NCBI GenBank assembly: GCA_016199185.1
Contig: JACQHE010000039.1
Location: 1-41,943 of the forward strand
Source: Candidatus Gottesmanbacteria bacterium
GTDB lineage: Bacteria > Patescibacteriota > Microgenomatia > UBA10105 > UBA927
Direction: 5' to 3'
DNA: 41,943 nt
Shown here: positions 1 through 41,943 of the stretch, in pieces
Layout of the letters: every line of letters begins with the position of its first letter
How positions within the stretch are numbered: the first letter of the stretch is position 1
Program-made: the position numbers and the translations under genes
The notes under the pieces: generated by a model
Seen by the model: the letters and a program-made list of their open reading frames with translations, nothing else
Database searches by the model: none
What the model was told of the DNA's origin: nothing

Positions 1-271
1 CCATAGTCCATCCTCCTTTCAACACTGCGAGTGAGTGTAGTTGAGAGTTCAGAAGATTACAAAGGGGAAAACTGCCGTTTTTATCATGCAGTTAAATGAA
101 CACTACCAGCAAGCGTAGGCATTTTGCGCCTCTGTTTTGTTGGCTTGAAAATTGCTCTTTAACACCGCCGCGCAAACCTCCTATCGCGCACTTGTGCCGA
201 GAAATGGAGAGCCAACACTGGGTTGACTCTAAATCTTTACGCTCGGCGCAAAGAAGCGCCAGGAGGATGAG

Positions 272-757
272 ATGAATACAAGAATGATAGCTATAGGTTT
301 GCTGCTCATTGTCGCGGGGACATTACTCATGGTAGCCGTCGCGATGCAGCCGCTACCCGCGCCGACCGCCACCACGACGCCCGACCCCACCCAGACCGCC
401 CGGGTGGAGTACGTCGTCGTCACCGCAACGCAGAATCCCGCCCTCGGCGTGGTCCAAACCGACTCGGTCGCCGTGATTGCTCACCGCAGCGAAACCATCG
501 AGAACGTTGTGACGGTCTTTTCGATCAATGCTGTGGGCTGGGGAGTGTACGGTTATCCCTGCCCATCGCTAAAGGGCGTCCACTTCTTGCCCTCTTCGGG
601 AGGCATTACCTACGGCCAGGAGGGCAACGTCTGGATTGAAATCGATGACGATGCTATGACAGGATACTGTCAAGGTGAAATCGTCATCACGTTTCTTTCA
701 AAAGACAATCGGACGGAGAAGCATACCGTCAAGTTCCAACTGACGGTCTTGCCATAG
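272..757 (+). CDS. hypothetical membrane-anchored / secreted protein
   Basis: 161-aa ORF with AGGAGG just upstream of the ATG. N-terminal hydrophobic helix (IAIGLLLIVAGTLLMVAVA) followed by a Pro/Thr-rich linker. No family recognised. Confidence 0.5.
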   Translation: MNTRMIAIGLLLIVAGTLLMVAVAMQPLPAPTATTTPDPTQTARVEYVVVTATQNPALGVVQTDSVAVIAHRSETIENVVTVFSINAVGWGVYGYPCPSLKGVHFLPSSGGITYGQEGNVWIEIDDDAMTGYCQGEIVITFLSKDNRTEKHTVKFQLTVLP

Positions 758-767
758 CGCGGTGGTG

Positions 768-848
768 ACCGGGTGGGGCGGAAAGCTCTGTACTGTGCGC
801 TTCTCATAGCGCTCTTTACATCTTTTCGTCCCACCCGGTACCTTTTTT
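768..848 (+). terminator. candidate intrinsic terminator (long-loop hairpin plus T6)
   Basis: ACCGGGTGGG (768-777) is the perfect reverse complement of CCCACCCGGT (830-839), followed by TTTTTT at 843-848. The loop is unusually long (52 nt). Confidence 0.35.
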
Positions 849-1035
849 CTTCTGTTTCACCGGCAATCCCCACAATCGTCCAAAATACCAGTTCCTCTGC
901 GATAGACGTTACGTTGGTTTGGGAATGAAAAAGATAGAGGAGGAGAGCAAAAAGGAGCGTTCGGTACGAGGTGCGAAAGTAAAGAGACCGGTGTGCTTGC
1001 CGTGATGGAGAAAACTTCATACAATAGGGAGTGTC

Positions 1036-1857
1036 ATGAGAGAGATAGCAAAAATCGCGGTTTTTAAAGGGAAAGCGATTCGGAAAACAATCTACAACAA
1101 TGAATGGTGGTTTTCGGTGATTGATGTATGTGATGCACTCACGGCGAGCACTGATGCCGGAGCCTATTGGAGAAAGTTGAAACAGAGACTGAAAGAAGAA
1201 GGAAGCGAGGTCGTGACATTTTGTCACGGACTGAAATTGGAAGCATCTGACGGAAAAAAATATGAAACCGACTGCGCCAACACCGAAACGATGCTTCGTA
1301 TCATCCAGTCCGTTCCTTCTCCCAAAGCAGAACCGTTCAAGCGGTGGCTCGCACGCGTCGGGTATGAGCGGGTGCAGGAGATTGAAGACCCGGAGCTTGC
1401 CATGAAGAGGATGAAAGCCATCTATGAGCAGAAAGGCTATCCCAAAGATTGGATCGAAAAGCGGGTGCGCGGCATTGCGGTTCGAGGCGAACTCACCGAC
1501 GAATGGAAAAACCGGGGAGCACAAGAACAGATTGAATACGCTATTCTCACCAATGATATCATGAAAGGAGCGTTTGCGTTGACGGTGGAGGAATACAAGA
1601 ACCTGAAAGGTTTGCAGCGGGAGAATCTGCGCGATCACATGAATGACATCGAACTTATCCTCACAATGCTTGGGGAGGTGACGAGCACAAAACTTCATCG
1701 TGACCGTGATTCGCAAGGGTTTCCACAGCTTGACCGAGATGCCAAAGATGGCGGGGCAGTCGCCGGCCGGACCAGAAAAGACATCGAGCGGCAGTCGGGT
1801 AAACGCGTAGTAAGCGGCGAGAATTATTTACCTGAGAAACGCAATAAAAACTTATGA
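1036..1857 (+). CDS. Bro-N / DinD-like DNA-binding protein (paralogue 1)
   Basis: 273-aa ORF. The N-terminus IAVFKGKAIRKTIYNNEWWFSVIDVCDAL fits the Bro-N pattern. It shares long identical runs (SPKAEP, WLARVGYER, EYAILTN, ENLRDHM) with the ORF at 24998-25870. TACAAT lies at 1020-1025 upstream. Confidence 0.6.
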   Translation: MREIAKIAVFKGKAIRKTIYNNEWWFSVIDVCDALTASTDAGAYWRKLKQRLKEEGSEVVTFCHGLKLEASDGKKYETDCANTETMLRIIQSVPSPKAEPFKRWLARVGYERVQEIEDPELAMKRMKAIYEQKGYPKDWIEKRVRGIAVRGELTDEWKNRGAQEQIEYAILTNDIMKGAFALTVEEYKNLKGLQRENLRDHMNDIELILTMLGEVTSTKLHRDRDSQGFPQLDRDAKDGGAVAGRTRKDIERQSGKRVVSGENYLPEKRNKNL

Positions 1858-4001
1858 AACGATCGTTTTTTAGGAGAGGCAGGCGGCGGTACAAGAGGCG
1901 CTCGCCCTTTCACTTCAAACTCAAACAGCAGACGGTGTATACCGTGGGCGCTATCTGGCTCTGGTTGTTTGCGGCAGTCGTAACGTTTTCCTTTTCCGGT
2001 GAAGGGGCGGTGCTTATGGCGCTTCGCGACGCCCTTACCGCGCACGTCGGCTGGATCATGTACCTCCTGCCGCCGTTTTTGGTTTCGGCGAGCTTTCTCT
2101 TCTTTAAGGTAAAAAGCGACATCGGCAAGCCTAATGTGCCGATGGGGTTGGGGCTCATGCTCGTGTCCCTGGCAACTCTTACCCGGGCCGGGGATGTGGG
2201 CGTCCTATTCTGGTCGGTCCTATCCGCGGCAATTGCGCCGGAAGGCGCCATTGTGGTGGCGCTGGGAATCTTTATGATGAGCCTCATGGTGCTTTTTAAT
2301 GCCTCACTTGACCGGGTGATGAACTTTCTTTTTCTGGGCGTGCAGGCGCTGTTTGAGTGGGCAAATAGCATCCTTGAGGCAGTCACCGGGAAGTCAAACA
2401 AACCATTGTATGGACCAGAAGTGAAACCGATCCTTAAAATCAAGGGCGTTGACGAGGGCAAGGCGCTTGCCAAAGCGCCGATTGCTCCGCCGCCGGTTCC
2501 GGTCAAATCAGAGCTGAAGATTCAAAGTCCCATGACGAATGCGCCGGACGGCTCGGCAATATGGGAGTACCCGCCGCTGTCGCTTCTGTCTGACGGCCCG
2601 AGCGGCAAAGCAGACCGGGGAGACGTGCGCGACAATGCCCAAATTATTGAGAAAACGTTGGATGGGTTTGGCATAAAGGCAGATGTCGTGGAAGTGAACA
2701 AAGGGCCTGCGGTTACGCAATATGCGCTTGAGATTGCCTTGGGCACGAAAGTATCCAAAATCACCGCGTTATCCAGTGACCTGGCCCTGGCTTTGGCCGC
2801 TCCCACCGGCCAGGTAAGGATCGAAGCGCCGATTCCGGGAAGAAAGCTGGTCGGCATAGAGATACCCAATCGCGGTTTGGAGTTTGTAACGCTTAAAAAT
2901 ATGCTCGGATCCGACACGATGCGTAAATCCAAGAGTAAATTGACGGTTGCTCTGGGGCTTGATGTGTCCGGAAGTCCCGTGATAGCTGATATCGGGAAAA
3001 TGCCTCATGTCCTGGTTGCCGGTACGACGGGCTCGGGAAAATCTGTCCTTATTAATTCATGGATCTGCTCGCTTCTGTTTCGTACGACCCCGCAGGAAGT
3101 GCGCCTCATTATGGTGGATCCCAAAAGAGTGGAACTTGCCGGTTATAACGGCATCCCGCATCTGTTGACTCCGGTTATCGTGGAGCCGGATAAGATTCTC
3201 TCCTCGCTTCGCTGGGCGATGGGAGAAATGGAAAACCGTTATAAACAGTTTGCTCAAGTCGGAGTGAGAAATATCGATGGGTTCAATGAACTTTCCGGCT
3301 TTCAGGCAATTCCATATATCGTCATTTTTGTCGATGAACTGGCAGATCTGATGGCGTACGCGCCGGTTGAGGTAGAGGACAGCATCTGCCGATTGGCGCA
3401 GATGGCCAGAGCAACCGGCATCCATCTGGTGGTATCCACGCAGCGGCCGTCTGTTGACGTCATTACGGGACTTATCAAAGCCAATATACCGGCAAGGATC
3501 GCATTTAACGTTTCCTCCATGGTGGACTCACGGGTGATCATCGACATGCCCGGTGCCGAGAAGATGTTGGGCCGCGGAGACATGCTTTACGTCCCGCCGG
3601 ATCAGGCCAAACCCAGCCGCATCCAGGGCACGTTCGTCTCCGAGGTTGAGGTCAATAAAGTCGTGGAGTTTCTGCGTACGAAGAACGTTCCCGTCGAGTA
3701 TACGGAAGAAGTGACGAGCCTCTCCGTGCCGGTGGGCGGCAAGAAAGGGATGATGGGCACCGTAGGCGGCGACGGGCACGATCACCTGTTTGAAGACGCT
3801 ATCCGGCTCGTGTGCCAGTATGATAAAGCCAGCGCGTCGCTTCTGCAGCGCCGGCTTTCGATCGGCTACGCGCGGGCGGCACGCATCCTGGATCAGCTGG
3901 AAGCCTCCGGCATCATTGGACCGGGGGAAGGCAGCAAACCCCGTGACGTGCTTATGAAAAATGCGGAAGAGTACCTTTCGCAGCAAGCACAACAGCAATG
4001 A
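1854..4001 (+). CDS. ftsK: DNA translocase FtsK/SpoIIIE
   Basis: 715 aa with N-terminal TM helices. Walker A is GTTGSGKS and Walker B is IVIFVDELADL. C-terminal gamma winged-helix reads LLQRRLSIGYARAARILDQLEASGIIGP. ATGA overlap with the upstream stop. Confidence 0.95.
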   Translation: MKRSFFRRGRRRYKRRSPFHFKLKQQTVYTVGAIWLWLFAAVVTFSFSGEGAVLMALRDALTAHVGWIMYLLPPFLVSASFLFFKVKSDIGKPNVPMGLGLMLVSLATLTRAGDVGVLFWSVLSAAIAPEGAIVVALGIFMMSLMVLFNASLDRVMNFLFLGVQALFEWANSILEAVTGKSNKPLYGPEVKPILKIKGVDEGKALAKAPIAPPPVPVKSELKIQSPMTNAPDGSAIWEYPPLSLLSDGPSGKADRGDVRDNAQIIEKTLDGFGIKADVVEVNKGPAVTQYALEIALGTKVSKITALSSDLALALAAPTGQVRIEAPIPGRKLVGIEIPNRGLEFVTLKNMLGSDTMRKSKSKLTVALGLDVSGSPVIADIGKMPHVLVAGTTGSGKSVLINSWICSLLFRTTPQEVRLIMVDPKRVELAGYNGIPHLLTPVIVEPDKILSSLRWAMGEMENRYKQFAQVGVRNIDGFNELSGFQAIPYIVIFVDELADLMAYAPVEVEDSICRLAQMARATGIHLVVSTQRPSVDVITGLIKANIPARIAFNVSSMVDSRVIIDMPGAEKMLGRGDMLYVPPDQAKPSRIQGTFVSEVEVNKVVEFLRTKNVPVEYTEEVTSLSVPVGGKKGMMGTVGGDGHDHLFEDAIRLVCQYDKASASLLQRRLSIGYARAARILDQLEASGIIGPGEGSKPRDVLMKNAEEYLSQQAQQQ

Positions 4002-4654
4002 AAACCGTCGGTTCAATTCTTCGAGAAGCCAGAGAGGCAAAACATGTTACGTTTGCGCAGATTGAGGCTGCTACCAAAATCCGTGCAAAGTTTTTGGAAG
4101 CCATCGAAGCAGACGATTACAGCCTTCTTCCGTCACAAGCGTACGCGAAGGGTTTTGTGAAAAATTATGCAGATTTTGTAGGCATTTCTAGCGCCACAAT
4201 TCTTGCTTTTTTTCGGCGCCAGACCCGGGAGGCGGCCAAATCCGCGATTCTTCCGAAAGGTGTCGCACAGCACCTTAACCGTACGTGGCTCCAGCTGACG
4301 CCGGGGAGATTTCTCATCTTTCTTTTTGTAGGACTGGTCGTCACCTTCCTTATCTATCTGGGTATCCAGTACGGGAAGCTCCGGAATCCTCCGGGGCTCA
4401 CTATCGAAGCGCCCAAAGAGGGCGCCTTCGTCACGGCCAAAAAAGTGGATGTGCTCGGGGCGGCGGACGGGGACGCAACCGTGACGGTCAACGGCATTTC
4501 CGTATTAGTGCGAAGTGACGGCAAGTTCTTTGACCAGGTGACGCTTGAGCCGGGAGGCAATACGATCATCGTAACCGCCACCAGCCGCTACGGCAAGGAA
4601 ACGACCGTGACGAGAAACGTGACGTATCAGGGGGAAGAGTCAAATCCTCGTTGA
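3998..4654 (+). CDS. RodZ-like HTH membrane protein
   Basis: 218 aa. N-terminal XRE/RodZ-type HTH (LREAREAKHVTFAQIEAATKIRAKFLEAIE), one TM helix (FLIFLFVGLVVTFLIYLGI), then a beta-rich C-terminal domain. ATGA overlap with ftsK. Confidence 0.7.
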   Translation: MKTVGSILREAREAKHVTFAQIEAATKIRAKFLEAIEADDYSLLPSQAYAKGFVKNYADFVGISSATILAFFRRQTREAAKSAILPKGVAQHLNRTWLQLTPGRFLIFLFVGLVVTFLIYLGIQYGKLRNPPGLTIEAPKEGAFVTAKKVDVLGAADGDATVTVNGISVLVRSDGKFFDQVTLEPGGNTIIVTATSRYGKETTVTRNVTYQGEESNPR

Positions 4655-4659
4655 CAGTA

Positions 4660-4775
4660 AAGAAGTCAAGAGTGTAAAGTACAAAGTACAGAGAAAGTAC
4701 AAAGTACACACAGTACAAAGTACAAAAAAGAAATGCGTGCTTCCTTTATACTCTTGACTGTGTACTTTTGACTCG
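4660..4775. repeat. family-A word-repeat hairpin element, copy 1
   Basis: GTACAAAGTACA occurs at 4679, 4697 and 4713. GTCAAGAGTGTAAAG (4665-4679) pairs with CTTTATACTCTTGAC (4744-4758) with one G-U. It shares words with 36216-36299. Confidence 0.7.
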
Positions 4776-4793
4776 CTTTGCTTTTTCCTGCCT

Positions 4794-5057
4794 ATGGATC
4801 CTGTCCAACTTACCATCATCGCAGTTAGCCTTGTCCTCACGGCGCTCTTCGTCTTCCTCGGCGTCCAAGTGTGGCTTATCCTCAAGGAAATGCGCACGTC
4901 GCTGCAAAAAGTGAATACCATGCTAACCGATGCAACCAAAGTGACGGGTACGGTGAGCGAAGGGTTTACCAGTGTCGCGGGTCTGGTGAGCGGGCTGAAA
5001 GCCGGACTATCATTATTTAGCGCGTTTCGCGGGAAGAAAGGAGACGATCATGAGTAA
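4794..5057 (+). CDS. small membrane protein, DUF948/YtxG-like
   Basis: 87 aa with an N-terminal TM helix followed by a helical Ser/Gly/Thr-rich tail. It overlaps the YtxH-like gene by 8 nt. The pairing recalls the Bacillus ytxG-ytxH arrangement (from memory). Confidence 0.45.
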   Translation: MDPVQLTIIAVSLVLTALFVFLGVQVWLILKEMRTSLQKVNTMLTDATKVTGTVSEGFTSVAGLVSGLKAGLSLFSAFRGKKGDDHE

Positions 5058-5352
5058 CGACAATCATCACGACAATCGCTTTTGGTTTGGATTTTTCCTG
5101 GGCGGGCTTTTGGGCGCGCTCATCCTTTTTTTCATGGGCACCAAGGAGGGTAAAAAGACGGGTAAGCTCCTGGAGGATAAGATTGAAGAGATAGAAAAAC
5201 GCGGGCTGCAGCTGAAAGAAGACGTAAAAGAAGAGGCAGCAGAGAAATTAGATGATGCACTTGCCCACATCGAGAAATTGCAGGAGCAAAGTGTGGAAAC
5301 GACCAAACACATCCGGAGCCGCTTCTTCAAAAATCTTCCCAAAAGACGATAG
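5050..5352 (+). CDS. YtxH-like protein
   Basis: 100 aa. N-terminal glycine-zipper helix FWFGFFLGGLLGALILFFMG followed by a charged coiled region, typical of YtxH-domain proteins. Confidence 0.6.
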   Translation: MSNDNHHDNRFWFGFFLGGLLGALILFFMGTKEGKKTGKLLEDKIEEIEKRGLQLKEDVKEEAAEKLDDALAHIEKLQEQSVETTKHIRSRFFKNLPKRR

Positions 5353-5745
5353 TTACTCCATCTTTTTGAGATTCTGCCAGACGCCGATGACGTTACTCTC
5401 CGTATCTTTGATGCGGGCGTAGAGGCCCATGTCCGCAACCTGCATTTTTGGCATAACGACCACGGCGCCTGCGGCTGTGGCCTTGGCGAGCGCTTCATCC
5501 AGATTGGCGACGTTGATAACAATGACCGGAGTTTCTCCCGGTGCCCTGCGCTTCTCCATCCCGCCGTTGATCGCCCCGGGTTTCGTGGGCATTTGTTTGT
5601 CATCAATCGGTGTGGTGTAGACCATGAAATACTCCATGCCGGGCATGGGAGCTTTGACGATGTTCCACCCGAATACGTCGCGATAAAACTTCTGCGCTCT
5701 GGCCGTATCATCCGCCGGAATTTCAAAGTGCACGACACTGTCCAT
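5353..5745 (-). CDS. VOC / glyoxalase-bleomycin resistance family protein
   Basis: 130 aa. Starts VVHFEIPADDTARAQKFYRDVFGW, the typical VOC beta-alpha-beta-beta-beta opening. GGAGG Shine-Dalgarno upstream. Confidence 0.8.
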   Translation of the reverse strand: MDSVVHFEIPADDTARAQKFYRDVFGWNIVKAPMPGMEYFMVYTTPIDDKQMPTKPGAINGGMEKRRAPGETPVIVINVANLDEALAKATAAGAVVVMPKMQVADMGLYARIKDTESNVIGVWQNLKKME

Positions 5746-5822
5746 ATGTTTGTCCTCCTTCGAATAATGAACACCTACGTTGTGTTCTGTACGTTATCAT
5801 ACAAAAGAAACACAGGAGTTGG

Positions 5823-6536
5823 CTAGAGGGAAAAATCAACGGCAGAACAGGCGAGGAGGCGCGTGGTGTCGATTATGGGAAGAGGAGAACTATGATCGGT
5901 GATGATAAGCGGCAGTTCAGTGCAGGCGAGGATGACGGCATCCGCGCCCTTTCTTTTGTACTGTGCCATGATACCGAGAATTTCCTTCGTTGAGTCCTCC
6001 TCGCATATTCCTTTAACAAGCTCGCTATAGATAATCTCGTTGATTCGTTTTCTCTCCCGATCATTGGGATAGGTTGGTGTGACTTTTTGTTTGAGAAGCG
6101 TTTCATCATAGAGATGGTCATCCATCGTGATTCCAACGCCGAGAATAAGCGGGCGCCTGTATTTTTTAGCGTTACATTCGTCGGCAACGATGGTAAGAAG
6201 GTTAATGACCGGGATCGGTGAGTTCTCCTGAATTTCCTTGATGGCAAAGTGGATGGAGTTGGCAGGAATCACGGCAAACTGAACTCCGACTGATGCGAGT
6301 TTTTGTATTGATCCAAGAAGAATAGAAGCGACGCTGTGCCAATCTTTTTTGACTTGCGCTTGGTAGATCGTATCAAAGGTCGGATGGGTGAGGGTAATCT
6401 CCGGATGCCTGCGCTCCCCAAGGATTTTTTCGGACTCGGATATGATTGTTTGGTAGCAAAGTGCCGCGCCCGGGGCAGTCACCGCCACGATACCGATGTG
6501 TTTATGTGGCTTTTCCTGCAGTTTTTTTAAGTTCAT
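5823..6536 (-). CDS. Asp/Glu/hydantoin racemase family protein
   Basis: 237 aa. ILACTELP (second catalytic Cys motif) is present. The first motif reads IPANSIH, with Ala where Cys/Thr is usual. Confidence 0.75.
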   Translation of the reverse strand: MNLKKLQEKPHKHIGIVAVTAPGAALCYQTIISESEKILGERRHPEITLTHPTFDTIYQAQVKKDWHSVASILLGSIQKLASVGVQFAVIPANSIHFAIKEIQENSPIPVINLLTIVADECNAKKYRRPLILGVGITMDDHLYDETLLKQKVTPTYPNDRERKRINEIIYSELVKGICEEDSTKEILGIMAQYKRKGADAVILACTELPLIITDHSSPLPIIDTTRLLACSAVDFSL

Positions 6537-6870
6537 GGTAGAGGTTGTCTTCTATCTCAATCTCGCCAGAATGTAATCGTTGTTTCGTTATACGGTCGCC
6601 GCGCTCGCCCGGCATGAAGATTTCTTTTACACCCGGAAGTTTCTTTGTCTTCTTGACATGCGCGATAAGCGTGGAAACATTTTTGGCAAACTCTTTTCGG
6701 TCGGTCAGGATTTCCGGATCGATCGCGATGACAAGATTGCCCCAGTTGGTTGCCGTATCGCCGATGCCGGTGAAGGATGCGCCGACCAGCGGTCCGGTGA
6801 GAATCTCGACCATGAGGGCAAGTCCGGCGCTTTTGTAACTTTTATCAAATGGCCGGAGTGCGCCATTCAT
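6502..6870 (-). CDS. Ldh_2 family (malate/L-lactate/sulfolactate) dehydrogenase, C-terminal fragment (frameshifted)
   Basis: 122-aa ORF. Its frame stays open upstream of the Met as IDEAKTAGRKIPPDIAYDSEGNLTDDPGKA, continuing the N-terminal fragment in another frame. Confidence 0.7.
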   Translation of the reverse strand: MNGALRPFDKSYKSAGLALMVEILTGPLVGASFTGIGDTATNWGNLVIAIDPEILTDRKEFAKNVSTLIAHVKKTKKLPGVKEIFMPGERGDRITKQRLHSGEIEIEDNLYHELKKTAGKAT

Positions 6871-6890
6871 GGCTTTTCCCGGATCATCCG

Positions 6891-7496
6891 TCAGGTTACC
6901 CTCGCTATCGTAGGCGATATCCGGTGGGATTTTCCGGCCTGCGGTTTTTGCTTCGTCAATCCGTAATAGGCCATGGCAGCAGTAGCCATGTCCAAAACAA
7001 TTGGATCTTGGGATGTAGGAATTCCGATGGCCACCGGATTAGTGCCGAAGATTGGTTCATACGATCCGTGGTACGAAACGGTCTCGGGCGATCCGGCAAA
7101 GACAAAACCGATGAGTCCTTCCCGCGCGATTTGTCCGGCCCAGTATCCGAGCGCGCCGGTCGAACTGTTCGTATTATTTGTTCCGACGATGCCAATTCCA
7201 TGCTTTTTCGCTTTGGTGAGTGACATATCCACGGTTTTTTTGATGACCACGGCGCCGGGATTATGATGGCCGTTGATGCGGGCTGAAAGCTTGGTTTCTT
7301 TTTCTATGGTTATGTCACCCGCCTGCGGGTTTTTCGGGATGCCTTTGCCGATGAGTTTGACGAGCCCCTGGTTATTGCCCCGAAGTTGGGCATACATGAG
7401 CATGCCCCGGATAACAGGAATCTCCTCATCGTTATAGCCATATCTTTTAAGTGCTTGCGTGGCAAGCGATTCCAATTCAGAGATTTTTACTTTCAT
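6891..7496 (-). CDS. Ldh_2 family dehydrogenase, N-terminal fragment (frameshifted)
   Basis: 201-aa ORF with Ldh_2-type sequence up to DMATAAMAYYG, then an out-of-frame tail. The frame break lies near 6960. GGGAGG SD upstream. Confidence 0.7.
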   Translation of the reverse strand: MKVKISELESLATQALKRYGYNDEEIPVIRGMLMYAQLRGNNQGLVKLIGKGIPKNPQAGDITIEKETKLSARINGHHNPGAVVIKKTVDMSLTKAKKHGIGIVGTNNTNSSTGALGYWAGQIAREGLIGFVFAGSPETVSYHGSYEPIFGTNPVAIGIPTSQDPIVLDMATAAMAYYGLTKQKPQAGKSHRISPTIARVT

Positions 7497-7610
7497 GATG
7501 ACCTCCCTCGGATAACCAATGTATTACCATATCTTCGATACAAAGAAAAGAGCAGTTCCGGGGGGGGATGCGAGCGGATGCGTGTCCTTCGGCAGAGGGA
7601 AAAAGTTTTT

Positions 7611-7691
7611 TCATGGCGTGACGATGGTAAATCCGGCGCGTTTGAAATGGTTGTCAAAGGTGGCAACGTGGGTAAGTCCCAGCTGTTTCAT
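7611..7691 (-). pseudogene. PIN-domain (VapC-like) toxin, C-terminal remnant
   Basis: 26-aa ORF MKQLGLTHVATFDNHFKRAGFTIVTP matches the characteristic PIN C-terminus (T-x-D-x-x-F with the last acidic residue). An in-frame stop lies immediately upstream and no N-terminal part is present. Confidence 0.35.
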
Positions 7692-7700
7692 AGTAAGAGA

Positions 7701-8159
7701 TCAATCAATACCATAGATGATTTTATCTTCTTCCGATGCTCCCATGGGTTTGTTTGGAGTGCGTGAAGGCTTCTTTATTATATCCCACATTGCCTGATAG
7801 TGAGATTGTTTTGATTTTTTTTGTTCTTTTTGAAGATCAAGCTCGGATTTCAGCCAGTCGGCGTATTTGTTAGACATGTGGGTGATGGGGAGGGCGAAGA
7901 TCGCTGGATTGGAATAGGTGTGGAGCTTGAGCACTTCTTTTTCTACTGCCACATAGTGCTTCTCCACAGTTTTACAAAGAAGGATCACTTCATCGGCTTC
8001 TTCGATGTAGTTTTTCCCCGGCGGCCAGAGGTATGCCGAGTGCATGCCGGGAATGATATTAATGCACCCCACGAGCCGTTTTTTGAGGAGCTGCCGCCCA
8101 ATATCCTCCGCCTGCTCTTTTGACTCACAGGTGATGTAAACGAGAATCATGGTGATCAT
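7701..8159 (-). CDS. cutA: CutA divalent-cation tolerance protein with C-terminal extension
   Basis: 152 aa. The first ~105 aa are CutA1-like (ILVYITCESKEQAEDIGRQLLKKRLVGCINIIPGM...YLW). A ~45-aa Lys/Gln-rich tail has no recognised family. Confidence 0.75.
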   Translation of the reverse strand: MITMILVYITCESKEQAEDIGRQLLKKRLVGCINIIPGMHSAYLWPPGKNYIEEADEVILLCKTVEKHYVAVEKEVLKLHTYSNPAIFALPITHMSNKYADWLKSELDLQKEQKKSKQSHYQAMWDIIKKPSRTPNKPMGASEEDKIIYGID

Positions 8160-8755
8160 ACTATTGCTCGGATTCGTCCAATGCGCTTTTTTAGCTCAAA
8201 TTGGATGGGTGCATAGATAGTGAGATCAACAAGAAGGATGTAGAGTGGAAAGCCATAGTGGGCTAGTGTCCAATCGGTGACAGTCAATAAAGTAAGCAGT
8301 CCATTAATCGCAGCGGCAAGCCATATCCAACCAACTTCAGTTTCGGGGTGGTGATATGCTTTTACGATAGTCGGCACTGCCGCCAGTCCGTCGGCGGCGA
8401 TGCTTAGTAAAATCGCGATATTCCCCTCTTTTGTTATAAGCCACAGGATAAGTGCAAGAAGTGAAAGCGCGCCGCAGGTTAAATCAAACCGAGTTATTTT
8501 CCATTCTGCTTTTTTATTTACAAAAGACGCAAGAAATATGAGGAGCGGTAGAAAACCAACGCTAAACGTCATGAGCGATTGGATGCCGACGCCTTTTTGG
8601 ACTTCGGCGGTAAACGCAATAAGCGGGGCGATGGACCACAAGAGAAATGAAACGCGATTCGGTTTGACGGTGCCTCGTATCGTATCAACGAGATACCAGA
8701 GAGCGCCAATTGATCCTATGACTGCGCCGATTATGACGAAGTAGGAGGGTAGCAT
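8156..8755 (-). CDS. integral membrane protein, unknown family
   Basis: 199 aa with about 6 hydrophobic helices. 4-nt overlap with cutA. Confidence 0.6.
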   Translation of the reverse strand: MLPSYFVIIGAVIGSIGALWYLVDTIRGTVKPNRVSFLLWSIAPLIAFTAEVQKGVGIQSLMTFSVGFLPLLIFLASFVNKKAEWKITRFDLTCGALSLLALILWLITKEGNIAILLSIAADGLAAVPTIVKAYHHPETEVGWIWLAAAINGLLTLLTVTDWTLAHYGFPLYILLVDLTIYAPIQFELKKRIGRIRAIV

Positions 8756-8773
8756 GGTTGGAGTATATCAGAC

Positions 8774-9121
8774 TTAAGGGATATGTTTTACGGAGTGTTG
8801 CTTCGGATCAAACTTGGGCGTGGTGACCATAAAGATTGTCACGGTGCCTTGCCACGCAAAGCGCTCTCCTTTATCCAGGAAAATTACGTCACCGATCGTT
8901 ATTGTGTGTTGTGCCTTAGGCGAAAGTACGTGACCATGGCCGGAAATGACGAAGGCAAGTTCTTTGGAGACGCTATTGATGGCAAAACCTTTTTCTGGGT
9001 ATCTACCGTTGATTTCCGCCACAGCGCCGCTGACCACGGCGTCATCCATGAAATATTCCCAGACGGTCGTTGAAGCCGACGCTTGAACTTTGTTAGCTTC
9101 GGATGATTGAATGATGGTCAT
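8774..9121 (-). CDS. cupin domain protein
   Basis: 115 aa. Contains GHGHV...GDVIFLDKGERFAW, the two-motif cupin barrel pattern. Confidence 0.7.
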   Translation of the reverse strand: MTIIQSSEANKVQASASTTVWEYFMDDAVVSGAVAEINGRYPEKGFAINSVSKELAFVISGHGHVLSPKAQHTITIGDVIFLDKGERFAWQGTVTIFMVTTPKFDPKQHSVKHIP

Positions 9122-9127
9122 ATGGAG

Positions 9128-9802
9128 CTATTGTAACCGAATACGGGAGACTTCTGTAGATTGTAAGGTTGGGTATTGGTTTTCCTTGCGCAGGATGATT
9201 TCTTTGACGGTCATGGATAGCGGGTGGGCATTCGCCTCAAGAAGCTGATACACACGAAGAGGATCTCGTAGCTTCGCTTTGTACCGCGCGATGGTCGTGT
9301 GGATGAAGGTGTTCTCTTTGGTTGTTTCCGCAGGGAAGGGGAGTGCTTCTTTAAGAGTCGCGCGTAACTCCTGCATCTCATCATGTTCGTCAATTGCGGA
9401 CCAGATGATCGCAGTCGTCATGGGAATCAGTCGGACACACGAGATTATAAATGAAGGAAAGACATGGTCGAGTTTTTGAAACTTGGCGAGGAAGTCTTTT
9501 TCTATCACCGCCCACGTCTGGTCGTATCCGAGCGAATAGTTGCCTCCCCAATAGACGACTTGATTAAAGCTGACGTGTTGAAACGGACGGGGAGTAAGAA
9601 GGAGCGCTTCCGGCTCGAGCTTGGACAATTCATCTTGAAGGTTACACACAGCGTCCCGCACTTCTTCAGAGATATCTATTTGAAGCGTGACACCTTTGAT
9701 CGGCTTGCCCCACATGTCATCGACTTTGATATCGTTGGCAAGAAACTTTTCGTGATGACTTGAAGCAAGCCCGTCGTACATAGTGATGAGTCTCTGGTTC
9801 AT
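9128..9802 (-). CDS. 2H phosphoesterase superfamily-like protein
   Basis: 224 aa with two H-x-(S/T) motifs in the expected halves (QHVSF and IHTTIARY). Confidence 0.5.
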   Translation of the reverse strand: MNQRLITMYDGLASSHHEKFLANDIKVDDMWGKPIKGVTLQIDISEEVRDAVCNLQDELSKLEPEALLLTPRPFQHVSFNQVVYWGGNYSLGYDQTWAVIEKDFLAKFQKLDHVFPSFIISCVRLIPMTTAIIWSAIDEHDEMQELRATLKEALPFPAETTKENTFIHTTIARYKAKLRDPLRVYQLLEANAHPLSMTVKEIILRKENQYPTLQSTEVSRIRLQ

Positions 9803-9842
9803 AATATCGTGTTACTATGTTTTAAAACATGGTAACACGGGA

Positions 9843-10358
9843 TTATTTGATGATTTTATAGTGCAGTTGGATGGTTTGGCGGTTGGTGAGGGTTTTTACC
9901 TCGATGAGTTTGAGGCGGGGCGCAAAGTCGCCGTCGGCAAACAAGGAGATGCCGCGGCCGAGGATGAGCGGTTCGATGTCGATGTACAGTTCGTCAATAA
10001 GACCGGCTTTGAGAAACAGACTGTTGATTTGCCCGCCGCCGGCGACGAGGGCCGCATCATACCCCTTCTCCTCAATGAGTGTCAAAATTTTTTCCGGCAG
10101 TGCGTCAGTAAAAATTGTATGAGAAGGCATTACTTTCGGCTGGTGATGGGTTACGACGATGCGCAGTTTGATGCCGGGAATGAGCGTCTGTTCCTTTTTA
10201 ATCACCTCGTAGGTGTTTCTGCCGATAATGATGACTCCCACCTCTTGCGCCTTGGCAAAAAAGCCCTGCCAGTCTTCTTTGCTCGTCCAACTCGTATCAT
10301 CATCCGCTCCGGCAATTTTGCCATTGACCGTCAAGGCCATGTAGAGGATGGTTTTCAT
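9843..10358 (-). CDS. RibD C-terminal domain / dihydrofolate reductase-like protein
   Basis: 171 aa. Contains LYMALTVNGKIA, IIIGRNTYE, VAGGGQINSLFLKAGLIDELYIDIEP and a tail ending HYKII, typical of the RibD_C family. Confidence 0.8.
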   Translation of the reverse strand: MKTILYMALTVNGKIAGADDDTSWTSKEDWQGFFAKAQEVGVIIIGRNTYEVIKKEQTLIPGIKLRIVVTHHQPKVMPSHTIFTDALPEKILTLIEEKGYDAALVAGGGQINSLFLKAGLIDELYIDIEPLILGRGISLFADGDFAPRLKLIEVKTLTNRQTIQLHYKIIK

Positions 10359-10372
10359 GGCTTCGTCTGTTG

Positions 10373-10486
10373 TTATTCCTTCTTACAGCCGCAATCGCCG
10401 GAGGGCTTGCCGCAGCCGGAACATACCCCGTTCTTGATGTCTTTGCCGCACGCCTTACACGCCGTACATCCGCATGTTTGACACAT
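10373..10486 (-). CDS. 37-aa Cys-rich metallothionein-like peptide (below the ORF-track cut-off)
   Basis: MCQTCGCTACKACGKDIKNGVCSGCGKPSGDCGCKKE has 9 Cys in 37 aa. GAGGGGGTGA SD lies about 6 nt upstream of the ATG, and TGGTACAAT lies further upstream. The stop is 14 nt before the next gene. Confidence 0.5.
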   Translation of the reverse strand: MCQTCGCTACKACGKDIKNGVCSGCGKPSGDCGCKKE

Positions 10487-10543
10487 ACTCTCACCCCCTC
10501 TCTACTGGCATTGTACCACAGAATTTTTCTGCCGGGAAGTACA

Positions 10544-10744
10544 TCATTTTGAGTTTGTGACAAAAAAAACCACGTGGTTTATTACGACGTAGGCGAGAGC
10601 GGCAAACAGAACTCCCCAACTGTTGTACACGAATGAGAATGCCCGCGGGTGGTCGCTTTTCACGGCTAATATTCGTGTAAGAAGGTTAAGCGCGGTGAAG
10701 ATGAGGGCGGCGGCGAGGGAGAGGACGAGCCACATAGGGATCAT
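10544..10744 (-). CDS. 66-aa two-helix membrane ORF, possibly an EamA/DMT transporter N-terminal remnant
   Basis: Internal Met of the 115-aa track ORF. MIPMWLVLSLAAALIFTALNLLTRILAVKSDHPRAFSFVYNSWGVLFAALAYVV resembles the first two helices of EamA transporters. Only ~57 nt remain before the next gene. Confidence 0.3.
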   Translation of the reverse strand: MIPMWLVLSLAAALIFTALNLLTRILAVKSDHPRAFSFVYNSWGVLFAALAYVVINHVVFFVTNSK

Positions 10745-10751
10745 TGTATCA

Positions 10752-10759
10752 TGTATAAT
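10752..10759 (+). promoter_or_regulatory. extended -10 box (TGTATAAT) 7 nt upstream of the alaS ATG
   Basis: TGTATAAT at 10752-10759 and ATG at 10767. No Shine-Dalgarno lies between them. Confidence 0.45.
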
Positions 10760-10766
10760 TAAGACG

Positions 10767-12476
10767 ATGAAATCAGCGGAAGTGAGACGGAAGTTCATCG
10801 AGTTCTTTAAGGCACGCGGGCATGTGGAGATACCGTCGGCGCCTCTCGTGCCGGAGAACGATCCGACGACACTTTTTACCAGTAGCGGCATGCAGCCGCT
10901 GGTTCCTTATTTATTGGGAGAGCCGCATCCGTTGGGCACAAGAATCGTGGACAGTCAAAAGTGCTTCCGCGCGCAGGACATTGATGAGGTGGGGAACAAC
11001 CGGCACACGACGTTTTTTGAAATGCTGGGCAACTGGTCATTGGGGGATTACTTCAAGAACGAGCAGCTGCCGTGGATCTGGGAGTTTCTGACCAAAGAAT
11101 TGGGACTCCCCAAAGAACGCCTGTACGTCTCCGTTTTGAAGGGAGACGAAGAATCAGTGAACATTTGGAAAGGTCTCGGCGTTCCCAAAGAGAAAATTTT
11201 CTCCTATGGGGTCGACAAAAACTGGTGGAGTAGAGCCGGCGAGCCGGACAAGATGCCAGAGGGCGAGCCGGGCGGCCCGGACAGCGAGGTATTTTATGAA
11301 TTTACGCAAGTGAAACACGATCCAAAATTCGGCAAACAGTGTCATCCGAATTGCGACTGTGGTCGATTTATGGAGATTGCCAATTCCGTGTTTATGCAAT
11401 ATCGAAAACTCGGGGACGGAAGCCTTGAAGAATTACCAAAGAAGAATGTTGATTTCGGCGGAGGACTTGAACGAATGACTGCTGCAGTAAATGATAATCC
11501 TGATGTATTTCAGACAGATTTATTTACGCCGCTTATGGCAGCACTTGGGACGTCGGGAGATGTCCGTGCTCGGCGTATCGTTACGGATCACATTAAAGCT
11601 GCCGTCATGATGATGGCCGATGGCGTTGTCCCCTCCAATAAAATGCAGGGGTATGTCCTTCGCCGTCTTATCCGGCGGGCAATGGTGAAAATGCAACAAC
11701 TCGGGGGTCATGTATCCGATGAGATGATTCATGCGGTCGTAGAAACCTATGGCGGAACAGAGTATTTCAAAACGGTAGGTATACGGTTTATCAAGCAAAC
11801 AATCGCAGAAGAAGATGAAAAATTCGGTAAAACATTGCGGGAAGGGATGAAAAATGTTGAGAACGTATCTCCGTTTGATCTGTATCAAACGTACGGATTT
11901 CCCATAGAGGTAACAGAAGAGTTATATCAGGAAAAAGGTCTCCGTTTAGACAGAGAGCAATTTGAAAAAGAAAAAGAAAAACATCAGGAGCTTTCCCGGA
12001 CAGCGGCGGCAGGGATGTTTAAGGGGGGACTAGCAGATAAAAGCGGGGCAACGACCAAACTTCATACCGCGACCCACCTCCTTCACGCGGCACTCCGACA
12101 GATCCTTGGGCCGCACGTCCAACAGAAAGGGAGCAACATCACCGCCGAGCGTCTGCGGTTTGATTTTTCACACCCGGCGAAGCTGACCCCGGAGGAGCTT
12201 GATAAGATTGCAGTACTCGTGAATGAGAACATTAAAGCAGACCTTCAGGTGACTATTGAAGTGATGTCCTACGATGAGGCGATCAAAGTGGGGGCGCTTG
12301 CGTTTTTTGGCGAGCGGTATCCGGAGAAGGTGAAAGTGTATACGATGGGCGCCTTCAGTCGGGAAATCTGCGGCGGGCCGCACGTAACAAACACCGGTGT
12401 GTTGGGATCGTTTCAGATCATCAAAGAAGAATCCGCCGGTAGTGGCGTACGGCGGATCTATGCGACGGTTGCATAA
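10767..12476 (+). CDS. alaS: alanine--tRNA ligase, short form without C-Ala domain
   Basis: Start chosen at MKSAEVRRKFIEFFKARGH. Contains FTSSGMQP and HTTFFEMLGNWSLGDYFK. Editing-domain motifs HTATHLLHAAL and CGGPHV are present. 569 aa. Confidence 0.9.
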   Translation: MKSAEVRRKFIEFFKARGHVEIPSAPLVPENDPTTLFTSSGMQPLVPYLLGEPHPLGTRIVDSQKCFRAQDIDEVGNNRHTTFFEMLGNWSLGDYFKNEQLPWIWEFLTKELGLPKERLYVSVLKGDEESVNIWKGLGVPKEKIFSYGVDKNWWSRAGEPDKMPEGEPGGPDSEVFYEFTQVKHDPKFGKQCHPNCDCGRFMEIANSVFMQYRKLGDGSLEELPKKNVDFGGGLERMTAAVNDNPDVFQTDLFTPLMAALGTSGDVRARRIVTDHIKAAVMMMADGVVPSNKMQGYVLRRLIRRAMVKMQQLGGHVSDEMIHAVVETYGGTEYFKTVGIRFIKQTIAEEDEKFGKTLREGMKNVENVSPFDLYQTYGFPIEVTEELYQEKGLRLDREQFEKEKEKHQELSRTAAAGMFKGGLADKSGATTKLHTATHLLHAALRQILGPHVQQKGSNITAERLRFDFSHPAKLTPEELDKIAVLVNENIKADLQVTIEVMSYDEAIKVGALAFFGERYPEKVKVYTMGAFSREICGGPHVTNTGVLGSFQIIKEESAGSGVRRIYATVA

Positions 12477-12494
12477 ATGATACAATGAAGAGTG

Positions 12495-14714
12495 ATGAAA
12501 CTGCCGGACGCCTTTCATCAGTTTCTTCATAAAACCCCGCAGCGCGAAGAGGCGTATCTTTCGCTCGTCCTGCAGGCTGGGGCCGTGCAGGCCGCAGTAT
12601 GGACGCTCTCCTCTGGCAAAAAAGCCCGCATCGGGGAGGCGGCGCATGAACGCGTGGAAAGCGACCCCTCGGGAAGACTCGGGGCAAGCTCCTGGGATAA
12701 ACGGTTGGAAGCATGTGACCGCGCGATTGCAAAGATTGCCCAAAAAGCGCTCCGGGACGATTTTGAAAAAGTGGTGCTGGGCCTTCCCGCCTATTACCTT
12801 ACCCCGGATGACGATATTCATGAAGACTGCCGCGGGCACATCAAGACCCTCACGAGTGAGCTCGAGCTTACCCCCATCGGCTTCGTCCCTATCCACCAGG
12901 CGATCGTCCACCACATCAAGGAAGAAGAGGGCGTGCCGCCCAGCGTCATACTCCTGGAGGTAGGCCCCCAGAACACGACGGTGATCGTTTATAAGGTTGG
13001 GGCCATCGTGGGCCGGGAGCAAATCGCCAATGATGATATCGTGCCGCAACTGGAGCGGACGCTTAAAGGTCTCAAGGAGCTTGAGGTGCTGCCCTCCAGA
13101 GTTCTCCTTTATGGATCGGATGAGACGGCGATAGAAGCGTATAAACGAGACCTCCTCAAACACCCCTGGCCCACGCGGGCGAACTTTCTCCACTACCCCA
13201 AGATCGAGCTTCTGCCAACCCTCGCGCTTGCCGGTGCCGTGTCGCTTGCCGGAGCGAGCGAGCTTGCTGGACAGGTGGGAGAAGCTGCAACTTCTGTCAT
13301 TCCGGCCAAGCCTGCCCCAGCGGAGGCTGGGGAGCCGGAATCCAGAGAAAAAGAAGAAGAGCCTGCCGTTGACCAAAACGTCGTGGAGGTGCCGCCGGAG
13401 ACGCTCGGGTTCCGGCGGGATGTGGATGTTTTGGAAAAACCTCAGGAGGTAACTCCCCCCACCCCACTCTTGAAACAAGAGGGGGAGAAGGGGAAGGGAG
13501 AGGAGATCAGAGAAACGCTTACGCGCTTCATTTCAGGTGTAAAGCTTCCGAGGGTTCGGGCAGTCGCACTTCCTAAAACCGGACTTTTTGTCCTTTTCAT
13601 TGTTGTCTTTCTCATTGGCGCAGGGTGGTGGCTTACCTACTGGGTGCTTCCCAAAGCGAGCATCACCATCCTTCAGCTGCCGCATGTACTTTCCGAATCT
13701 TCTTCTATGACGGTCAATCCTACGGCTACCGTCGTGGACGCTGCAACGAAAACCGTGCCCGGCAGGAAGCAGGAAAAGACGGTAAGCGGCGAGAAAACCA
13801 CAGCCGTCACCGGCCAGAAAGACATCGGTGATCCGGCCCGGGGCACCGTGACGGTCTACAACAAATCGCCCACGAGTAAGCAACTCAAGAAAGGCGCCGT
13901 GCTGACCGCCGGTTCCTTATCCTTCACACTGGATAGCGACGTTTCCATCGCCTCCGCAAGCGAAAGCGTCGGGTCCATCACGTTCGGCAAGGCTAATGCG
14001 GCGATCACCGCCGCTAAACTTGGGTCCCAGAGCAATCTGCCGGCAAGTACGGAGTTTAGCTTGAAAGATACGTCCACGAGCGTCATAGCGGGGAGAAATG
14101 ATGCGGCCCTGACCGGGGGGACGAGCAAGGTGGTGAGGGTTGTTTCCCGGGCAGATCAAAGCGCATTGGTGGACGCGCTAACCGGCGAGCTCATTGACAA
14201 AGCCAAGGGTGAGCTTGAAGCAAGCGTGGGTGGAGCAGAGCGGCTCATCGATGAAACCATCAAAACCACGGTGACGAATAAGAAATTTGATCAAGAGCTG
14301 GACCAGGAGTCCAACGAGCTTCACGGCAGTATCACCGTGACCATCACCGGCATTTCCTACAGTGAAAACGACATTGCATCGCTGTTTGCTGATCTGGTGG
14401 CAGCGAAAGTGCCGGCGGGGTACACGCTTCGGGAGGGTGGGGCACACGTAAAAGCTTTTCAAGTGAAGGTTCAAAAAGACGGAAGCATTACGCTTACTAT
14501 CGAGTACCAAGGTCAGGCGCTGCCAACGTTTGATACGGCTGCCATTGGGTCTGGGCTTGCCGGCAAAACATTTGCCCAGGCGCAGGAAGACATCAAGACG
14601 GTAAGCGGCGTGGGTGGCGTGGAGTTTGGGTCAGTCTCGTGGTCGCTGTGGGGGGGCACCACGTTTCCGGCAAATGCAAAAAACATTACCGTCTCCGTGG
14701 CCGTGCTTGAGTAG
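12495..14714 (+). CDS. large bitopic protein: degenerate actin-fold N-domain, PE-rich linker, LPKTG + TM helix, beta-rich extracytoplasmic domain
   Basis: 739/740 aa (GTG 12492 or ATG 12495). TACAAT at 12481-12486. LPKTG at nt 13569-13583 followed by LFVLFIVVFLIGAGWWLTYWVL. The C-terminal half is rich in S/T/A/G/V. It resembles proteins I recall being annotated baseplate J-like in CPR genomes (weak recollection). Confidence 0.7.
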   Translation: MKLPDAFHQFLHKTPQREEAYLSLVLQAGAVQAAVWTLSSGKKARIGEAAHERVESDPSGRLGASSWDKRLEACDRAIAKIAQKALRDDFEKVVLGLPAYYLTPDDDIHEDCRGHIKTLTSELELTPIGFVPIHQAIVHHIKEEEGVPPSVILLEVGPQNTTVIVYKVGAIVGREQIANDDIVPQLERTLKGLKELEVLPSRVLLYGSDETAIEAYKRDLLKHPWPTRANFLHYPKIELLPTLALAGAVSLAGASELAGQVGEAATSVIPAKPAPAEAGEPESREKEEEPAVDQNVVEVPPETLGFRRDVDVLEKPQEVTPPTPLLKQEGEKGKGEEIRETLTRFISGVKLPRVRAVALPKTGLFVLFIVVFLIGAGWWLTYWVLPKASITILQLPHVLSESSSMTVNPTATVVDAATKTVPGRKQEKTVSGEKTTAVTGQKDIGDPARGTVTVYNKSPTSKQLKKGAVLTAGSLSFTLDSDVSIASASESVGSITFGKANAAITAAKLGSQSNLPASTEFSLKDTSTSVIAGRNDAALTGGTSKVVRVVSRADQSALVDALTGELIDKAKGELEASVGGAERLIDETIKTTVTNKKFDQELDQESNELHGSITVTITGISYSENDIASLFADLVAAKVPAGYTLREGGAHVKAFQVKVQKDGSITLTIEYQGQALPTFDTAAIGSGLAGKTFAQAQEDIKTVSGVGGVEFGSVSWSLWGGTTFPANAKNITVSVAVLE

Positions 14715-14715
14715 T

Positions 14716-15495
14716 ATGGCACTGCATCGCTATGTCAAAGCGCCACCGAACACTCGTCCACCGGGACAAGAAATAGCCGGTCCTCCCCCCGTTCCTTCGT
14801 TTCGTCGGCGGACGGCCATCTCGTACTTATTTATCCTTGCGGGACTCGTGATCCTCTCCTGGGCTCTCTGGCCCATTGTGTCATTCACCATATTTACCGC
14901 CCCGACGTACGTCGGGGTCATCTCGCCGGTACCAGACCGGGTGAGCGATACCAACGTAGGGAGCGTGCTTTCGCCGATCGTGAGCGCAGCATCAACGACC
15001 GAGGTCGTAACCGATGGCCCCGATTACACCAACGCCAACGTATGGTTTCCCACAAGTCCCCAGAAAAAGGTAGTATCGGCGGTGACAGCCTACACGCTCT
15101 CTATCCCTAAGCTCGGCATCAACGATGCCCTCGTGATCATCTCCGGCGATGACCTCAATAAAAGCCTCATCCATTACGGCGGCACGGGGCTCCCTGGGCA
15201 GTACGGGACGGCGGTTATCTTCGGCCACTCGGTGCTGCCGCAGTTTTACAATCCCACCAACTACAAAACGATATTTTCGACCCTGCCGACGATGAAGATC
15301 GGGGACGAAATTTTCATCCGTTATGACGGGGTTGAGTACCGCTACGTGGTGTATGAGATGACCGTCACTGAAGCCAATGATTTGTCCCCTCTCGCCCAGC
15401 GGTTTGACGATAGCTACGTGACGCTTATCACCTGTGTGCCGCCGGGGACATATTGGAAGAGGTTGAATGTGAGAGCGAGGCTCGAGCGCATTTAG
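14716..15495 (+). CDS. sortase family transpeptidase
   Basis: Start chosen at MALHRYV, 1 nt after the upstream stop. N-terminal TM anchor, catalytic His (VIFGHSV), TLITC Cys motif and downstream Arg (NVRARL). Confidence 0.85.
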   Translation: MALHRYVKAPPNTRPPGQEIAGPPPVPSFRRRTAISYLFILAGLVILSWALWPIVSFTIFTAPTYVGVISPVPDRVSDTNVGSVLSPIVSAASTTEVVTDGPDYTNANVWFPTSPQKKVVSAVTAYTLSIPKLGINDALVIISGDDLNKSLIHYGGTGLPGQYGTAVIFGHSVLPQFYNPTNYKTIFSTLPTMKIGDEIFIRYDGVEYRYVVYEMTVTEANDLSPLAQRFDDSYVTLITCVPPGTYWKRLNVRARLERI

Positions 15496-15497
15496 CG

Positions 15498-15629
15498 TAA
15501 ATCCTAAGCACTAAATCCTAAACTCTAAACAAATTCAAATGACCAAAATTCAAAATATAAAACAGTTTTGAACATTGAGTATTGAGATTTTGATATTGTT
15601 TAGGAATTAGAAATTAGGATTTTGGATTT
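15498..15629. repeat. family-B word-repeat hairpin element, copy 1
   Basis: About 130 bp built of AAATCCTA-type words on the left arm and TAGGATTT-type words on the right arm. It ends in GGATTTTTTT. Closely similar to 16897-17026. Confidence 0.8.
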
Positions 15630-15639
15630 TTTTGCGAAT

Positions 15640-16899
15640 ATGAAAAGCGAACACCGTCAATTAGCAATAGATGCGATCAAAAAGAAACTGACCGGTAAGA
15701 GGCTTTCGTATTACGAGATATTCGCCATCATGGATGAGATTGCCAACCAGCGCCTGGGTCCCGTGCTCACGACCTACTTTGCCGCCGCCGGATTTACCGA
15801 AGGATTTAATGACGAGGAGCTTTTCTTCCTCACGAAAGCCATGGTGGATACCGGTCCCAAGCTTCATTTCAAAGGGATCGTGGCGGATAAACACTCAACC
15901 GGTGGGGTCGCGGGTACGCGGACGACCATGATTCTCGTCCCCATCATCGCCGCCGCGGGCTTTCAGATCCCGAAAACGTCCTCACGCGCCATCACTTCCC
16001 CGGCCGGTACCGCCGATACTATGGAGGTGGTGGCGCCCGTCACGTTTAGTCCGAAGCAAATCGAAGCGTTGGTTGCCCGCGTCGGCGGGTGCATCGTCTG
16101 GGGCGGGCACTTGGGCCTGGCTCCCGCTGATGACGTGATCATCCAAGTAGAGCAGCCTTTGGCGTTTGAATCGTTTGACAAGATCATCGTCTCCATCATG
16201 GCCAAAAAGGTGGCCTCCGGGGCGACCCACTTGGTATTGGACATCCCCGTGGGGCCGACCATGAAGATCCAGCACTTTAAAGACGCCGAGGTAATAGCCA
16301 AGAAGTTTTCGTTCCTTGCCGGCAAGCTCGCCATGAAGGTTATTTTGGATATCAACGAAGCGTTAGAAAACGCCGGTCGGGGTATCGGGCCGGTGTTGGA
16401 GGCCCGCGACGTCTTTGCCGTACTTGCCCAGGATCCGGACCGGCCGCTAGCGCTGGAGGCGAAGACCTTGCGGCTTGCTGGCAAACTCCTGTCGCTTTGT
16501 TTTGGGGATACCAAAGGTAAAGAGGGAACCGACGGCGAAGCGGTGGCGCGCGAGATCCTCGCCTCCGGACAGGCAATGAAAAAAATGCGCGAGATCATCA
16601 AAGCCCAGGGCGGCGATCCGGATATCGACATTACGCACGTGACGCCGGGGAAGTTCCGCCATGAAGTGGGAAGTCCGCGCGCCGGTCGGGTAAGCCGCAT
16701 CGACAACCGGCAGATCACGGTGGTATGCCGGATTCTGGGGTGCCCCACGGACAAAAAAGCCGGGATGTACCTCAACCGCAAGCTCGAAGAGTCGGTGGAC
16801 AAAGGTGATATACTATGTACGCTCTACAGTTCGGACAAATGGAGACTGCAAGAGGCAGTGGAGACGATGAAGAATGTGCCGGTGTACACTATTGAATAA
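15640..16899 (+). CDS. AMP/thymidine phosphorylase family protein (archaeal DeoA-like core, no N-terminal extra domain)
   Basis: ATG at 15640 preferred over the TTG at 15622. Contains DKHSTGGVAG and IPKTSSRAITSPAGTADTMEV, glycosyltransferase family 3 motifs. Confidence 0.85.
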   Translation: MKSEHRQLAIDAIKKKLTGKRLSYYEIFAIMDEIANQRLGPVLTTYFAAAGFTEGFNDEELFFLTKAMVDTGPKLHFKGIVADKHSTGGVAGTRTTMILVPIIAAAGFQIPKTSSRAITSPAGTADTMEVVAPVTFSPKQIEALVARVGGCIVWGGHLGLAPADDVIIQVEQPLAFESFDKIIVSIMAKKVASGATHLVLDIPVGPTMKIQHFKDAEVIAKKFSFLAGKLAMKVILDINEALENAGRGIGPVLEARDVFAVLAQDPDRPLALEAKTLRLAGKLLSLCFGDTKGKEGTDGEAVAREILASGQAMKKMREIIKAQGGDPDIDITHVTPGKFRHEVGSPRAGRVSRIDNRQITVVCRILGCPTDKKAGMYLNRKLEESVDKGDILCTLYSSDKWRLQEAVETMKNVPVYTIE

Positions 16900-17026
16900 A
16901 TTCTAAGCACTAAATCCTAAATCCAAAACAAATTCAAATGACCAAAATCCGAAATACCAAACGAACCCGTTTCGAACATTTGGATTTAGAATTTTGATAT
17001 TGTTTAGGATTTAGAAATTTGGATTT
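16897..17026. repeat. family-B word-repeat hairpin element, copy 2
   Basis: Starts at the phosphorylase stop codon and ends at the ATG of the next ORF. Same orientation and near-identical arms to 15498-15629. Confidence 0.8.
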
Positions 17027-17218
17027 ATGTTTAAGAATATCATAGCTCCTGTGCAAGCGTGGCTTCTGTCGCAAGGGAAGTGCGTGGGATGCGGCAGACT
17101 GCTCTCGAAAAAATCAGGGAAAGGTCTTGTGCGGGTGACCTGTCATTGCGGCCGCGTATATATGTACGACAGTGGGGGTGGCTCCTTCCGTCGTGCGACA
17201 CTTGATGAAATCAAATAA
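17027..17218 (+). CDS. small zinc-ribbon protein
   Basis: 63 aa with CVGC ... CHC. It overlaps the mltG start by 14 nt. Confidence 0.45.
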   Translation: MFKNIIAPVQAWLLSQGKCVGCGRLLSKKSGKGLVRVTCHCGRVYMYDSGGGSFRRATLDEIK

Positions 17219-18185
17219 ACCTTATCCGACGCGCTTTTTCCTCCTCCTGGCTGTGGCTGTGGCCCTCGTTGCTGCCGGCTGGCTCTGGTGGCGCGATGCG
17301 ATTTCCGCGGTCAACCCGGGGGACAGCTCGCCGCAGATTTTTGTCGTCAAGCGTGGCGAGGGGGTCAAAAGCATTGCCGGGAGGCTTGCGATGGTCGGCT
17401 TGATCCGAAGTCCGACGGGATTTTACATCCTCGTTAAGCTCATGGGACTCGAGCGCGATCTGCAGGCGGGTGATTTTCGGCTCAATCCGGCCATGGATGC
17501 CGGGAGTGTCGCACGGGAGCTTACGCATGGGACGCTGGACGTGTGGGTGACCACGCTTGAAGGGTGGAGAGTGGAGGAAATAGCTGCAAAACTCACGAAA
17601 GAGCTGGATATTCCTGAAAGCGAGTTTGTCAAAGTCGCCCGTGAAGGGTACATGTTTCCGGATACCTACCTCATTCCCCGTGACGCGACCGTAGGAGCGG
17701 TGGCAGCGCTTTTTACCGCTACATTTGATAAGAAAGTTGATGAAGCAATGCGCGCGGATGCCAAGAAAACCGGATTAACGTTTCCGGAAGTAATGACGCT
17801 TGCCTCAATCGTCGAGCGGGAGGGAAGAACGAATGATGACCGGCCGGTGATTGCAGGAATTCTTCTCAAACGTTTGAAAGCCGATTGGCCACTCCAGGCG
17901 GATGCGACCCTCCAGTACGCGCTCGGGTATCAGACGGGGGAGAAGACGTGGTGGAAGAAATCATTATATGAGGAGGACAAAAAGGTGAAGTCCCCGTACA
18001 ATACGTACACCAATCCGGGACTGCCGCCCGGGCCGATTGCCAATCCGGGCCTTTCGGCTATCAAAGCCGTGATTTATCCCAAGGAATCCGATTACTGGTA
18101 TTACCTCCATGATCCCGAAGGCGTCGTGCATTACGCCAAGACGCTCGCGGAGCATAATAGCAACATCGCCAAGTACCTTCGATAA
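17205..18185 (+). CDS. mltG: endolytic murein transglycosylase MltG/YceG
   Basis: Start chosen at MKSNKPY followed by a TM helix. Contains ASIVEREG, LQADATLQYALG and YNTYTNPGLPPGPIANPG. Confidence 0.9.
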   Translation: MKSNKPYPTRFFLLLAVAVALVAAGWLWWRDAISAVNPGDSSPQIFVVKRGEGVKSIAGRLAMVGLIRSPTGFYILVKLMGLERDLQAGDFRLNPAMDAGSVARELTHGTLDVWVTTLEGWRVEEIAAKLTKELDIPESEFVKVAREGYMFPDTYLIPRDATVGAVAALFTATFDKKVDEAMRADAKKTGLTFPEVMTLASIVEREGRTNDDRPVIAGILLKRLKADWPLQADATLQYALGYQTGEKTWWKKSLYEEDKKVKSPYNTYTNPGLPPGPIANPGLSAIKAVIYPKESDYWYYLHDPEGVVHYAKTLAEHNSNIAKYLR

Positions 18186-18202
18186 TCTTCAATACTTGAT
18201 AT

Positions 18203-19312
18203 ATGAGTGCCACCATCACATGTACCCACTGCGGAGCCCAAATAGAAATCACCAAGGCGCTCCTTCATGAAGTGGAGGACCAGGTCAAAGATCGCGTGTG
18301 GGAAGAGGCCACGAAAGCGGCGAGGGAGAAGGCGACTGCAGACATTTCTGTGGCGATGAAGGACCGCGAGAATCAAGTTGCGGAACTGCGTGAGCAGAAT
18401 AAATCGCTTACCGGGCAACTTCTCGATCTGAATAAATCCATCAGAGATCTGAAAAGTCAGGATGAAAAACGTTCACTCGAATATGAGAAGCGATTGAATG
18501 AAGCGATAGACAGAAACCGCGAAGAACTTGCCAAAACGTTTGGCGAGAAGTCCCAGATGGAAGTCCTGGAGCTCAAAAAACAACTCGAGGATACCAAAAA
18601 AGCCCTCGATGACGCCAAAAACAAGTTGGCGCAGAAGTCCCAGCAACTCCAGGGCGAGGTCCTGGAGCTTAATATCGAAGAAAAGCTAAAAAGCGCTTTT
18701 CTTTATGATGATATTGCCCCTGTCGGGAAGGGTACCCAGGGCGCAGACATCATTCAGACGGTCAAAAATCAGGCGGGCAAAGCTGCAGGTATCATCCTTT
18801 GGGAAACGAAACGCGCTAAGTGGACGCCCAGTTGGCTCCCGAAACTTCGTGAGGACGGACGGAATGCCGGCGCTACCATAGTTGTACTTATTTCTGAAAG
18901 CGTACCGGAGGACATAGGGACGTTTGCCATGCGGGAGGGAGTTGTCGTTACCACGTACCCATTTATCTTGCCGCTGGCGGAACTTTTGCGCCGGGCCGTC
19001 ATGCAGGTCGCCCAGGCCCGGTCGGTTGCCGCCAACAAAGACGAGAAGTTAGAGTTCTTGTATCAATATTTAAGCAGCGACACGTTCCGCCACCGGTTTG
19101 AAGCGTACGCGGAGACCATCAAGGGCATGGAAGAGGATCTGGCCACCGAGCGCCGGAGCATGGAGCGGCTCTGGAAGAAGCGCGAGATGCAGATCCGCCG
19201 CTCTTTGGATAACATGGCCAAGATGTACGGCGAGCTCCAGGGCATCATGGGCCCGGCACTTCCCGAGATCCGCGTCTTCTCCCTGCCGGAAGGATCAGAG
19301 GATTCTTCTTAA
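18203..19312 (+). CDS. DUF2130-like protein (zinc ribbon, coiled coil, PD-(D/E)xK-like C-domain)
   Basis: 369 aa. N-terminal CTHCGAQ, then a long Glu/Lys coiled coil, then GADIIQ ... ILWETKR (D...ExK). Confidence 0.7.
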   Translation: MSATITCTHCGAQIEITKALLHEVEDQVKDRVWEEATKAAREKATADISVAMKDRENQVAELREQNKSLTGQLLDLNKSIRDLKSQDEKRSLEYEKRLNEAIDRNREELAKTFGEKSQMEVLELKKQLEDTKKALDDAKNKLAQKSQQLQGEVLELNIEEKLKSAFLYDDIAPVGKGTQGADIIQTVKNQAGKAAGIILWETKRAKWTPSWLPKLREDGRNAGATIVVLISESVPEDIGTFAMREGVVVTTYPFILPLAELLRRAVMQVAQARSVAANKDEKLEFLYQYLSSDTFRHRFEAYAETIKGMEEDLATERRSMERLWKKREMQIRRSLDNMAKMYGELQGIMGPALPEIRVFSLPEGSEDSS

Positions 19313-19560
19313 AGCGGGAGCGGGCGTTGGGGTGACGGCGGCTCTTTGTGGGGTGGGGCGTGCTTGGCTTTTTCTTTTTCTTCAATGGTCTCGGCGACCA
19401 TGTACTCCAGAAGATCACTGCGGGCAATCGCGTAAATCCCGTGACCACCGGCAGACAGGTGCCGGGCTTTGAGCCTCTTGCCCTCGATCCACCGCCGGAT
19501 GGTCCCGGGATGTTTATGGAGAAACGTGGCCGCCTCCTCAACCGTCACAATATCGTTCAC
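19309..19560 (-). CDS. excisionase/MerR-type helix-turn-helix protein
   Basis: 83 aa. VTVEEAATFLHKHPGTIRRWIEGKRLKA is the excisionase-family HTH pattern. Pro/Lys-rich tail. Confidence 0.75.
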   Translation of the reverse strand: MNDIVTVEEAATFLHKHPGTIRRWIEGKRLKARHLSAGGHGIYAIARSDLLEYMVAETIEEKEKAKHAPPHKEPPSPQRPLPL

Positions 19561-19793
19561 AGCAGCTCATAGTATAACACGTGGAGAGAGATGTATACTT
19601 AATGCATGGACAGGACGCTGCGGATAACCATACGGGTAAGGAAATATCTTTGGAAAGACTTTGTCTACGACGTGTGTTATGTGCTGTATGCAACCATCAT
19701 GATTGCCAACGCGTTGTCGAAACGGTATCTTAAGTGTTCAATTCCCGCGCTTTGTCTTCGGATGCGCGTCCCTGTGGTGAAGTTAGGCGAGTC

Positions 19794-19919
19794 GATGGAT
19801 TCCATCCTAAAAAACTCCGTTCTGTTTTTTTTACTCATCTCGTTCGGAATTGCCGGGCTCTTGTATACGGCCGGCATCCCCATCATCCTCTTCCTCGCCG
19901 CCATGGGCCGGATACAGTA
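19794..19919 (+). CDS. possible 41-aa hydrophobic peptide
   Basis: MDSILKNSVLFFLLISFGIAGLLYTAGIPIILFLAAMGRIQ is the only protein-like part of the 104-aa track ORF. The ribosome-binding site is weak. Confidence 0.2.
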
Positions 19920-19937
19920 AGAAAAAACAGAATACCC

Positions 19938-19984
19938 CACCCCCTACATTTTGGCCGCAGAGGGGTATACAATAGGGCAGAATG
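19938..19984 (+). repeat. promoter-like direct repeat, copy 1 (ends in ATG)
   Basis: CACCCCCTACATTTTGGCCGCAGAGGGGTATACAATAGGGCAGAATG. It differs from 20738-20785 by one C indel and one G/A. Confidence 0.85.
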
Positions 19985-19995
19985 CTTCAAAATCT

Positions 19996-20652
19996 ATGGC
20001 ATATATTTTCCTCGATGAGAGCGGGGACTTAGGTTTTACTTCTGGGAAGAAGAACTCCGACTATTTTGTCATCACATTTATAGCCTGTGAAGACAAACGG
20101 GCGCTTGAGAAAGTGGTAAAAAATGTTCATCGATCTCTCCGGAAAAAGATCAAACGATTATCAGGTGGCGTACTTCATTGTTACAAGGAGAAGCCGAAAA
20201 CCCGCAGAAAAATGCTGTCGATAGTATCAGGTCTTGAGATTTCTGTAATGACGGTCTGTTTAAATAAGAGTCGTGTCCATACAAACCTCAAAGAAGAAAA
20301 ACACCTATTATATAACTACGTTGCCAATATCCTTCTTGATAGAATTTTGACCAAGAAACTTGTTAGTACGAGCGGAAAAGTTACGCTCATCGCTTCCAAG
20401 CGGGAAACCAATAGATTCTTAAACGAAAATTTTTCCTCTTATTTAGCAGATCAAGCTCGAAGGAATCACAAGATGAATCTGGAAATACTGATTCGGACCC
20501 CATCAGAAGAAAAAGGATTGCAGGCTGCCGATTTTGTCAGCTGGTCAATCTTTAAGAAATATGAAGAAAGTGATGATACCTACTACAAAATGATTAAAAA
20601 GAAGATTGTTGAAGAGAATATGCTTTTCGGCTCCAATACGACAAAACCCTAG
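19996..20652 (+). CDS. DUF3800 domain protein
   Basis: Start chosen at MAYIFLDESGDLGF, the family-typical opening. LQAADFVSW lies near the C-terminus. 218 aa. Confidence 0.75.
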   Translation: MAYIFLDESGDLGFTSGKKNSDYFVITFIACEDKRALEKVVKNVHRSLRKKIKRLSGGVLHCYKEKPKTRRKMLSIVSGLEISVMTVCLNKSRVHTNLKEEKHLLYNYVANILLDRILTKKLVSTSGKVTLIASKRETNRFLNENFSSYLADQARRNHKMNLEILIRTPSEEKGLQAADFVSWSIFKKYEESDDTYYKMIKKKIVEENMLFGSNTTKP

Positions 20653-20737
20653 GCGCTATTTACGAGGAACCATCCGGAACCCCACGTCTAGGGATTTACT
20701 TGTCACCTGTTATTATACACGAACCGTCAAGTCCGTG

Positions 20738-20785
20738 CACCCCCCTACATTTTGACCGCAGAGGGGTATACAATAGGGCAGAATG
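20738..20785 (+). repeat. promoter-like direct repeat, copy 2 (its ATG is the type IIG start codon)
   Basis: CACCCCCCTACATTTTGACCGCAGAGGGGTATACAATAGGGCAGAATG. TACAAT at 20769-20774 lies 8 nt before ATG 20783. Confidence 0.85.
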
Positions 20786-23700
20786 AGTAATTCCTTGCAT
20801 GATATAAAACAGTTGTGGGCGAAGGATAAAGATTACTACCGCAAAGTTGAGGTTGGGACGGGTGTGCAAAGTTTTGTTAAAAAGCTCCTCGAGTCTGAAG
20901 AGATATTTAATCTTAACGAAGGTAAACTATCTACAAATACTCTCATAAGAAAAAACGAATTCATTCAAGAAAAAGATGCGAAAGAGAGGCGGAGAGCTGA
21001 TTTCTATATTTACATTACCCAAGATATCGCCATACCCATCGAGGTCGAGTGTTACGGAAATATCAAGGCGGGAGTTATACAATTACTTAACTACCAAAAA
21101 GATTTCGACAAGCATTATGGAATACTTACTGATGGCTATGAGTGGCGATTCTATAATAACAACGCTTACAAAGCATTCACCTTAGACGACATTTTCGAAC
21201 ATATCGATCCTTTCCTCACTTTTTGGAAGGAATATATCAAACCAGAGTTTTACTATCTTTCATTCTTTGAAAGGACAGGACAACTCGCACTTATTGAAGA
21301 AACAAAACTTCATGTTGAAGACAATCGTCAACTTTTCTTTGAGGATATCACCAAGCTTATTCAGTCGTTTAAGAACAAGCTACAAATTGAGGGGTATCTT
21401 AAAGAAGTAGACAAAAAGACGCGAGAGAAACGAGCAATTGAGCTAACCTATGCCTACGTCATCCAATTTATTCTCTACAAAACATTGGTGGACAATGACT
21501 TCGACGATTTCACTAAAGAATTTGAAACAACCGTTACCAAGATACATGAGTCTCTAAAAGATAAGCGGTACAAGGATATCTTAGGTATTATCGAAGGCAT
21601 CTCGGCTAATATTTCAAGGAATGTCTATCGCCCATTCACTAAAGAGCAGGAGTTTATAAAAGAGAAGATTCAAGAGCTATATCATAGCCTTGAAAATAGC
21701 CTCTCTGACGTTTCCCCATGGCTTGATATCTTCATTTTTATCAAGAAATACAACTACGCTAACGTCAGAAACGAAATTTTTGGTTACATCTATGAAAACT
21801 ATCTAAAGGAACTTTACGAAGAAAGCAAGAAAGGTCAATACTTCACCGATCCGGCAGTCGTTAACTTTATGCTTGACCAAATCGGCTATACCCCAGAAGT
21901 TGTGGCAAGAAGAGCATCACAAGATCCCGATAGCGTCTCCATCATCGACCCCTCTTGTGGTAGCGGTACATTCCTTTACTCAGCAACGGATTCGATAGTC
22001 AAAGCCTTTCAAGGCGATAGTGAAGAAGCTTCCGAAAAGATTGAGAAAGTAGTTACTAATGGTGTTTTCGGACTCGACATTGAAGAGTTCCCTCTTTATT
22101 TGGCTGAGATGAATATCTTGATGCGTATGCTTCCTCTTATCATCAACGAAAAGTACAACAATCCCATTGACAAGAAAATTAAAGTTTTCAAAACAATGGA
22201 TTCAGTCTCTGAGTTTATGGACACCGCACTTAGAAATACTATTAACGATACAAATGTTGAGTTTGAGAAGAACAAGGGTCAGACATCGTTATTCTCGATA
22301 TTTGAGAAAAAGTTGAACCTTGGTTACTCAAGTTATGTTCGTGATGAAGATGACCTGCAGGAAATGAAAACGAGCCTTGAAAATCAGCCTGATGTTCCAA
22401 GACGACGTTTTGACTATGTTATCGGCAATCCACCTTATATTCCATATAACGAATGCGCAAAACAACGTGTGCTTATATTTGAATTGATGAAGCAGGGCAA
22501 GTCAAAATTAAGCGATATATATGGAGTAAATTTGCATAGTACTCCAACTCGACAAAAAAGAAATCCTCCAAAACCAAATTTTTATGCATTTTTCATAGCA
22601 CTTGGATTGGCCTTACTAAAAGATGAAGGCAAATTATGTTTCATTGTTCCTCAAACAATATTGACGGCTGGGGACTTAGATATTATTCGATATCACTTAG
22701 TTAAACTTACGACAATTGAGAAGGTTATTACATTTAGTGGGAAGATGTTTTTAGGGCGTGGGCTTAGACAAAATAAACCTGTTGCTACATCAAGTTTAAT
22801 CTTTGTTGTAACAAGAAAGGTTCCACCAACACTTCATGAAGTTGATATAGTGAATTACTTTGGTTCAGACATAGACATAGAAACTATATTTAGGAACATT
22901 AGAGAAGGAAAAAAAATTAAGAAAAAGAGAATCCTCCAATCAAAGCTGCTCCAAAGTATAGAAAATTGGAATCTAATTAGGTTAGATAAACAAACAATTG
23001 ACTTCTTAGAGGAATATAAAGCTAAAACCAACGATTTAAGTGAATACTACACTCACTCTTTAGCAGATTTTCACTATAAGAGTAACTTCTATTTTGACAT
23101 TGGCTACGAAATCAACGAGAAATTACTTTTACAAGAACCCTCAGTCTATAAATACCCAAAGTTGGACATCAATTTTTCGGTTAAAAAATGGAGAGGTTTT
23201 TGGCCGAACGAAAGAAATAAAAATTCCCGATATTTCATCAAGCTTCTGACCACTAATCAAGGCCATAATTTACTAGATAGTCCCTTCAAAGTATTATGGT
23301 CTTACATCAATCCGAATAAATTCCACTTTTCATCGGAACCTTTGATATGGGCAAGGAATCAAATATGTGCAATTGGTAGCAAAAACAAAGAAGAAATATT
23401 GTATCTTTTTTGTCTGCTCAACTCACCAATTACAAAACTGATTCTTTCATCTTTATTGAGGTCAGAGAATGAAAAGGATTTTTTGATCTCCATCGCTTCA
23501 GTTAAAGGGTTTATTCGTGTACCACGAATAACTGATAACAACAAACACCTCAAAAATTCAGTCATAAGTTTGACCGTAAAGCTCTTGGACTTAGAGAAAT
23601 TAACTCTTGCAGATTTAGTTGACTTCTCAGGGACCTTAAAACAAAAATTTGACAAAGTTAATGTTCAGGATAGCTATCTCGTTTTAGAAAAAGACGGCGA

Positions 23701-23992
23701 GAAGTTAGAGTTGCCAATCAAGAAGGATACATTATTAGTTAGTAAAATTATTGAGGCTCACTACACCAAAAAAGGTCTTGATTTAGAAGGTAAAACGATT
23801 ACCCTGTCGGAACTTGTATCACTACCCGCGATTGACTTTGAGAAACAAAAAAAGATCAAGGATACTATAGATGATTTAGTTTTTTGTCTCTATTTCAATA
23901 TAGATATACCGAAAAATAAAGTCACCGACGTAAAATTTATTAAATCCAGCTGCGAGAAGAATAAGTTTTATAAACTAGTAAACCATGAATAA
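20783..23992 (+). CDS. type IIG restriction-modification enzyme (PD-(D/E)xK N-domain + gamma-class N6-adenine methyltransferase + C-terminal specificity region)
   Basis: 1069 aa. N-terminal ADFYIY...IPIEVEC...QLLNY...GILTDGYEWRFY. MTase motif I IIDPSCGSGTFLYSA and motif IV VIGNPPYIPY. Strongly AT-rich. Confidence 0.85.
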   Translation: MSNSLHDIKQLWAKDKDYYRKVEVGTGVQSFVKKLLESEEIFNLNEGKLSTNTLIRKNEFIQEKDAKERRRADFYIYITQDIAIPIEVECYGNIKAGVIQLLNYQKDFDKHYGILTDGYEWRFYNNNAYKAFTLDDIFEHIDPFLTFWKEYIKPEFYYLSFFERTGQLALIEETKLHVEDNRQLFFEDITKLIQSFKNKLQIEGYLKEVDKKTREKRAIELTYAYVIQFILYKTLVDNDFDDFTKEFETTVTKIHESLKDKRYKDILGIIEGISANISRNVYRPFTKEQEFIKEKIQELYHSLENSLSDVSPWLDIFIFIKKYNYANVRNEIFGYIYENYLKELYEESKKGQYFTDPAVVNFMLDQIGYTPEVVARRASQDPDSVSIIDPSCGSGTFLYSATDSIVKAFQGDSEEASEKIEKVVTNGVFGLDIEEFPLYLAEMNILMRMLPLIINEKYNNPIDKKIKVFKTMDSVSEFMDTALRNTINDTNVEFEKNKGQTSLFSIFEKKLNLGYSSYVRDEDDLQEMKTSLENQPDVPRRRFDYVIGNPPYIPYNECAKQRVLIFELMKQGKSKLSDIYGVNLHSTPTRQKRNPPKPNFYAFFIALGLALLKDEGKLCFIVPQTILTAGDLDIIRYHLVKLTTIEKVITFSGKMFLGRGLRQNKPVATSSLIFVVTRKVPPTLHEVDIVNYFGSDIDIETIFRNIREGKKIKKKRILQSKLLQSIENWNLIRLDKQTIDFLEEYKAKTNDLSEYYTHSLADFHYKSNFYFDIGYEINEKLLLQEPSVYKYPKLDINFSVKKWRGFWPNERNKNSRYFIKLLTTNQGHNLLDSPFKVLWSYINPNKFHFSSEPLIWARNQICAIGSKNKEEILYLFCLLNSPITKLILSSLLRSENEKDFLISIASVKGFIRVPRITDNNKHLKNSVISLTVKLLDLEKLTLADLVDFSGTLKQKFDKVNVQDSYLVLEKDGEKLELPIKKDTLLVSKIIEAHYTKKGLDLEGKTITLSELVSLPAIDFEKQKKIKDTIDDLVFCLYFNIDIPKNKVTDVKFIKSSCEKNKFYKLVNHE

Positions 23993-23998
23993 TATTTA

Positions 23999-24018
23999 TT
24001 CCCCTATTTAGAGGGGAA
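23999..24018 (+). terminator. hairpin after the type IIG gene
   Basis: TTCCCCT-ATTTAG-AGGGGAA begins 7 nt after the stop codon. No clear T-run follows. Confidence 0.4.
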
Positions 24019-24120
24019 CTAGCTTTACTAATAGAAATGTTAGATTTTATGTTTGAAGCACAATTTAGAAAAATCAGCAAAGGTTGAATAATAGGATTAG
24101 ACATCGGCGTGTGTATTTGT

Positions 24121-24711
24121 ATGCAGACTTTTTCTAAAAGAAACAATCTTAAAGGTGAATATTCCGGTTATGGAAGAGCATCTCTGAGTCTTAGAAATAG
24201 ACTACTCCAATTATATGGACTCCCTTATAGTGGCAATGAATTCCACTTCGGTTTGGGTAACACCAATTGGATACATGAAATTGCTTTTAGCAAAGATTTA
24301 CAAATGCATTTTGGTCGAATAATTCCAATCGAAGCCTTTCGGGATGAATCACTAACAACTTATGATGAAATATTTGATTTTATTGAGCTTTATTATGCCC
24401 GAGCTGTTGAGGATTTAGATGGGCACAAAAGGTTAATACTTATTAGAGATATTGTCACAGCGTTTAATAGTTCTGGTTCTGTTTATGAATTCAGCAATGA
24501 TGGAGAAGTAATTTTGAGGATTGATGACGATACTGCTGAAAAAATCACCGAAGTAGACACCATTCTTAAGCCTTTTCCTGAGGCTCAGGAAGTGTATAGG
24601 GATTGCGCTAGAGGCTTATTTACTCGCTCAAAAGTCCCTAAAAACGTTGTGGGAGACATGTATGTAGTTTTTGAGGAATATCTAAAAAAAGTAGTCATCA
24701 AAGTACAGTAG
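24121..24711 (+). CDS. AbiJ-like abortive-infection protein, N-terminal part (frame broken at an A7 tract)
   Basis: MQTFSKRNNL...LSLRNRLLQLY matches the AbiJ N-terminal domain opening (FSxRN ... LRNxLW). The frame ends 6 codons after AAAAAAA at 24684-24690. Confidence 0.6.
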   Translation: MQTFSKRNNLKGEYSGYGRASLSLRNRLLQLYGLPYSGNEFHFGLGNTNWIHEIAFSKDLQMHFGRIIPIEAFRDESLTTYDEIFDFIELYYARAVEDLDGHKRLILIRDIVTAFNSSGSVYEFSNDGEVILRIDDDTAEKITEVDTILKPFPEAQEVYRDCARGLFTRSKVPKNVVGDMYVVFEEYLKKVVIKVQ

Positions 24712-24728
24712 ATAAAGCAATCCAACAT

Positions 24729-24935
24729 TTGCTGACTAAGCTATTATTACACCCAACTCAAATTTCAATAACTGAAAAATTAAAAGCCTACCGTGGAGAT
24801 GTTTGGGGACCGGCTCACGCAGGAAATAGCCCGAAGCCAGATGAAAGTGATGCTTTATGGTATTTGGAGTCGATTGTTGCGCAAATAAAATACATCGATC
24901 GTAAAATCAAGCAAGTTGAAGAAAAAGAAAATTAA
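24729..24935 (+). CDS. AbiJ-like protein, C-terminal Abi_C/HEPN part (other frame)
   Basis: This frame is open from 24675. KLKAYRGDVWGPAHAGN...ALWYLESIVAQIKYI fits the Abi_C/HEPN R-x-n-H-G core. There is no independent ATG or SD (the track start is a TTG). Confidence 0.55.
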   Translation: MLTKLLLHPTQISITEKLKAYRGDVWGPAHAGNSPKPDESDALWYLESIVAQIKYIDRKIKQVEEKEN

Positions 24936-24997
24936 CCACCTATGCACATCAACCCTGTGGGTTAGATAGGTTTTTGGATATGTTTTTGCACAAAAGC

Positions 24998-25870
24998 ATG
25001 ATGAAAGAAATGAAACAGACGAAATACAAATTGGCAATTTTTGAAGGTCGGAAGATCCGCCGCCATTGGGATGCGGAGAAAGAACTCTGGTATTTTTCAG
25101 TGGTGGATATTGTGGCTATCCTAACAAATCAGCCAAACTTTCAGTTAGCCAGAAATTACTGGAAAGTATTGAAAAGTCGTTTAAAAAAAGAGGGGAGTGA
25201 AGCGGTTTCAAAATGTAACCGGTTGAAAATGGAGGCGGAAGACGGAAAATTAAGAGAAACTGACGCGGCGGATGTAGAAACGATTTTGCGATTAGTGCAA
25301 TCAATACCCAGCCCCAAAGCCGAACCGATAAAGTTATGGTTGGCGCGTGTGGGCTACGAACGAATCCAGGAAACAACAGATCCGGAAAAGTCCATAAACA
25401 GGGGCAGAATGAATTGGCAAAAAATGGGCCGGAGTCAAAAGTGGATACAGCAGCGAATGATGGGACAGGAAATCCGCAACAAGTTAACGGATTACTGGAA
25501 ACATCACGAAGTAAAAGAACAGGACGAATACGCGATTTTGACAAATATTATTCATGAGGAATGGAGCGATTTTTCAGTAAGGGAACATAAAGCAATTAAA
25601 AGGCTTAAAACAGAAAACCTCCGCGACCATATGACGGACGCGGAACTGGTATTTACTGCCCTTGCGGAACTTTCCACGCGACAAATTGCCGAAACAATGA
25701 GATCAAGAGGTTTGGAAGAAAATAAAATTCCTGCTAAAAAAGGCGGCCGGATTGCTAAAAACGCCAGACTAGAGTTGGAGCAAAAAACCGGAAAGAAGGT
25801 CATCAGCGGGTCAAATTATCTTCCGCAAGGACGAAAAAGATTGTGGAAATCAACCCGAGGGGTTAAATAA
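24998..25870 (+). CDS. Bro-N / DinD-like DNA-binding protein (paralogue 2)
   Basis: KYKLAIFEGRKIRRHWDAEKELWYFSVVDIVAIL plus the shared C-terminal region with 1036-1857. The start is uncertain (ATG at 24980, 24998, 25001 or 25010). Confidence 0.6.
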   Translation: MMKEMKQTKYKLAIFEGRKIRRHWDAEKELWYFSVVDIVAILTNQPNFQLARNYWKVLKSRLKKEGSEAVSKCNRLKMEAEDGKLRETDAADVETILRLVQSIPSPKAEPIKLWLARVGYERIQETTDPEKSINRGRMNWQKMGRSQKWIQQRMMGQEIRNKLTDYWKHHEVKEQDEYAILTNIIHEEWSDFSVREHKAIKRLKTENLRDHMTDAELVFTALAELSTRQIAETMRSRGLEENKIPAKKGGRIAKNARLELEQKTGKKVISGSNYLPQGRKRLWKSTRGVK

Positions 25871-25916
25871 TTTTTTGATTCTGTTTTGCATAAAAACATG
25901 GAAGGAGAACGGACGT

Positions 25917-26051
25917 ATGAAAAGGAAAAAATATGGAACGCAAAAACCAGTGTGCGGGGTGTACGGCAGCGGCCGGAAGACTTTGCCTGCGTACACTTAT
26001 ACAACGATCCGCGCCAAGGACCGCCAATTCATTAGAGCAAAACTGATATGA
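25917..26051 (+). CDS. 44-aa basic upstream ORF translationally coupled to the nucleotidyltransferase gene
   Basis: GGAAGGAG lies about 10 nt upstream of ATG 25917. The peptide is MKRKKYGTQKPVCGVYGSGRKTLPAYTYTTIRAKDRQFIRAKLI. Its TGA overlaps the next ATG (ATATGA). Confidence 0.3.
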   Translation: MKRKKYGTQKPVCGVYGSGRKTLPAYTYTTIRAKDRQFIRAKLI

Positions 26052-26893
26052 AGCCAAAACAACCAACCGATAAGAAGTCCACGAACGATACTATCATTGC
26101 AACACTCAGAGAGATCGAAAAGACCCATCAGGTGACTATCCTGTATGCGGTAGAGTCCGGAAGCAGGGCGTGGGGATTTGCATCGAAAGACAGCGATTAT
26201 GACATTCGATTCGTGTATCACCATCCTCTGGAATGGTACATCAGCATTGAGGATAAGACCGACGTCATTGAACACCCGATGATCGGCCCGTTGGATATTT
26301 GCGGGTGGGACATACGAAAGGCGCTTGCACTCTACAAAAAATCAAACCCCCCGCTTTACGAATGGCTTGTTTCTCCTATTGTCTATAAAGAAAGAGGCAC
26401 GTTTGCCCAACAGTTACGGTCGCTCATGCCAACGTACTACGCGCCAATCGCAAGCATCCATCACTATTTACATATGGCAAGAGGGAACTATCGACAATAC
26501 CTGCAAGGTAGCGTCGTTTGGGTCAAAAAGTACTTTTATGTTTTGCGCCCCATTTTTGCGTGCATGTGGATTGAACACTACAGCATCCAGGCGCCAATGG
26601 CGTTTATAACAATGCTTGAGAGACTTCCCCTTGATGAGAATGTGAGGGAAGAGGTTTGGCGCCTCTATGAGAGAAAAAAGTTAGGGGAAGAGTTAGATAA
26701 AGGAAACAGAATAGCCGTTCTTAACGATTTTGTAGATGAAAAAATTCAGTATTTTGAAAAATACGCACAAGAAATAAAACCAGAACGGAAGATAAAACTT
26801 GATCCATCACGGTTGGATCGCATCTTATATGACACGTTAAACCAGACTCCCTGGAGCCGCCTACGCCTGCACTCCAAGGAGAATATATGCTAA
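26048..26893 (+). CDS. pol-beta superfamily nucleotidyltransferase (YcgL / PF10127-like)
   Basis: 281 aa. ESGSRAWGFASKDSDYDIRFVY is the GS...DxD NTase core, followed by a helical C-terminal domain. Confidence 0.75.
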   Translation: MKPKQPTDKKSTNDTIIATLREIEKTHQVTILYAVESGSRAWGFASKDSDYDIRFVYHHPLEWYISIEDKTDVIEHPMIGPLDICGWDIRKALALYKKSNPPLYEWLVSPIVYKERGTFAQQLRSLMPTYYAPIASIHHYLHMARGNYRQYLQGSVVWVKKYFYVLRPIFACMWIEHYSIQAPMAFITMLERLPLDENVREEVWRLYERKKLGEELDKGNRIAVLNDFVDEKIQYFEKYAQEIKPERKIKLDPSRLDRILYDTLNQTPWSRLRLHSKENIC

Positions 26894-27030
26894 GGGTTCC
26901 TACCGGCATTATGGAAATTTACATAGATTTGAGAACTTCATGATCCTCAATAAAACCATCCTCATCCCGGAAGATGATCAGACGCTCGAGTTTTTGCTCT
27001 TTGTCTCATCCGCTGTTGTCCCCTCATGCT

Positions 27031-27060
27031 TATTCTCAAATTCTTAAGAATATGAGAATA
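27031..27060. promoter_or_regulatory. 30-bp near-perfect palindrome (candidate operator) abutting the tspO ATG
   Basis: TATTCTCAAATTCTTAAGAATATGAGAATA has 14 of 15 symmetric pairs. It contains four ATTCT/AGAAT half-sites. It overlaps a possible -10 (AAGAAT, 27046-27051) and the A of the ATG. Confidence 0.55.
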
Positions 27061-27551
27061 TGAATTGTATGATCAAAAATGGCAAACTGTTGGTGGTGGC
27101 ACTTTTCGTACCGCAGCTTGCCGGTGCCATCGGCTCTCTCTTTACCGTACCGGCAATTTCGGGCTGGTATGCGGGTCTTGACAGACCAATGTTTTCTCTG
27201 CCTAATTGGGTCTTCGGTCCGGTATGGACGACGCTTTTTCTTCTCATGGGGGTCGCGTTGTATCTCATTTTATTGATACCAAAAAGCGGCGGGAAGGGCC
27301 GGCAGAGGAAGCAGGCAGTCATTCTATTTGGCGTACAGCTCGTCCTTAATACGCTATGGTCGTTTATTTTTTTCGGGTTGCATAGTCCGGGATTAGCCTT
27401 TGTGGAAATCATTTCGTTGTGGATTGCGATTGCCGCCACGATAGGTTCGTTTTATCGATTGTCACGGATAGCTGCGTATTTGTTGATACCCTATATATTG
27501 TGGGTAAGCTTTGCGGCGTTCCTCAACTACGCCATTTGGAGACTCAATTAA
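27060..27551 (+). CDS. tspO: TspO/MBR tryptophan-rich sensory protein
   Basis: 163 aa with five TM helices. Contains FGPVWTTLFLLMG, LNTLWSFIFFG and YILWVSFAAFLNYAIWRLN. Confidence 0.85.
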   Translation: MNCMIKNGKLLVVALFVPQLAGAIGSLFTVPAISGWYAGLDRPMFSLPNWVFGPVWTTLFLLMGVALYLILLIPKSGGKGRQRKQAVILFGVQLVLNTLWSFIFFGLHSPGLAFVEIISLWIAIAATIGSFYRLSRIAAYLLIPYILWVSFAAFLNYAIWRLN

Positions 27552-27611
27552 CGGCACAATGCACGCTAGACAACTGCAGGGGACAGAGGGGTTTTGATAT
27601 ACAATACCCCC

Positions 27612-28592
27612 ATGGTGAATTTTTGGCATCAGCTGGCGCTTCAGACGAAACCCTTTCTGACTCTTGCCCCCATGGACGGGGTGACGGACCGGGTGTTCCG
27701 GAAAATGATCGCCGGTACGGCCAAGCCCGACGTATTCTTCACCGAGTTTACCAATACGGAAGCGCTTACCTCCCGGGGCTATGAGAAAACGATCCACCGC
27801 CTCGCGTACTCGGATGGGGAGCATCCGATTGTGGCCCAGATTTGGGGGACGGAGCCTAAGAACTTTTCCGTGGTAGCCCGGCTGGTCCGGGACTTGGGCT
27901 TTGACGGCATTGACATCAATATGGGCTGCCCTGACCGGGCGGTCATGAAGATGGGCTCCGGAGCATCCCTCATCGATAACCCCCCGCTTGCCGCGGCAAT
28001 GATCGTCGCCATCAAACAGGGCGCTCCCGGCATGCCGGTGAGTGTGAAAACACGCATCGGGGCGACCAAAGTGGTGACCTTGGATTGGATACGCTTTCTC
28101 CTCGCCCAAAAGATAGACGCGCTCACCGTCCACGGGAGAACGGCAAAAGAGCTATCGAAAGTCCCGGCGCATTGGGAGGAAATCGGCAAGGCCGTCCGGC
28201 TCCGGGATGAAATAGCTCCCGGTACCGTCATCATCGGCAACGGAGACATCCTTACCCAAATCCAGGCGGCGCAGGCTCATGGGACGTACGGCGTGGACGG
28301 CGTGATGATGGGCAAGGCAGTATTCCAAAATCCCTGGGTGTTTGAGCGGCCGGTCAGGCAGCATAGCGCCGGCGAGTCGCTCGCGCTTCTGGTCCGGCAT
28401 GCCAAACTGTACGCTGATGCCTACCCAGGCGTACATCGGTTTGCTCCGCTTAAAAAATACTTCAAGATCTACGTCCGGTCGTTTCATGGAGCAAATGTGC
28501 TTCTGAAGCGTCTCATGGAAACCGAGAATTTTTCCGAGGTGGAAGAGCTCGTGAAGCCGGAGTTGGACAGGTTGCATGCGTCGGACGGGTGA
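27612..28592 (+). CDS. dus: tRNA-dihydrouridine synthase
   Basis: Start at MVNFWHQL, 6 nt after TACAAT (27600-27605). Contains LAPMDGVTDRVFR, VSVKTRIG and LTVHGRT. Confidence 0.9.
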   Translation: MVNFWHQLALQTKPFLTLAPMDGVTDRVFRKMIAGTAKPDVFFTEFTNTEALTSRGYEKTIHRLAYSDGEHPIVAQIWGTEPKNFSVVARLVRDLGFDGIDINMGCPDRAVMKMGSGASLIDNPPLAAAMIVAIKQGAPGMPVSVKTRIGATKVVTLDWIRFLLAQKIDALTVHGRTAKELSKVPAHWEEIGKAVRLRDEIAPGTVIIGNGDILTQIQAAQAHGTYGVDGVMMGKAVFQNPWVFERPVRQHSAGESLALLVRHAKLYADAYPGVHRFAPLKKYFKIYVRSFHGANVLLKRLMETENFSEVEELVKPELDRLHASDG

Positions 28593-28604
28593 TCGATCGA
28601 TCGC

Positions 28605-28632
28605 TTGACAAACGACGAAAGAGAGATATAAT
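28605..28632 (+). promoter_or_regulatory. sigma70-type promoter upstream of rpoB
   Basis: TTGACA (28605-28610), a 16-nt spacer, then TATAAT (28627-28632). This leaves a ~90-nt leader, with GAGGGGA upstream of the rpoB ATG. Confidence 0.6.
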
Positions 28633-28725
28633 ACCCTTACTTCAATAGCCTGAAAGAGGCGAACGCTCATTGTTTGCTTCTTTTTGTCGTTCACTTTTAT
28701 CGGCTCGCGAGGGGAATTATCCGAA

Positions 28726-31700
28726 ATGGCAAACGACGACAGCATTATTCAGCGCGTTTCCTGGGGAAAAGCGTATACGAACCTTCCACCTCTTGATCTT
28801 GTCCTCGTGCAACGCGAGTCGTACCAATGGTTTTTGGAAACCGGCATCCGCGAACTTCTGGATGAAGTGACGCCTGTTGTGGACTTTACCGGAAAAAACT
28901 GGGAGCTTATCTTCGGTGATTATTACTTCGGCAAGCCGCGACTGTCCAGCGAAACCGCGCGGGAGAAGGGCTTGACCTTTGACATGCCGCTGAAAGTGAC
29001 CACCACACTCACCAACAAACAGACCGGTCACCGCGTGACGCAGGAAGTCTTTTTAGGCGATATTCCGGCGATGACGGATAACGGCACATTCATCATCAAC
29101 GGCATCGAGCGATGCGTGGTCAATCAGCTGGTGCGTAGCCCCGGCATTTATTTTACGGGCCAGGTGGATCCCTCCACCGGCAGGATGCTCTATACGGCGG
29201 AGATCCGGCCGCTTCATGGTAGCTGGCTTGAGTTTGCTATCACCAGAAACGACGTCCTCATGGTCAGGATCGACCGAAGGCGTAAGTTTCCGGCGACCAC
29301 GTTTCTGCGGGCTATCGGCGTCTCTGACGAAGCGGAGATACGAAAGGTTTTTGCCAACGTAGATACGGATAAAGAACACTCCTACATCGACGCGACCATC
29401 AAGAAAGACCTCACGACGTCGCAGATTGAGGCTACGCTTGAGCTCTATAAAAAACTTCGCCCTGGTGAGCCGATTGTTCTGGATAACGCGCAGGAACTCT
29501 TGCGCACCATGTTTTTTGATTACCGCCGGTATTCCCTGGAGCGTGTAGGCCGCTATAAGATGAACAAGAAACTGGGGGTGTCCGTGCCGCTGGACCGCGA
29601 GCACTGGGTGTTGACCCGCGAAGATATCATCGGCAGCGTGGGTTACCTCATCGGGCTTGCCAACGGCAACGGCGACGTGGATGACATAGACCACCTGGGC
29701 AACCGAAGGGTCCGGCGCGTGGGGGAGCTGGTTGCAACCAACGCCTTTCGCGTGGGGCTTCTCCGGCTCGAGCGCTCAATCCGCGAGAAGATGAGTCTGG
29801 CCGGCGCAGCGGCGACTGACCTTACGCCCTCGCAGCTTGTGAACGCCCGGCCTATTATTGCCGCCATCAACGATTTTTTCCGCACGAGCCAGCTATCTAC
29901 CATTCTTGATCAGACGAATCCGTTGGCGGAAATCGACAACCTCCGTCGCTTGACCGTTATGGGCATCGGCGGCATCAGCCGGGAGCGCGCGTCGTTTTCC
30001 ATCCGAGACATCAATGCAAGCCAGTACGGCCGGATCTGCCCGGTGAGAAGCCCAGAAGGACCAAATATTGGCCTTGTTACCTATATGGCCCTCTATACCA
30101 GGGTCAATGAGTACGGATTTTTGGAAGCACCGTATCGGAAAGTGGAAAAAGTGGAAGAGAGTGGGCACGCGCGCGTGCGCGTCACCGACCAGATCGTGTA
30201 TTTGTCTGCAGATGATGAACAGCATCACCATGTGACTCACGCGAGCGTGGCGATGGATGATCGTGGATATCTAACAGACGAACGCGTGCCGGTCCGATAC
30301 AAAGGAGAGTTTTTGGAAGCGGAAACCAAGCTTGTTGAGTACATCGATGTGGTACCGCGTCAGGTCGTCGGCGCCCCCGCGTCGCTTATTCCGTTTTTAG
30401 CGCATGATGAAGCTAACCGCGCGCTCATGGGAACTCACATGCAATCACAGGCGGTGCCGCTGGTCGCGCCGCAGACGCCGGTCGTGGGGACGGGTATGGA
30501 AGCATCTATTTCCCGCGCCATGGGCCGCGTGGTCGTTGCGCCGGATGATGCGGTTGTCGCGTTTGCCGACGCAAAGAAAGTGACGATTCGGATGAAAGAT
30601 GCTCAGGAGGAGACCTACGCGGTTGAGAAGTTCAAGCGCACAAGCCAGTCTACCAGCTACAACCAGCGCGTGGTGGTGCGTACCGGCGATAAAGTGAAAA
30701 AGGGCGCAATCCTCATCGACGGCCCATCCAGCGAAAACGGAGAGCTTGCGCTGGGAACCAATGTTGTGGTGGCATACATGAGCTACGATGGACTAGGCTA
30801 CGAAGACGCCATCGTCATCTCCGACCGGCTGGTCAAGGAAGACCAGTTCACCTCGATTAACATCGAGGAGTACGAAGCAAGCGTCGTGGACACCAAGCTT
30901 GGGGTAGAGGAAACGACGCGGGACATCCCCAACGTGGGGGAGGAGGCGCTTCGCAATCTGGACGAGGATGGCATCGTGGTCGTGGGCGCTGAAGTCGGCC
31001 CCAATGACATTTTGGTTGGCAAGATTGCGCCGAAAGGTGAGACGGAACTTACTGCAGAAGAGCGGCTGCTTCGGGCAATTTTCGGCGAGAAAGCGCGAGA
31101 AGTGCGCGATACGAGTCTTCGGATGCCGCACGGGGAGCGCGGGACGGTCATCGACGTCAAGATTCTGGATAAAGATGCCGGAGACGAGCTCGAGCCGGGG
31201 ACCAACAGAAAAATTGTCGTGAAAGTCGCCCAGATACGCAAAGTAGTCGTGGGAGACAAGCTCGCCGGCCGCCACGGCAATAAAGGCGTCATCAGTAAAA
31301 TCGTGCCCCAAGCAGACATGCCGTACCTAGCCGATGGCACCACGGTAGATCTCATCATTTCTCCTTTGTCTGTCCTTTCTCGTATGAACTTGGGGCAGCT
31401 TCTGGAGTGTCATTTGGGCTTGGCGGCTCAAAAACTCAACATTCGGGTGGGACTGCCGGTGTTTGAGCCGGTTAAAGAAGACTACATTGTCCAGAAGCTC
31501 CAAGAAGCCGATCTTCCGATGGGCGGCAAAACGACGTTGTTTGACGGCAGGACGGGCGAAGCGTTTAAAGAGCCCATTGTCGTGGGTATCGGCTACATCA
31601 TGAAGCTTATCCACATGGTGGAAGATAAAACCCACGCGCGCTCGACCGGCCCGTATTCTCTGGTCACCCAGCAGCCTCTCGGAGGCAAAGCCCAGATGGG

Positions 31701-32073
31701 AGGACAGCGGCTGGGGGAGATGGAAGTATGGGCGCTTGAAGCGCATCGTGCTGCGCATGTCCTTCAGGAAATGTTGACGATTAAATCCGACGACGTCGTG
31801 GGCCGAGCAAAAGCATTTGAGGCTATCGTTAAAGGCACGGATATCCCGGCATCCACAGTTCCGGAATCTTTTAAAGTGCTGGTCAAAGAGCTCCAGGCCT
31901 TGGGGCTTCATGTTATTCCCACCGGCGTGGTCACTGCCAAACCCAAGCCGATTTCCGATCAAGCCCAGCCCAGCAGCGCCGCTCTTGCTGACGATCAGAC
32001 GAAGAAACAGGCAGCGGAGCTTGCCGCAGCAAGCGTGGTCGAAGCAGTCGTAGAGGAGAACACCAATGGATAA
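28726..32073 (+). CDS. rpoB: DNA-directed RNA polymerase subunit beta
   Basis: Start at MANDDSIIQR. The sequence is diagnostic throughout (e.g. GRHGNKGVISKI, NLGQLLECHLG, GGQRLGEMEVWALEA). Confidence 0.97.
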   Translation: MANDDSIIQRVSWGKAYTNLPPLDLVLVQRESYQWFLETGIRELLDEVTPVVDFTGKNWELIFGDYYFGKPRLSSETAREKGLTFDMPLKVTTTLTNKQTGHRVTQEVFLGDIPAMTDNGTFIINGIERCVVNQLVRSPGIYFTGQVDPSTGRMLYTAEIRPLHGSWLEFAITRNDVLMVRIDRRRKFPATTFLRAIGVSDEAEIRKVFANVDTDKEHSYIDATIKKDLTTSQIEATLELYKKLRPGEPIVLDNAQELLRTMFFDYRRYSLERVGRYKMNKKLGVSVPLDREHWVLTREDIIGSVGYLIGLANGNGDVDDIDHLGNRRVRRVGELVATNAFRVGLLRLERSIREKMSLAGAAATDLTPSQLVNARPIIAAINDFFRTSQLSTILDQTNPLAEIDNLRRLTVMGIGGISRERASFSIRDINASQYGRICPVRSPEGPNIGLVTYMALYTRVNEYGFLEAPYRKVEKVEESGHARVRVTDQIVYLSADDEQHHHVTHASVAMDDRGYLTDERVPVRYKGEFLEAETKLVEYIDVVPRQVVGAPASLIPFLAHDEANRALMGTHMQSQAVPLVAPQTPVVGTGMEASISRAMGRVVVAPDDAVVAFADAKKVTIRMKDAQEETYAVEKFKRTSQSTSYNQRVVVRTGDKVKKGAILIDGPSSENGELALGTNVVVAYMSYDGLGYEDAIVISDRLVKEDQFTSINIEEYEASVVDTKLGVEETTRDIPNVGEEALRNLDEDGIVVVGAEVGPNDILVGKIAPKGETELTAEERLLRAIFGEKAREVRDTSLRMPHGERGTVIDVKILDKDAGDELEPGTNRKIVVKVAQIRKVVVGDKLAGRHGNKGVISKIVPQADMPYLADGTTVDLIISPLSVLSRMNLGQLLECHLGLAAQKLNIRVGLPVFEPVKEDYIVQKLQEADLPMGGKTTLFDGRTGEAFKEPIVVGIGYIMKLIHMVEDKTHARSTGPYSLVTQQPLGGKAQMGGQRLGEMEVWALEAHRAAHVLQEMLTIKSDDVVGRAKAFEAIVKGTDIPASTVPESFKVLVKELQALGLHVIPTGVVTAKPKPISDQAQPSSAALADDQTKKQAAELAAASVVEAVVEENTNG

Positions 32074-35000
32074 AAAGAGCATGTTTACTAACATCGTCGA
32101 CTTTTCCGGTCTTAGAGTGACCTTGGCATCGTCGGAGGATATCAAAACATGGTCCTACGGCGAGGTCACCAAACCGGAAACTATCAACTACCGTACGCTC
32201 AAGCCGGAAAAAGACGGCCTGTTTGACGAGCGGATTTTCGGCCCAACCAAGGACTGGGAGTGTTACTGCGGCAAGTACAAAAGGATCCGTTACCGCGGGA
32301 TCGTGTGCGACAAATGCGGCGTTGAAGTCACCCAGAGCAAAGTCCGTCGCGAGCGCATGGGGCACATTTCTTTGGCCGTCCCCATCTGCCATGTCTGGTT
32401 TTTTAAGGGTGCGCCGTCCAAACTATCGCTTCTTCTTGACGTTAGTCCACGGGCTCTGGAAGGCGTTATCTACTTTGCCCAGTATCTTGTGACTGATGTA
32501 GATGACCAGAAGAAAAAAGATGTTCTCAAAAATTTGGTAGATGCAGGAAAAAAGCGCGTAGATGAGGCGGAGGCCGTGTATAACGATGAGGTTGAGAAGC
32601 GCAAAAGCCAGTTTACCGCCCAGCGCGAAGAGATTCGCGCCAAGGGCCTGGGCAAAGAAGCCGTAGACGTAGCCCTTTCGGAGATTGCCCTCAAAGAGCG
32701 GCAGGAATTGGCCATGCTTTCGGATAAGAAAGAAGAAGAGGCAGGAAAGATCAACGAAATCATCGACTCGCTCGTGGGCATTGTCAAGACTATCAGGCCC
32801 TTAACGACCCTTACCGAAGACGAGTATCTCCGGCTGCTGGAGTACGACGCAGCAGAAAGCTTTCGCGTGGACATGGGAGCAGAAGCAGTCCTTTCCGTCG
32901 TCAAAAAGCTGGATCTGGATAAGCTGGCTGCAGATCTGCGTGAGGAAATTGCCAAGACCACCGGCCAGCGCCACATCAAGGCAACCAAGCGCCTACGCGT
33001 CATCGACGGCATCAGAAAAGCCGGCATTGATCCGTCTTGGATGGTCCTTAAAACTCTTCCGGTCATCCCGCCGGATCTTCGGCCCATGGTGCAGTTAACC
33101 GGCGGCCGGTTCGCAACGAGCGACCTCAACGACCTGTATCGGCGCGTCATCAATCGCAATAATAGGCTCAAGCACCTCATGGACTTGGGCGCGCCGGAGA
33201 TCATTCTGCGAAACGAAAAGCGCATGCTTCAGGAGGCGGTCGATAGCCTCATCGATGCGACGCAGCGCCCCAGTTCACGCGCCGTCATCGCGCCTTTGCG
33301 CTCGCTTTCGGATATGCTGCGGGGCAAGCAAGGCCGGTTCCGCCAGAATCTCCTGGGTAAACGCGTGGACTACTCCGGCCGTTCCGTCATCGTCGTGGGG
33401 CCCGAGCTTAACCTCACGCAGTGCGGCATCCCCAAGGAAATGGCTTTGGAAATGTTCAAACCCTTTGTACTTCGCGAGCTTATCGTGCGCGGGATTGCGC
33501 CCAATGTCAAAAACGCCAAGACGGTTCTCGAGCGCCGGACTCCCGAGGTGTTTGATATCTTAGAGGAAATCACCAAAAACCACCCCGTACTCCTTAACCG
33601 TGCGCCGACCCTCCATAAGCTGGGCATCCAGGCATTTTATCCTATTCTCATAGAAGGGTCGGCCATCCGCATCCACCCGTGCGTGTGCGCCGGGTACAAC
33701 GCGGACTTTGACGGCGATCAGATGGCGGTTCACATTCCGCTGTCCAAACAAAGCCAGGATGAGGCCGTTCACCTCATGCTGCCGACCCATAACCTTCTCA
33801 AGCCGGCTGACGGCTCTCCCATCACCGTGCCCAACAAAGAAATGGTTTTGGGCTGTTACTACATCACTACGGTGGATGATGCGTACGGCGGCAAGCCGGA
33901 AAAAGATTTCCCCCGCTTGAGCAACGCGCAGGAAGCAGTCTACGCCTATCAGATCGGATCGCTAGGACTGCGGCAGCCCATCCGCGTGAGGATTGAGGGC
34001 AAAGAGCTCGTGACCACGGTCGGCAAGATTCTGTTTAACGAGGTGTTGCCCAAAGAGCTTCGGTTCATCAACACGCCGGTGAAGGCCGCCACCGTCAAAA
34101 AGCTCATCACGCAGGCGCTGGTTCACTATTCCAAGGAGGAAGTGGTGGGGGTCATTGATGCGGTCAAAAACATCGGTTTCTGGGGTGCCACCCAATGCGG
34201 CGGGCTCTCCGTTTCCGTCTTTGACGGGATCATTATCCCCGAGAAAGACGCAATCGTCCGGGAAGCAGAAGGGAAAGTCACCGAAATAGACGCCAACTAC
34301 CAGCAGGGCCTCATTACGCTTGAGGAAAAGAAACGGCTGGGCAACGAAATCTGGATCGAGGTGACCGAGCGGCTTGCGGATTTCACCTGGAACGCGCTTC
34401 CCTCGCACAACTCGATGAAGATGATCATCGAATCCGGAAGCGCCCGGGCGTCGAAGGATTACTTAAAGCAGCTTTCCGCGATCAAAGGATTGGTGGTGGA
34501 TCCTTTGGGCAAGATCGTTGAGCTTCCCACCAAGAGTAACTACCGGGAGGGGCTATCGATTTTTGAGTACGTCACCAGCACCCGCGGGTCCCGGAAAGGT
34601 TTGACCGATTCAGCCTTAAAGACGGCCGACGCCGGTTACCTCACGCGCAGGCTCGTGGACGTGTCTCACGACGCGATTATCCGCATGGAGGACTGCGGCA
34701 CCCGGGAGGGCTGGGAGATAGCACGCGATGAAGACCGGCAAGCTGCGTTTACCTCGCGATTGGTGGGCAGGTTTGCCGCTTCTGACCTGGTCGTGCCCGG
34801 AGGCAAAAAAGTACTCGTCACTGCAGGCGAGGAGATTACCGAAGCGCATATCAAGCATTTAGATGAGCACGAGGTAAACGCCCTCGCCGTCCGTTCACCC
34901 ATAGCATGCCAGGCCCCGGTGGGGCTTTGTCAGAAGTGTTACGGGAAAGATTACGCGACCAATGAACTTGTAGCCATCGGCACACCGGTCGGCGTTATTG

Positions 35001-35791
35001 CCGCCCAGTCCATCGGCGAGCCGGGTACGCAGTTGACCATGCGGGTCCGTCATGCCGGCGGTATCGTTGGTCTGGACGTGACGCAGGGGTTGCCCCGCGT
35101 GGAGGAGCTCTTTGAGATCCGCACCCCGCGGGCGCTCTCTCCGATTACGGAGATAGCAGGCAAGGTGGAGGTTACCGAGACGGAGTCAGGCTACAAAGTA
35201 AGGGTCCGAAATACAACCCTTAAGCCTCCGGAAGAGCGAGAGTACGTCGTACCGCTCACCAGCGAACTCAAAGTCAAAGACGGGGGATTGGTGGCCTCGG
35301 GTGATCAATTGGCAAGCGGGAGCCTGGATATCAAAGAAGTGCTCCAGGTCAGGGGTCTTCGGGGCGCCCAAAAGTATCTGATTACCGAGATCCAGCGCGT
35401 CTACGAGTCCCAGGGCATCGGCATTGCGGACAAGCACTTTGAAGTGATTGTCAGAAAAATCAGCGACAAGGTCAGAGTCGACAGCAGTGGTGACACGACG
35501 CTTCTTCCCGGAGAGCTCGTGGACCGCACGCGCTTCCAGGAAGAAAACGCCAGAGTTCTCTCTGAAGGAGGCGAACCGGCCACCGCCCAGGTCGTCATTC
35601 TTGGGATCACGAGGGCGAGCTTGTTTACCGAGTCGTGGCTCTCCGCTGCCTCATTCCAGGAGACGACCAATGTGCTCACCGACGCAGCGCTGGCCGGCCG
35701 GGAGGACAAATTGCTGGGGCTAAAGGAAAATGTTATCATCGGCAGACTCATTCCGGTCACGGAAGAGAGTGCACGCTATGCCAACCATTAA
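32066..35791 (+). CDS. rpoC: DNA-directed RNA polymerase subunit beta'
   Basis: 1241 aa. Zinc motif [23 protein letters not shown], catalytic [12 protein letters not shown], and 8-nt overlap with rpoB. Confidence 0.97.
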
Positions 35792-36215
35792 CCAACTCGT
35801 GAGAATTGGACGCGGCCGCAAGGCCAAGAAAGTGAAAGTCATGGCGCTTCGGAAGTTCTTTAACGCCCGGGAGCGCGTCACCAAGCAGCTCACCGCGCCG
35901 TTTAAGCGGGGAGTGGTCACGCTGGTTAAAACCATGACGCCCAGGAAGCCCAACTCGGCGCTTCGGAAAGTCGCCCGCGTCCGGCTCTCCAATAAGCAGG
36001 AAGTGACAGCCTACATCCCCGGCATCGGCCACGAACTCACCGAGCATGCGATCGTTTTGGTCCGCGGCGGTCGGGTTGCCGATCTTCCCGGCGTCCGGTA
36101 TCACATCGTTCGGGGGAAATACGACATGACGGGGGTGGTGGGCCGCAGGCAAGGCCGGAGCCGCTACGGCACGAAATCCGGGGCACCCGGCCCGGCCACG
36201 GCGGCAGCAAGTTAG
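35778..36215 (+). CDS. rpsL: 30S ribosomal protein S12
   Basis: Start at MPTINQLVR. Contains [15 protein letters not shown] and [19 protein letters not shown]. It overlaps the rpoC end by 14 nt. Confidence 0.95.
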
Positions 36216-36299
36216 AAGTACACAAAGAAGTACAAAGTACAAAGTCAAAAGTACAAAGTATTAAACACTTTGTACTCTGTACTCTTGACTCTTGACTCT
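36216..36299. repeat. family-A word-repeat hairpin element, copy 2 (rpsL-rpsG spacer)
   Basis: 7-nt words AAGTACA/AAGTCAA on the left and CTGTACT/CTTGACT on the right. The central perfect 10-bp stem is AGTACAAAGT / ACTTTGTACT with a 7-nt loop. It ends 2 nt before the rpsG ATG. Confidence 0.75.
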
Positions 36300-36301
36300 T
36301 T

Positions 36302-36775
36302 ATGCGAGGAAAACGAGTTACCAGAAAACTTCTTCCGGCCGATCCCATCTATGGGAATCGGCTTTTGACGCGGCTTGTCAACCGTATCATGGAGCGCGGC
36401 AAAAAGCGTGTTGCCGAGGCGCTTGTTTATCGGGCGCTTGAGATCATTAAGGAAAAGGGCGAGGATCCCATAAAAGTTTTTGAGACAGCCGTGGGCACGA
36501 TTGGCCCCAAGATGGAAGTGCGGCCTCGGCGCGTGGGCGGCGCGTCCTACCAGGTGCCGGTGGAAGTGCGTGGCGACCGGCGCGTATCGTTGGCTCTCCG
36601 GTGGCTCGTCGCATTTGCCCATAAGCGAGCGAGCCGCGAGTACAAAACCTACGCAGACAAGCTCGCGGCAGAACTTCTGGATGCGGCCAAAGGAGTGGGG
36701 GAAGCCATTAAAAAGCGCGATACCGTGCAACGCATGGCAGAAGCCAATCGTGCGTTCGCACACTTTAAGTGGTAA
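36302..36775 (+). CDS. rpsG: 30S ribosomal protein S7
   Basis: 157 aa. Contains PDPIYGNRLLTRLVNRIMERGKK and SYQVPVEVR. No Shine-Dalgarno upstream. Confidence 0.95.
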   Translation: MRGKRVTRKLLPADPIYGNRLLTRLVNRIMERGKKRVAEALVYRALEIIKEKGEDPIKVFETAVGTIGPKMEVRPRRVGGASYQVPVEVRGDRRVSLALRWLVAFAHKRASREYKTYADKLAAELLDAAKGVGEAIKKRDTVQRMAEANRAFAHFKW

Positions 36776-37368
36776 TGCAAAAACACATTCTTGCCCATTT
36801 CCGCGCCGTTGACCCCGTGCTTTTTTCTTTGGCCCAGACGATTACTTTTGAAGAGCATCCCATTCGCTCTCCCGATCTCTATTTTGTCAGTCTTTGCTCC
36901 GAAATCATCGGCCAGCAGCTGTCCGGCAGGGTAGCAGATGTGTTGTTTGAGCGCTTTGAGAAGCTCTTTTCCCGCAGGCGCGTCACGCCGCGAGGAGTCC
37001 TTAGACTGTCAGAAGAAACGCTTCGCGGGACGGGTATGAGTTGGTCCAAAGCGCGATTCATCCGCGATCTTGCCCAAAAAGTTCTTTCCAAATCCATCCA
37101 ATTAGCCCAATTACCCGATCAAGATGTCATAAAAGAATTAACGAAAGTCAAAGGCATCGGCCCCTGGACGGCGGAGATGTTCCTCATGTTTACCCTGGGG
37201 CGGGAAGACGTATTTTCCTACGGCGACCTGGGCTTACGCAAAGCGATGAAGAAGTTATACGGTTTCAAAAAAGATCCGACGGTCAGGCAAATGGAGCGTA
37301 TCGTCAACAAGTGGAAACCCTACCGTACCTTCGCCGCCCGCATCCTCTGGAAGAGCCTGGAGCTGTAG
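36775..37368 (+). CDS. HhH-GPD family DNA glycosylase (AlkA / 3-methyladenine glycosylase II-like)
   Basis: ATG overlaps the rpsG stop (TAATG); a GTG at 36769 is also possible. HhH-GPD motif VKGIGPWTAEMFLMF with downstream Asp (YGDLGLRKA). Confidence 0.8.
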   Translation: MQKHILAHFRAVDPVLFSLAQTITFEEHPIRSPDLYFVSLCSEIIGQQLSGRVADVLFERFEKLFSRRRVTPRGVLRLSEETLRGTGMSWSKARFIRDLAQKVLSKSIQLAQLPDQDVIKELTKVKGIGPWTAEMFLMFTLGREDVFSYGDLGLRKAMKKLYGFKKDPTVRQMERIVNKWKPYRTFAARILWKSLEL

Positions 37369-37370
37369 GT

Positions 37371-37425
37371 GTTTTTGTCATCCCGGCCGAAGCCTGCCCC
37401 GTACCCCGATACGGGGAGCCGGGAT
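37371..37425. terminator. nested hairpin between convergent genes; family-C element, intergenic copy
   Basis: Outer stem ATCCCGG (37380-86) / CCGGGAT (37419-25). Inner stem CCCCGTA (37397-403) / TACGGGG (37410-16). The 5' part TGTTTTTGTCATCCCGGCC resembles 38841-38862. Confidence 0.5.
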
Positions 37426-37587
37426 CCATTCTTTCTTGCCCCTATTTCCCTTATCTCCCATATATATCCAAAACTTGCTTTTTGCAGAGATATATCCAGA
37501 CGCTTGCGTTGCAGCGCTTACAGACGTTGAAAAGCAGTTAGCCGCTATGGAGGACGCGTAGGTGGATGATGCCTTTGGTTAATCGAT

Positions 37588-39216
37588 TCATCCAAACGTA
37601 AACGCGTAGAGTTCGACGTTTCCGTCGAGGAACTCTAGCTCCAGAAGATGCTCTCCGGCAGCGGGAAGTTCAATGAGTGTATAGAGCTTGTCAGCATCCA
37701 CATTCACGTCTTTGACAAACGTACCGTCCAGGAGCACCCGGATATTTCCTTGCACCCCTTTGGCTTTCGGCCGCATGACGAGAAACACCTCGGCTGCGTC
37801 GAATCGGAAAGACAGCTTGGCGCCAGCCGATGGCATCGCGTACTCCTCTCCCACGGTCCAGGTGCCGGTGGTGGTGATCCGGGAATAATCTCCTCGCAGC
37901 GAACCCAAATATGTCTCCGGTGTTCTGGCCTGGACGCGATACGAAGGATTGTCGACGGGCGTTGCATCAGTAAGCGATCCGGCTTCTTTGAGGAGCTCCT
38001 GGATCTTCATTTCCGTCTCGTCATACTCACCTTCGCCGAAGTGCGTGTAGCGGATCTTCCCGTTTTTGTCGACCAAATATTTGGCCGGCCAGTACCGGTT
38101 GGCGTAGGCGTTCCAGGTGGCGTAGTCATTGTCCTGCATCACCGGGTAGGTGATGCCGAAGTCGGCGATGGCGCGGGCTACGTTGTCCGGATTTTTTTCA
38201 AACTCAAACTCCGGCGTGTGGACTCCGATGATCACGAGTCCCTTGTCTTTATACTTCGCATGCCAACTTTTGAGGTAGGGAAGTGTTCGAATACAATTTA
38301 TGCACGTATATGTCCAAAAGTCTATGAGTACAACTTGTCCTCGAAGACTTTTTATACTCAAAGAATCAGAATTAAACCATTCACCACCAGCGATGAGTTC
38401 CGGTGCAGTTTCCATAGACGACTCCTTTCTTTGTAATTGTTGTAGTGCATTTCGTACGGGCGAGGTATCCTCGAGCTTGGTCAATCCCGTGCCGTAGTTG
38501 GGGAAGCGGTCGATAATGAAGGCTTGAAACTTCCGGTCTACTTGGAGATATATGCCCACAGCGGTAAGGATCATGAGGATGCCGAACGTTTTTTGGATGC
38601 GGCCGGTGTTGGCGACCAGCCACGGATTTTTGGTCAGGAGACTTCTGCCGCCGTAGGTGATGGCAAGAAGCGGGATCGCCGTTCCGGTAGCATACGCAAG
38701 CGTAATGAAGATCGTATCCGTCGTCACCTGACTTGCCGCCGCAAGCGTGATGATGGAAGCCAAGATCGGCCCCACGCAGGGCGTCCACAGGAGCCCCAGG
38801 CTCGTACCCACAAGTAATCCTCCGAGAAAATCTGAATGATTGTTTTTGTTGTCATTCCCGCCTTCTTTTCTGTCATTCCCGCGAAAGCGGGAATCCAGAG
38901 TTTGTGTTATTCGAGAAAGAATTTTTTCCATCATCACCTGAAACGCGGGAACCAGAAGCGATGCCCCAAATCCCGCGATGAGGATGACCGAAAGCGTCCG
39001 TAGCGCGTCAGCCGAAACATTCGTGGCCTTCACGATAGCAGAAAGAAATAGGGTAAAGAAGGTAAAGCTTGCGATAAATCCCATGACCACGCCCCACGGC
39101 CGCTGTTTTCCGCCGGTGACGGAGCCGGTGAGCACAATCGGCAGAATGGGCAGGATGCACGGGGAAAGGATGGTGACGATACCGCCGAGGAACGCAAATA
39201 TGATGAGCAGTGGCAT
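37588..39216 (-). CDS. DipZ-like protein: CcdA/DsbD-type membrane domain fused to TlpA-like thioredoxin and a C-terminal beta-sandwich domain
   Basis: 542 aa. Membrane Cys motifs LSPC and WTPC, thioredoxin motif WTYTCINC, and a C-terminal ~120-aa beta-rich domain as in mycobacterial DipZ (recollection). Confidence 0.85.
   Translation of the reverse strand: MPLLIIFAFLGGIVTILSPCILPILPIVLTGSVTGGKQRPWGVVMGFIASFTFFTLFLSAIVKATNVSADALRTLSVILIAGFGASLLVPAFQVMMEKILSRITQTLDSRFRGNDRKEGGNDNKNNHSDFLGGLLVGTSLGLLWTPCVGPILASIITLAAASQVTTDTIFITLAYATGTAIPLLAITYGGRSLLTKNPWLVANTGRIQKTFGILMILTAVGIYLQVDRKFQAFIIDRFPNYGTGLTKLEDTSPVRNALQQLQRKESSMETAPELIAGGEWFNSDSLSIKSLRGQVVLIDFWTYTCINCIRTLPYLKSWHAKYKDKGLVIIGVHTPEFEFEKNPDNVARAIADFGITYPVMQDNDYATWNAYANRYWPAKYLVDKNGKIRYTHFGEGEYDETEMKIQELLKEAGSLTDATPVDNPSYRVQARTPETYLGSLRGDYSRITTTGTWTVGEEYAMPSAGAKLSFRFDAAEVFLVMRPKAKGVQGNIRVLLDGTFVKDVNVDADKLYTLIELPAAGEHLLELEFLDGNVELYAFTFG
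38841..38898. repeat. family-C palindromic element inserted in-frame inside the DipZ-like CDS
   Basis: GTCATTCCCGC occurs twice (38851, 38872). Hairpin ATTCCCGC-GAAA-GCGGGAAT at 38875-38894. The gene reads it as LDSRFRGNDRKEGGNDNKNNH (aa 107-127). Confidence 0.65.
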
Positions 39217-39257
39217 GCCATCATGCTACCGGAAGATATTGTAATCTGTCAAACAAA

Positions 39258-40019
39258 TTAGTTTGCAAGCCAGCCGCCGTCGATGTAGAGCGTGGCGCCG
39301 GTGGTGTAGCTTGCTTCCTGGGAGGCGAGGAAGACGACGGCCGCGGCGATTTCTTCGGGCTTTCCGGCCCGTTTGAGTGGCGCCCGGGCGAGCAGCCCTT
39401 CTGCCTGTTTGGGGTCTTTGAGAAGTCCTTCGGTCATCTCTGTTTCAATAACTCCCGGACCGATACAGTTGACGAGGATTCCCATAGGCGCAAGCTCAAT
39501 AGCAAGCGCTTCAGTCATAGCAACGATACCTCCTTTGCTTGCACAGTAGTGCGCAACCGAAGGAAATCCGACGCCTACGCCGCCGGAGGCTATCGAAGCA
39601 ATGTTTATAATTCTTCCCCAGTTATGCCTCGTCATTTCTCGCGCAGCTAGTTGAGCAGACAGAAAATATCCCTTCAGATTGGTGTCGATCGTCTTATCCC
39701 ACTGCTCTTCCGTCATATCCAGAAATGGGACAAACTCGGCAACCCCGGCGTTATTGAGGAGAATATCCAGCCTCCGGTACATTTCTATGGTCTTGGCTAC
39801 AGCAGCAGTAATAGTGTCTTTTTTGGTGACGTCCATCATGACGGGCAAGGATTCACGCCCGAGGGTCACGATTTCCTTGGCAAGTTCTTGGAGTCTGTCC
39901 ACCCGCCGCGCCGCCACCACAACCGTTGCTCCTTGTTTTGCAAGAGCGAGAGCAGAAGCTCTTCCGATGCCACTACTGGCTCCCGTCACAAGTGCTACTT
40001 TTCCGGTCAGATCAAACAT
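39258..40019 (-). CDS. SDR family oxidoreductase (FabG-like)
   Basis: 253 aa. Contains TGASSGIGRA, NNAG and YCASK (YxxxK). Confidence 0.9.
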   Translation of the reverse strand: MFDLTGKVALVTGASSGIGRASALALAKQGATVVVAARRVDRLQELAKEIVTLGRESLPVMMDVTKKDTITAAVAKTIEMYRRLDILLNNAGVAEFVPFLDMTEEQWDKTIDTNLKGYFLSAQLAAREMTRHNWGRIINIASIASGGVGVGFPSVAHYCASKGGIVAMTEALAIELAPMGILVNCIGPGVIETEMTEGLLKDPKQAEGLLARAPLKRAGKPEEIAAAVVFLASQEASYTTGATLYIDGGWLAN

Positions 40020-40023
40020 GGTT

Positions 40024-40650
40024 TTATTGTACTGCTTTCTCTACTGTTTTTTTCAAATCATCAGGACTAACTACTGTGAGTTTCACTCCATTGAAAAAAA
40101 ATGACGGCGTTCCCGGTAGCCCCAATCGGATAGCTGCCGTCTCGTCGCGGTCGATTTTTGCTTTGATTTCTTGCGAGTTTAGCGCCGCATCAAACCGTAC
40201 GCGGTCAAGTTTCAGTTCGTCGGCTAAGCTTGCCCAGAGACTCCCGGAAAGCTTATCCTGATTGTCAAACAGGAGCTTGGCCATCTCCCAAAACTTTCCT
40301 TGTAAACCGGCCGCCTCGGCGGCCATTGCTGCGGGTTTGGCAAACTCGTGTTTTGAGAGCGGAAAATGTCGGTATACGAAGAGAAGTTTATCTGAGTACT
40401 TCGTGACGAGTTCATCGACAACCGGAGAAAATGCATGGCACGCCGGGCACTGGAAGTCAGAAAACTCCACAAGCCAGGCCGAGGCCGACGCATTGCCGAT
40501 GCTGAAGGAGTCAGGAGCGACCAGTTCTTCCCGCGCAAGAGGCTTGGGTGGGGCAGCGGGTTTACTAAAGAAAAAAACCGCGCCGCCGATGATGGCCACT
40601 GTTACCGCCAGAATCCCCAAGAATATTTTTGATTCGCCGGTTAGTCTCAT
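40024..40650 (-). CDS. DsbA-family thiol:disulfide oxidoreductase, membrane-anchored
   Basis: 208 aa with an N-terminal TM helix and the FQCPAC active site. Confidence 0.85.
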   Translation of the reverse strand: MRLTGESKIFLGILAVTVAIIGGAVFFFSKPAAPPKPLAREELVAPDSFSIGNASASAWLVEFSDFQCPACHAFSPVVDELVTKYSDKLLFVYRHFPLSKHEFAKPAAMAAEAAGLQGKFWEMAKLLFDNQDKLSGSLWASLADELKLDRVRFDAALNSQEIKAKIDRDETAAIRLGLPGTPSFFFNGVKLTVVSPDDLKKTVEKAVQ

Positions 40651-41057
40651 TACTTGTTACGATACTCCACCCACGCCAGCGTCGCAATACCCACCATGTT
40701 GACTGCTGAAACCGCGCACCACGTACATACCCCGCGGATGACGAAAAGCTCCGTGTAGGTGAACCATACCACGAAGGCGACGCCGCCGGTTGCAATCCCC
40801 ACGATCCATGGCAAAAGCTGCCTCTCAAGTTTCGTCGATGTAGTTCGAAGAAACGCAAGCGTTGCCAGCATCGTGTATCCCACGAGGCCGTAGCCGGGCA
40901 CCGGTATTCCAAACAGCCGGCTCGCCGGGCTTTTCCGTACGATCTCGCACCCAGAGTTAATGCACACGATGGGTGCGTCTCGCAGAAAACTCTGGAGGAC
41001 ATAGACGGCAATGGCAACACCAGCAATTGATAGAATAAATATCAGACGATTCTTCAT
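40650..41057 (-). CDS. vitamin K epoxide reductase (VKOR) family protein
   Basis: 135 aa with four TM helices. Loop Cys pair CINSGC and CTWC active site. TAATG overlap with the DsbA-like gene. Confidence 0.8.
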   Translation of the reverse strand: MKNRLIFILSIAGVAIAVYVLQSFLRDAPIVCINSGCEIVRKSPASRLFGIPVPGYGLVGYTMLATLAFLRTTSTKLERQLLPWIVGIATGGVAFVVWFTYTELFVIRGVCTWCAVSAVNMVGIATLAWVEYRNK

Positions 41058-41140
41058 ATTTTCTTTTTATATCATTTTGGATAAAAATTATGTGTGATAT
41101 ATTACATCTAAAATAGGTGGATAGATATATATTGTATTGT

Positions 41141-41797
41141 ATGCAGGCACAGGATTTTTTCACTACATATACATCCCTTGCGTATAAAAAAGGTGAGATG
41201 ATTCTTCGGGCGGATGATCCACCGTACGGTGTGTATTATATTGAAAAAGGAGTCGTACGACAGTACGCCATCAACGGTTCCGGTGAAACACTCATGCTTC
41301 AGCTGTATCGACCCGGCGCGTTTTTTCCCATGACGTGGGTCGTCAACGACACGCCCAACCGCTACTTTTTTGAAGCGGCAACCCCTGTCTCCATCCGGCG
41401 CGCGCCGCGCCAAGACGTGCGCAGGTTTTTGGATCAACATCCGCAGGTCGTCAAGGATTTCCTCGAGCGCCTTCTTACCGGAGTTGTTGGCCTCTGGTCG
41501 CGCATTGAGCAGTTGGTGCTTGAGTCCGCCTACGTCAAGACCATCCTCCTTCTCCTTTATTACGCGCGCAAGTTTGGGCAGCGCACCAAGGGGGGAGTAA
41601 CTCTTGAACTATCTCCAACCCATCGGGAGATAGCCGCCTGGATCGGTACCACGCGCGAAACGGCAAGCCTGCAAGTTGAGGCACTTAAGCGAAAAAAACT
41701 CCTTCGTTCCCGCGGTCGACAGCTGATCATTCCATCGCTTGCCGCACTTGAAAAAGAACTCTCCGCCACCCGCCCCGTCCGAGCACCGCACGAATAG
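41141..41797 (+). CDS. Crp/Fnr family transcriptional regulator
   Basis: ATG at 41141 preferred over the GTG at 41117. cNMP-binding-type N-domain (GVYYIEKGVVRQY...GAFF) and C-terminal HTH (REIAAWIGTTRETASLQVEALKRKKLL). Confidence 0.85.
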   Translation: MQAQDFFTTYTSLAYKKGEMILRADDPPYGVYYIEKGVVRQYAINGSGETLMLQLYRPGAFFPMTWVVNDTPNRYFFEAATPVSIRRAPRQDVRRFLDQHPQVVKDFLERLLTGVVGLWSRIEQLVLESAYVKTILLLLYYARKFGQRTKGGVTLELSPTHREIAAWIGTTRETASLQVEALKRKKLLRSRGRQLIIPSLAALEKELSATRPVRAPHE

Positions 41798-41943
41798 TCT
41801 CGTTTGTTGTCCCAACTTCGCCAGTCTTCGAGGCTAAAGTGGTAGTTTGTGGCCACCATATCTTTGACTGTTACTGATGTGTTGGTTGCGCCTCAAGGAG
41901 CCGGAGCTGCCAGCGTGACGCACGATCTTTCCTCGGTCTACCC

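Follow-up and report, generated by a model that had tools for sequence, protein, structure and literature searches.

The locus

The window, the whole 41,943-nucleotide stretch of DNA that was analysed, carries the following genes around the protein considered here:

10773..12476, + strand: alaS (alanyl-tRNA synthetase), conserved upstream neighbour (profile match; neighbour survey)
12495..14714, + strand: gene for a membrane protein combining an ASKHA domain, a TM helix and a baseplate-J-like part (ORF; database protein P0001, 739 aa, 100% identical)
14716..15495, + strand: sortase gene, 259 aa (Pfam Sortase, 4e-21; catalytic residues)
15622..16899, + strand: thymidine/AMP-phosphorylase-family gene, frequent downstream neighbour (profile match; neighbour survey)
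17172..18185, + strand: mltG/yceG (peptidoglycan lytic transglycosylase family), conserved, closing the block on its downstream side (profile match; neighbour survey)

The ORF of the membrane protein occupies 12492..14714 (+) and yields 740 aa from GTG 12492 or 739 aa from ATG 12495, the start used by P0001. Residues are numbered here from the GTG. The end of alaS lies 15 nt before the GTG and 18 nt before the ATG, and the stop codon (TAG, 14712-14714) leaves 1 nt before the sortase ATG at 14716. Within the two proteins the features are these, all on the + strand:

12492..13277: predicted cytoplasmic actin-like (ASKHA) domain, aa 1-262, a minimal two-lobe version (AF2, Foldseek, conservation)
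13278..13568: acidic, Pro-rich, predicted cytoplasmic linker, aa 263-359 (composition)
13377..13436: short linear motif of the linker, N-V-x-x-V-x-P-E-x-L-G-F-x(3-4)-D-x-x-E, aa 296-315 (conservation)
13569..13583: LPKTG, aa 360-364, juxtamembrane, on the predicted cytoplasmic face (family column comparison)
13584..13649: single TM helix, aa 365-386, predicted N-in/C-out (hydropathy, K/R balance)
13650..14711: predicted extracytoplasmic beta-rich ectodomain of baseplate-J-like fold, aa 387-740 (AF2; Foldseek against PDB and BFVD)
13833..14123: Pfam Baseplate_J (PF04865) match, aa 448-544 (22.3 bits, E 9e-5)
14716..14742: conserved, predicted cytoplasmic N-terminal peptide of the sortase, MALHRYVKA (consensus M-x-[LM]-Y-[RQ]-Y-[VI]-K-[AS])
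14818-14886: TM anchor of the sortase, aa 35-57 (sequence)

The first-pass annotation had described the larger protein as an actin-like part, a linker, an LPKTG-TM element and a beta-rich part. This anatomy is upheld by AF2, Foldseek and hydropathy, and the ORF, the LPKTG site, the lone TM helix and the 1-nt spacing to the sortase were all found in the sequence as described. The linker has 20 D/E, 11 K/R and 11 P in aa 263-345, and its short linear motif is retained even in relatives that are only 28% identical.

Topology of the membrane protein

How is the protein disposed with respect to the membrane? The TM segment, LFVLFIVVFLIGAGWWLTYWVL (aa 365-386), starts directly after LPKTG. It is the sole strong hydrophobic segment; the second-best 19-aa hydropathy window averages 1.5 in the family, compared with ~2.4-3 for the TM segment. 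By hydropathy there is no hydrophobic N-terminal segment of the kind expected of a signal peptide, and the AF2 model places the first strands of the ASKHA domain at the N-terminus. K+R average 2.5 over the 15 aa that precede the helix, against 0.9 downstream, and the upstream count is the higher in 82% of 120 members. We conclude that this is a bitopic membrane protein. The hydropathy and the positive-inside rule predict an N-in/C-out topology with LPKTG on the cytoplasmic face, in keeping with the orientation proposed in the first-pass annotation.

Is LPKTG a sorting signal?

The first-pass annotation had suggested that LPKTG might be a signal for sorting or processing, though a misplaced one, while allowing for coincidence. 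Using rough typical amino-acid frequencies, we estimate (by reckoning, not with a tool) that LPxTG is expected about 0.01 times by chance in a protein of 740 aa; measured against this, its presence beside the TM helix looks non-random.

The homologues tell another story. LPxTG stands at the TM-adjacent column in 7 of 120 database homologues, the window's own protein included: LPKTG in six, LPLTG in one. Sorted by relatedness, these are 6 of the 43 homologues with at least 55% identity (one being the window's own) and 1 of the 77 more distant ones. LPxT[GAS] occurs near the TM helix in none of 69 full-length GTDB species representatives and in none of 120 Daviesbacteria-type proteins, although nearly all of these loci retain the adjacent sortase. 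Relatives 73-78% identical read VPKVA, IPKAG, VPKAG, VPKFG, VPKSG or MPKMG. Position 4 of the motif varies freely among T, A, S, M, F, V, G, I and K, with T in 13 of 121 sequences, and carriers of LPxTG are interspersed among nearer relatives that lack it. The local family pattern is thus [LIV]-P-K-x-G with x free, and since this pattern is general to the juxtamembrane stretch, no sortase is needed to explain LPKTG. The alignment indicates that LPKTG is a chance spelling of a variable juxtamembrane stretch and not a sortase signal; it was the annotation's alternative, coincidence, that proved correct.

Could LPKTG nevertheless be a genuine, lineage-specific sortase site, at which a cut between T and G separates or tethers the actin-fold and surface modules? 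An exact LPXTG does abut the only TM helix beside a sortase gene, and the motif is found again in five other relatives (67-74% identical to the window protein). But it is missing from the closest non-identical relatives and from the wider sets of 69 and 120 homologues, and its patchy distribution is that of neutral drift at position 4. There is, moreover, neither a signal peptide nor a C-terminal charged tail, and 376 residues follow the motif. As the motif is predicted to be cytoplasmic, beyond the reach of the extracytoplasmic active site of a sortase, the protein is probably not processed there. We consider a genuine site very improbable. No other C-terminal sorting signal of the LPXTG type was detected in any frame of the window, as the first-pass annotation had also reported, and a search of the window and of ~1 Mb of related loci for an LPXTG donor protein found none.

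The two folded domains

On either side of the membrane the structure predictions are confident. The AF2 model of the ASKHA domain has a pLDDT of 91.2 and, searched with Foldseek, gave 659 PDB matches at E<=1e-3, led by PPX/GppA, PilM, FtsA and EutJ; the best E, 1e-10, was to PPX/GppA, and PilM and FtsA matched at TMq 0.53-0.57. Both RNase-H-like lobes are present. Where the D-x-G of phosphate-1 is expected, at the end of strand 1, the family has an invariant Ser24-Leu25, and the stretch in the place of phosphate-2 (D-x-G-G-G-T expected), aa 152-162, is unconserved, both loops being assigned by position in the predicted strands. The earlier proposal of an actin fold with degenerate phosphate loops is therefore borne out by model, structural matches and family conservation alike. 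By analogy with GspL and PilM, the domain would most likely be a protein-docking module and not an ATPase.

The ectodomain (~355 aa) is modelled with a pLDDT of 92.8 as a beta-rich multidomain fold, beginning with a conserved P-[KHR]-A-[TS]-V-T strand. Over its whole length it matches PDB chains of the baseplates of diffocin (TRI-2), Pa193, A-1(L), phi812 and Mu, and at E<=1e-3 every PDB match is a baseplate J or wedge protein except for a local match to the GlxA beta-barrel. In BFVD there were 26 matches at E<=1e-3, about half of them named baseplate J or wedge and the rest mostly unnamed. The likeness is remote, with TM-scores of ~0.2 that arise from differing inter-domain angles. The Pfam score exceeds the PF04865 cut-off (21.1 bits) by a small margin. 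The matched region carries the signatures GDPA(K/R)GTVT(V/I)YNK and G-x-x-S-N-L-P-x-x-T-E-F, and L-T-G-G-T-S (aa 540-545) straddles its end; these signatures are also where the profile of the family aligns to diffocin TRI-2/CD1371 (E 0.02). Several homologues have a precomputed PF04865 match, and some are named 'baseplate J/gp47 family protein' by NCBI. The models and profiles thus show an ectodomain with the predicted fold, and a weak sequence signature, of protein J of phage and contractile-system baseplates. The structure prediction and Foldseek search of each segment, as the first-pass annotation had proposed, accordingly returned an actin-like N-domain and a baseplate-J-like ectodomain.

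The sortase and the conserved gene pair

The adjoining gene encodes a sortase whose catalytic domain spans aa 128-256. Its catalytic residues, reported earlier as intact, are so: FGHS at aa 169-172 (His171), TLITC at aa 236-240 (Cys240) and KRLNVRARL at aa 248-256 (Arg). His, Cys and Arg are retained across an alignment of 60 homologues, and in Gottesman- and Davies-type sortases alike. The protein passes the general model TIGR01076 (50.1 bits against 39.35), and none of the class-specific NCBIfam sortase models scores above its cut-off, the best being class C with 57.5 of the 160 bits demanded. [quoted passage not shown]

With 1,948 50%-identity clusters at E<=1e-30, the family of the membrane protein is large; all the genomes in which it was seen here belong to Microgenomates/Patescibacteria, and we found no publication describing it. 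Of 75 evaluable loci, 69 have an adjoining sortase gene in the same orientation and 2 more have one within 1.6 kb, and the pair is kept across Gottesman-, Davies- and Woesebacteria and other Microgenomates. Of the co-occurrence with a sortase and with LPxTG that the first-pass annotation proposed to look for in homologues, the gene link thus stands, whereas the motif does not. The gap between the two genes has a median of ~4 nt, and 4-nt overlaps are frequent; stop and start overlap or lie <=5 nt apart in roughly half the loci, which indicates co-translation.

Does this adjacency reflect function? The conserved block is alaS-X-sortase-(phosphorylase)-mltG, X being the membrane protein, and the whole of it is syntenic: alaS is followed by X in 55 of 68 loci, and the sortase by the phosphorylase or mltG in 66 of 69. 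Because of this, functional pairing and inherited gene order are inseparable by adjacency alone.

Proposed role and alternatives

We consider it probable that LPKTG arose by chance and that the bitopic ASKHA-TM-baseplate-J-like protein, linked to the sortase, serves as a transmembrane scaffold and not as a canonical substrate. From gene order and folds, its most likely role would be to organise envelope or surface-protein assembly. It would be expressed together with MltG and the housekeeping-type sortase of the lineage, and would act as the partner of that sortase. A more specific mechanism can be offered as a doubtful conjecture. The two proteins would form a transmembrane module in which the nucleotide-dead actin fold docks the sortase tail M-x-L-Y-R-Y-V-K-A and/or the protein's own linker motif N-V-x-x-V-x-P-E-x-L-G-F, on the pattern of PilM with the N-terminus of PilN or of FtsA with FtsN, and an exapted phage J domain forms an oligomeric outer platform, so positioning sortase-mediated attachment of surface proteins, and perhaps MltG, in cells whose envelope is minimal. 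If true, the module would be without precedent both as a dedicated sortase-positioning scaffold and as a cellular, extracytoplasmic use of the baseplate-J fold.

Might the gene pair instead be a mere legacy of synteny, the protein working independently of the sortase as, for example, a divisome/elongasome scaffold or a pilus/secretion scaffold like GspL or PilM-PilN? All neighbour pairs of the block are about equally conserved, a cytoplasmic actin-like domain, a TM helix and an outer domain do parallel GspL/PilMN, and four loci (L055, L056, L064, L074) retain the protein beside alaS but have lost sortase and mltG from the flank. On the other hand, the short gaps and overlaps point to co-translation, the pair stays together where alaS is inverted (L061, L062, L065, L069, L079) or displaced, and neither the window nor any of the loci profiled has T2SS, T4P or division genes next to the protein. 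We regard this reading as rather unlikely. Nor do we think it probable that the protein is a client of the sortase through some other conserved extracellular feature, whether the post-TM L-P-[KHR]-A-[TS] as a degenerate site releasing the ectodomain or an ectodomain lysine (e.g. in V-T-I-Y-N-K) accepting LPXTG proteins. Pilin lysines are the nucleophiles for class C sortases, and class C is the best, though sub-threshold, match of this sortase. P387 is present in 120 of 121 sequences, A389 and T392 are highly conserved directly outside the membrane, Y456-N457-K458 is nearly invariant and the genes are tightly coupled. But L-P-x-A-[TS] lacks the Thr-Gly/Ala core that is part of the known sortase motifs of classes A-F, and the Pro is lost in L054, L057, L059, L069 and L079, all with an adjacent sortase. 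Were this site cut, moreover, the acyl-enzyme would be left bound to the N-terminal fragment, which is embedded in the membrane. The Pfam Baseplate_J match has GDPAKGTVTIYNK at its start, which makes this stretch a signature of the fold rather than a pilin motif; and no donor for such a lysine was found in the sequence searched.

The Baseplate_J match, with the Foldseek matches to phage and diffocin wedge proteins, also raises the question of whether the gene is a remnant of a prophage or contractile injection system, a baseplate gene that was domesticated but serves no function in the cell. This is hardly credible. The neighbours are alaS, sortase, phosphorylase and mltG, with no sheath, tube or other baseplate genes close by, and tail genes are lacking from the window and the 79 loci profiled. 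The family has no PHROG match. Its chromosomal position is fixed across at least 4 candidate lineages at 28-64% identity with length conserved, and a membrane-anchored protein with its J-like part outside the cell is unlike any baseplate.

An internal, inverted sorting signal would have altered the view of how sortases recognise their substrates, and its failure averts a false lead. What replaces it is a near-ubiquitous Microgenomates sortase whose gene nearly always shows translational coupling to that of a large, uncharacterised membrane protein, with a degenerate actin fold on the inner side of the membrane and a phage-baseplate-like fold on the outer. The predicted architecture is an example of cells reusing a phage structural fold, and a testable candidate for the organisation of surface-protein or envelope assembly in the minimal cells of CPR/Patescibacteria.

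Comparison with known systems

A cell-wall sorting signal consists of motif, hydrophobic segment and basic tail within ~35-40 residues of the C-terminus. The present protein resembles this in that the pentapeptide LPKTG is directly followed by a hydrophobic helix and a sortase gene adjoins. It differs in that the motif is mid-protein, 376 residues before the C-terminus, with K/R upstream of the helix in place of a basic tail after it and no signal peptide, and in that the motif is predicted to be cytoplasmic and is unconserved in homologues that retain the sortase. The neighbour, like sortases of classes A-F, has an N-terminal membrane anchor, a sortase domain, and the His, TLITC Cys and Arg; unlike them it falls far under every class-specific NCBIfam cut-off, and its Gottesman-type members have the conserved cytoplasmic N-terminal peptide MxLYRYVKA.

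With the Baseplate_J proteins (P2 gpJ, Mu gp47, T4 gp6, XkdT, diffocin TRI-2/CD1371) the ectodomain shares a multidomain fold over ~320-430 alignment columns and the signatures A-K-G-T-V-T, G-x-x-S-N-L-P-x-x-x-E-F and L-T-G-G-T-S. Unlike them, it is predicted to be extracytoplasmic, held by a TM anchor and joined in one chain with an actin-fold domain in the cytoplasm; tail and baseplate gene context is lacking, and the similarity is remote (22 bits).

The N-domain shares the two-lobe RNase-H-like fold of FtsA, PilM, MreB and PPX/GppA (Foldseek E down to 1e-10), but the Asp of phosphate-1 is replaced by the invariant Ser and the phosphate-2 loop is unconserved. At ~260 aa, against 350-420 for FtsA and PilM, it is probably too short for a 1C insertion, and its anchor is a true TM helix with a large ectodomain rather than an amphipathic helix. 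No fts or pil genes adjoin it in the loci profiled.

GspL and PilM-PilN offer a parallel in layout, a cytoplasmic actin-like domain, one TM helix and an extracytoplasmic domain, and PilM is among the best structural matches of the N-domain. The actin-like domain of GspL is a docking module that does not bind nucleotide, and the N-terminus of PilN binds PilM; the short, conserved cytoplasmic peptides of the present protein and its sortase are reminiscent of the latter. In contrast to PilN and GspL, the outer domain here is baseplate-J-like and not ferredoxin-like, and the actin-like domain is a minimal one of ~260 aa; secretion or pilus ATPase and platform genes are lacking nearby, and sequence similarity is not detectable.

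The LPKTG motif and its neighbourhood

Does LPKTG in the ASKHA–TM–baseplate-J-like membrane protein, here called fam, act as an internal, misplaced sorting signal for the neighbouring sortase, as the first-pass annotation had proposed? The features that bear on this question, with residues numbered from the GTG at 12492, are as follows.

12492–14714, + strand: fam ORF, 740 aa from GTG
13569–13583, + strand: LPKTG, aa 360–364 of fam
13584–13649, + strand: 22-residue helix LFVLFIVVFLIGAGWWLTYWVL, directly after LPKTG and the sole strongly hydrophobic segment of fam
12168–13478, − strand: 436-aa ORF, in antisense across the end of alaS and fam's first half

If fam starts at the ATG at 12495, as does an identical database protein, it has 739 aa. 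The last base of its TAG stop is 14714, and the sortase starts with an ATG at 14716. The earlier description of this stretch proved correct in each checkable detail (ORF, LPKTG, helix, stop/ATG spacing and sortase residues), and so did the statement that the window holds no other LPXTG substrate: a scan of all six frames of the window returned no further LPXTG-type sorting signal. We read the 436-aa ORF as a shadow ORF, because homologues of the + strand genes number in the hundreds.

Conservation of LPKTG

How is the motif distributed among homologues? When 1.84 billion representative proteins were searched with a profile, 1,948 clusters fell in the family at E ≤ 1e-30, and 8,491 when the threshold was E ≤ 1e-3, the named members coming from Gottesmanbacteria, Daviesbacteria, Woesebacteria and other Microgenomates/Patescibacteria. 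Across 120 full-length homologues the column reads LPKTG in six, the protein of the window itself among them, and LPLTG in one; 13 of 121 sequences have Thr as the fourth residue there. In the closer clade the column is [LIV]-P-K-x-G, and further out there is no recognisable pattern. The six closest non-identical relatives (73–78% identity) have VPKVA, IPKAG, VPKAG, VPKFG, VPKSG and MPKMG, while LPKTG is present in some relatives at 67–74% identity, a patchy distribution that fits neutral drift. No full-length GTDB species representative (of 69) and no Daviesbacteria-type protein (of 120) has LPxT[GAS] near the helix. Other LPxTG-like spellings in homologues (LPVTG around aa 437, LPFTG around aa 538, and LPKTS after the helix) were rejected because each is found in one to three sequences only and each in a different column.

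Nor does fam belong to the class of proteins with cell-wall sorting signals: the features that define the class were tested, and fam has no signal peptide, no near-C-terminal position of the motif and no basic tail after the helix. Homologues without LPxTG were the very observation that the first-pass annotation had named as telling against a sorting or processing signal. We conclude that this reading is refuted and that the motif is a coincidence, the alternative which the same annotation had raised; LPKTG is absent from nearly all homologues.

Membrane topology

Hydropathy and the positive-inside rule together predict that fam is N-in/C-out, with LPKTG at the point where the helix emerges on the cytoplasmic side, because the N-terminus lacks a hydrophobic segment and is part of the ASKHA (actin-like superfamily) fold, and because Lys and Arg are more frequent before the helix. 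Among 120 family members the mean K+R content of the 15 residues before the helix is 2.5, versus 0.9 in the 15 after it, and the count is greater upstream in 82%. The hydropathy and this bias support the earlier prediction that the motif faces the cytoplasm. At that predicted location LPKTG would therefore be beyond the reach of a membrane-anchored sortase, whose active site is extracytoplasmic.

The two domains of fam

The halves of fam were modelled separately by AlphaFold2 from an alignment of 89 family members, both confidently (pLDDT 91.2 for aa 1–274 and 92.8 for aa 384–740). The N-terminal domain is modelled as a minimal two-lobe actin-like fold. Foldseek gives 659 PDB matches to it at E ≤ 1e-3; the lowest E-values belong to PPX/GppA (1e-10), and the best coverage to PilM and FtsA (TMq 0.53–0.57 for these two) and to EutJ. 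An invariant Ser24-Leu25 stands at the place of the phosphate-1 Asp-x-Gly, and the stretch where the phosphate-2 loop is expected is unconserved across the family. The nucleotide loops are degenerate family-wide, so that fam is a member of the ASKHA superfamily by fold but not by the test of its nucleotide loops. An actin-like N-domain with degenerate phosphate loops, recognised at first pass, is thus borne out. The N-domain of one homologue also matches RuvX, at a non-significant E of 0.02. Linkage of alaS and mltG is known in Firmicutes, and the weak match is intriguing because ruvX there stands between these two genes.

The C-terminal domain resembles baseplate J/wedge proteins. Its PDB matches by Foldseek include diffocin TRI-2 (1e-5), Pseudomonas phage Pa193, cyanophage A-1(L), phage phi812 and Mu baseplate chains, and the beta-barrel domain of GlxA also ranks high, as a local match. 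Against BFVD, a viral library, there are 26 matches at E ≤ 1e-3, about half of them named baseplate J/wedge and the remainder mostly unnamed. Pfam Baseplate_J matches aa 448–544 at 22.3 bits, slightly over the cut-off of 21.1, and the family profile aligns with diffocin CD1371 across the same signatures (E 0.02). The similarity is remote, with TM-scores of about 0.2 against baseplate proteins because the domain orientations differ. PHROGs gave no family match for either domain, single-sequence phmmer with fam no match in the PDB, and NCBIfam no meaningful match. The Baseplate_J domain is marginal but consistent, and lies outside any phage context.

The linker between the domains is acidic, proline-rich and variable, except for the motif N-V-x-x-V-x-P-E-x-L-G-F-x(3-4)-D-x-x-E (aa 296–315, window 13377–13436), which is kept down to 28% identity.

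Linkage of fam to the sortase

The 259-aa sortase is recognised by Pfam Sortase (4e-21) and by NCBIfam's general sortase model, yet scores under every class-specific NCBIfam model. FGHS, TLITC and the downstream Arg are all present, in agreement with the first reading of an intact enzyme, and His, Cys and Arg are retained in every complete sortase ORF of the loci compared. These were 79 GTDB-genome loci (the L numbers below) with fam homologues 28–64% identical, profiled with the window's proteins. In 75 of them the sequence extends far enough past fam to judge: in 69 the sortase follows fam directly on the same strand, and in two more an insertion separates the pair, with the sortase still within 1.6 kb. 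Of the suggested co-occurrence of LPxTG–helix and adjacent sortase among homologues, then, the sortase half holds and the LPxTG half does not. The four exceptions, a Daviesbacteria-related subset that also lacks mltG in its flanks, have these genes after fam:

L055:6159–8192: multipass PMT-family glycosyltransferase, ~650–680 aa, with a MecA_N-like region
L056:8178–10187 and L074:8126–10057: ORFs like that of L055 in size and sequence
L064:8201–9064: GDSL hydrolase

The median spacing between the stop of fam and the start of the sortase is ~4 nt, and in many loci the two genes overlap by 4 nt; the pair stays intact in five loci where alaS is inverted (L061, L062, L065, L069 and L079). An apparent fam–sortase fusion (L040:5941–8484) is an artefact, a scaffold gap of N's translated as X. 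Complete genomes with the pair include OY970230.1, OY969569.1 and CP066688.1. The linkage is real. Adjacency alone is no proof of functional pairing, since the entire block alaS–fam–sortase–(nucleoside phosphorylase)–mltG is syntenic (alaS to fam in 55 of 68 loci, sortase to phosphorylase/mltG in 66 of 69). The fam gene is co-transcribed with an intact sortase in this block, which ends at the peptidoglycan enzyme gene mltG, and the two are probably co-translated. Between 10 and 19.6 kb promoter-like sites were fewer than in shuffles and terminator-like sites about as many, so the scan leaves the ends of the operon undefined.

Among the sortases of the window and of L001–L060, those of Gottesman type all start from a strongly conserved stretch predicted to lie in the cytoplasm, M-x-[LM]-Y-[RQ]-Y-[VI]-K-[AS], with basic residues and then the TM anchor after it; the window's version is MALHRYVKA (sortase aa 1–9, window 14716–14742). 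Daviesbacteria-type sortases beside fam have merely 2–10 residues before the helix.

A search for clients of the sortase

Might fam be a client by another route, or is there another substrate nearby? We scanned for [x]P.T[GASN], LAxTG or NPxT[GN] with a C-terminal hydrophobic segment, and for any C-terminally anchored single-pass protein. Neither the window's six frames nor ~1 Mb of the 79 related loci held a sortase substrate or LPXTG donor protein; nothing came up but the ends of EamA-type transporters, antisense frames and a single conserved tail-anchored protein. The latter (~250–310 aa; L040:3214–4059, L041, L042, L044, L045, L047, L048, L051, L052 and L058) lies on the − strand upstream of alaS, has Pro/Thr-rich linkers and no sortase-like motif, and ends in ...SWW(S/T)xEK(I/F)(A/S)Q, a TM helix and HGFFDKR.

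Right after the helix of fam is a conserved, predicted outward-facing stretch, L-P-[KHR]-A-[TS]-V-T. Known sortase motifs have a Thr-Gly/Ala core, which this stretch lacks, and its Pro is lost in five fam members that still have the sortase. The nearly invariant V-T-I-Y-N-K was rejected as a pilin-like lysine motif: it falls where the match to the Baseplate_J profile begins, and is thus a signature of the fold. There is no support for fam as a sortase client by these other routes.

Other genes of the window

The alaS gene (10773–12476) encodes a short AlaRS, 567 aa from an internal ATG, with Pfam matches to the catalytic and second-additional domains only and none to the C-terminal domain. A low-GC island at ~19950–26000 (0.34–0.40, against 0.48–0.58 elsewhere) is probably a defence island that arrived by horizontal transfer. 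Searches of the window for tRNAs and Rfam families gave no match. The island's genes and three near the start of the window are:

19951–20652: DUF3800 (island)
20783–23992: N6_Mtase/Eco57I-type restriction-modification fusion, 1069 aa (island)
24109–24711: AbiJ_NTD4 protein (island)
24974–25870: Bro-N protein (island)
1036–1857: Bro-N protein
1854–4001: FtsK/SpoIIIE
3998–4654: 218-aa protein with HTH_25, the RodZ-type N-terminal domain, and a Glucodextran_B domain; overlaps the end of the FtsK/SpoIIIE gene by 4 nt

A proposed role for fam

The window does encode a conserved but uncharacterised membrane protein of actin-fold/baseplate-J type, coupled to the Microgenomates sortase. According to Méheust et al. 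[quoted passage not shown] In the literature on sortase, baseplate J or actin-like proteins in Patescibacteria/CPR/Microgenomates we found no description of the fam family, and the proteins of a 2026 Pam-pilus preprint are unrelated.

By its predicted topology fam is bitopic, with the degenerate actin-fold domain inside the cell and the baseplate-J-like domain outside. What might such a protein do? Its architecture parallels GspL and PilM–PilN, and for that reason we read fam as most likely a membrane-spanning scaffold in the assembly of the envelope or of surface proteins, one that would partner the sortase and not itself be cut by it. In GspL and PilM–PilN a cytoplasmic actin-like domain is the docking module for a transmembrane assembly; that of GspL is nucleotide-free, and the N-terminus of PilN docks on PilM. 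The actin-fold domain of fam could, by analogy, be a docking site for the N-terminal peptide of the sortase or for the linker motif of fam, the likeness of fam to these systems being one of layout alone.

Follow-up and report, generated by a model that had tools for sequence, protein, structure and literature searches.

The phosphorylase gene of Candidatus Gottesmanbacteria studied here is bracketed by two copies (B1 and B2) of a hairpin element that we call family B. B1 and B2 are very probably independent insertions of a spreading, gene-less hairpin of the rRNA intervening-sequence (IVS) type; the same reading takes the phosphorylase to be an inherited gene and the transcribed hairpins to be likely substrates of RNase III. 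Positions refer to the 41,943-nt contig that was analysed as a whole (the window), and all features described in it lie on the forward strand.

The hairpin pair and the gene between them

B1 (15498-15629; arms 15499-15555 and 15566-15622, loop of 10 nt) begins 2 nt past the stop codon (TAG, 15493-15495) of the upstream sortase gene (14614-15495; PF04203, E 5.6e-21; TIGR01076), which is syntenic in relatives. From this stop codon to the phosphorylase ATG at 15640 there are 144 nt, of which B1 takes up 132, and a T7 run follows it at 15627-15633. B2 (16897-17026; arms at approximately 16896-16954 and 16970-17028) starts with the phosphorylase TAA (16897-16899) and ends right before the ATG of a 63-aa ORF, so that the element itself supplies the phosphorylase stop codon and adjoins the next start codon. 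The 63-aa ORF (17027-17218), zinc-ribbon-like with a CxxC...CxC pattern and referred to as zn63, is followed by mltG/yceG (17172-18185; PF02618, E 1.2e-76; TIGR00247).

Aligned in the same orientation, the halves of B1 and B2 are 88 and 81% identical without gaps and the whole elements 83% identical (BLAST), with nhmmer E-values of 1e-32 to 1e-33. Both are imperfect palindromes; the two 57-nt arms of B1 are 70% complementary. Folded as RNA, B1 reaches a minimum free energy of -34.7 and B2 one of -32.5 kcal/mol, corresponding to z-scores of -5.3 and -5.45, respectively, and none of 200 shuffled sequences folded equally well. The arms are built of words with a period of 7 or 14, the words being 7 nt long, degenerate and similar to AAATCCT / AGGATTT. 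The original prediction of two direct copies of a ~130-bp hairpin around the phosphorylase gene is borne out by the coordinates, by an identity of 83-88% and by the long imperfect stems. The only Rfam match in the region, to a family of plant miRNAs, is a chance one below threshold (23.6 bits; gathering score 101.7), and a scan of B1 and B2 for promoter and terminator consensus sequences found no match.

The enclosed gene (15640-16899) encodes a 419-aa protein of the thymidine/AMP-phosphorylase family, which reads IPKTSSRAITSPAGTAD. Its scores exceed the cut-offs of NF003338 (471.2 bits, cut-off 434) and TIGR02645 (441.3 bits, cut-off 434.6), and the match to the archaeal-type thymidine phosphorylase model is confined to positions ~85-492. 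The AMP phosphorylase equivalog model TIGR03327 gives 430.4 bits, below its cut-off of 535, and its first ~83 positions are missing from the match. Since the model matches begin only at position ~85, the N-terminal domain is absent, as had been proposed. All orthologues are of this short form.

Two copies in the same orientation that enclose exactly one gene, from start to stop, had suggested a cassette acquired or mobilised between repeats, in the style of a composite transposon. Comparison with related genomes makes a mobile or horizontally acquired phosphorylase extremely unlikely. The gene is present as a single copy in every genome of the same family (25/25) and order (6/6), that is, in 31/31, and in 33 of 41 relatives overall. 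Its identity declines with taxonomic distance, from 86% in the closest genera and 62-79% in the rest of the family to 67-70% within the order and 57-65% in other families; at this coarse level, the gradient by taxonomic rank agrees with the species tree, an outcome that the original prediction had itself set against its cassette. The gene order sortase > phosphorylase > 63-aa gene is conserved in relatives, the G+C content of the phosphorylase gene equals that of its neighbours, and the same element occurs at seven other unrelated sites. Among 13 relatives examined, 12 preserve the start of the 63-aa gene (MFKNIIAPVQAWLL...) directly after the phosphorylase, this gene being absent there from G002; the ORF, which has no match in Pfam or NCBIfam, is a real, conserved gene.

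The spacers themselves vary. The one orthologous to B1 measures ~1 nt in G022, ~0 nt in G002 and ~25 nt in G003, and the one orthologous to B2 is 1 nt long in G014, G023 and G018 and 7 nt long in G021 and G008; in G022, G020, G011, G017 and G016, this second spacer is occupied by hairpins of other families. In several genera, both spacers are empty (0-7 nt). Where the repeat is lacking, the phosphorylase is still in place, and the gene is not part of the insert. Judged from these comparisons, the phosphorylase appears to be a native, vertically inherited core gene of the lineage rather than cargo.

Family B across the genome and its tie to a four-helix-bundle gene

Family B has approximately 10 copies in the 625-kb draft genome to which the window belongs (G000): seven full gene-less copies, one gene-bearing copy (C12:5202-5678), one half copy (C40) and one diverged copy (C10). 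The dispersed copies are 82-88% identical over 130 nt and occur in both orientations. Besides the two junctions in the window (sortase|phosphorylase and phosphorylase|zn63), the occupied sites are the S5|L15 junction (rpsE/rplO) of the ribosomal-protein operon, secD|secF, the 5' sides of nusG and of an ABC ATPase gene, and lon-like|RNase J. The suggestion of a genome-wide family of giant hairpins is accurate as a description; the ~50-bp dsRNA that it was said to yield would follow from transcription of the stems. One further copy lies in frame inside a membrane-protein gene on C9, where homologues have 8-16 aa and G000 has ~45 aa in one open frame. Only 6 of 46 family-B copies have a stop-free frame, and that of the C9 copy is the frame of its host gene. 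In the relative G020, three copies lie in frames that are open across the whole fetched locus.

Empty orthologous sites were found at four junctions across genera. The phosphorylase|zn63, secD|secF and S5|L15 junctions hold different hairpin families in different genera, and in many genera the genes overlap or abut at these same junctions. The secD|secF copy is common to G000 and G016 with homologous flanks, and therefore some family-B copies are old and vertically inherited; part of the similarity of family B across genera may reflect constraint, not transfer.

Compensatory changes keep the arms of family B paired. Across 37 copies, 80.6% of cells are paired, a one-column shift of the partner lowers this to 54-56%, and the covariation score of 0.147 was reached in none of 500 shuffles (mean 0.119); the double-sided changes fall on one position per heptamer. 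At the boundaries of 47 copies, words shared by both sides were distributed as in mismatched flanks, giving no sign of a target-site duplication, and no conserved tetranucleotide or pentanucleotide target is evident at the left boundary.

The loop ORF of the C12 copy matches PF05635 ('23S rRNA intervening-sequence protein', E 6e-12) and TIGR02436 (E 1e-18), the family of four-helix-bundle proteins. Full genes of this kind with family-B arms and the ATG within the arm were also found in G007 (L043) and G025 (L044). The three proteins share 54-59% identity among themselves and no more than 32% with the remaining four-helix-bundle proteins sampled. In these elements, the start codon and the first ~9 codons sit in the inner left arm. 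B1 contains a relic of such a start at 15539-15571, reading ATG ACC AAA ATT CAA AAT ATA AAA CAG TTT TGA (MTKIQNIKQF*), which aligns with the true ORF starts MTEIPIHKHYDLEER (C12), MDKIQSTKQYDLEDR (G007) and MNQKISTKRFDLEDR (G025) located at the same spot in their left arms; in B2, the relic ATG is at 16938-16940. Both elements retain the ATG and ~9 codons and then jump to sequence beyond the stop codon of the gene. Because the four-helix-bundle gene starts at the very ATG kept in B1 and B2, these two are read as gene-less derivatives; in principle, the derivation could run the other way, the hairpin coming first and the gene entering its loop later. At C24:137-540, word-repeat arms surround a remnant matching TIGR02436 positions 66-108, which by sequence looks like a decay intermediate between the gene-bearing and gene-less forms. 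A tblastn search with the C12 protein found no paralogue in G000, and a profile search found two more four-helix-bundle genes, with arms unrelated to family B. Proteins of PF05635 have no known catalytic or transposase activity. The four-helix-bundle gene and the link to rRNA intervening sequences had been missed in the original prediction.

Copies of family B also occur in the rRNA genes of relatives, in apical loops of 23S and 16S helices that include classical IVS sites. The 23S rRNA of G025 carries two copies, at LSU model positions ~583 and ~1218, and there is a 176-nt insert in its 16S rRNA (SSU model position ~1160); a 187-nt insert is found in the 23S rRNA of G033 at position ~1765. 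This presence in rRNA apical loops of related genera identifies family B as an rRNA-type IVS that also colonises mRNA. B1 and B2 themselves lie in mRNA spacers rather than in an rRNA helix loop, and neither has a PF05635 ORF in its loop, an ORF that is optional in known IVSs. The draft assembly of G000 comes without rRNA genes of its own, the 23S rRNA gene being the one in which an IVS would be sought.

Proposed mechanism and competing explanations

We propose that family-B insertions landed in both spacers of a conserved operon. A transcribed copy would form an imperfect double-stranded stem of ~55 bp, which RNase III of the cell would cut by analogy with rRNA IVSs; a gene for this enzyme (rnc) is present in G000 (C41:8099-8698, 234 bits). 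Such a cut would separate the sortase, phosphorylase and zn63-mltG portions of the transcript and leave pieces with stem-capped ends. The in-frame C9 copy argues against complete RNase III cleavage, at the least, and its hairpin may be melted by translating ribosomes. The elements would persist since the gene junctions of a compact genome tolerate them, and the four-helix-bundle protein may be a sequence-specific partner of its own arms.

Other origins and functions were weighed against this proposal. A general role of family B in transcription termination or insulation, as had also been suggested, could be read from the long stem, the T7 run after B1 and the T-rich ends of several copies. An intrinsic (Rho-independent) terminator has a G+C-rich stem with a U-tract directly after it, where a transcription unit ends; family-B stems are rich in A+T, conservation of the T-run is lacking among copies (B2 and the C39 copy have none), and the terminator consensus is absent. 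Termination would be harmful at rpsE/rplO, at secD|secF, within a coding sequence or in the 16S and 23S rRNA genes of relatives. The copies also occur in both orientations, and the ~10 occupied junctions, among an estimated several hundred in the genome, are far from being most intergenic regions. We regard such a function as very improbable. Somewhat less remote, though still quite unlikely, is the explanation that the hairpins are REPIN-like, non-autonomous elements moved as single-stranded DNA by a Y1 (IS200/RAYT-type) transposase, with the four-helix-bundle gene as a passenger. The lack of a target-site duplication fits HUH/Y1 chemistry, the size and doublet-hairpin shape resemble those of REPINs, and the genome encodes an IS200/RAYT-like protein (C40:18064-18657) with palindromes on its flanks. 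These palindromes, however, are of a different, G+C-rich, 31-nt kind, with no family-B arms, and the RAYT-like gene was rejected as the cognate mobiliser because of this difference. Family-B arms surround, in three genomes, the four-helix-bundle gene instead, protein and arms being co-inherited, and the left boundary shows no evident conserved target of four or five nucleotides.

The hairpins might instead be RNA processing or stability signals selected by the host, that is, sites for RNase III that serve to uncouple cistrons or to shield 3' ends and were recruited independently at many junctions rather than spread as selfish elements. In support of this, the same junctions carry different hairpin families in different genera, and arm pairing is maintained by compensatory changes. 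The overlapping or abutting genes at those junctions in many genera show, on the other hand, that a hairpin is dispensable there, copies are also found in coding sequence and rRNA, and the relic start codon and decayed gene remnants indicate descent from a gene-bearing element. Host selection as the origin is unlikely on this evidence, albeit less so than the foregoing explanations; it is compatible with the insertion of IVS-type elements, which can be co-opted later. An origin of the hairpins in situ by heptamer slippage was rejected because dispersed copies are 82-88% identical over their 130 nt.

A broader hypothesis can be put forward tentatively. It is quite possible, although we would stop short of calling it probable, that four-helix-bundle genes and heptamer-array hairpins together constitute one class of mobile elements that targets any transcribed DNA, in which a pentameric protein would read its own array in a sequence-specific way and recruit or guide the insertion machinery. 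If so, the natural targets would range from the loops of rRNA helices through cistron junctions to coding sequence, and the classical rRNA IVS would be merely the most visible landing site. Family B would then be the first lineage to combine the same arms in 23S and 16S rRNA, operon junctions and in-frame genes with both a gene-bearing state and proliferating gene-less states and with a protein subfamily co-evolving with its arms.

Significance and comparison with known systems

Intervening sequences of rRNA are themselves already known, and their association with a four-helix-bundle ORF has been on record for more than 30 years, with function and spread unexplained (PMC4990558). The literature search returned no description of dispersed PF05635 cassettes outside rRNA or of palindromic repeats in CPR genomes, and the spread of rRNA intervening sequences into operon junctions or coding sequence was not found in the literature searched. 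Here one element, recognised by its sequence, is found in rRNA genes, mRNA junctions and coding sequence, with and without its gene, and vacant sites are clearly recognisable in sister genera. IVS mobility thereby becomes tractable by comparison and biochemistry, with one protein subfamily, one arm sequence and many sites, and a possible origin is offered for the unexplained heptamer arrays of other phyla. Annotators of ultra-small (CPR) genomes should be aware that a hairpin of ~130 nt can interrupt an operon, supply a stop codon, conceal a start codon in its stem and lengthen a membrane protein by ~44 residues. The phosphorylase itself loses its special status: on these comparisons, it is an ordinary inherited gene.

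The closest known systems are the rRNA IVSs with an S23p/PF05635 ORF, such as those in helix 45 of the 23S rRNA of Coxiella burnetii and in Leptospira (PMC4990558). Likewise, CPR rRNA genes contain short ORF-less insertions at IVS sites as well as 23S_rRNA_IVP ORFs in rRNA insertions (PMC11270868). Family B shares with these IVSs the terminal inverted repeats that form a long stem, the tandem heptamers just 5' of the ORF start (comparable to the GACAGAT repeats of Coxiella), a loop with or without a four-helix-bundle ORF, and the location of members in apical loops of 23S and 16S helices in relatives. It differs in that B1, B2 and every other copy found in G000 lie in mRNA, at junctions and in one coding sequence, in its ~10 copies per 0.6 Mb with shared arms, and in that RNase III excision is here a prediction.

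Rickettsia palindromic elements (RPEs) are palindromic repeats of ~100-150 nt located between genes or in frame inside protein genes. As in these, the host frame of a family-B insertion stays open and a peptide segment is added; the sequences are unrelated, and RPEs are not known to be associated with four-helix-bundle genes or with IVS sites in rRNA. RPEs are mentioned in a review of MITEs (PMC10969869). Like MITEs, B1 and B2 are small, multi-copy elements with terminal inverted repeats and no ORF, whereas family B lacks the target-site duplication that also characterises MITEs. A MITE is in addition a deletion derivative of an autonomous, transposase-encoding element; for family B, the gene-bearing copies (C12, L043 and L044) would be the parent form and C24 the intermediate, with a four-helix bundle of no known transposase activity as the encoded protein. 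Correia repeat-enclosed elements (CREEs) of Neisseria duplicate a TA target and may contain promoters and an IHF site, whereas neither target duplication nor promoter consensus was found in family B. CREEs are nevertheless similar as small inverted-repeat elements; they are co-transcribed with their neighbours, and their transcripts form a hairpin that RNase III binds and cleaves (PMC2649163), the mode proposed here for family B.

The REPIN/RAYT system (PMC3733652) resembles family B in its gene-less hairpin doublets, its single-copy gene flanked by the same repeats and its lack of target-site duplication. The family-B gene, in contrast, encodes a four-helix bundle with no known nuclease fold rather than a Y1 transposase, and the family-B arms are A+T-rich heptamer arrays, whereas REPs are G+C-rich. 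Dispersed heptamer arrays have been described in Xanthomonas and Nostoc (PMC4692102) and in Geobacter metallireducens (PMC2700814), where they were interpreted as G-quadruplex or regulatory motifs and no associated gene was named. They have in common with family B approximately four 7-nt units, sometimes in convergent inverted pairs, and a location that is mostly between co-directional genes, sometimes intragenic, and transcribed. Unlike those arrays, family B is A+T-rich, is always paired into a hairpin, and is tied to PF05635 and to rRNA.

Two hairpins in a conserved operon

A gene for an archaeal-type phosphorylase is bracketed in the window by two direct copies of a hairpin element. The first copy, B1 (15498-15629), follows the sortase stop codon (TAG, 15493-15495) and precedes the phosphorylase ATG (15640). 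In the second, B2 (16897-17026), the first three bases are the phosphorylase TAA, and the last base directly precedes the ATG of zn63, a 63-aa zinc-ribbon-like ORF. The copies are 83% identical as a whole, with ungapped identities of 88 and 81% for the halves. Both are imperfect palindromes with 57-nt arms (70% complementary) and a 7/14-nt periodicity; RNA folding gave -34.7 kcal/mol for B1 and -32.5 kcal/mol for B2 (z-scores of about -5.3 to -5.45), and an equally stable fold was obtained in none of 200 shuffles. The arrangement described in the original prediction is thus confirmed in its coordinates, identity, palindromic arms, and shuffle-tested folds. Equally correct was the description of the gene product as an archaeal-type phosphorylase with a missing N-terminal part: the 419-aa protein scores above the curated cut-offs of archaeal-type thymidine phosphorylase models, and the match begins only at model position about 85. 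This short form is common to all compared relatives.

The same layout had been taken to suggest a phosphorylase cassette acquired or mobilised between the repeats, an explanation ruled out by the single-copy distribution, identity gradient, conserved synteny, and near-empty spacers. Every sampled genome of the same family (25 of 25) or the same order (6 of 6) has the gene in a single copy, and its identity declines from 86% in the closest genera through 62-79% elsewhere in the family and 67-70% in the order to 57-65% in other families. Across genera, the sortase gene is found upstream and the 63-aa gene downstream. In several genera both spacers are empty or near-empty and the gene is still present: the sortase-phosphorylase spacer is ~1 nt long in G022 (one of the two closest relatives), ~0 nt in G002, and ~25 nt in G003, and the phosphorylase-zn63 spacer is 1 nt in three genomes (G014, G023, and G018) and 7 nt in two (G021 and G008). 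In five genomes (G022, G020, G011, G017, and G016) the latter spacer is filled by other palindromic word-repeat elements. Because the gene is single-copy, the synteny is kept, and the spacers are empty or otherwise filled in relatives, B1 and B2 represent two separate insertions into a conserved operon. The phosphorylase gene is an ordinary inherited one.

Distribution of the hairpin family

A 625-kb draft genome in 57 contigs (G000) includes the window as its contig C32. BLAST and nhmmer profile searches of this genome for family B, the palindromic element family of B1 and B2, yielded seven full gene-less copies, one split, one half, and one diverged copy. Besides the sortase-phosphorylase (B1) and phosphorylase-zn63 (B2) junctions, sites were found between rpsE and rplO inside a ribosomal-protein operon, between secD and secF (orientation opposite to the genes), 4 nt before the ATG of nusG (opposite orientation), upstream of an ABC ATPase gene (same orientation), between the lon-like and RNase J genes (a split, gene-bearing copy on contig C12), and in frame inside a 543-aa membrane glycosyltransferase-like ORF on contig C9. 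An inverted-repeat census of G000 gave 73 repeats at a score where a block-shuffled genome yields none; some 25-30 of them are gene-less word-repeat hairpins from six or more families. The survey and the census therefore place family B at about ten junctions, which falls well short of a majority of the intergenic regions. Thus, the genome-wide hairpin family proposed as the other original explanation does exist, with about ten copies in the draft, whereas the terminator role assigned to it is unlikely: copies are found in operons of essential genes, in coding sequence, and in rRNA, their stem is rich in A+T, conservation of the T-run between copies is lacking, and a terminator consensus scan gave no match.

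Other repeats were also observed. A word-repeat hairpin unlike family B ("family A"; AAGTACA words, 34-nt arms, 71% complementary) is located in the rpsL-rpsG spacer of the window (36229-36297). A 45-nt direct repeat (19940-19984 and 20741-20785; 98% identical, 801 nt apart) brackets a 233-aa ORF (19951-20652) at the edge of an A+T-rich island (20000-27000). At C35:9201-9762, the same 63-nt self-complementary G+C-rich unit (CCCTTCCCCCTCTTAAAGTAAGAGGGGG...) is present on both sides of a 125-aa ORF with motifs reminiscent of a DUF559 / very-short-patch-repair-like endonuclease. Perfect loopless palindromes of 36-40 nt (C45:5478-5517, C52:13672-13711, C41:531-566, C39:9899-9934, and C44:4751-4786), two of which have the half-site TTGACAAC...CGG in common and two TAAGGTACTTCCTTGCGT, may be operator-like or recombination sites.

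Family B was found in 20 of 41 related genomes from several families of the class. In the 23S rRNA gene of G025, Rfam places two copies in apical loops, one at LSU model position ~583 and one at ~1218, positions that by our own reading of the model structure would be helices 25 and 45; a 176-nt insert in the 16S rRNA gene of this genome lies close to SSU model position 1160, within a hairpin loop (Rfam). G033 has a 187-nt insert near position 1765 of its 23S rRNA gene (Rfam), and one family-B copy in its rRNA operon adjoins a tRNA. Sequence comparison shows that true rRNA intervening sequences (IVSs) belong to the same family as B1 and B2. The Coxiella IVS is located in helix 45 (PMC4990558), and CPR rRNA genes contain many short ORF-less insertions at classical IVS sites, as well as 23S_rRNA_IVP ORFs within both 16S and 23S insertions (PMC11270868).

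With respect to coding sequence, homologues of the C9 membrane protein (G008, G017, and G012) can be aligned both before and after the insert in one open frame, with 8-16 residues at the insert position vs. about 45 in G000. Only 6 of the 46 collected copies have any stop-free frame; in the C9 copy it is the frame of the host gene, and three G020 copies have frames open across the whole fetched locus, with membrane-protein-like flanks. The same 543-aa ORF bears in frame a second palindromic word-repeat element (C9:6453-6532; TTATAA-type words, 34-nt arms), which encodes ...ITVIKIIKVIKIITVITIIIFIILIK.... A 711-aa O-antigen-ligase/TPR-like membrane protein of G000 has a diverged hairpin-derived segment (C10:2636-2752; KAQSSKLKAQINIKAQSSKSSLDFGFDWKFDIW), and its homologue in G020 (locus L069) has an in-frame family-B copy at a different position.

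Gene-bearing copies, stem conservation, and turnover

The split copy (C12:5202-5678) consists of the left arm, a 363-nt ORF, and the right arm. The ORF belongs to the four-helix-bundle genes (PF05635/TIGR02436, "23S rRNA intervening-sequence protein"), and its ATG is provided by the conserved CAAATGACC in the family-B left arm. Translation from the left-arm ATG gives MTKIQNIKQF* in B1, MTEIPIHKHYDLEER... in the C12 gene, MDKIQSTKQYDLEDR... in the G007 gene, and MNQKISTKRFDLEDR... in the G025 gene. The G007 and G025 genes also have family-B arms and are located in ordinary operon spacers. Since the three proteins are far closer to each other (54-59% identity) than to other sampled four-helix-bundle proteins (32% at most), the arms and the gene were inherited as a unit. 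The gene family occurs in 36 of 41 genomes of the lineage, with up to 14 genes per genome, and inverted word-repeat arms unrelated in sequence to family B surround the other two G000 genes and 8 of 12 sampled from relatives. At C24:137-540, word-repeat arms (AATTCTC units, 44 nt) surround what is left of a four-helix-bundle gene, its C-terminal third (TIGR02436 positions 66-108, E 6.6e-5), in what looks like an intermediate in cassette decay. Family B derives from a gene-bearing form, and our conclusion is that B1 and B2 descend from the four-helix-bundle cassette as gene-less forms.

Pairing has been maintained. When 37 copies from 12 genomes were aligned with MAFFT, 80.6% of the cells in the 34-pair outer stem were paired, vs. 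54-56% with the partner slid by one column, and the covariation score is above all 500 shuffles. Double-sided changes (UA, CG, GC, AU) cluster at columns 8, 15, 22, and 29, one variable base per heptamer. These changes are not independent events, since the words within one copy tend to change jointly (CTAAAT/ATTTAG to CGAAAT/ATTTCG or CCAAAT/ATTTGG).

The S5-L15 spacer is 2-11 nt long in G008, G022, and G017 and contains another hairpin in G020 and G002. secD and secF overlap (ATGA) in G014, G002, and G017, are separated by family B in G000 and G016 (same orientation, homologous flanks), and by other hairpin families in G022, G020, G008, and G023. The sharing by G000 and G016, together with the filled and empty states, therefore indicates that some copies are old and that junctions turn over; some junctions with translational coupling serve repeatedly as landing or tolerance sites. 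At phosphorylase-zn63 (L014-L023) and secD-secF (L102-L111), four or more hairpin families unrelated to one another (CAAATCT words, AACTTTAA words, CCAGGGAGTGAAATTTCGAC..., and CATTG words) were observed in different genera, the junctions being empty in others. No target-site duplication was found among the collected family-B copies. A REP/RAYT-like unit of G000 includes an IS200/RAYT-like Y1 transposase gene (C40:18064-18657; YHVYNRG...HFHFLL motifs) between two copies of a 31-nt palindrome, TAGCCTCGAAGGGTGAGACCCTTCGAGGCTA, which differs from family B; a family-B half copy is located about 150 nt away (18803-18858).

Proposed processing and comparison with known elements

A transcribed family-B hairpin would be a substrate of RNase III, which is encoded in G000, and the cut would yield separate cistrons with stem-capped ends. 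The zn63 start codon is hidden at the foot of the B2 stem, so zn63 translation probably needs processing or melting of B2. Judging from the in-frame copies, the hairpin need not be cleaved where ribosomes traverse it.

Family B resembles Rickettsia palindromic elements in its in-frame insertions, Correia elements in its hairpins in mRNA (RNase III processing is a property of Correia elements and only inferred for family B), and REPINs in its gene-less hairpins plus one flanked gene, but membership in each of these groups fails on a tested feature. No description of the same elements in protein-coding operons was found in PMC4990558, PMC11270868, or the wider literature searched. Among known families, the ORF-bearing rRNA IVSs are the closest: family B includes true members, although B1 and B2 themselves lack the defining location in rRNA. 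New are the many copies with the same arms in one genome, the occurrence of one arm family in rRNA, at junctions, and in coding sequence, the relic start codon retained in gene-less copies, and the empty sites in several genera.

Follow-up and report, generated by a model that had tools for sequence, protein, structure and literature searches.

A hypervariable slot between mltG and rpoB in Candidatus Gottesmanbacteria, probably filled by independently acquired single-gene conflict cassettes

The AT-rich stretch that follows mltG in a 42-kb contig of Candidatus Gottesmanbacteria (Microgenomates, Patescibacteria) represents, with a probability that we put at roughly three in four, a hypervariable slot between mltG and rpoB in its occupied form, in which independently acquired single-gene cassettes form a mosaic; with the same confidence, the cassettes are regarded as unrelated conflict genes and not as a new multi-gene defence system. 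The window analysed is the whole contig (41,943 nucleotides); coordinates refer to it, and features lie on the forward strand unless otherwise stated.

A variable slot between core genes

The order AlaRS-p740-sortase-ThyP-MltG...rpoB-rpoC is kept as a backbone in about 80 metagenomic relatives. On the left the slot is anchored in the core gene mltG (YceG; 17172-18185, Pfam YceG E=1e-76), upstream of which synteny is unchanged in those approximately 80 relatives, and on the right in the core gene rpoB (28684-32073, identified by the NCBIfam rpoB model), which sits 3' of the variable slot in 27 relatives. Across 27 loci the MltG-rpoB gap ranges from a minimum of 84-87 nt (L162 and L159) to a maximum of 8.6 kb (L124), and it reaches 10.5 kb in the Gottesmanbacteria contig; the slot exists, its occupancy varies, and the empty site that the first-pass annotation had proposed looking for is found in relatives as the gaps of 84-87 nt. 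In more distant relatives the slot holds DUF2207, CDGSH, RRM, PGA_cap, radical SAM and cyclophilin genes or metabolic operons, and since such housekeeping and accessory genes fill it, it is a general variable region, not a dedicated defence locus.

Two genes directly downstream of mltG belong to the host side. The DUF2130 gene (18203-19312, Pfam DUF2130 193 bits, GC 0.532) shares 87-96% amino-acid identity with its counterparts in the closest relatives (L087, L088, L164 and L169), and the HTH_17 gene, with an excisionase/MerR-type HTH (19309-19560, reverse strand, Pfam E=1.8e-10), shares 76-88% with those in the same four loci, where different cargo adjoins it in each; taken together, the pair is 75-96% identical. 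DUF2130 is thus a sub-lineage backbone gene, and HTH_17 is a conserved anchor with variable cargo beyond it. Their assignment to the island cargo was ruled out because both have host-like GC and are conserved in relatives that carry different genes after them. Next to HTH_17 lies orf104 (19606-19920), a small predicted membrane protein with host-like GC and no family match in Pfam or NCBIfam, of which a homologue (54%) is found in the L088 slot directly 5' of a Bro-N gene; the interval 19309-19939, which comprises HTH_17 and orf104, has a host-like GC of 0.52.

Composition and content of the filled slot

The onset of the GC drop, at about 19.94 kb, coincides with the first copy of a 45-nt repeat. 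GC content is 0.367 over 19940-24972, compared with 0.531 +/- 0.025 (lowest value 0.485) for equally sized windows from the rest of the contig; over 20800-24900 it is 0.357, versus 0.520 in the left flank (1-19308) and 0.548 in the right flank (27552 to the end). Moreover, the tetranucleotide distance reaches its maximum of 0.57 over 20-25 kb and does not exceed 0.20 outside that interval, and GC3 is 0.28-0.45 in the island genes versus 0.55-0.72 in the flanks. These values bear out the AT-rich, foreign-composition island of the first-pass annotation and its beginning at about 19.9 kb, but not its inclusion of HTH_17; the domain assignments made there were essentially right by Pfam, NCBIfam and PADLOC profile matches. 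The composition is tiered, GC being lowest in the type IIG and AbiJ-like genes (0.36), higher in DUF3800 (0.41) and highest in Bro-N, RlaP and TspO (0.43-0.46).

The duplicated promoter cassette that had been described before DUF3800 and the type IIG gene is real: the two copies of the direct repeat (19940-19984 and 20741-20785) agree at 44 of 45 positions. Copy 1 consists of CCCCT...AGGGG, then TATACAAT, then AGGGCAGAATG, and it ends in an ATG that is not in frame with DUF3800 and begins a uORF of 16 codons (19982-20032); in copy 2, the type IIG gene starts from the terminal ATG (20783), so that only the downstream copy supplies a start codon actually used. A start of DUF3800 at the repeat's ATG is wrong; the gene (19996-20652, 218 aa, Pfam 56 bits against a cut-off of 21) starts at ATG 19996, which matches an identical 218-aa NCBI protein. 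Its invariant residues in the alignment are D7-E8...D115...E137...Q176xxD179, and its AlphaFold model (pLDDT 87) has RNase HII as the best PDB match (1eke, E=6.5e-6), so that the protein is, on this model, of RNase HII-like fold. The region 19978-20705, including a 3' flank co-inherited with the gene (20653-20705, by blastn match to L164), is 82% identical to L164 by blastn, like the backbone at 79-80%.

The type IIG-like restriction-modification-like enzyme (20783-23992) is a single chain of 1069 aa matching Pfam N6_Mtase, Eco57I and, weakly, HSDR_N_2, in which a PD-(D/E)XK-like domain at the N-terminus is followed by a gamma-class N6-adenine methyltransferase and a C-terminal region that varies; its motifs DPSCGSGTF and GNPPY are invariant, with conservation also of D73...P85xE87. 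Microgenomates contain more than 875 homologues, and a homologue (74%) also occupies the slot 5' of rpoB in another species (L176), followed there by RhuM...cyclophilin-TspO-rpoB. The GC of the gene is 0.35 in the Gottesmanbacteria contig, L175 and L176 alike, while the flanks range from 0.47 to 0.55. DNA homology to relatives begins 33-50 nt inside the coding sequence, past the local 45-nt leader, and the 45-nt promoter is not common to the type IIG relatives compared. A hairpin, TTCCCCT-N6-AGGGGAA (23999-24018), just 3' of the stop codon may act as a terminator.

The AbiJ-like cassette (24035-24972) appears as a transferred unit, being 97.1% identical to L169 over 938 nt, compared with 84.8% for the shared DUF2130/HTH_17 backbone. 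At its left edge it retains a 3'-terminal remnant, roughly 60 nt long, of an HNH-like gene (24035-24095, by alignment with L169 and L087), the gene that precedes AbiJ-like in both of these loci; L087 diverges at the -10 region by this edge, and the right edge falls within the Bro-N promoter. The gene itself (24121-24935) carries AbiJ_NTD4 (31.3 bits, just under the cut-off of 34) and a C-terminal domain that matches the HEPN fold, with R225...H233 invariant. It is split into two ORFs (24121-24711 and 24729-24935) by a -1 frameshift: the homopolymer at 24684-24690 is A7, versus A8 in the intact L169 copy, and the same A7 is present in the L001 and L002 assemblies; homologues have 260-271 aa, and tblastn places the gene of this contig in two frames. 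It is best explained as a putative abortive-infection-type RNase inactivated by the frameshift on this contig.

On the right side follow a Bro-N/DinD-like gene (24974-25870; Pfam Bro-N E=1e-5, PADLOC candidate PDC-S13 E=8.8e-119), a predicted 58-aa ORF with no match in protein family searches (25875-26051), which is the ORF noted earlier as a putatively coupled one and overlaps the RlaP start by 4 nt, and an RlaP-family pol-beta nucleotidyltransferase (26048-26893, Pfam RlaP 288 bits) that stands alone, with no RNA ligase nearby. TspO (27060-27551, Pfam TspO_MBR), of intermediate GC, marks the right side of the slot, and a homologue (51%) lies directly 5' of rpoB in L176. A Dus-family tRNA-dihydrouridine synthase gene (27594-28592, probable start ATG 27613; NCBIfam DusB/DusA below cut-offs) has host GC and lies inside the MltG-rpoB interval here, and in relatives it shows no synteny with rpoB; no counterpart of the Bro-N, RlaP, TspO and DusB part was found in the close relatives compared. 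The contig holds a Bro-N paralogue at 1036-1857 (46% identical), and because the L088 Bro-N beside orf104 is nearer to this other paralogue (57% vs 41%), insertion of the DUF3800, type IIG and AbiJ-like genes between orf104 and Bro-N is suggested mainly by composition.

Cassette turnover and route of entry

The closest relatives retain DUF2130 and HTH_17, and the conflict genes beyond them differ: SNase, RadC, MazG-like, SLFN-type helicase, HNH and Mrr genes in L087; beta-CASP, Fic, DUF4112, KilA-N, orf104 and Bro-N in L088; Fic, DUF3800 and RadC in L164; and DUF4112, RadC, MazG, helicase, HNH and AbiJ-like genes in L169. The cargo thus turns over among close relatives, and the cassettes are discordant in identity and composition, with breakpoints in promoter regions. 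It is proposed that, once DNA has been taken up, homologous or short-homology recombination would add cassettes or replace them, a process read from its end states, with exchange in the conserved flanks (DUF2130/HTH_17 to the left, TspO/rpoB to the right) as well as in the promoter/leader segments between cassettes, which resemble one another. Such an exchange would have left the 45-nt duplicate as a scar or by-product when it placed the newly arrived type IIG coding sequence behind a leader already present. Most cassettes carry their own short promoter or a leaderless-type start.

Entry as one unit has also to be considered, that is, as a degenerate integrative element (genomic island, ICE or prophage remnant) that came in site-specifically, later lost its integrase and left HTH_17 behind as its excisionase. 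The excisionase-type HTH at the left edge would fit, although it scores 25.3 bits against the excisionase model TIGR01764 'excise', below the 28.8 cut-off, as would the sharp compositional step at 19.94 kb and the fact that Bro-N and KilA-N type genes are commonly carried by phages. We consider this unlikely: HTH_17 has host GC and is kept with DUF2130 beside other cargo, close homologues of the island genes were not found on viral contigs, and the tiered composition and discordant identities (97% against 85% for the backbone) argue against arrival of the cargo as one unit. In addition, a search of all ORFs on the 42-kb contig, both the annotated ones and those in alternative frames, gave no integrase or transposase, and the contig also has no tRNA, Rfam match or att-like border repeats. 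The absence of mobility genes, tRNA and terminal repeats reported in the first-pass annotation therefore holds for the entire contig; the arrival that was called unclear there has an ordinary answer in a slot between core genes that is variable across the lineage.

Equally improbable is a dedicated, integron-like capture of cassettes at promoter-embedded sites such as the 45-nt element, or with HTH_17 as directionality factor, by a recombinase encoded elsewhere. In close relatives the cargo always begins right after HTH_17, promoter/leader segments coincide with cassette breakpoints, the 45-nt duplication, described as exact, has an internal inverted repeat, and the copy-2 leader is similar to near-identical to the DUF3800-to-RadC junction of L164 ('GATACAATAGGGCAGAAATG'). 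However, among 2.1 Mb of related loci the strict element occurs on the Gottesmanbacteria contig only, L088 having a weaker version of it and L164 matching part of the leader; sequences at other cassette junctions are unrelated, the repeat has no significant structure (folding z-score near 0), no recombinase is linked, and generic homologous recombination between similar promoters is the simpler account.

Single genes and their likely roles

A further reading is that DUF3800 and the type IIG enzyme, co-regulated by twin promoters, or an AbiJ-like HEPN protein and RlaP, as a toxin/antidote or damage/repair pair, might form new multi-gene defence systems, a proposal that we regard as slightly less probable still. 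In its favour are the leader duplicated ahead of both DUF3800 and type IIG, the precedent of HEPN-MNT toxin-antitoxin pairs together with the match of the HEPN model to HepT/MntA structures, and the repair of damaged tRNA ends by RlaP. With 2-4 independent loci sampled per gene, neither pair recurs in the 9 independent contexts: type IIG accompanies none of four DUF3800 contexts and DUF3800 neither of two type IIG contexts, and RlaP is absent from the three independent AbiJ-like contexts. The pairing of DUF3800 and type IIG is further disfavoured by the promoter's absence from type IIG relatives and by the repeat ATG being out of frame for DUF3800. As for a HEPN gene next to a nucleotidyltransferase, Bro-N intervenes, so that the AbiJ-like gene and RlaP are not neighbours; the AbiJ-like gene is, moreover, frameshifted, and RlaP is not of the MNT family.

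Least probable of all, and very nearly dismissed, is a chimera of assembly or binning that joined DNA of a low-GC organism to a GC-rich contig, as the large GC step and the breaks of independent-assembly contigs at or near the repeat and island edges might suggest, but independent assemblies reproduce 16991-25106 exactly (support ending left of the 25.1-27.6 kb junctions), with the independent Logan contig L001 running from GC-rich DUF2130 over the step and on into Bro-N (19010-25039, 1 mismatch) and L083 covering 16991-19399, and relatives hold the same families in the same slot (DUF3800 in L164, AbiJ-like in L169, type IIG near TspO-rpoB in L176).

Under the preferred reading of a mosaic of single-gene cassettes, each island gene most likely acts alone, and the defence roles of the individual genes are putative. 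The type IIG enzyme would methylate self DNA and cut unmodified DNA, the HEPN and DUF3800 proteins may act as nucleases, and RlaP may repair RNA ends; the RlaP family adds 1-2 NMP to RNA 3' ends (PMC12776372). Genomic islands of Patescibacteria carry restriction-modification systems, competence genes and homologous-recombination genes (PMC12455944), and defence hotspots at core genes, for some of which no means of mobilisation could be identified, have been described in E. coli and P. aeruginosa (PMC10121019; PMC10250203). The mltG-rpoB slot would thus be, in a Gottesmanbacteria lineage, a variable and defence hotspot at core genes of a kind already known from other bacteria.

A variable slot between mltG and rpoB

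The locus belongs to a known kind, the variable or defence hotspots of core genomes, and its host is a CPR bacterium, Candidatus Gottesmanbacteria (Microgenomates, Patescibacteria). Scanning metagenomes with MltG recovered about 80 relatives (MltG identity 55-88%), in which the order AlaRS-p740-sortase-thymidine/AMP phosphorylase (ThyP)-MltG is collinear with the window, and rpoB-rpoC come next in those relatives whose contig extends far enough. The p740 gene (12492-14714, plus strand), whose 740-aa product gave only a weak Baseplate_J match (E=9e-5), lies beside the sortase gene in all relatives. In the window, where mltG occupies positions 17172-18185 and rpoB positions 28684-32073, the two core genes are 10.5 kb apart. 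Across 27 loci this distance ranges from 84-87 nt in two contigs (L162 and L159), through 0.4-4 kb, up to 8.6 kb in a third (L124); the two shortest are the empty sites that the first-pass annotation had proposed to look for by comparative genomics. Such lineage-wide variation, together with the empty sites, indicates that the island is a variable slot in its filled state. Another route to an empty site, via DusB in GTDB genomes, was discarded, synteny not being conserved at 45-56% identity.

The left part of the slot belongs to the backbone. The DUF2130 gene (18203-19312) and the convergent HTH_17 gene (19309-19560, minus strand) have 75-96% amino-acid identity to their counterparts in the related loci L087, L088, L164 and L169, and this conservation, along with their host GC, argues that they are not cargo. 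The gene content beyond HTH_17 is different in every close relative. L087 carries HTH_20-like, SNase, RadC, MazG-like, Schlafen-group-3 helicase, HNH and Mrr genes; L088 carries beta-CASP, HTH_20, Fic, DUF4112, KilA-N, a homologue of orf104 (19606-19920 in the window) and Bro-N. A Fic gene ahead of HTH_17, followed by DUF3800 (85% identity) and RadC, is found in L164, and DUF4112, RadC, MazG-like, helicase, HNH-like and AbiJ-like genes in L169. In L176/L177 a type IIG homologue (74%) occupies the same slot, followed by RhuM...cyclophilin-TspO-rpoB. These differences among relatives point to one pool of single genes reshuffled at the slot. The window and the relatives nearest to it carry cargo rich in conflict and defence genes, whereas distant relatives hold accessory, housekeeping or metabolic genes instead (CDGSH, RRM, PGA_cap, radical SAM, cyclophilin and PD-(D/E)XK genes, a DUF2207 membrane protein in 19 loci and a metabolic operon in L124).

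Two further observations concern the content of the slot. A TspO gene, for which an exact-sequence look-up returned no record, and a Dus-family gene lie within the MltG-rpoB interval of the window (27060-28592); in every relative examined the Dus gene has another location, and TspO adjoins rpoB in L176 too, a placement which suggests that the slot also receives host-GC genes by rearrangement. In addition, a RadC-MazG-like-Schlafen-group-3 helicase block recurs in three loci (L087 6762-10459, L165 8496-11381 and L169 2070-5743), followed by a 232-aa HNH-like protein in L087 and L169 and by a PD-(D/E)XK gene in L165. Unlike the genes of the window, this block looks like a conserved multi-gene module, and it may be a candidate system.

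Mobility hallmarks, composition and cassette boundaries

The observation that the island has no recognisable mobility gene was borne out over the whole contig. No Pfam match to an integrase, transposase or other recombinase was obtained with all ORFs of the 42-kb contig and the alternative frames of the island, a tRNA/tmRNA scan of the contig was negative, no Rfam family was matched, and no att-like border repeats were detected, the sole strong repeat bracketing DUF3800 inside the island. An integrative genomic island, prophage or ICE is disfavoured by the absence of a recombinase gene, border att repeats and a tRNA/tmRNA target, and a decayed integrative element is the less likely explanation. 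Integrons are recognised by an IntI integrase, an attI site and promoterless cassettes bounded by attC; the present locus lacks an integrase, its cassettes carry their own promoter-like boxes and no junction element is conserved across loci, and it does not fit an integron. Phage origin was set aside because close homologues are absent from IMG/VR contigs.

The sharp drop in composition, first judged by eye, proved to be a strong anomaly once GC, tetranucleotide usage and GC3 were computed. GC is 0.357 over 20800-24900, against 0.520 in the left flank and 0.548 in the right, and 0.367 over the core (19940-24972); windows of that size taken from the rest of the contig have 0.531 +/- 0.025, and none is below 0.485. 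Tetranucleotide distance reaches its maximum of 0.57 over 20-25 kb and is at most 0.20 elsewhere, and GC3 falls from 0.55-0.72 to 0.28-0.45. The step starts at about 19.94 kb, HTH_17 and orf104 (19309-19939) having a host-like GC of 0.52, and within the island GC is tiered (0.36, 0.41 and 0.43-0.46). Arrival of the island as a single unit is ruled out, and the cassettes have their own histories. An assembly chimera is less likely, since independent contigs reproduce positions 16991-25106 with the GC step included.

Individual cassettes differ in their relation to the backbone. The segment with the AbiJ-like gene (24035-24972) is 97.1% identical to L169, whereas the DUF2130/HTH_17 backbone shared with that locus is 84.8% identical; an identity above that of the backbone indicates a recent exchange of this cassette. 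At the left edge about 60 nt remain from the 3' end of an HNH-like gene, the gene which precedes AbiJ-like in L169 and L087, L087 diverges exactly at a -10-like box at this edge, and the right edge falls within the Bro-N promoter region. For the DUF3800 cassette (19978-20705, including 53 nt of 3' flank) identity to L164 is 82%, similar to the 79-80% of the backbone, and the gene therefore looks vertically inherited. A small repeat-bounded mobile element was rejected on the same comparison, and because a homologue from the DUF3800 survey (P0034) is found in one stable context in 24 contigs. The type IIG gene has a GC of 0.35 in the window and in the related loci L175 and L176, where host flanks are 0.52-0.55 (window) and 0.47 (L176). 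Its DNA homology to relatives starts 33-50 nt inside the coding sequence, which implies that its promoter, leader and first codons are local.

The repeat that brackets DUF3800 consists of two 45-nt copies (19940-19984 and 20741-20785) which differ by one base, both with CCCCT...AGGGG, a TATACAAT box and AGGGCAGAATG. The ATG of copy 2 is the type IIG start codon; that of copy 1 is out of frame with DUF3800 and opens a 16-codon uORF. A structured or DUF3800-type ncRNA was rejected, the element having a folding z-score of about 0 and no Rfam match even at E<=5, and the flanks of the DUF3800 gene showing no stronger folding than shuffled sequence. In L164 a very similar leader, GATACAATAGGGCAGAAATG, stands ahead of the RadC gene directly 3' of DUF3800, and less similar versions lie ahead of DUF3800 in L164 and of Bro-N in L088. 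A widespread junction or att element was discarded, since, of the 2.1 Mb of loci, the window and L088 alone have the strict motif, L164 being the one further locus with the leader core; the exact 45-nt element is absent from the other ~2 Mb of related loci. We infer that the repeat duplicated recently and belongs to a family of short promoters or leaders which resemble one another. In the simplest reading the duplicate would be a by-product of recombination, by which an incoming type IIG coding sequence became fused to a resident leader. As regards promoter spacing, the -10-like TATACAAT box lies 8 nt before the type IIG start (20767-20785) and 7 nt before the Dus ATG at 27613 (27598-27615), and this 8-mer is present 4 times in the window, where 0.7 copies would be expected; the distance from box to start codon suggests that the organism uses leaderless or near-leaderless mRNAs.

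Cargo genes and the proposed two-gene systems

The domain assignments of the first-pass annotation were confirmed with Pfam, PADLOC and NCBIfam: HTH_17, DUF3800, the 1069-aa N6_Mtase/Eco57I protein, AbiJ_NTD4 (just sub-threshold), Bro-N, RlaP and, upstream, DUF2130. The DUF3800 gene (19996-20652) starts at the ATG at 19996 (MAYIFLDESGD), in agreement with the NCBI annotation, and its product matches PF12686 with 56 bits against a cut-off of 21. More than 1400 homologues are found in Microgenomates (57-85% identity), and D7-E8, D115, E137 and Q176xxD179 are invariant in the alignment. The AlphaFold model (pLDDT 87, pTM 0.87) matches archaeal RNase HII (1eke, E=6.5e-6), a fold which agrees with published predictions for DUF3800 (PMC7736814, PMC10910872). 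With the type VII retrons and the Cas12a2-associated TPR-DUF3800 proteins of those studies the present protein shares the Pfam family, the RNase H2-like fold, the N-terminal DE and a neighbourhood of conflict genes. It differs in being stand-alone, about 212-218 aa long, with no adjacent reverse transcriptase, Cas12 or TPR, and in keeping the QxxD that retron-linked members lack; no reverse transcriptase, Cas12 gene or CRISPR array was found in the island. Unlike the loci with DUF3800-associated RNA motifs (PMC5737381), the window gave no hit to such motifs (DUF3800-I to -XI) in a permissive Rfam scan of 19200-27200. In conflict islands, DUF3800 neighbours include Fic, MazG-like, RadC, toxin-antitoxin, restriction-modification and reverse-transcriptase genes. 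At times DUF3800 occurs as two divergent tandem paralogues, as seen in two unrelated Microgenomates islands (L165 6001-7664 and L229 4209-6636; about 25% mutual identity); in L229 an unannotated 271-aa gene, not of the AbiJ-like family, lies between the two.

The type IIG-like enzyme (20783-23992) belongs to a collinear family, about 1010-1100 aa in length and represented by more than 875 strong matches, in which DPSCGSGTF and GNPPY are invariant and Pfam N6_Mtase and Eco57I match the same chain. Like the type IIG/IIL enzymes of the Eco57I, MmeI and BpuSI types, it is a single polypeptide of about 1070 aa with a predicted PD-(D/E)XK-like N-terminal domain, a gamma-class N6-adenine methyltransferase with NPPY and FxGxG-type motifs, and a C-terminal region variable between homologues (22806-23253 aligns poorly to L176). 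It differs from the characterised members in being very divergent, its best PDB sequence matches being BREX PglX/BrxX (E of about 1e-5), and in a nuclease motif which is D...ExE(C/K/R) in most members and not D...ExK. The HSDR_N_2 match to the N-terminus is weak (E=0.005); D73, P85 and E87 (D73...P85xE87) are invariant, and the third position, mostly E, is K in a minority of members. Inactivation of the nuclease, considered because the window has E-V-E-C and not ExK, is not supported, since this variant is common to the subclade and E-x-E is the family majority. BREX was likewise rejected, PglX models matching only the methyltransferase core (41 bits against a cut-off of 500) and PglZ, BrxC and BrxL partners being absent from the island. 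Downstream of the closest homologue (83%) in L175 (3296-5099) lie two closely packed genes, of 377 aa (no family match) and 226 aa (weak HNH_5), both absent from the window and from L176, which may be lineage-specific partners.

The AbiJ-like gene (24121-24935) has homologues of 260-271 aa; the AbiJ_NTD4 match, at 31.3-32.2 bits (gathering score 34), extends over nearly the whole profile. The C-terminal domain of the intact protein resembles HEPN folds (2hsb, probability 1.0; 3o10; 1ufb, TM 0.66; HepT toxins), with weak E values of at least 0.06, and R225...H233 is invariant in the family. With AbiJ-family abortive-infection proteins it shares a probable AbiJ_NTD4-type N-terminus, a helical, probably HEPN-like C-terminus, an invariant Arg...His pair and a stand-alone position in defence-type neighbourhoods; it differs in a Pfam score just below the gathering threshold, in R-x7-H spacing where Rx4-6H is canonical, and in the disruption of the window copy. 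There a -1 frameshift, A7 at 24684-24690 where the intact L169 copy has A8, leaves two ORFs (24121-24711 and 24729-24935), and A7 is the same in two independent assemblies. Defence genes can be phase-variable through frameshifts in homopolymers; as it reads, the window copy is probably inactive. Another disrupted gene of the contig is Ldh_2 (malate/L-lactate dehydrogenase; 6502-7496, minus strand), split into an ORF at 6891-7496 (profile 1-183) and one at 6502-6870 (216-333), either a pseudogene or a sequence error.

The Bro-N/DinD-like protein (24974-25870) matches the PADLOC candidate defence model PDC-S13 over residues 17-287 (E=8.8e-119), a model of which a literature search found no mention. 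A second paralogue (1036-1857, plus strand) lies in normal-GC DNA directly upstream of FtsK (1854-4001), its identity being 46% with the island copy and 57% with the Bro-N of the L088 slot. As proof of a nested insertion, the orf104-Bro-N adjacency of L088 is weakened because its Bro-N is closer to this other paralogue. RlaP (26048-26893) matches PF10127 over the full profile with 288 bits, and its upstream ORF has no family match. Members of the RlaP family extend damaged RNA 3' ends by 1-2 nucleotides (PMC12776372). An RNA ligase operon partner (RtcB or 5'-P ligase) was not found in the island or the contig, the weak 2'-5' RNA ligase-superfamily match at 9128-9802 being 16 kb away from RlaP.

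Two pairings had been put forward as undescribed systems, DUF3800 with the type IIG enzyme and the HEPN-type gene with the nucleotidyltransferase. Nine independent contexts, a small sample, were examined: four for DUF3800 (L164; L165-168; the P0008 contig from the homologue survey; L229), two for type IIG (L175; L176-180) and three for the AbiJ-like gene (L169; L170-172; L173-174). DUF3800 and type IIG were paired in none of the six contexts of either gene, and no nucleotidyltransferase was present in any of the three AbiJ-like contexts. A HEPN-fold protein and a pol-beta-fold nucleotidyltransferase in one island do recall the HEPN-MNT (type VII) toxin-antitoxins; in the window, by contrast, the two genes are non-adjacent (Bro-N lies between), do not co-occur elsewhere, and consist of a nucleotidyltransferase of the RlaP RNA-repair family, not MNT, and a frameshifted HEPN gene. 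Since neither pairing is repeated in the nine contexts, and within the limits of so small a sample, both proposed systems are not supported, and true multi-gene systems are a less likely account of the cargo. The first-pass annotation was correct as observation and partly wrong as interpretation.

Cassette turnover at the slot

Flanks are conserved, empty sites exist, cargo is replaced, breakpoints fall at gene junctions and mobility genes are absent, all as directly observed. Replacement of the cassettes would follow DNA uptake and proceed through homologous or short-homology recombination, a mechanism which is plausible because Patescibacteria have competence and recombination genes as well as genomic islands with restriction-modification systems (PMC12455944). 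Core-gene defence hotspots, some without an identifiable mode of mobilisation, have been reported in E. coli (PMC10121019) and P. aeruginosa (cDHS1/2; PMC10250203), and the proposed recombinational turnover would match them. The likeness extends to a fixed slot between conserved core genes, occupancy from empty to >10 kb, cargo which in the window and the nearest relatives includes many restriction-modification, Abi, toxin and nuclease genes and turns over between close relatives, and many instances without identifiable mobilisation genes. The present locus differs in its ultra-small Patescibacteria host and its mltG-rpoB slot, in the ordinary accessory genes, not defence, which fill the slot of distant relatives, and in cargo made almost entirely of single-gene cassettes with very short leaders.

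On a more novel reading the cassette junctions would play an active part: short promoter/leader elements at the junctions, for example the duplicated 45-nt element and its relative ahead of RadC in L164, might with the HTH_17 protein, which is invariably adjacent, constitute a dedicated cassette-capture system in Microgenomates, either integrase-independent or served by a recombinase in trans; we regard it as very improbable. If true, it would mean that genome-reduced CPR bacteria could swap single-gene defences at one chromosomal slot.

CPR bacteria (Patescibacteria) have tiny genomes from which CRISPR is mostly absent, and to our knowledge little has been established on how they hold and renew anti-phage genes. 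The locus corrects the impression of two new multi-gene systems, and the slot offers a defined site for mining CPR metagenomes for defence candidates, including the large DUF3800 and type IIG-like families. Taken together, these data indicate that a Microgenomates lineage keeps a single slot by the essential rpoBC operon, and that this slot swaps single-gene nucleases, a restriction-modification enzyme and toxin-like genes without visible mobile-element machinery; the locus is an example of how cassettes turn over in a reduced genome without an integrase.

Follow-up and report, generated by a model that had tools for sequence, protein, structure and literature searches.

An in-frame segment in the dipZ gene of a Candidatus Gottesmanbacteria bacterium very probably represents, judged by its sequence, a gene-less copy of the NTS/SRM hairpin repeat that lies in the linker of the DipZ membrane domain, with an Ssn-type nuclease as the probable partner of the repeat. 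The window analyzed here comprises 41,943 nucleotides, and the segment occupies positions 38841-38898 of it. The kind of element is already known. The Neisseria Transformation Sequence (NTS) has the consensus CGTCATTCCCGCGMAVGCGGGAATCYRG and encompasses the dRS3 repeat; SsnA, a GIY-YIG nuclease with a single domain and 94 aa, targets it as single-stranded DNA (PMC11893778; Nat Commun 2025;16:2388). More divergent Ssn-related motifs (SRM) flank ssn homologues across many phyla, and the GTC and the post-stem C of the NTS are critical for cutting and binding by Ssn (PMC11893778).

On the plus strand the segment reads tgtttttgttGTCATTCCCGCcttcttttctGTCATTCCCGCgaaaGCGGGAATCCAG, and the original prediction, which had described a duplicated motif, a GAAA hairpin and an in-frame read-through by the minus-strand gene, proved right in every detail that could be checked. 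The full hairpin TGTCATTCCCGCGAAAGCGGGAATCCAG spans 38871-38898 and consists of the stem arms ATTCCCGC and GCGGGAAT, the loop GAAA and the flanks GTC and CCAG; dipZ, to which it is antisense, translates it as LDSRFRGND. It is preceded at 38851-38870 (plus strand) by a 5' half copy made up of GTCATTCCCGC and the pyrimidine-rich spacer cttcttttc (38862-38870), which is translated as RKEGGND. A scan of the window found GTCATTCCCGC in exact form at 38851 and 38872 only, so that half copy and hairpin follow each other with a period of 21 bp, and the same architecture of a half copy joined to a full hairpin is seen again in other genomes. The T/G-rich leader gattgtttttgtt (38838-38850, plus strand, translated as NKNN(H)) is typical of the 5' flank of the family, in which T occupies position -1 in 93% and position -2 in 70% of 27 copies, and the 3' flank agtttgtgt (38899-38907, plus strand, translated as (T)QT) is T-rich, as around other copies. 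The window contains the 25-mer GTCATTCCCGCGAAAGCGGGAATCC a single time, and 100 shuffled versions do not contain it at all. As single-stranded DNA, either strand is predicted to fold into an 8-bp stem with a tetraloop, GAAA on the plus strand, at -11.3 kcal/mol (z about -4, and -4.4 for the plus strand), a stability that none of 200 shuffled sequences reached.

The assignment to the NTS/SRM family follows from a comparison of the hairpin with the NTS consensus, to which it is identical at 27 of 28 positions. The sole mismatch is the first base, T for C, which the SRM pattern permits (H); the published pattern matches the element, which retains the oriented flanks GTC and post-stem C and contains the exact dRS3 core ATTCCC-N8-GGGAAT. 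At least 120 contigs contain the exact 27-mer. They belong to Proteobacteria, Chloroflexota, Planctomycetota, Nitrospirota, Acidobacteriota, several lineages of the candidate phyla radiation (CPR) and other groups, and open reading frames that cross the 27-mer in them read VIPAKAGIQ, SFPRKRES or CHSRESGNP. This fits the statement in the original prediction that VIPAKAGIQ is a recurrent, repeat-derived peptide. A literature search for the repeat-derived peptide strings returned no match, while the DNA strings led to the Ssn paper (PMC11893778), and Rfam gave no match, whether the whole window was scanned at the gathering threshold or 37300-39000 at E <= 1. The likeness to the published NTS/SRM and Ssn system extends over a near-identical motif, a multi-copy hairpin and its co-occurrence with genes for small single-domain GIY-YIG proteins, which in relatives lie between copies of the repeat. 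The setting differs from that in N. meningitidis: the host belongs to the CPR, about 40% of the copies lie in-frame in genes compared with only 2% of the NTS within genes in N. meningitidis (PMC11893778), half-copy arrays and nested variants are common, and the Ssn-like gene of the genome itself is flanked by a longer variant. Likewise, the exact core is shared with the Neisseria dRS3/NIME repeats, but dRS3 has been described as an intergenic Neisseria repeat and a target for phage integration, whereas the present copies reside in a distant phylum and inside coding sequence.

The segment had also been likened to the palindromic elements of Rickettsia (RPE), and this holds for its behaviour, namely the in-frame colonisation of genes by a palindromic repeat that is translated as an extra loop without destroying the host protein. 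For the family it probably does not hold, the NTS/SRM hairpin of the Ssn system being the better match. RPE are roughly 100-150 bp in length, as against 27-67 bp for the unit studied here, and their sequence families are not known to be related to NTS/SRM. Since Rickettsia is listed among the SRM-rich genera (PMC11893778) and an exact NTS doublet is present in a contig of a Rickettsia endosymbiont (L042), a link between both kinds of element is nevertheless possible.

The genome from which the window derives comprises 625 kb in 57 contigs at 51% GC. It contains 18 matches to the SRM pattern, the window element and 17 others, compared with none for a reversed control pattern, and a relaxed hairpin scan returned 29 hairpins, about 27 once an overlap at a contig end is removed. 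Hence, the motif is not confined to the dipZ locus. The family takes the form GTC-AT[T/C]CC[C/G]GC-loop-GC[C/G]GG[A/G]AT-CCAG, and its stems (ATTCCCGC, ATCCCCGC, ATTCCGGC, ATCCCGGC and ATCCTCGG) differ by compensatory changes. Inverted doublets are found on contigs C25, C38, C51, C53 and C57, and nested versions are present as well. About 11 of the 27 copies lie in-frame within genes, which bears out the view of a dispersed palindromic repeat that colonises coding sequence. Six of these copies belong to five genes recognisable by Pfam, which encode IF-2 (with the copy between domain II and the IF-2 domain), a ComF-like phosphoribosyltransferase, a MiaB-like radical-SAM protein (with three half copies and a doublet), a 741-aa protein and DipZ. 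The other five copies fall in three long ORFs of 486-1080 aa that resemble membrane proteins and have no Pfam match, their gene calls depending on length alone. The copy in the conserved 741-aa ORF (12489-14711) is a nested one at 13296-13345 on the plus strand, translated as VIPAKPAPAEAGEPES; it occupies an acidic, hypervariable linker and is absent from 13 orthologues of the same family. The element is free of stop codons in five of its six frames, and the in-gene copies use all five.

The partner of the window NTS is probably an Ssn-like nuclease, because the genome encodes one between inverted SRM-like hairpins and relatives possess NTS-ssn-NTS arrangements with the same NTS. Four of the five small GIY-YIG ORFs of the genome adjoin tRNA genes. 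The fifth, of 96 aa (C12:14223-14510), matches the Pfam GIY-YIG family at 7.9e-15 and the GIY-YIG gene of a gammaproteobacterial contig (L050) at 1e-19, and it is by this match to L050 that it is assigned as Ssn-like. In L050 an exact NTS immediately precedes the start codon of the gene, and an inverted variant of the NTS follows the stop codon. On either side of the C12 gene stand inverted SRM-like hairpins that represent a longer variant (GTCATTGCGAG...GCAATC) and differ from the GTCATTCCCGC type. Other members of this CPR family have Ssn-like genes with NTS of exactly the GTCATTCCCGC/GTCATCCCCGC type, for example on both flanks in G024:C102 and G036:C15 and adjacent to the gene in G003 and G010. 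NCBIfam and PDB sequence searches with the small GIY-YIG proteins yielded weak generic matches only. The order is represented by 87 species genomes. The hairpin is present in 47 of them and a strong Ssn-like match in 44, and the NTS is found in 33 of the 44 genomes with such a match compared with 14 of the 43 without (odds ratio 6.2, p = 1e-4, phylogeny ignored). Two observations were counted against the Ssn explanation: the mismatch of the C12 flanks, taken together with an assembly that is 87% complete and often breaks at NTS repeats, and the 14 genomes of the order that have the NTS and lack a strong Ssn-like match.

The resemblance of the repeats to REP/REPIN sequences raises the alternative that they are mobilised by a RAYT, a REP-associated tyrosine transposase of the IS200 superfamily. 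Both kinds of repeat are short hairpins that form inverted doublets, persist vertically at orthologous sites and flank the single-copy gene of an enzyme, and the genome does encode three Y1_Tnp proteins, two of them RAYT-like and one IS200-like; on C18, the end of the IS200-like element is followed by an NTS 45 nt further downstream. However, the RAYT-like genes are each accompanied by a different palindrome of their own, AGCCTCGAAGGGTGAGACCCTTCGAGGCT on C40 and GTCCACCTGGCAGGTGGAC on C46, and separate hairpins mark the left and right ends of the IS200-like copy. The NTS hairpins lack the GTAG head, their exact conservation across phyla is atypical of REPs, and the motif is already tied to Ssn by experiment (PMC11893778). 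The partner here would be a GIY-YIG nuclease rather than an HUH tyrosine transposase; a RAYT as partner was rejected on account of the other palindromes that flank the RAYT-like genes, and we consider the REP explanation as a whole very unlikely. An autonomous transposon enclosed by two inverted NTS was likewise tried and rejected, as the arrangements in L013 and L046 are NTS around ordinary genes (SMC and heterodisulfide-reductase-like).

The gene that carries the segment is intact. The minus-strand ORF 37588-39216 encodes 542 aa with the domains DsbD_TM, Redoxin/AhpC-TSA and Thioredoxin_10, that is, a DipZ-like protein with a CcdA/DsbD membrane domain followed by a thioredoxin-fold and a C-terminal domain, and its best homologues, from Gottesmanbacteria/Patescibacteria, carry the name DipZ. 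Since it retains every residue that is invariant among the aligned homologues, including C20, C147, C305 and C308, the protein looks functional. Translation of the element gives LDSRFRGNDRKEGGNDNKNNH (aa 107-127), which lies in the linker of TM3 and TM4, after the LSPC cysteine (C20) and before the WTPC cysteine (C147), so that the frame-preserving repeat lies in the loop between both membrane halves as the original prediction had proposed. This linker is probably cytoplasmic, given that CcdA has a 3+3 inverted-repeat topology, that the thioredoxin domain is extracytoplasmic and that, by the positive-inside rule, the loops on the side of the linker contain basic residues. In an AlphaFold2 model built with 86 homologues (mean pLDDT 86), the TM3 helix and an amphipathic helix extend to residue 111, residues 112-127 form a coil of low confidence (pLDDT 55-62), and TM4 starts at residue 128. 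The alignment of DipZ homologues supports the claim of an insertion relative to most DipZ proteins: the segment is absent in 114 of 120, including the closest, P0002 (75% identity), and the usual loop of proteins without the insert is a short one (...SRLTSFVPSQTPSATRSDF...).

The insertion has recurred at, or persisted in, the same place. The peptide LDSRxRGND occupies the same loop site in six proteins (the window DipZ, P0005, P0007, P0008, P0079 and P0071), always from an element in the same orientation and frame, and P0007 contains a 13-residue nested extension inside it. A region-restricted protein search for further insert-bearing DipZ proteins added no new carriers, and a collection-wide DNA pattern of an NTS upstream of WTPC gave 53 matches, 52 of which are chance pairings in NTS-rich genomes, leaving the dipZ gene of G036 as the only real one. 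On the DipZ tree the six carriers require four changes of state, and a minimum of three gains or losses follows from the well-supported branches alone: P0079 has the insert-free P0116 as its sister (97/94 support), and the window DipZ groups with the insert-free P0003 and P0004 (92/96 support). Uniting P0005, P0007 and P0008 in one clade is acceptable (AU p = 0.33). Forcing the window DipZ together with these three costs 28.8 log-likelihood units, and as the AU test gives p = 0.068, a single origin of the four closest carriers is not firmly rejected. Both states exist within one GTDB genus, with G035 lacking and G036 and G038 carrying the insert. Because ...PSATRSDF is common to the insert-free loops across the clade, the insert-free state seems to be the ancestral one and not to have arisen by secondary loss, and a comparison of P0079 (filled) with P0074 and P0116 (empty) reveals a clean insertion of about 36 nt, comprising the hairpin and A-rich flanks, into an A-rich stretch. 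As to the uniform orientation and frame of the six carriers, selection may favour a loop that is hydrophilic and basic, the element may prefer certain targets, or recombination may exchange the loop segment.

When carriers are compared, identity at four-fold degenerate sites is no more than 34-53%, and nevertheless the 23 fixed core positions (CTGG, both stem arms and GAC) are all identical in the window, L001, L003 and L005, with 21 of the 23 identical in L002. The bases of the hairpin loop vary among the dipZ copies, being TTTC, CTTC, CCGC, CTAC or a nested insert of 43 nt, and each DipZ copy bears the commonest loop of its own genome, GAAA in G000 and GAAG in G036. Since the third codon positions within the dipZ stems are conserved too, the constraint acts on the DNA and not on the peptide. 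The persistence of the hairpin could result either from selection on recognition by Ssn or from homogenisation by other copies. An insert that had been recruited for DipZ function, as a translation-pausing mRNA hairpin between the membrane halves or as a loop peptide on which activity or the binding of a partner depends, would also account for the shared site, orientation and frame and for a hairpin that is kept although synonymous sites are saturated. We nonetheless attach little probability to it, as about 95% of the close homologues, including that of the same-genus species G035, do without the insert, the free variation of the loop bases changes the middle residue to F, L or P or adds the 13-residue nested insert, identical hairpins occur in unrelated genes and spacers, and it is the palindrome that is conserved, third codon positions included, rather than the peptide.

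A related copy with a nested hairpin had been reported in the adjacent intergenic region at 37371-37425 and interpreted as a bidirectional terminator. It is a real member of the family, which we place at 37377-37429 on the plus strand, where the HhH-GPD and dipZ genes converge on a shared spacer and the copy lies 9 nt past the HhH-GPD stop codon. The outer stem ATCCCGGC/GCCGGGAT encloses an inner hairpin that begins GCCTGCCCC, and L001 has an NTS at the equivalent place after its HhH-GPD gene. The proposed terminator role is unsupported, since a consensus terminator scan made no call at 37377-37429 or at 38871-38898 and a T run directly after the stem of 37377-37429 is absent on both strands. 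For the family in general, a stable GC-rich hairpin with T-rich flanks and many copies at gene ends would suit a repeated intrinsic terminator or attenuator of transcription. This reading is very unlikely, considering that the scan is silent at both sites, that ATCCAG stands between stem and T-rich tail, that Rfam gave no matches and that copies reside inside essential genes such as IF-2. The weakest alternative, a repeat-induced chimera or collapsed read in this metagenome-assembled genome, draws on the frequent position of NTS copies at contig ends (C14/C28, C45 and C54), from which it follows that these repeats disturb assembly, but it is extremely improbable for a segment whose reading frame is unbroken, whose contig runs on for kilobases to either side and whose loop insertion recurs in independent assemblies of other samples (ENA, NCBI, Logan).

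For the NTS/SRM repeat the following course of events can be envisaged. The unit opens with a T-rich leader, which may be followed by a 5' half copy, and continues through GTC, the tetraloop hairpin with its 8-bp stem and CCAG to a T-rich tail. It would have landed antisense in the linker of the DipZ membrane domain, where the first three helices are joined to the second three. Because the frame in use is free of stops, dipZ stays intact and the repeat is translated as a hydrophilic, basic and disordered loop of about 21 residues. What is copied and maintained is the DNA hairpin, and the loop peptide in DipZ appears to be a passenger. The likeliest route of spread, by analogy to REP/RAYT, would be mobilisation in trans, or copying at single-stranded DNA, by an Ssn-type cassette. 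More tentatively, the NTS/SRM hairpins of the CPR might be gene-less satellites of a mobile system that has an Ssn-type GIY-YIG nuclease of about 90 residues as its sole protein, enter or are copied at single-stranded DNA with a site preference that leads them repeatedly to the same A-rich codons of the dipZ linker, and are kept by nuclease recognition rather than for the peptide; we regard this wider proposal as possible, though doubtful.

The searchable literature gave no earlier description of NTS/SRM colonising CPR coding sequences, and three observations appear to go beyond the published account (PMC11893778), namely that so large a share of the copies is in genes, that the DipZ site recurs and that the hairpin persists as DNA. 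The finding explains recurrent 'junk' peptides such as VIPAKAGIQ, SFPRKRES, LDSRFRGND and WIPAFAGMT, in hypothetical as well as real proteins of many uncultured bacteria, as translations of one DNA hairpin. For annotation it follows that such segments should be masked as repeat-derived loops before proteins are aligned or modelled. The orthologous in-gene copies, with a perfect palindrome amid saturated synonymous sites, constitute a natural experiment on selection for the NTS. The Ssn/NTS system is extended to the CPR, whose compact genomes tolerate the repeats in-frame in linkers of essential proteins, and if the satellite reading is true, the coding sequences of these streamlined genomes would bear a second layer of constraint, one of DNA structure, that stems from the Ssn system.

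A further copy of the NTS, the short hairpin repeat found in frame within dipZ, is present in the window at 13296-13345. This nested-type copy, the second in-frame one, occupies part of an acidic linker in a 741-aa ORF (12489-14711) that is conserved and weakly matches Baseplate_J-like, and it is missing from 13 orthologues of the same family. Elsewhere in the genome (G000), a MiaB-like radical-SAM gene contains an NTS array (C14:16616-16722, equivalent to C28:3-67) in which three tandem 5' half copies with a 21-bp period are accompanied by a complete hairpin and a partner in inverted orientation. The whole array keeps the frame and reads VIPAPPSVIPAPPSVIPAEAGIQSLHDRFRVKPGMT, and contigs C14 and C28 overlap at the repeat of this gene.

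The arrangement of a 5' half copy, an 8-11-nt pyrimidine-rich spacer and a full NTS hairpin is also apparent in loci L016, L068 (here as a triple), L078, L108, L113 and L114, which belong to unrelated genomes of other phyla. Since the pattern recurs in such genomes, it is a family trait of the NTS and not peculiar to DipZ.

In three loci with NTS-carrying dipZ orthologues (L001, L002 and L003), a flavodoxin gene separates dipZ from the HhH-GPD gene. This gene is absent from the window, where the spacer (37369-37587) harbors a nested NTS in its place; in L001, an NTS overlaps the final codons of the flavodoxin gene.

On contig C12, inverted GTCATTGCGAG...GCAATC hairpins bound a 96-aa Ssn-like GIY-YIG gene, forming a unit of ~377 bp (14186-14562; L133/L142) that looks like a minimal cassette and of which genome G050 possesses a 92% identical copy. 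Four further small GIY-YIG ORFs of 83-90 aa (C5:10438-10650, C43:232-441, C43:874-1095 and C21:131-343) are more divergent from the Ssn-like protein and directly adjoin tRNA genes, namely tRNA-Asn, a tRNA-Phe/Gly/Gln cluster and tRNA-Val.

G000 also encodes two RAYT-like Y1 transposases, each gene lying between copies of a palindrome of its own: AGCCTCGAAGGGTGAGACCCTTCGAGGCT at C40:17848-18656, with a third copy within the ORF, and GTCCACCTGGCAGGTGGAC at C46:5030-5805. A second repeat family consists of composite palindromes of 70-100 bp (C1:25090, C10:9515, C15:716, C15:2124, C24:216, C31:2921, C39:12612, C40:7076, C44:5334, C46:1279 and C52:25542) with GTCAT...ATGAC ends and internal ...ATCTAG/CTAGAT... 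hairpins; they are built in the same way as the inverted doublets of the NTS.

A Rickettsia endosymbiont of Polydrusus tereticollis (L042) carries an inverted doublet of the exact NTS at 5736-5852. SRMs, as these repeats are also termed, and the classical Rickettsia palindromic elements may possibly be related.
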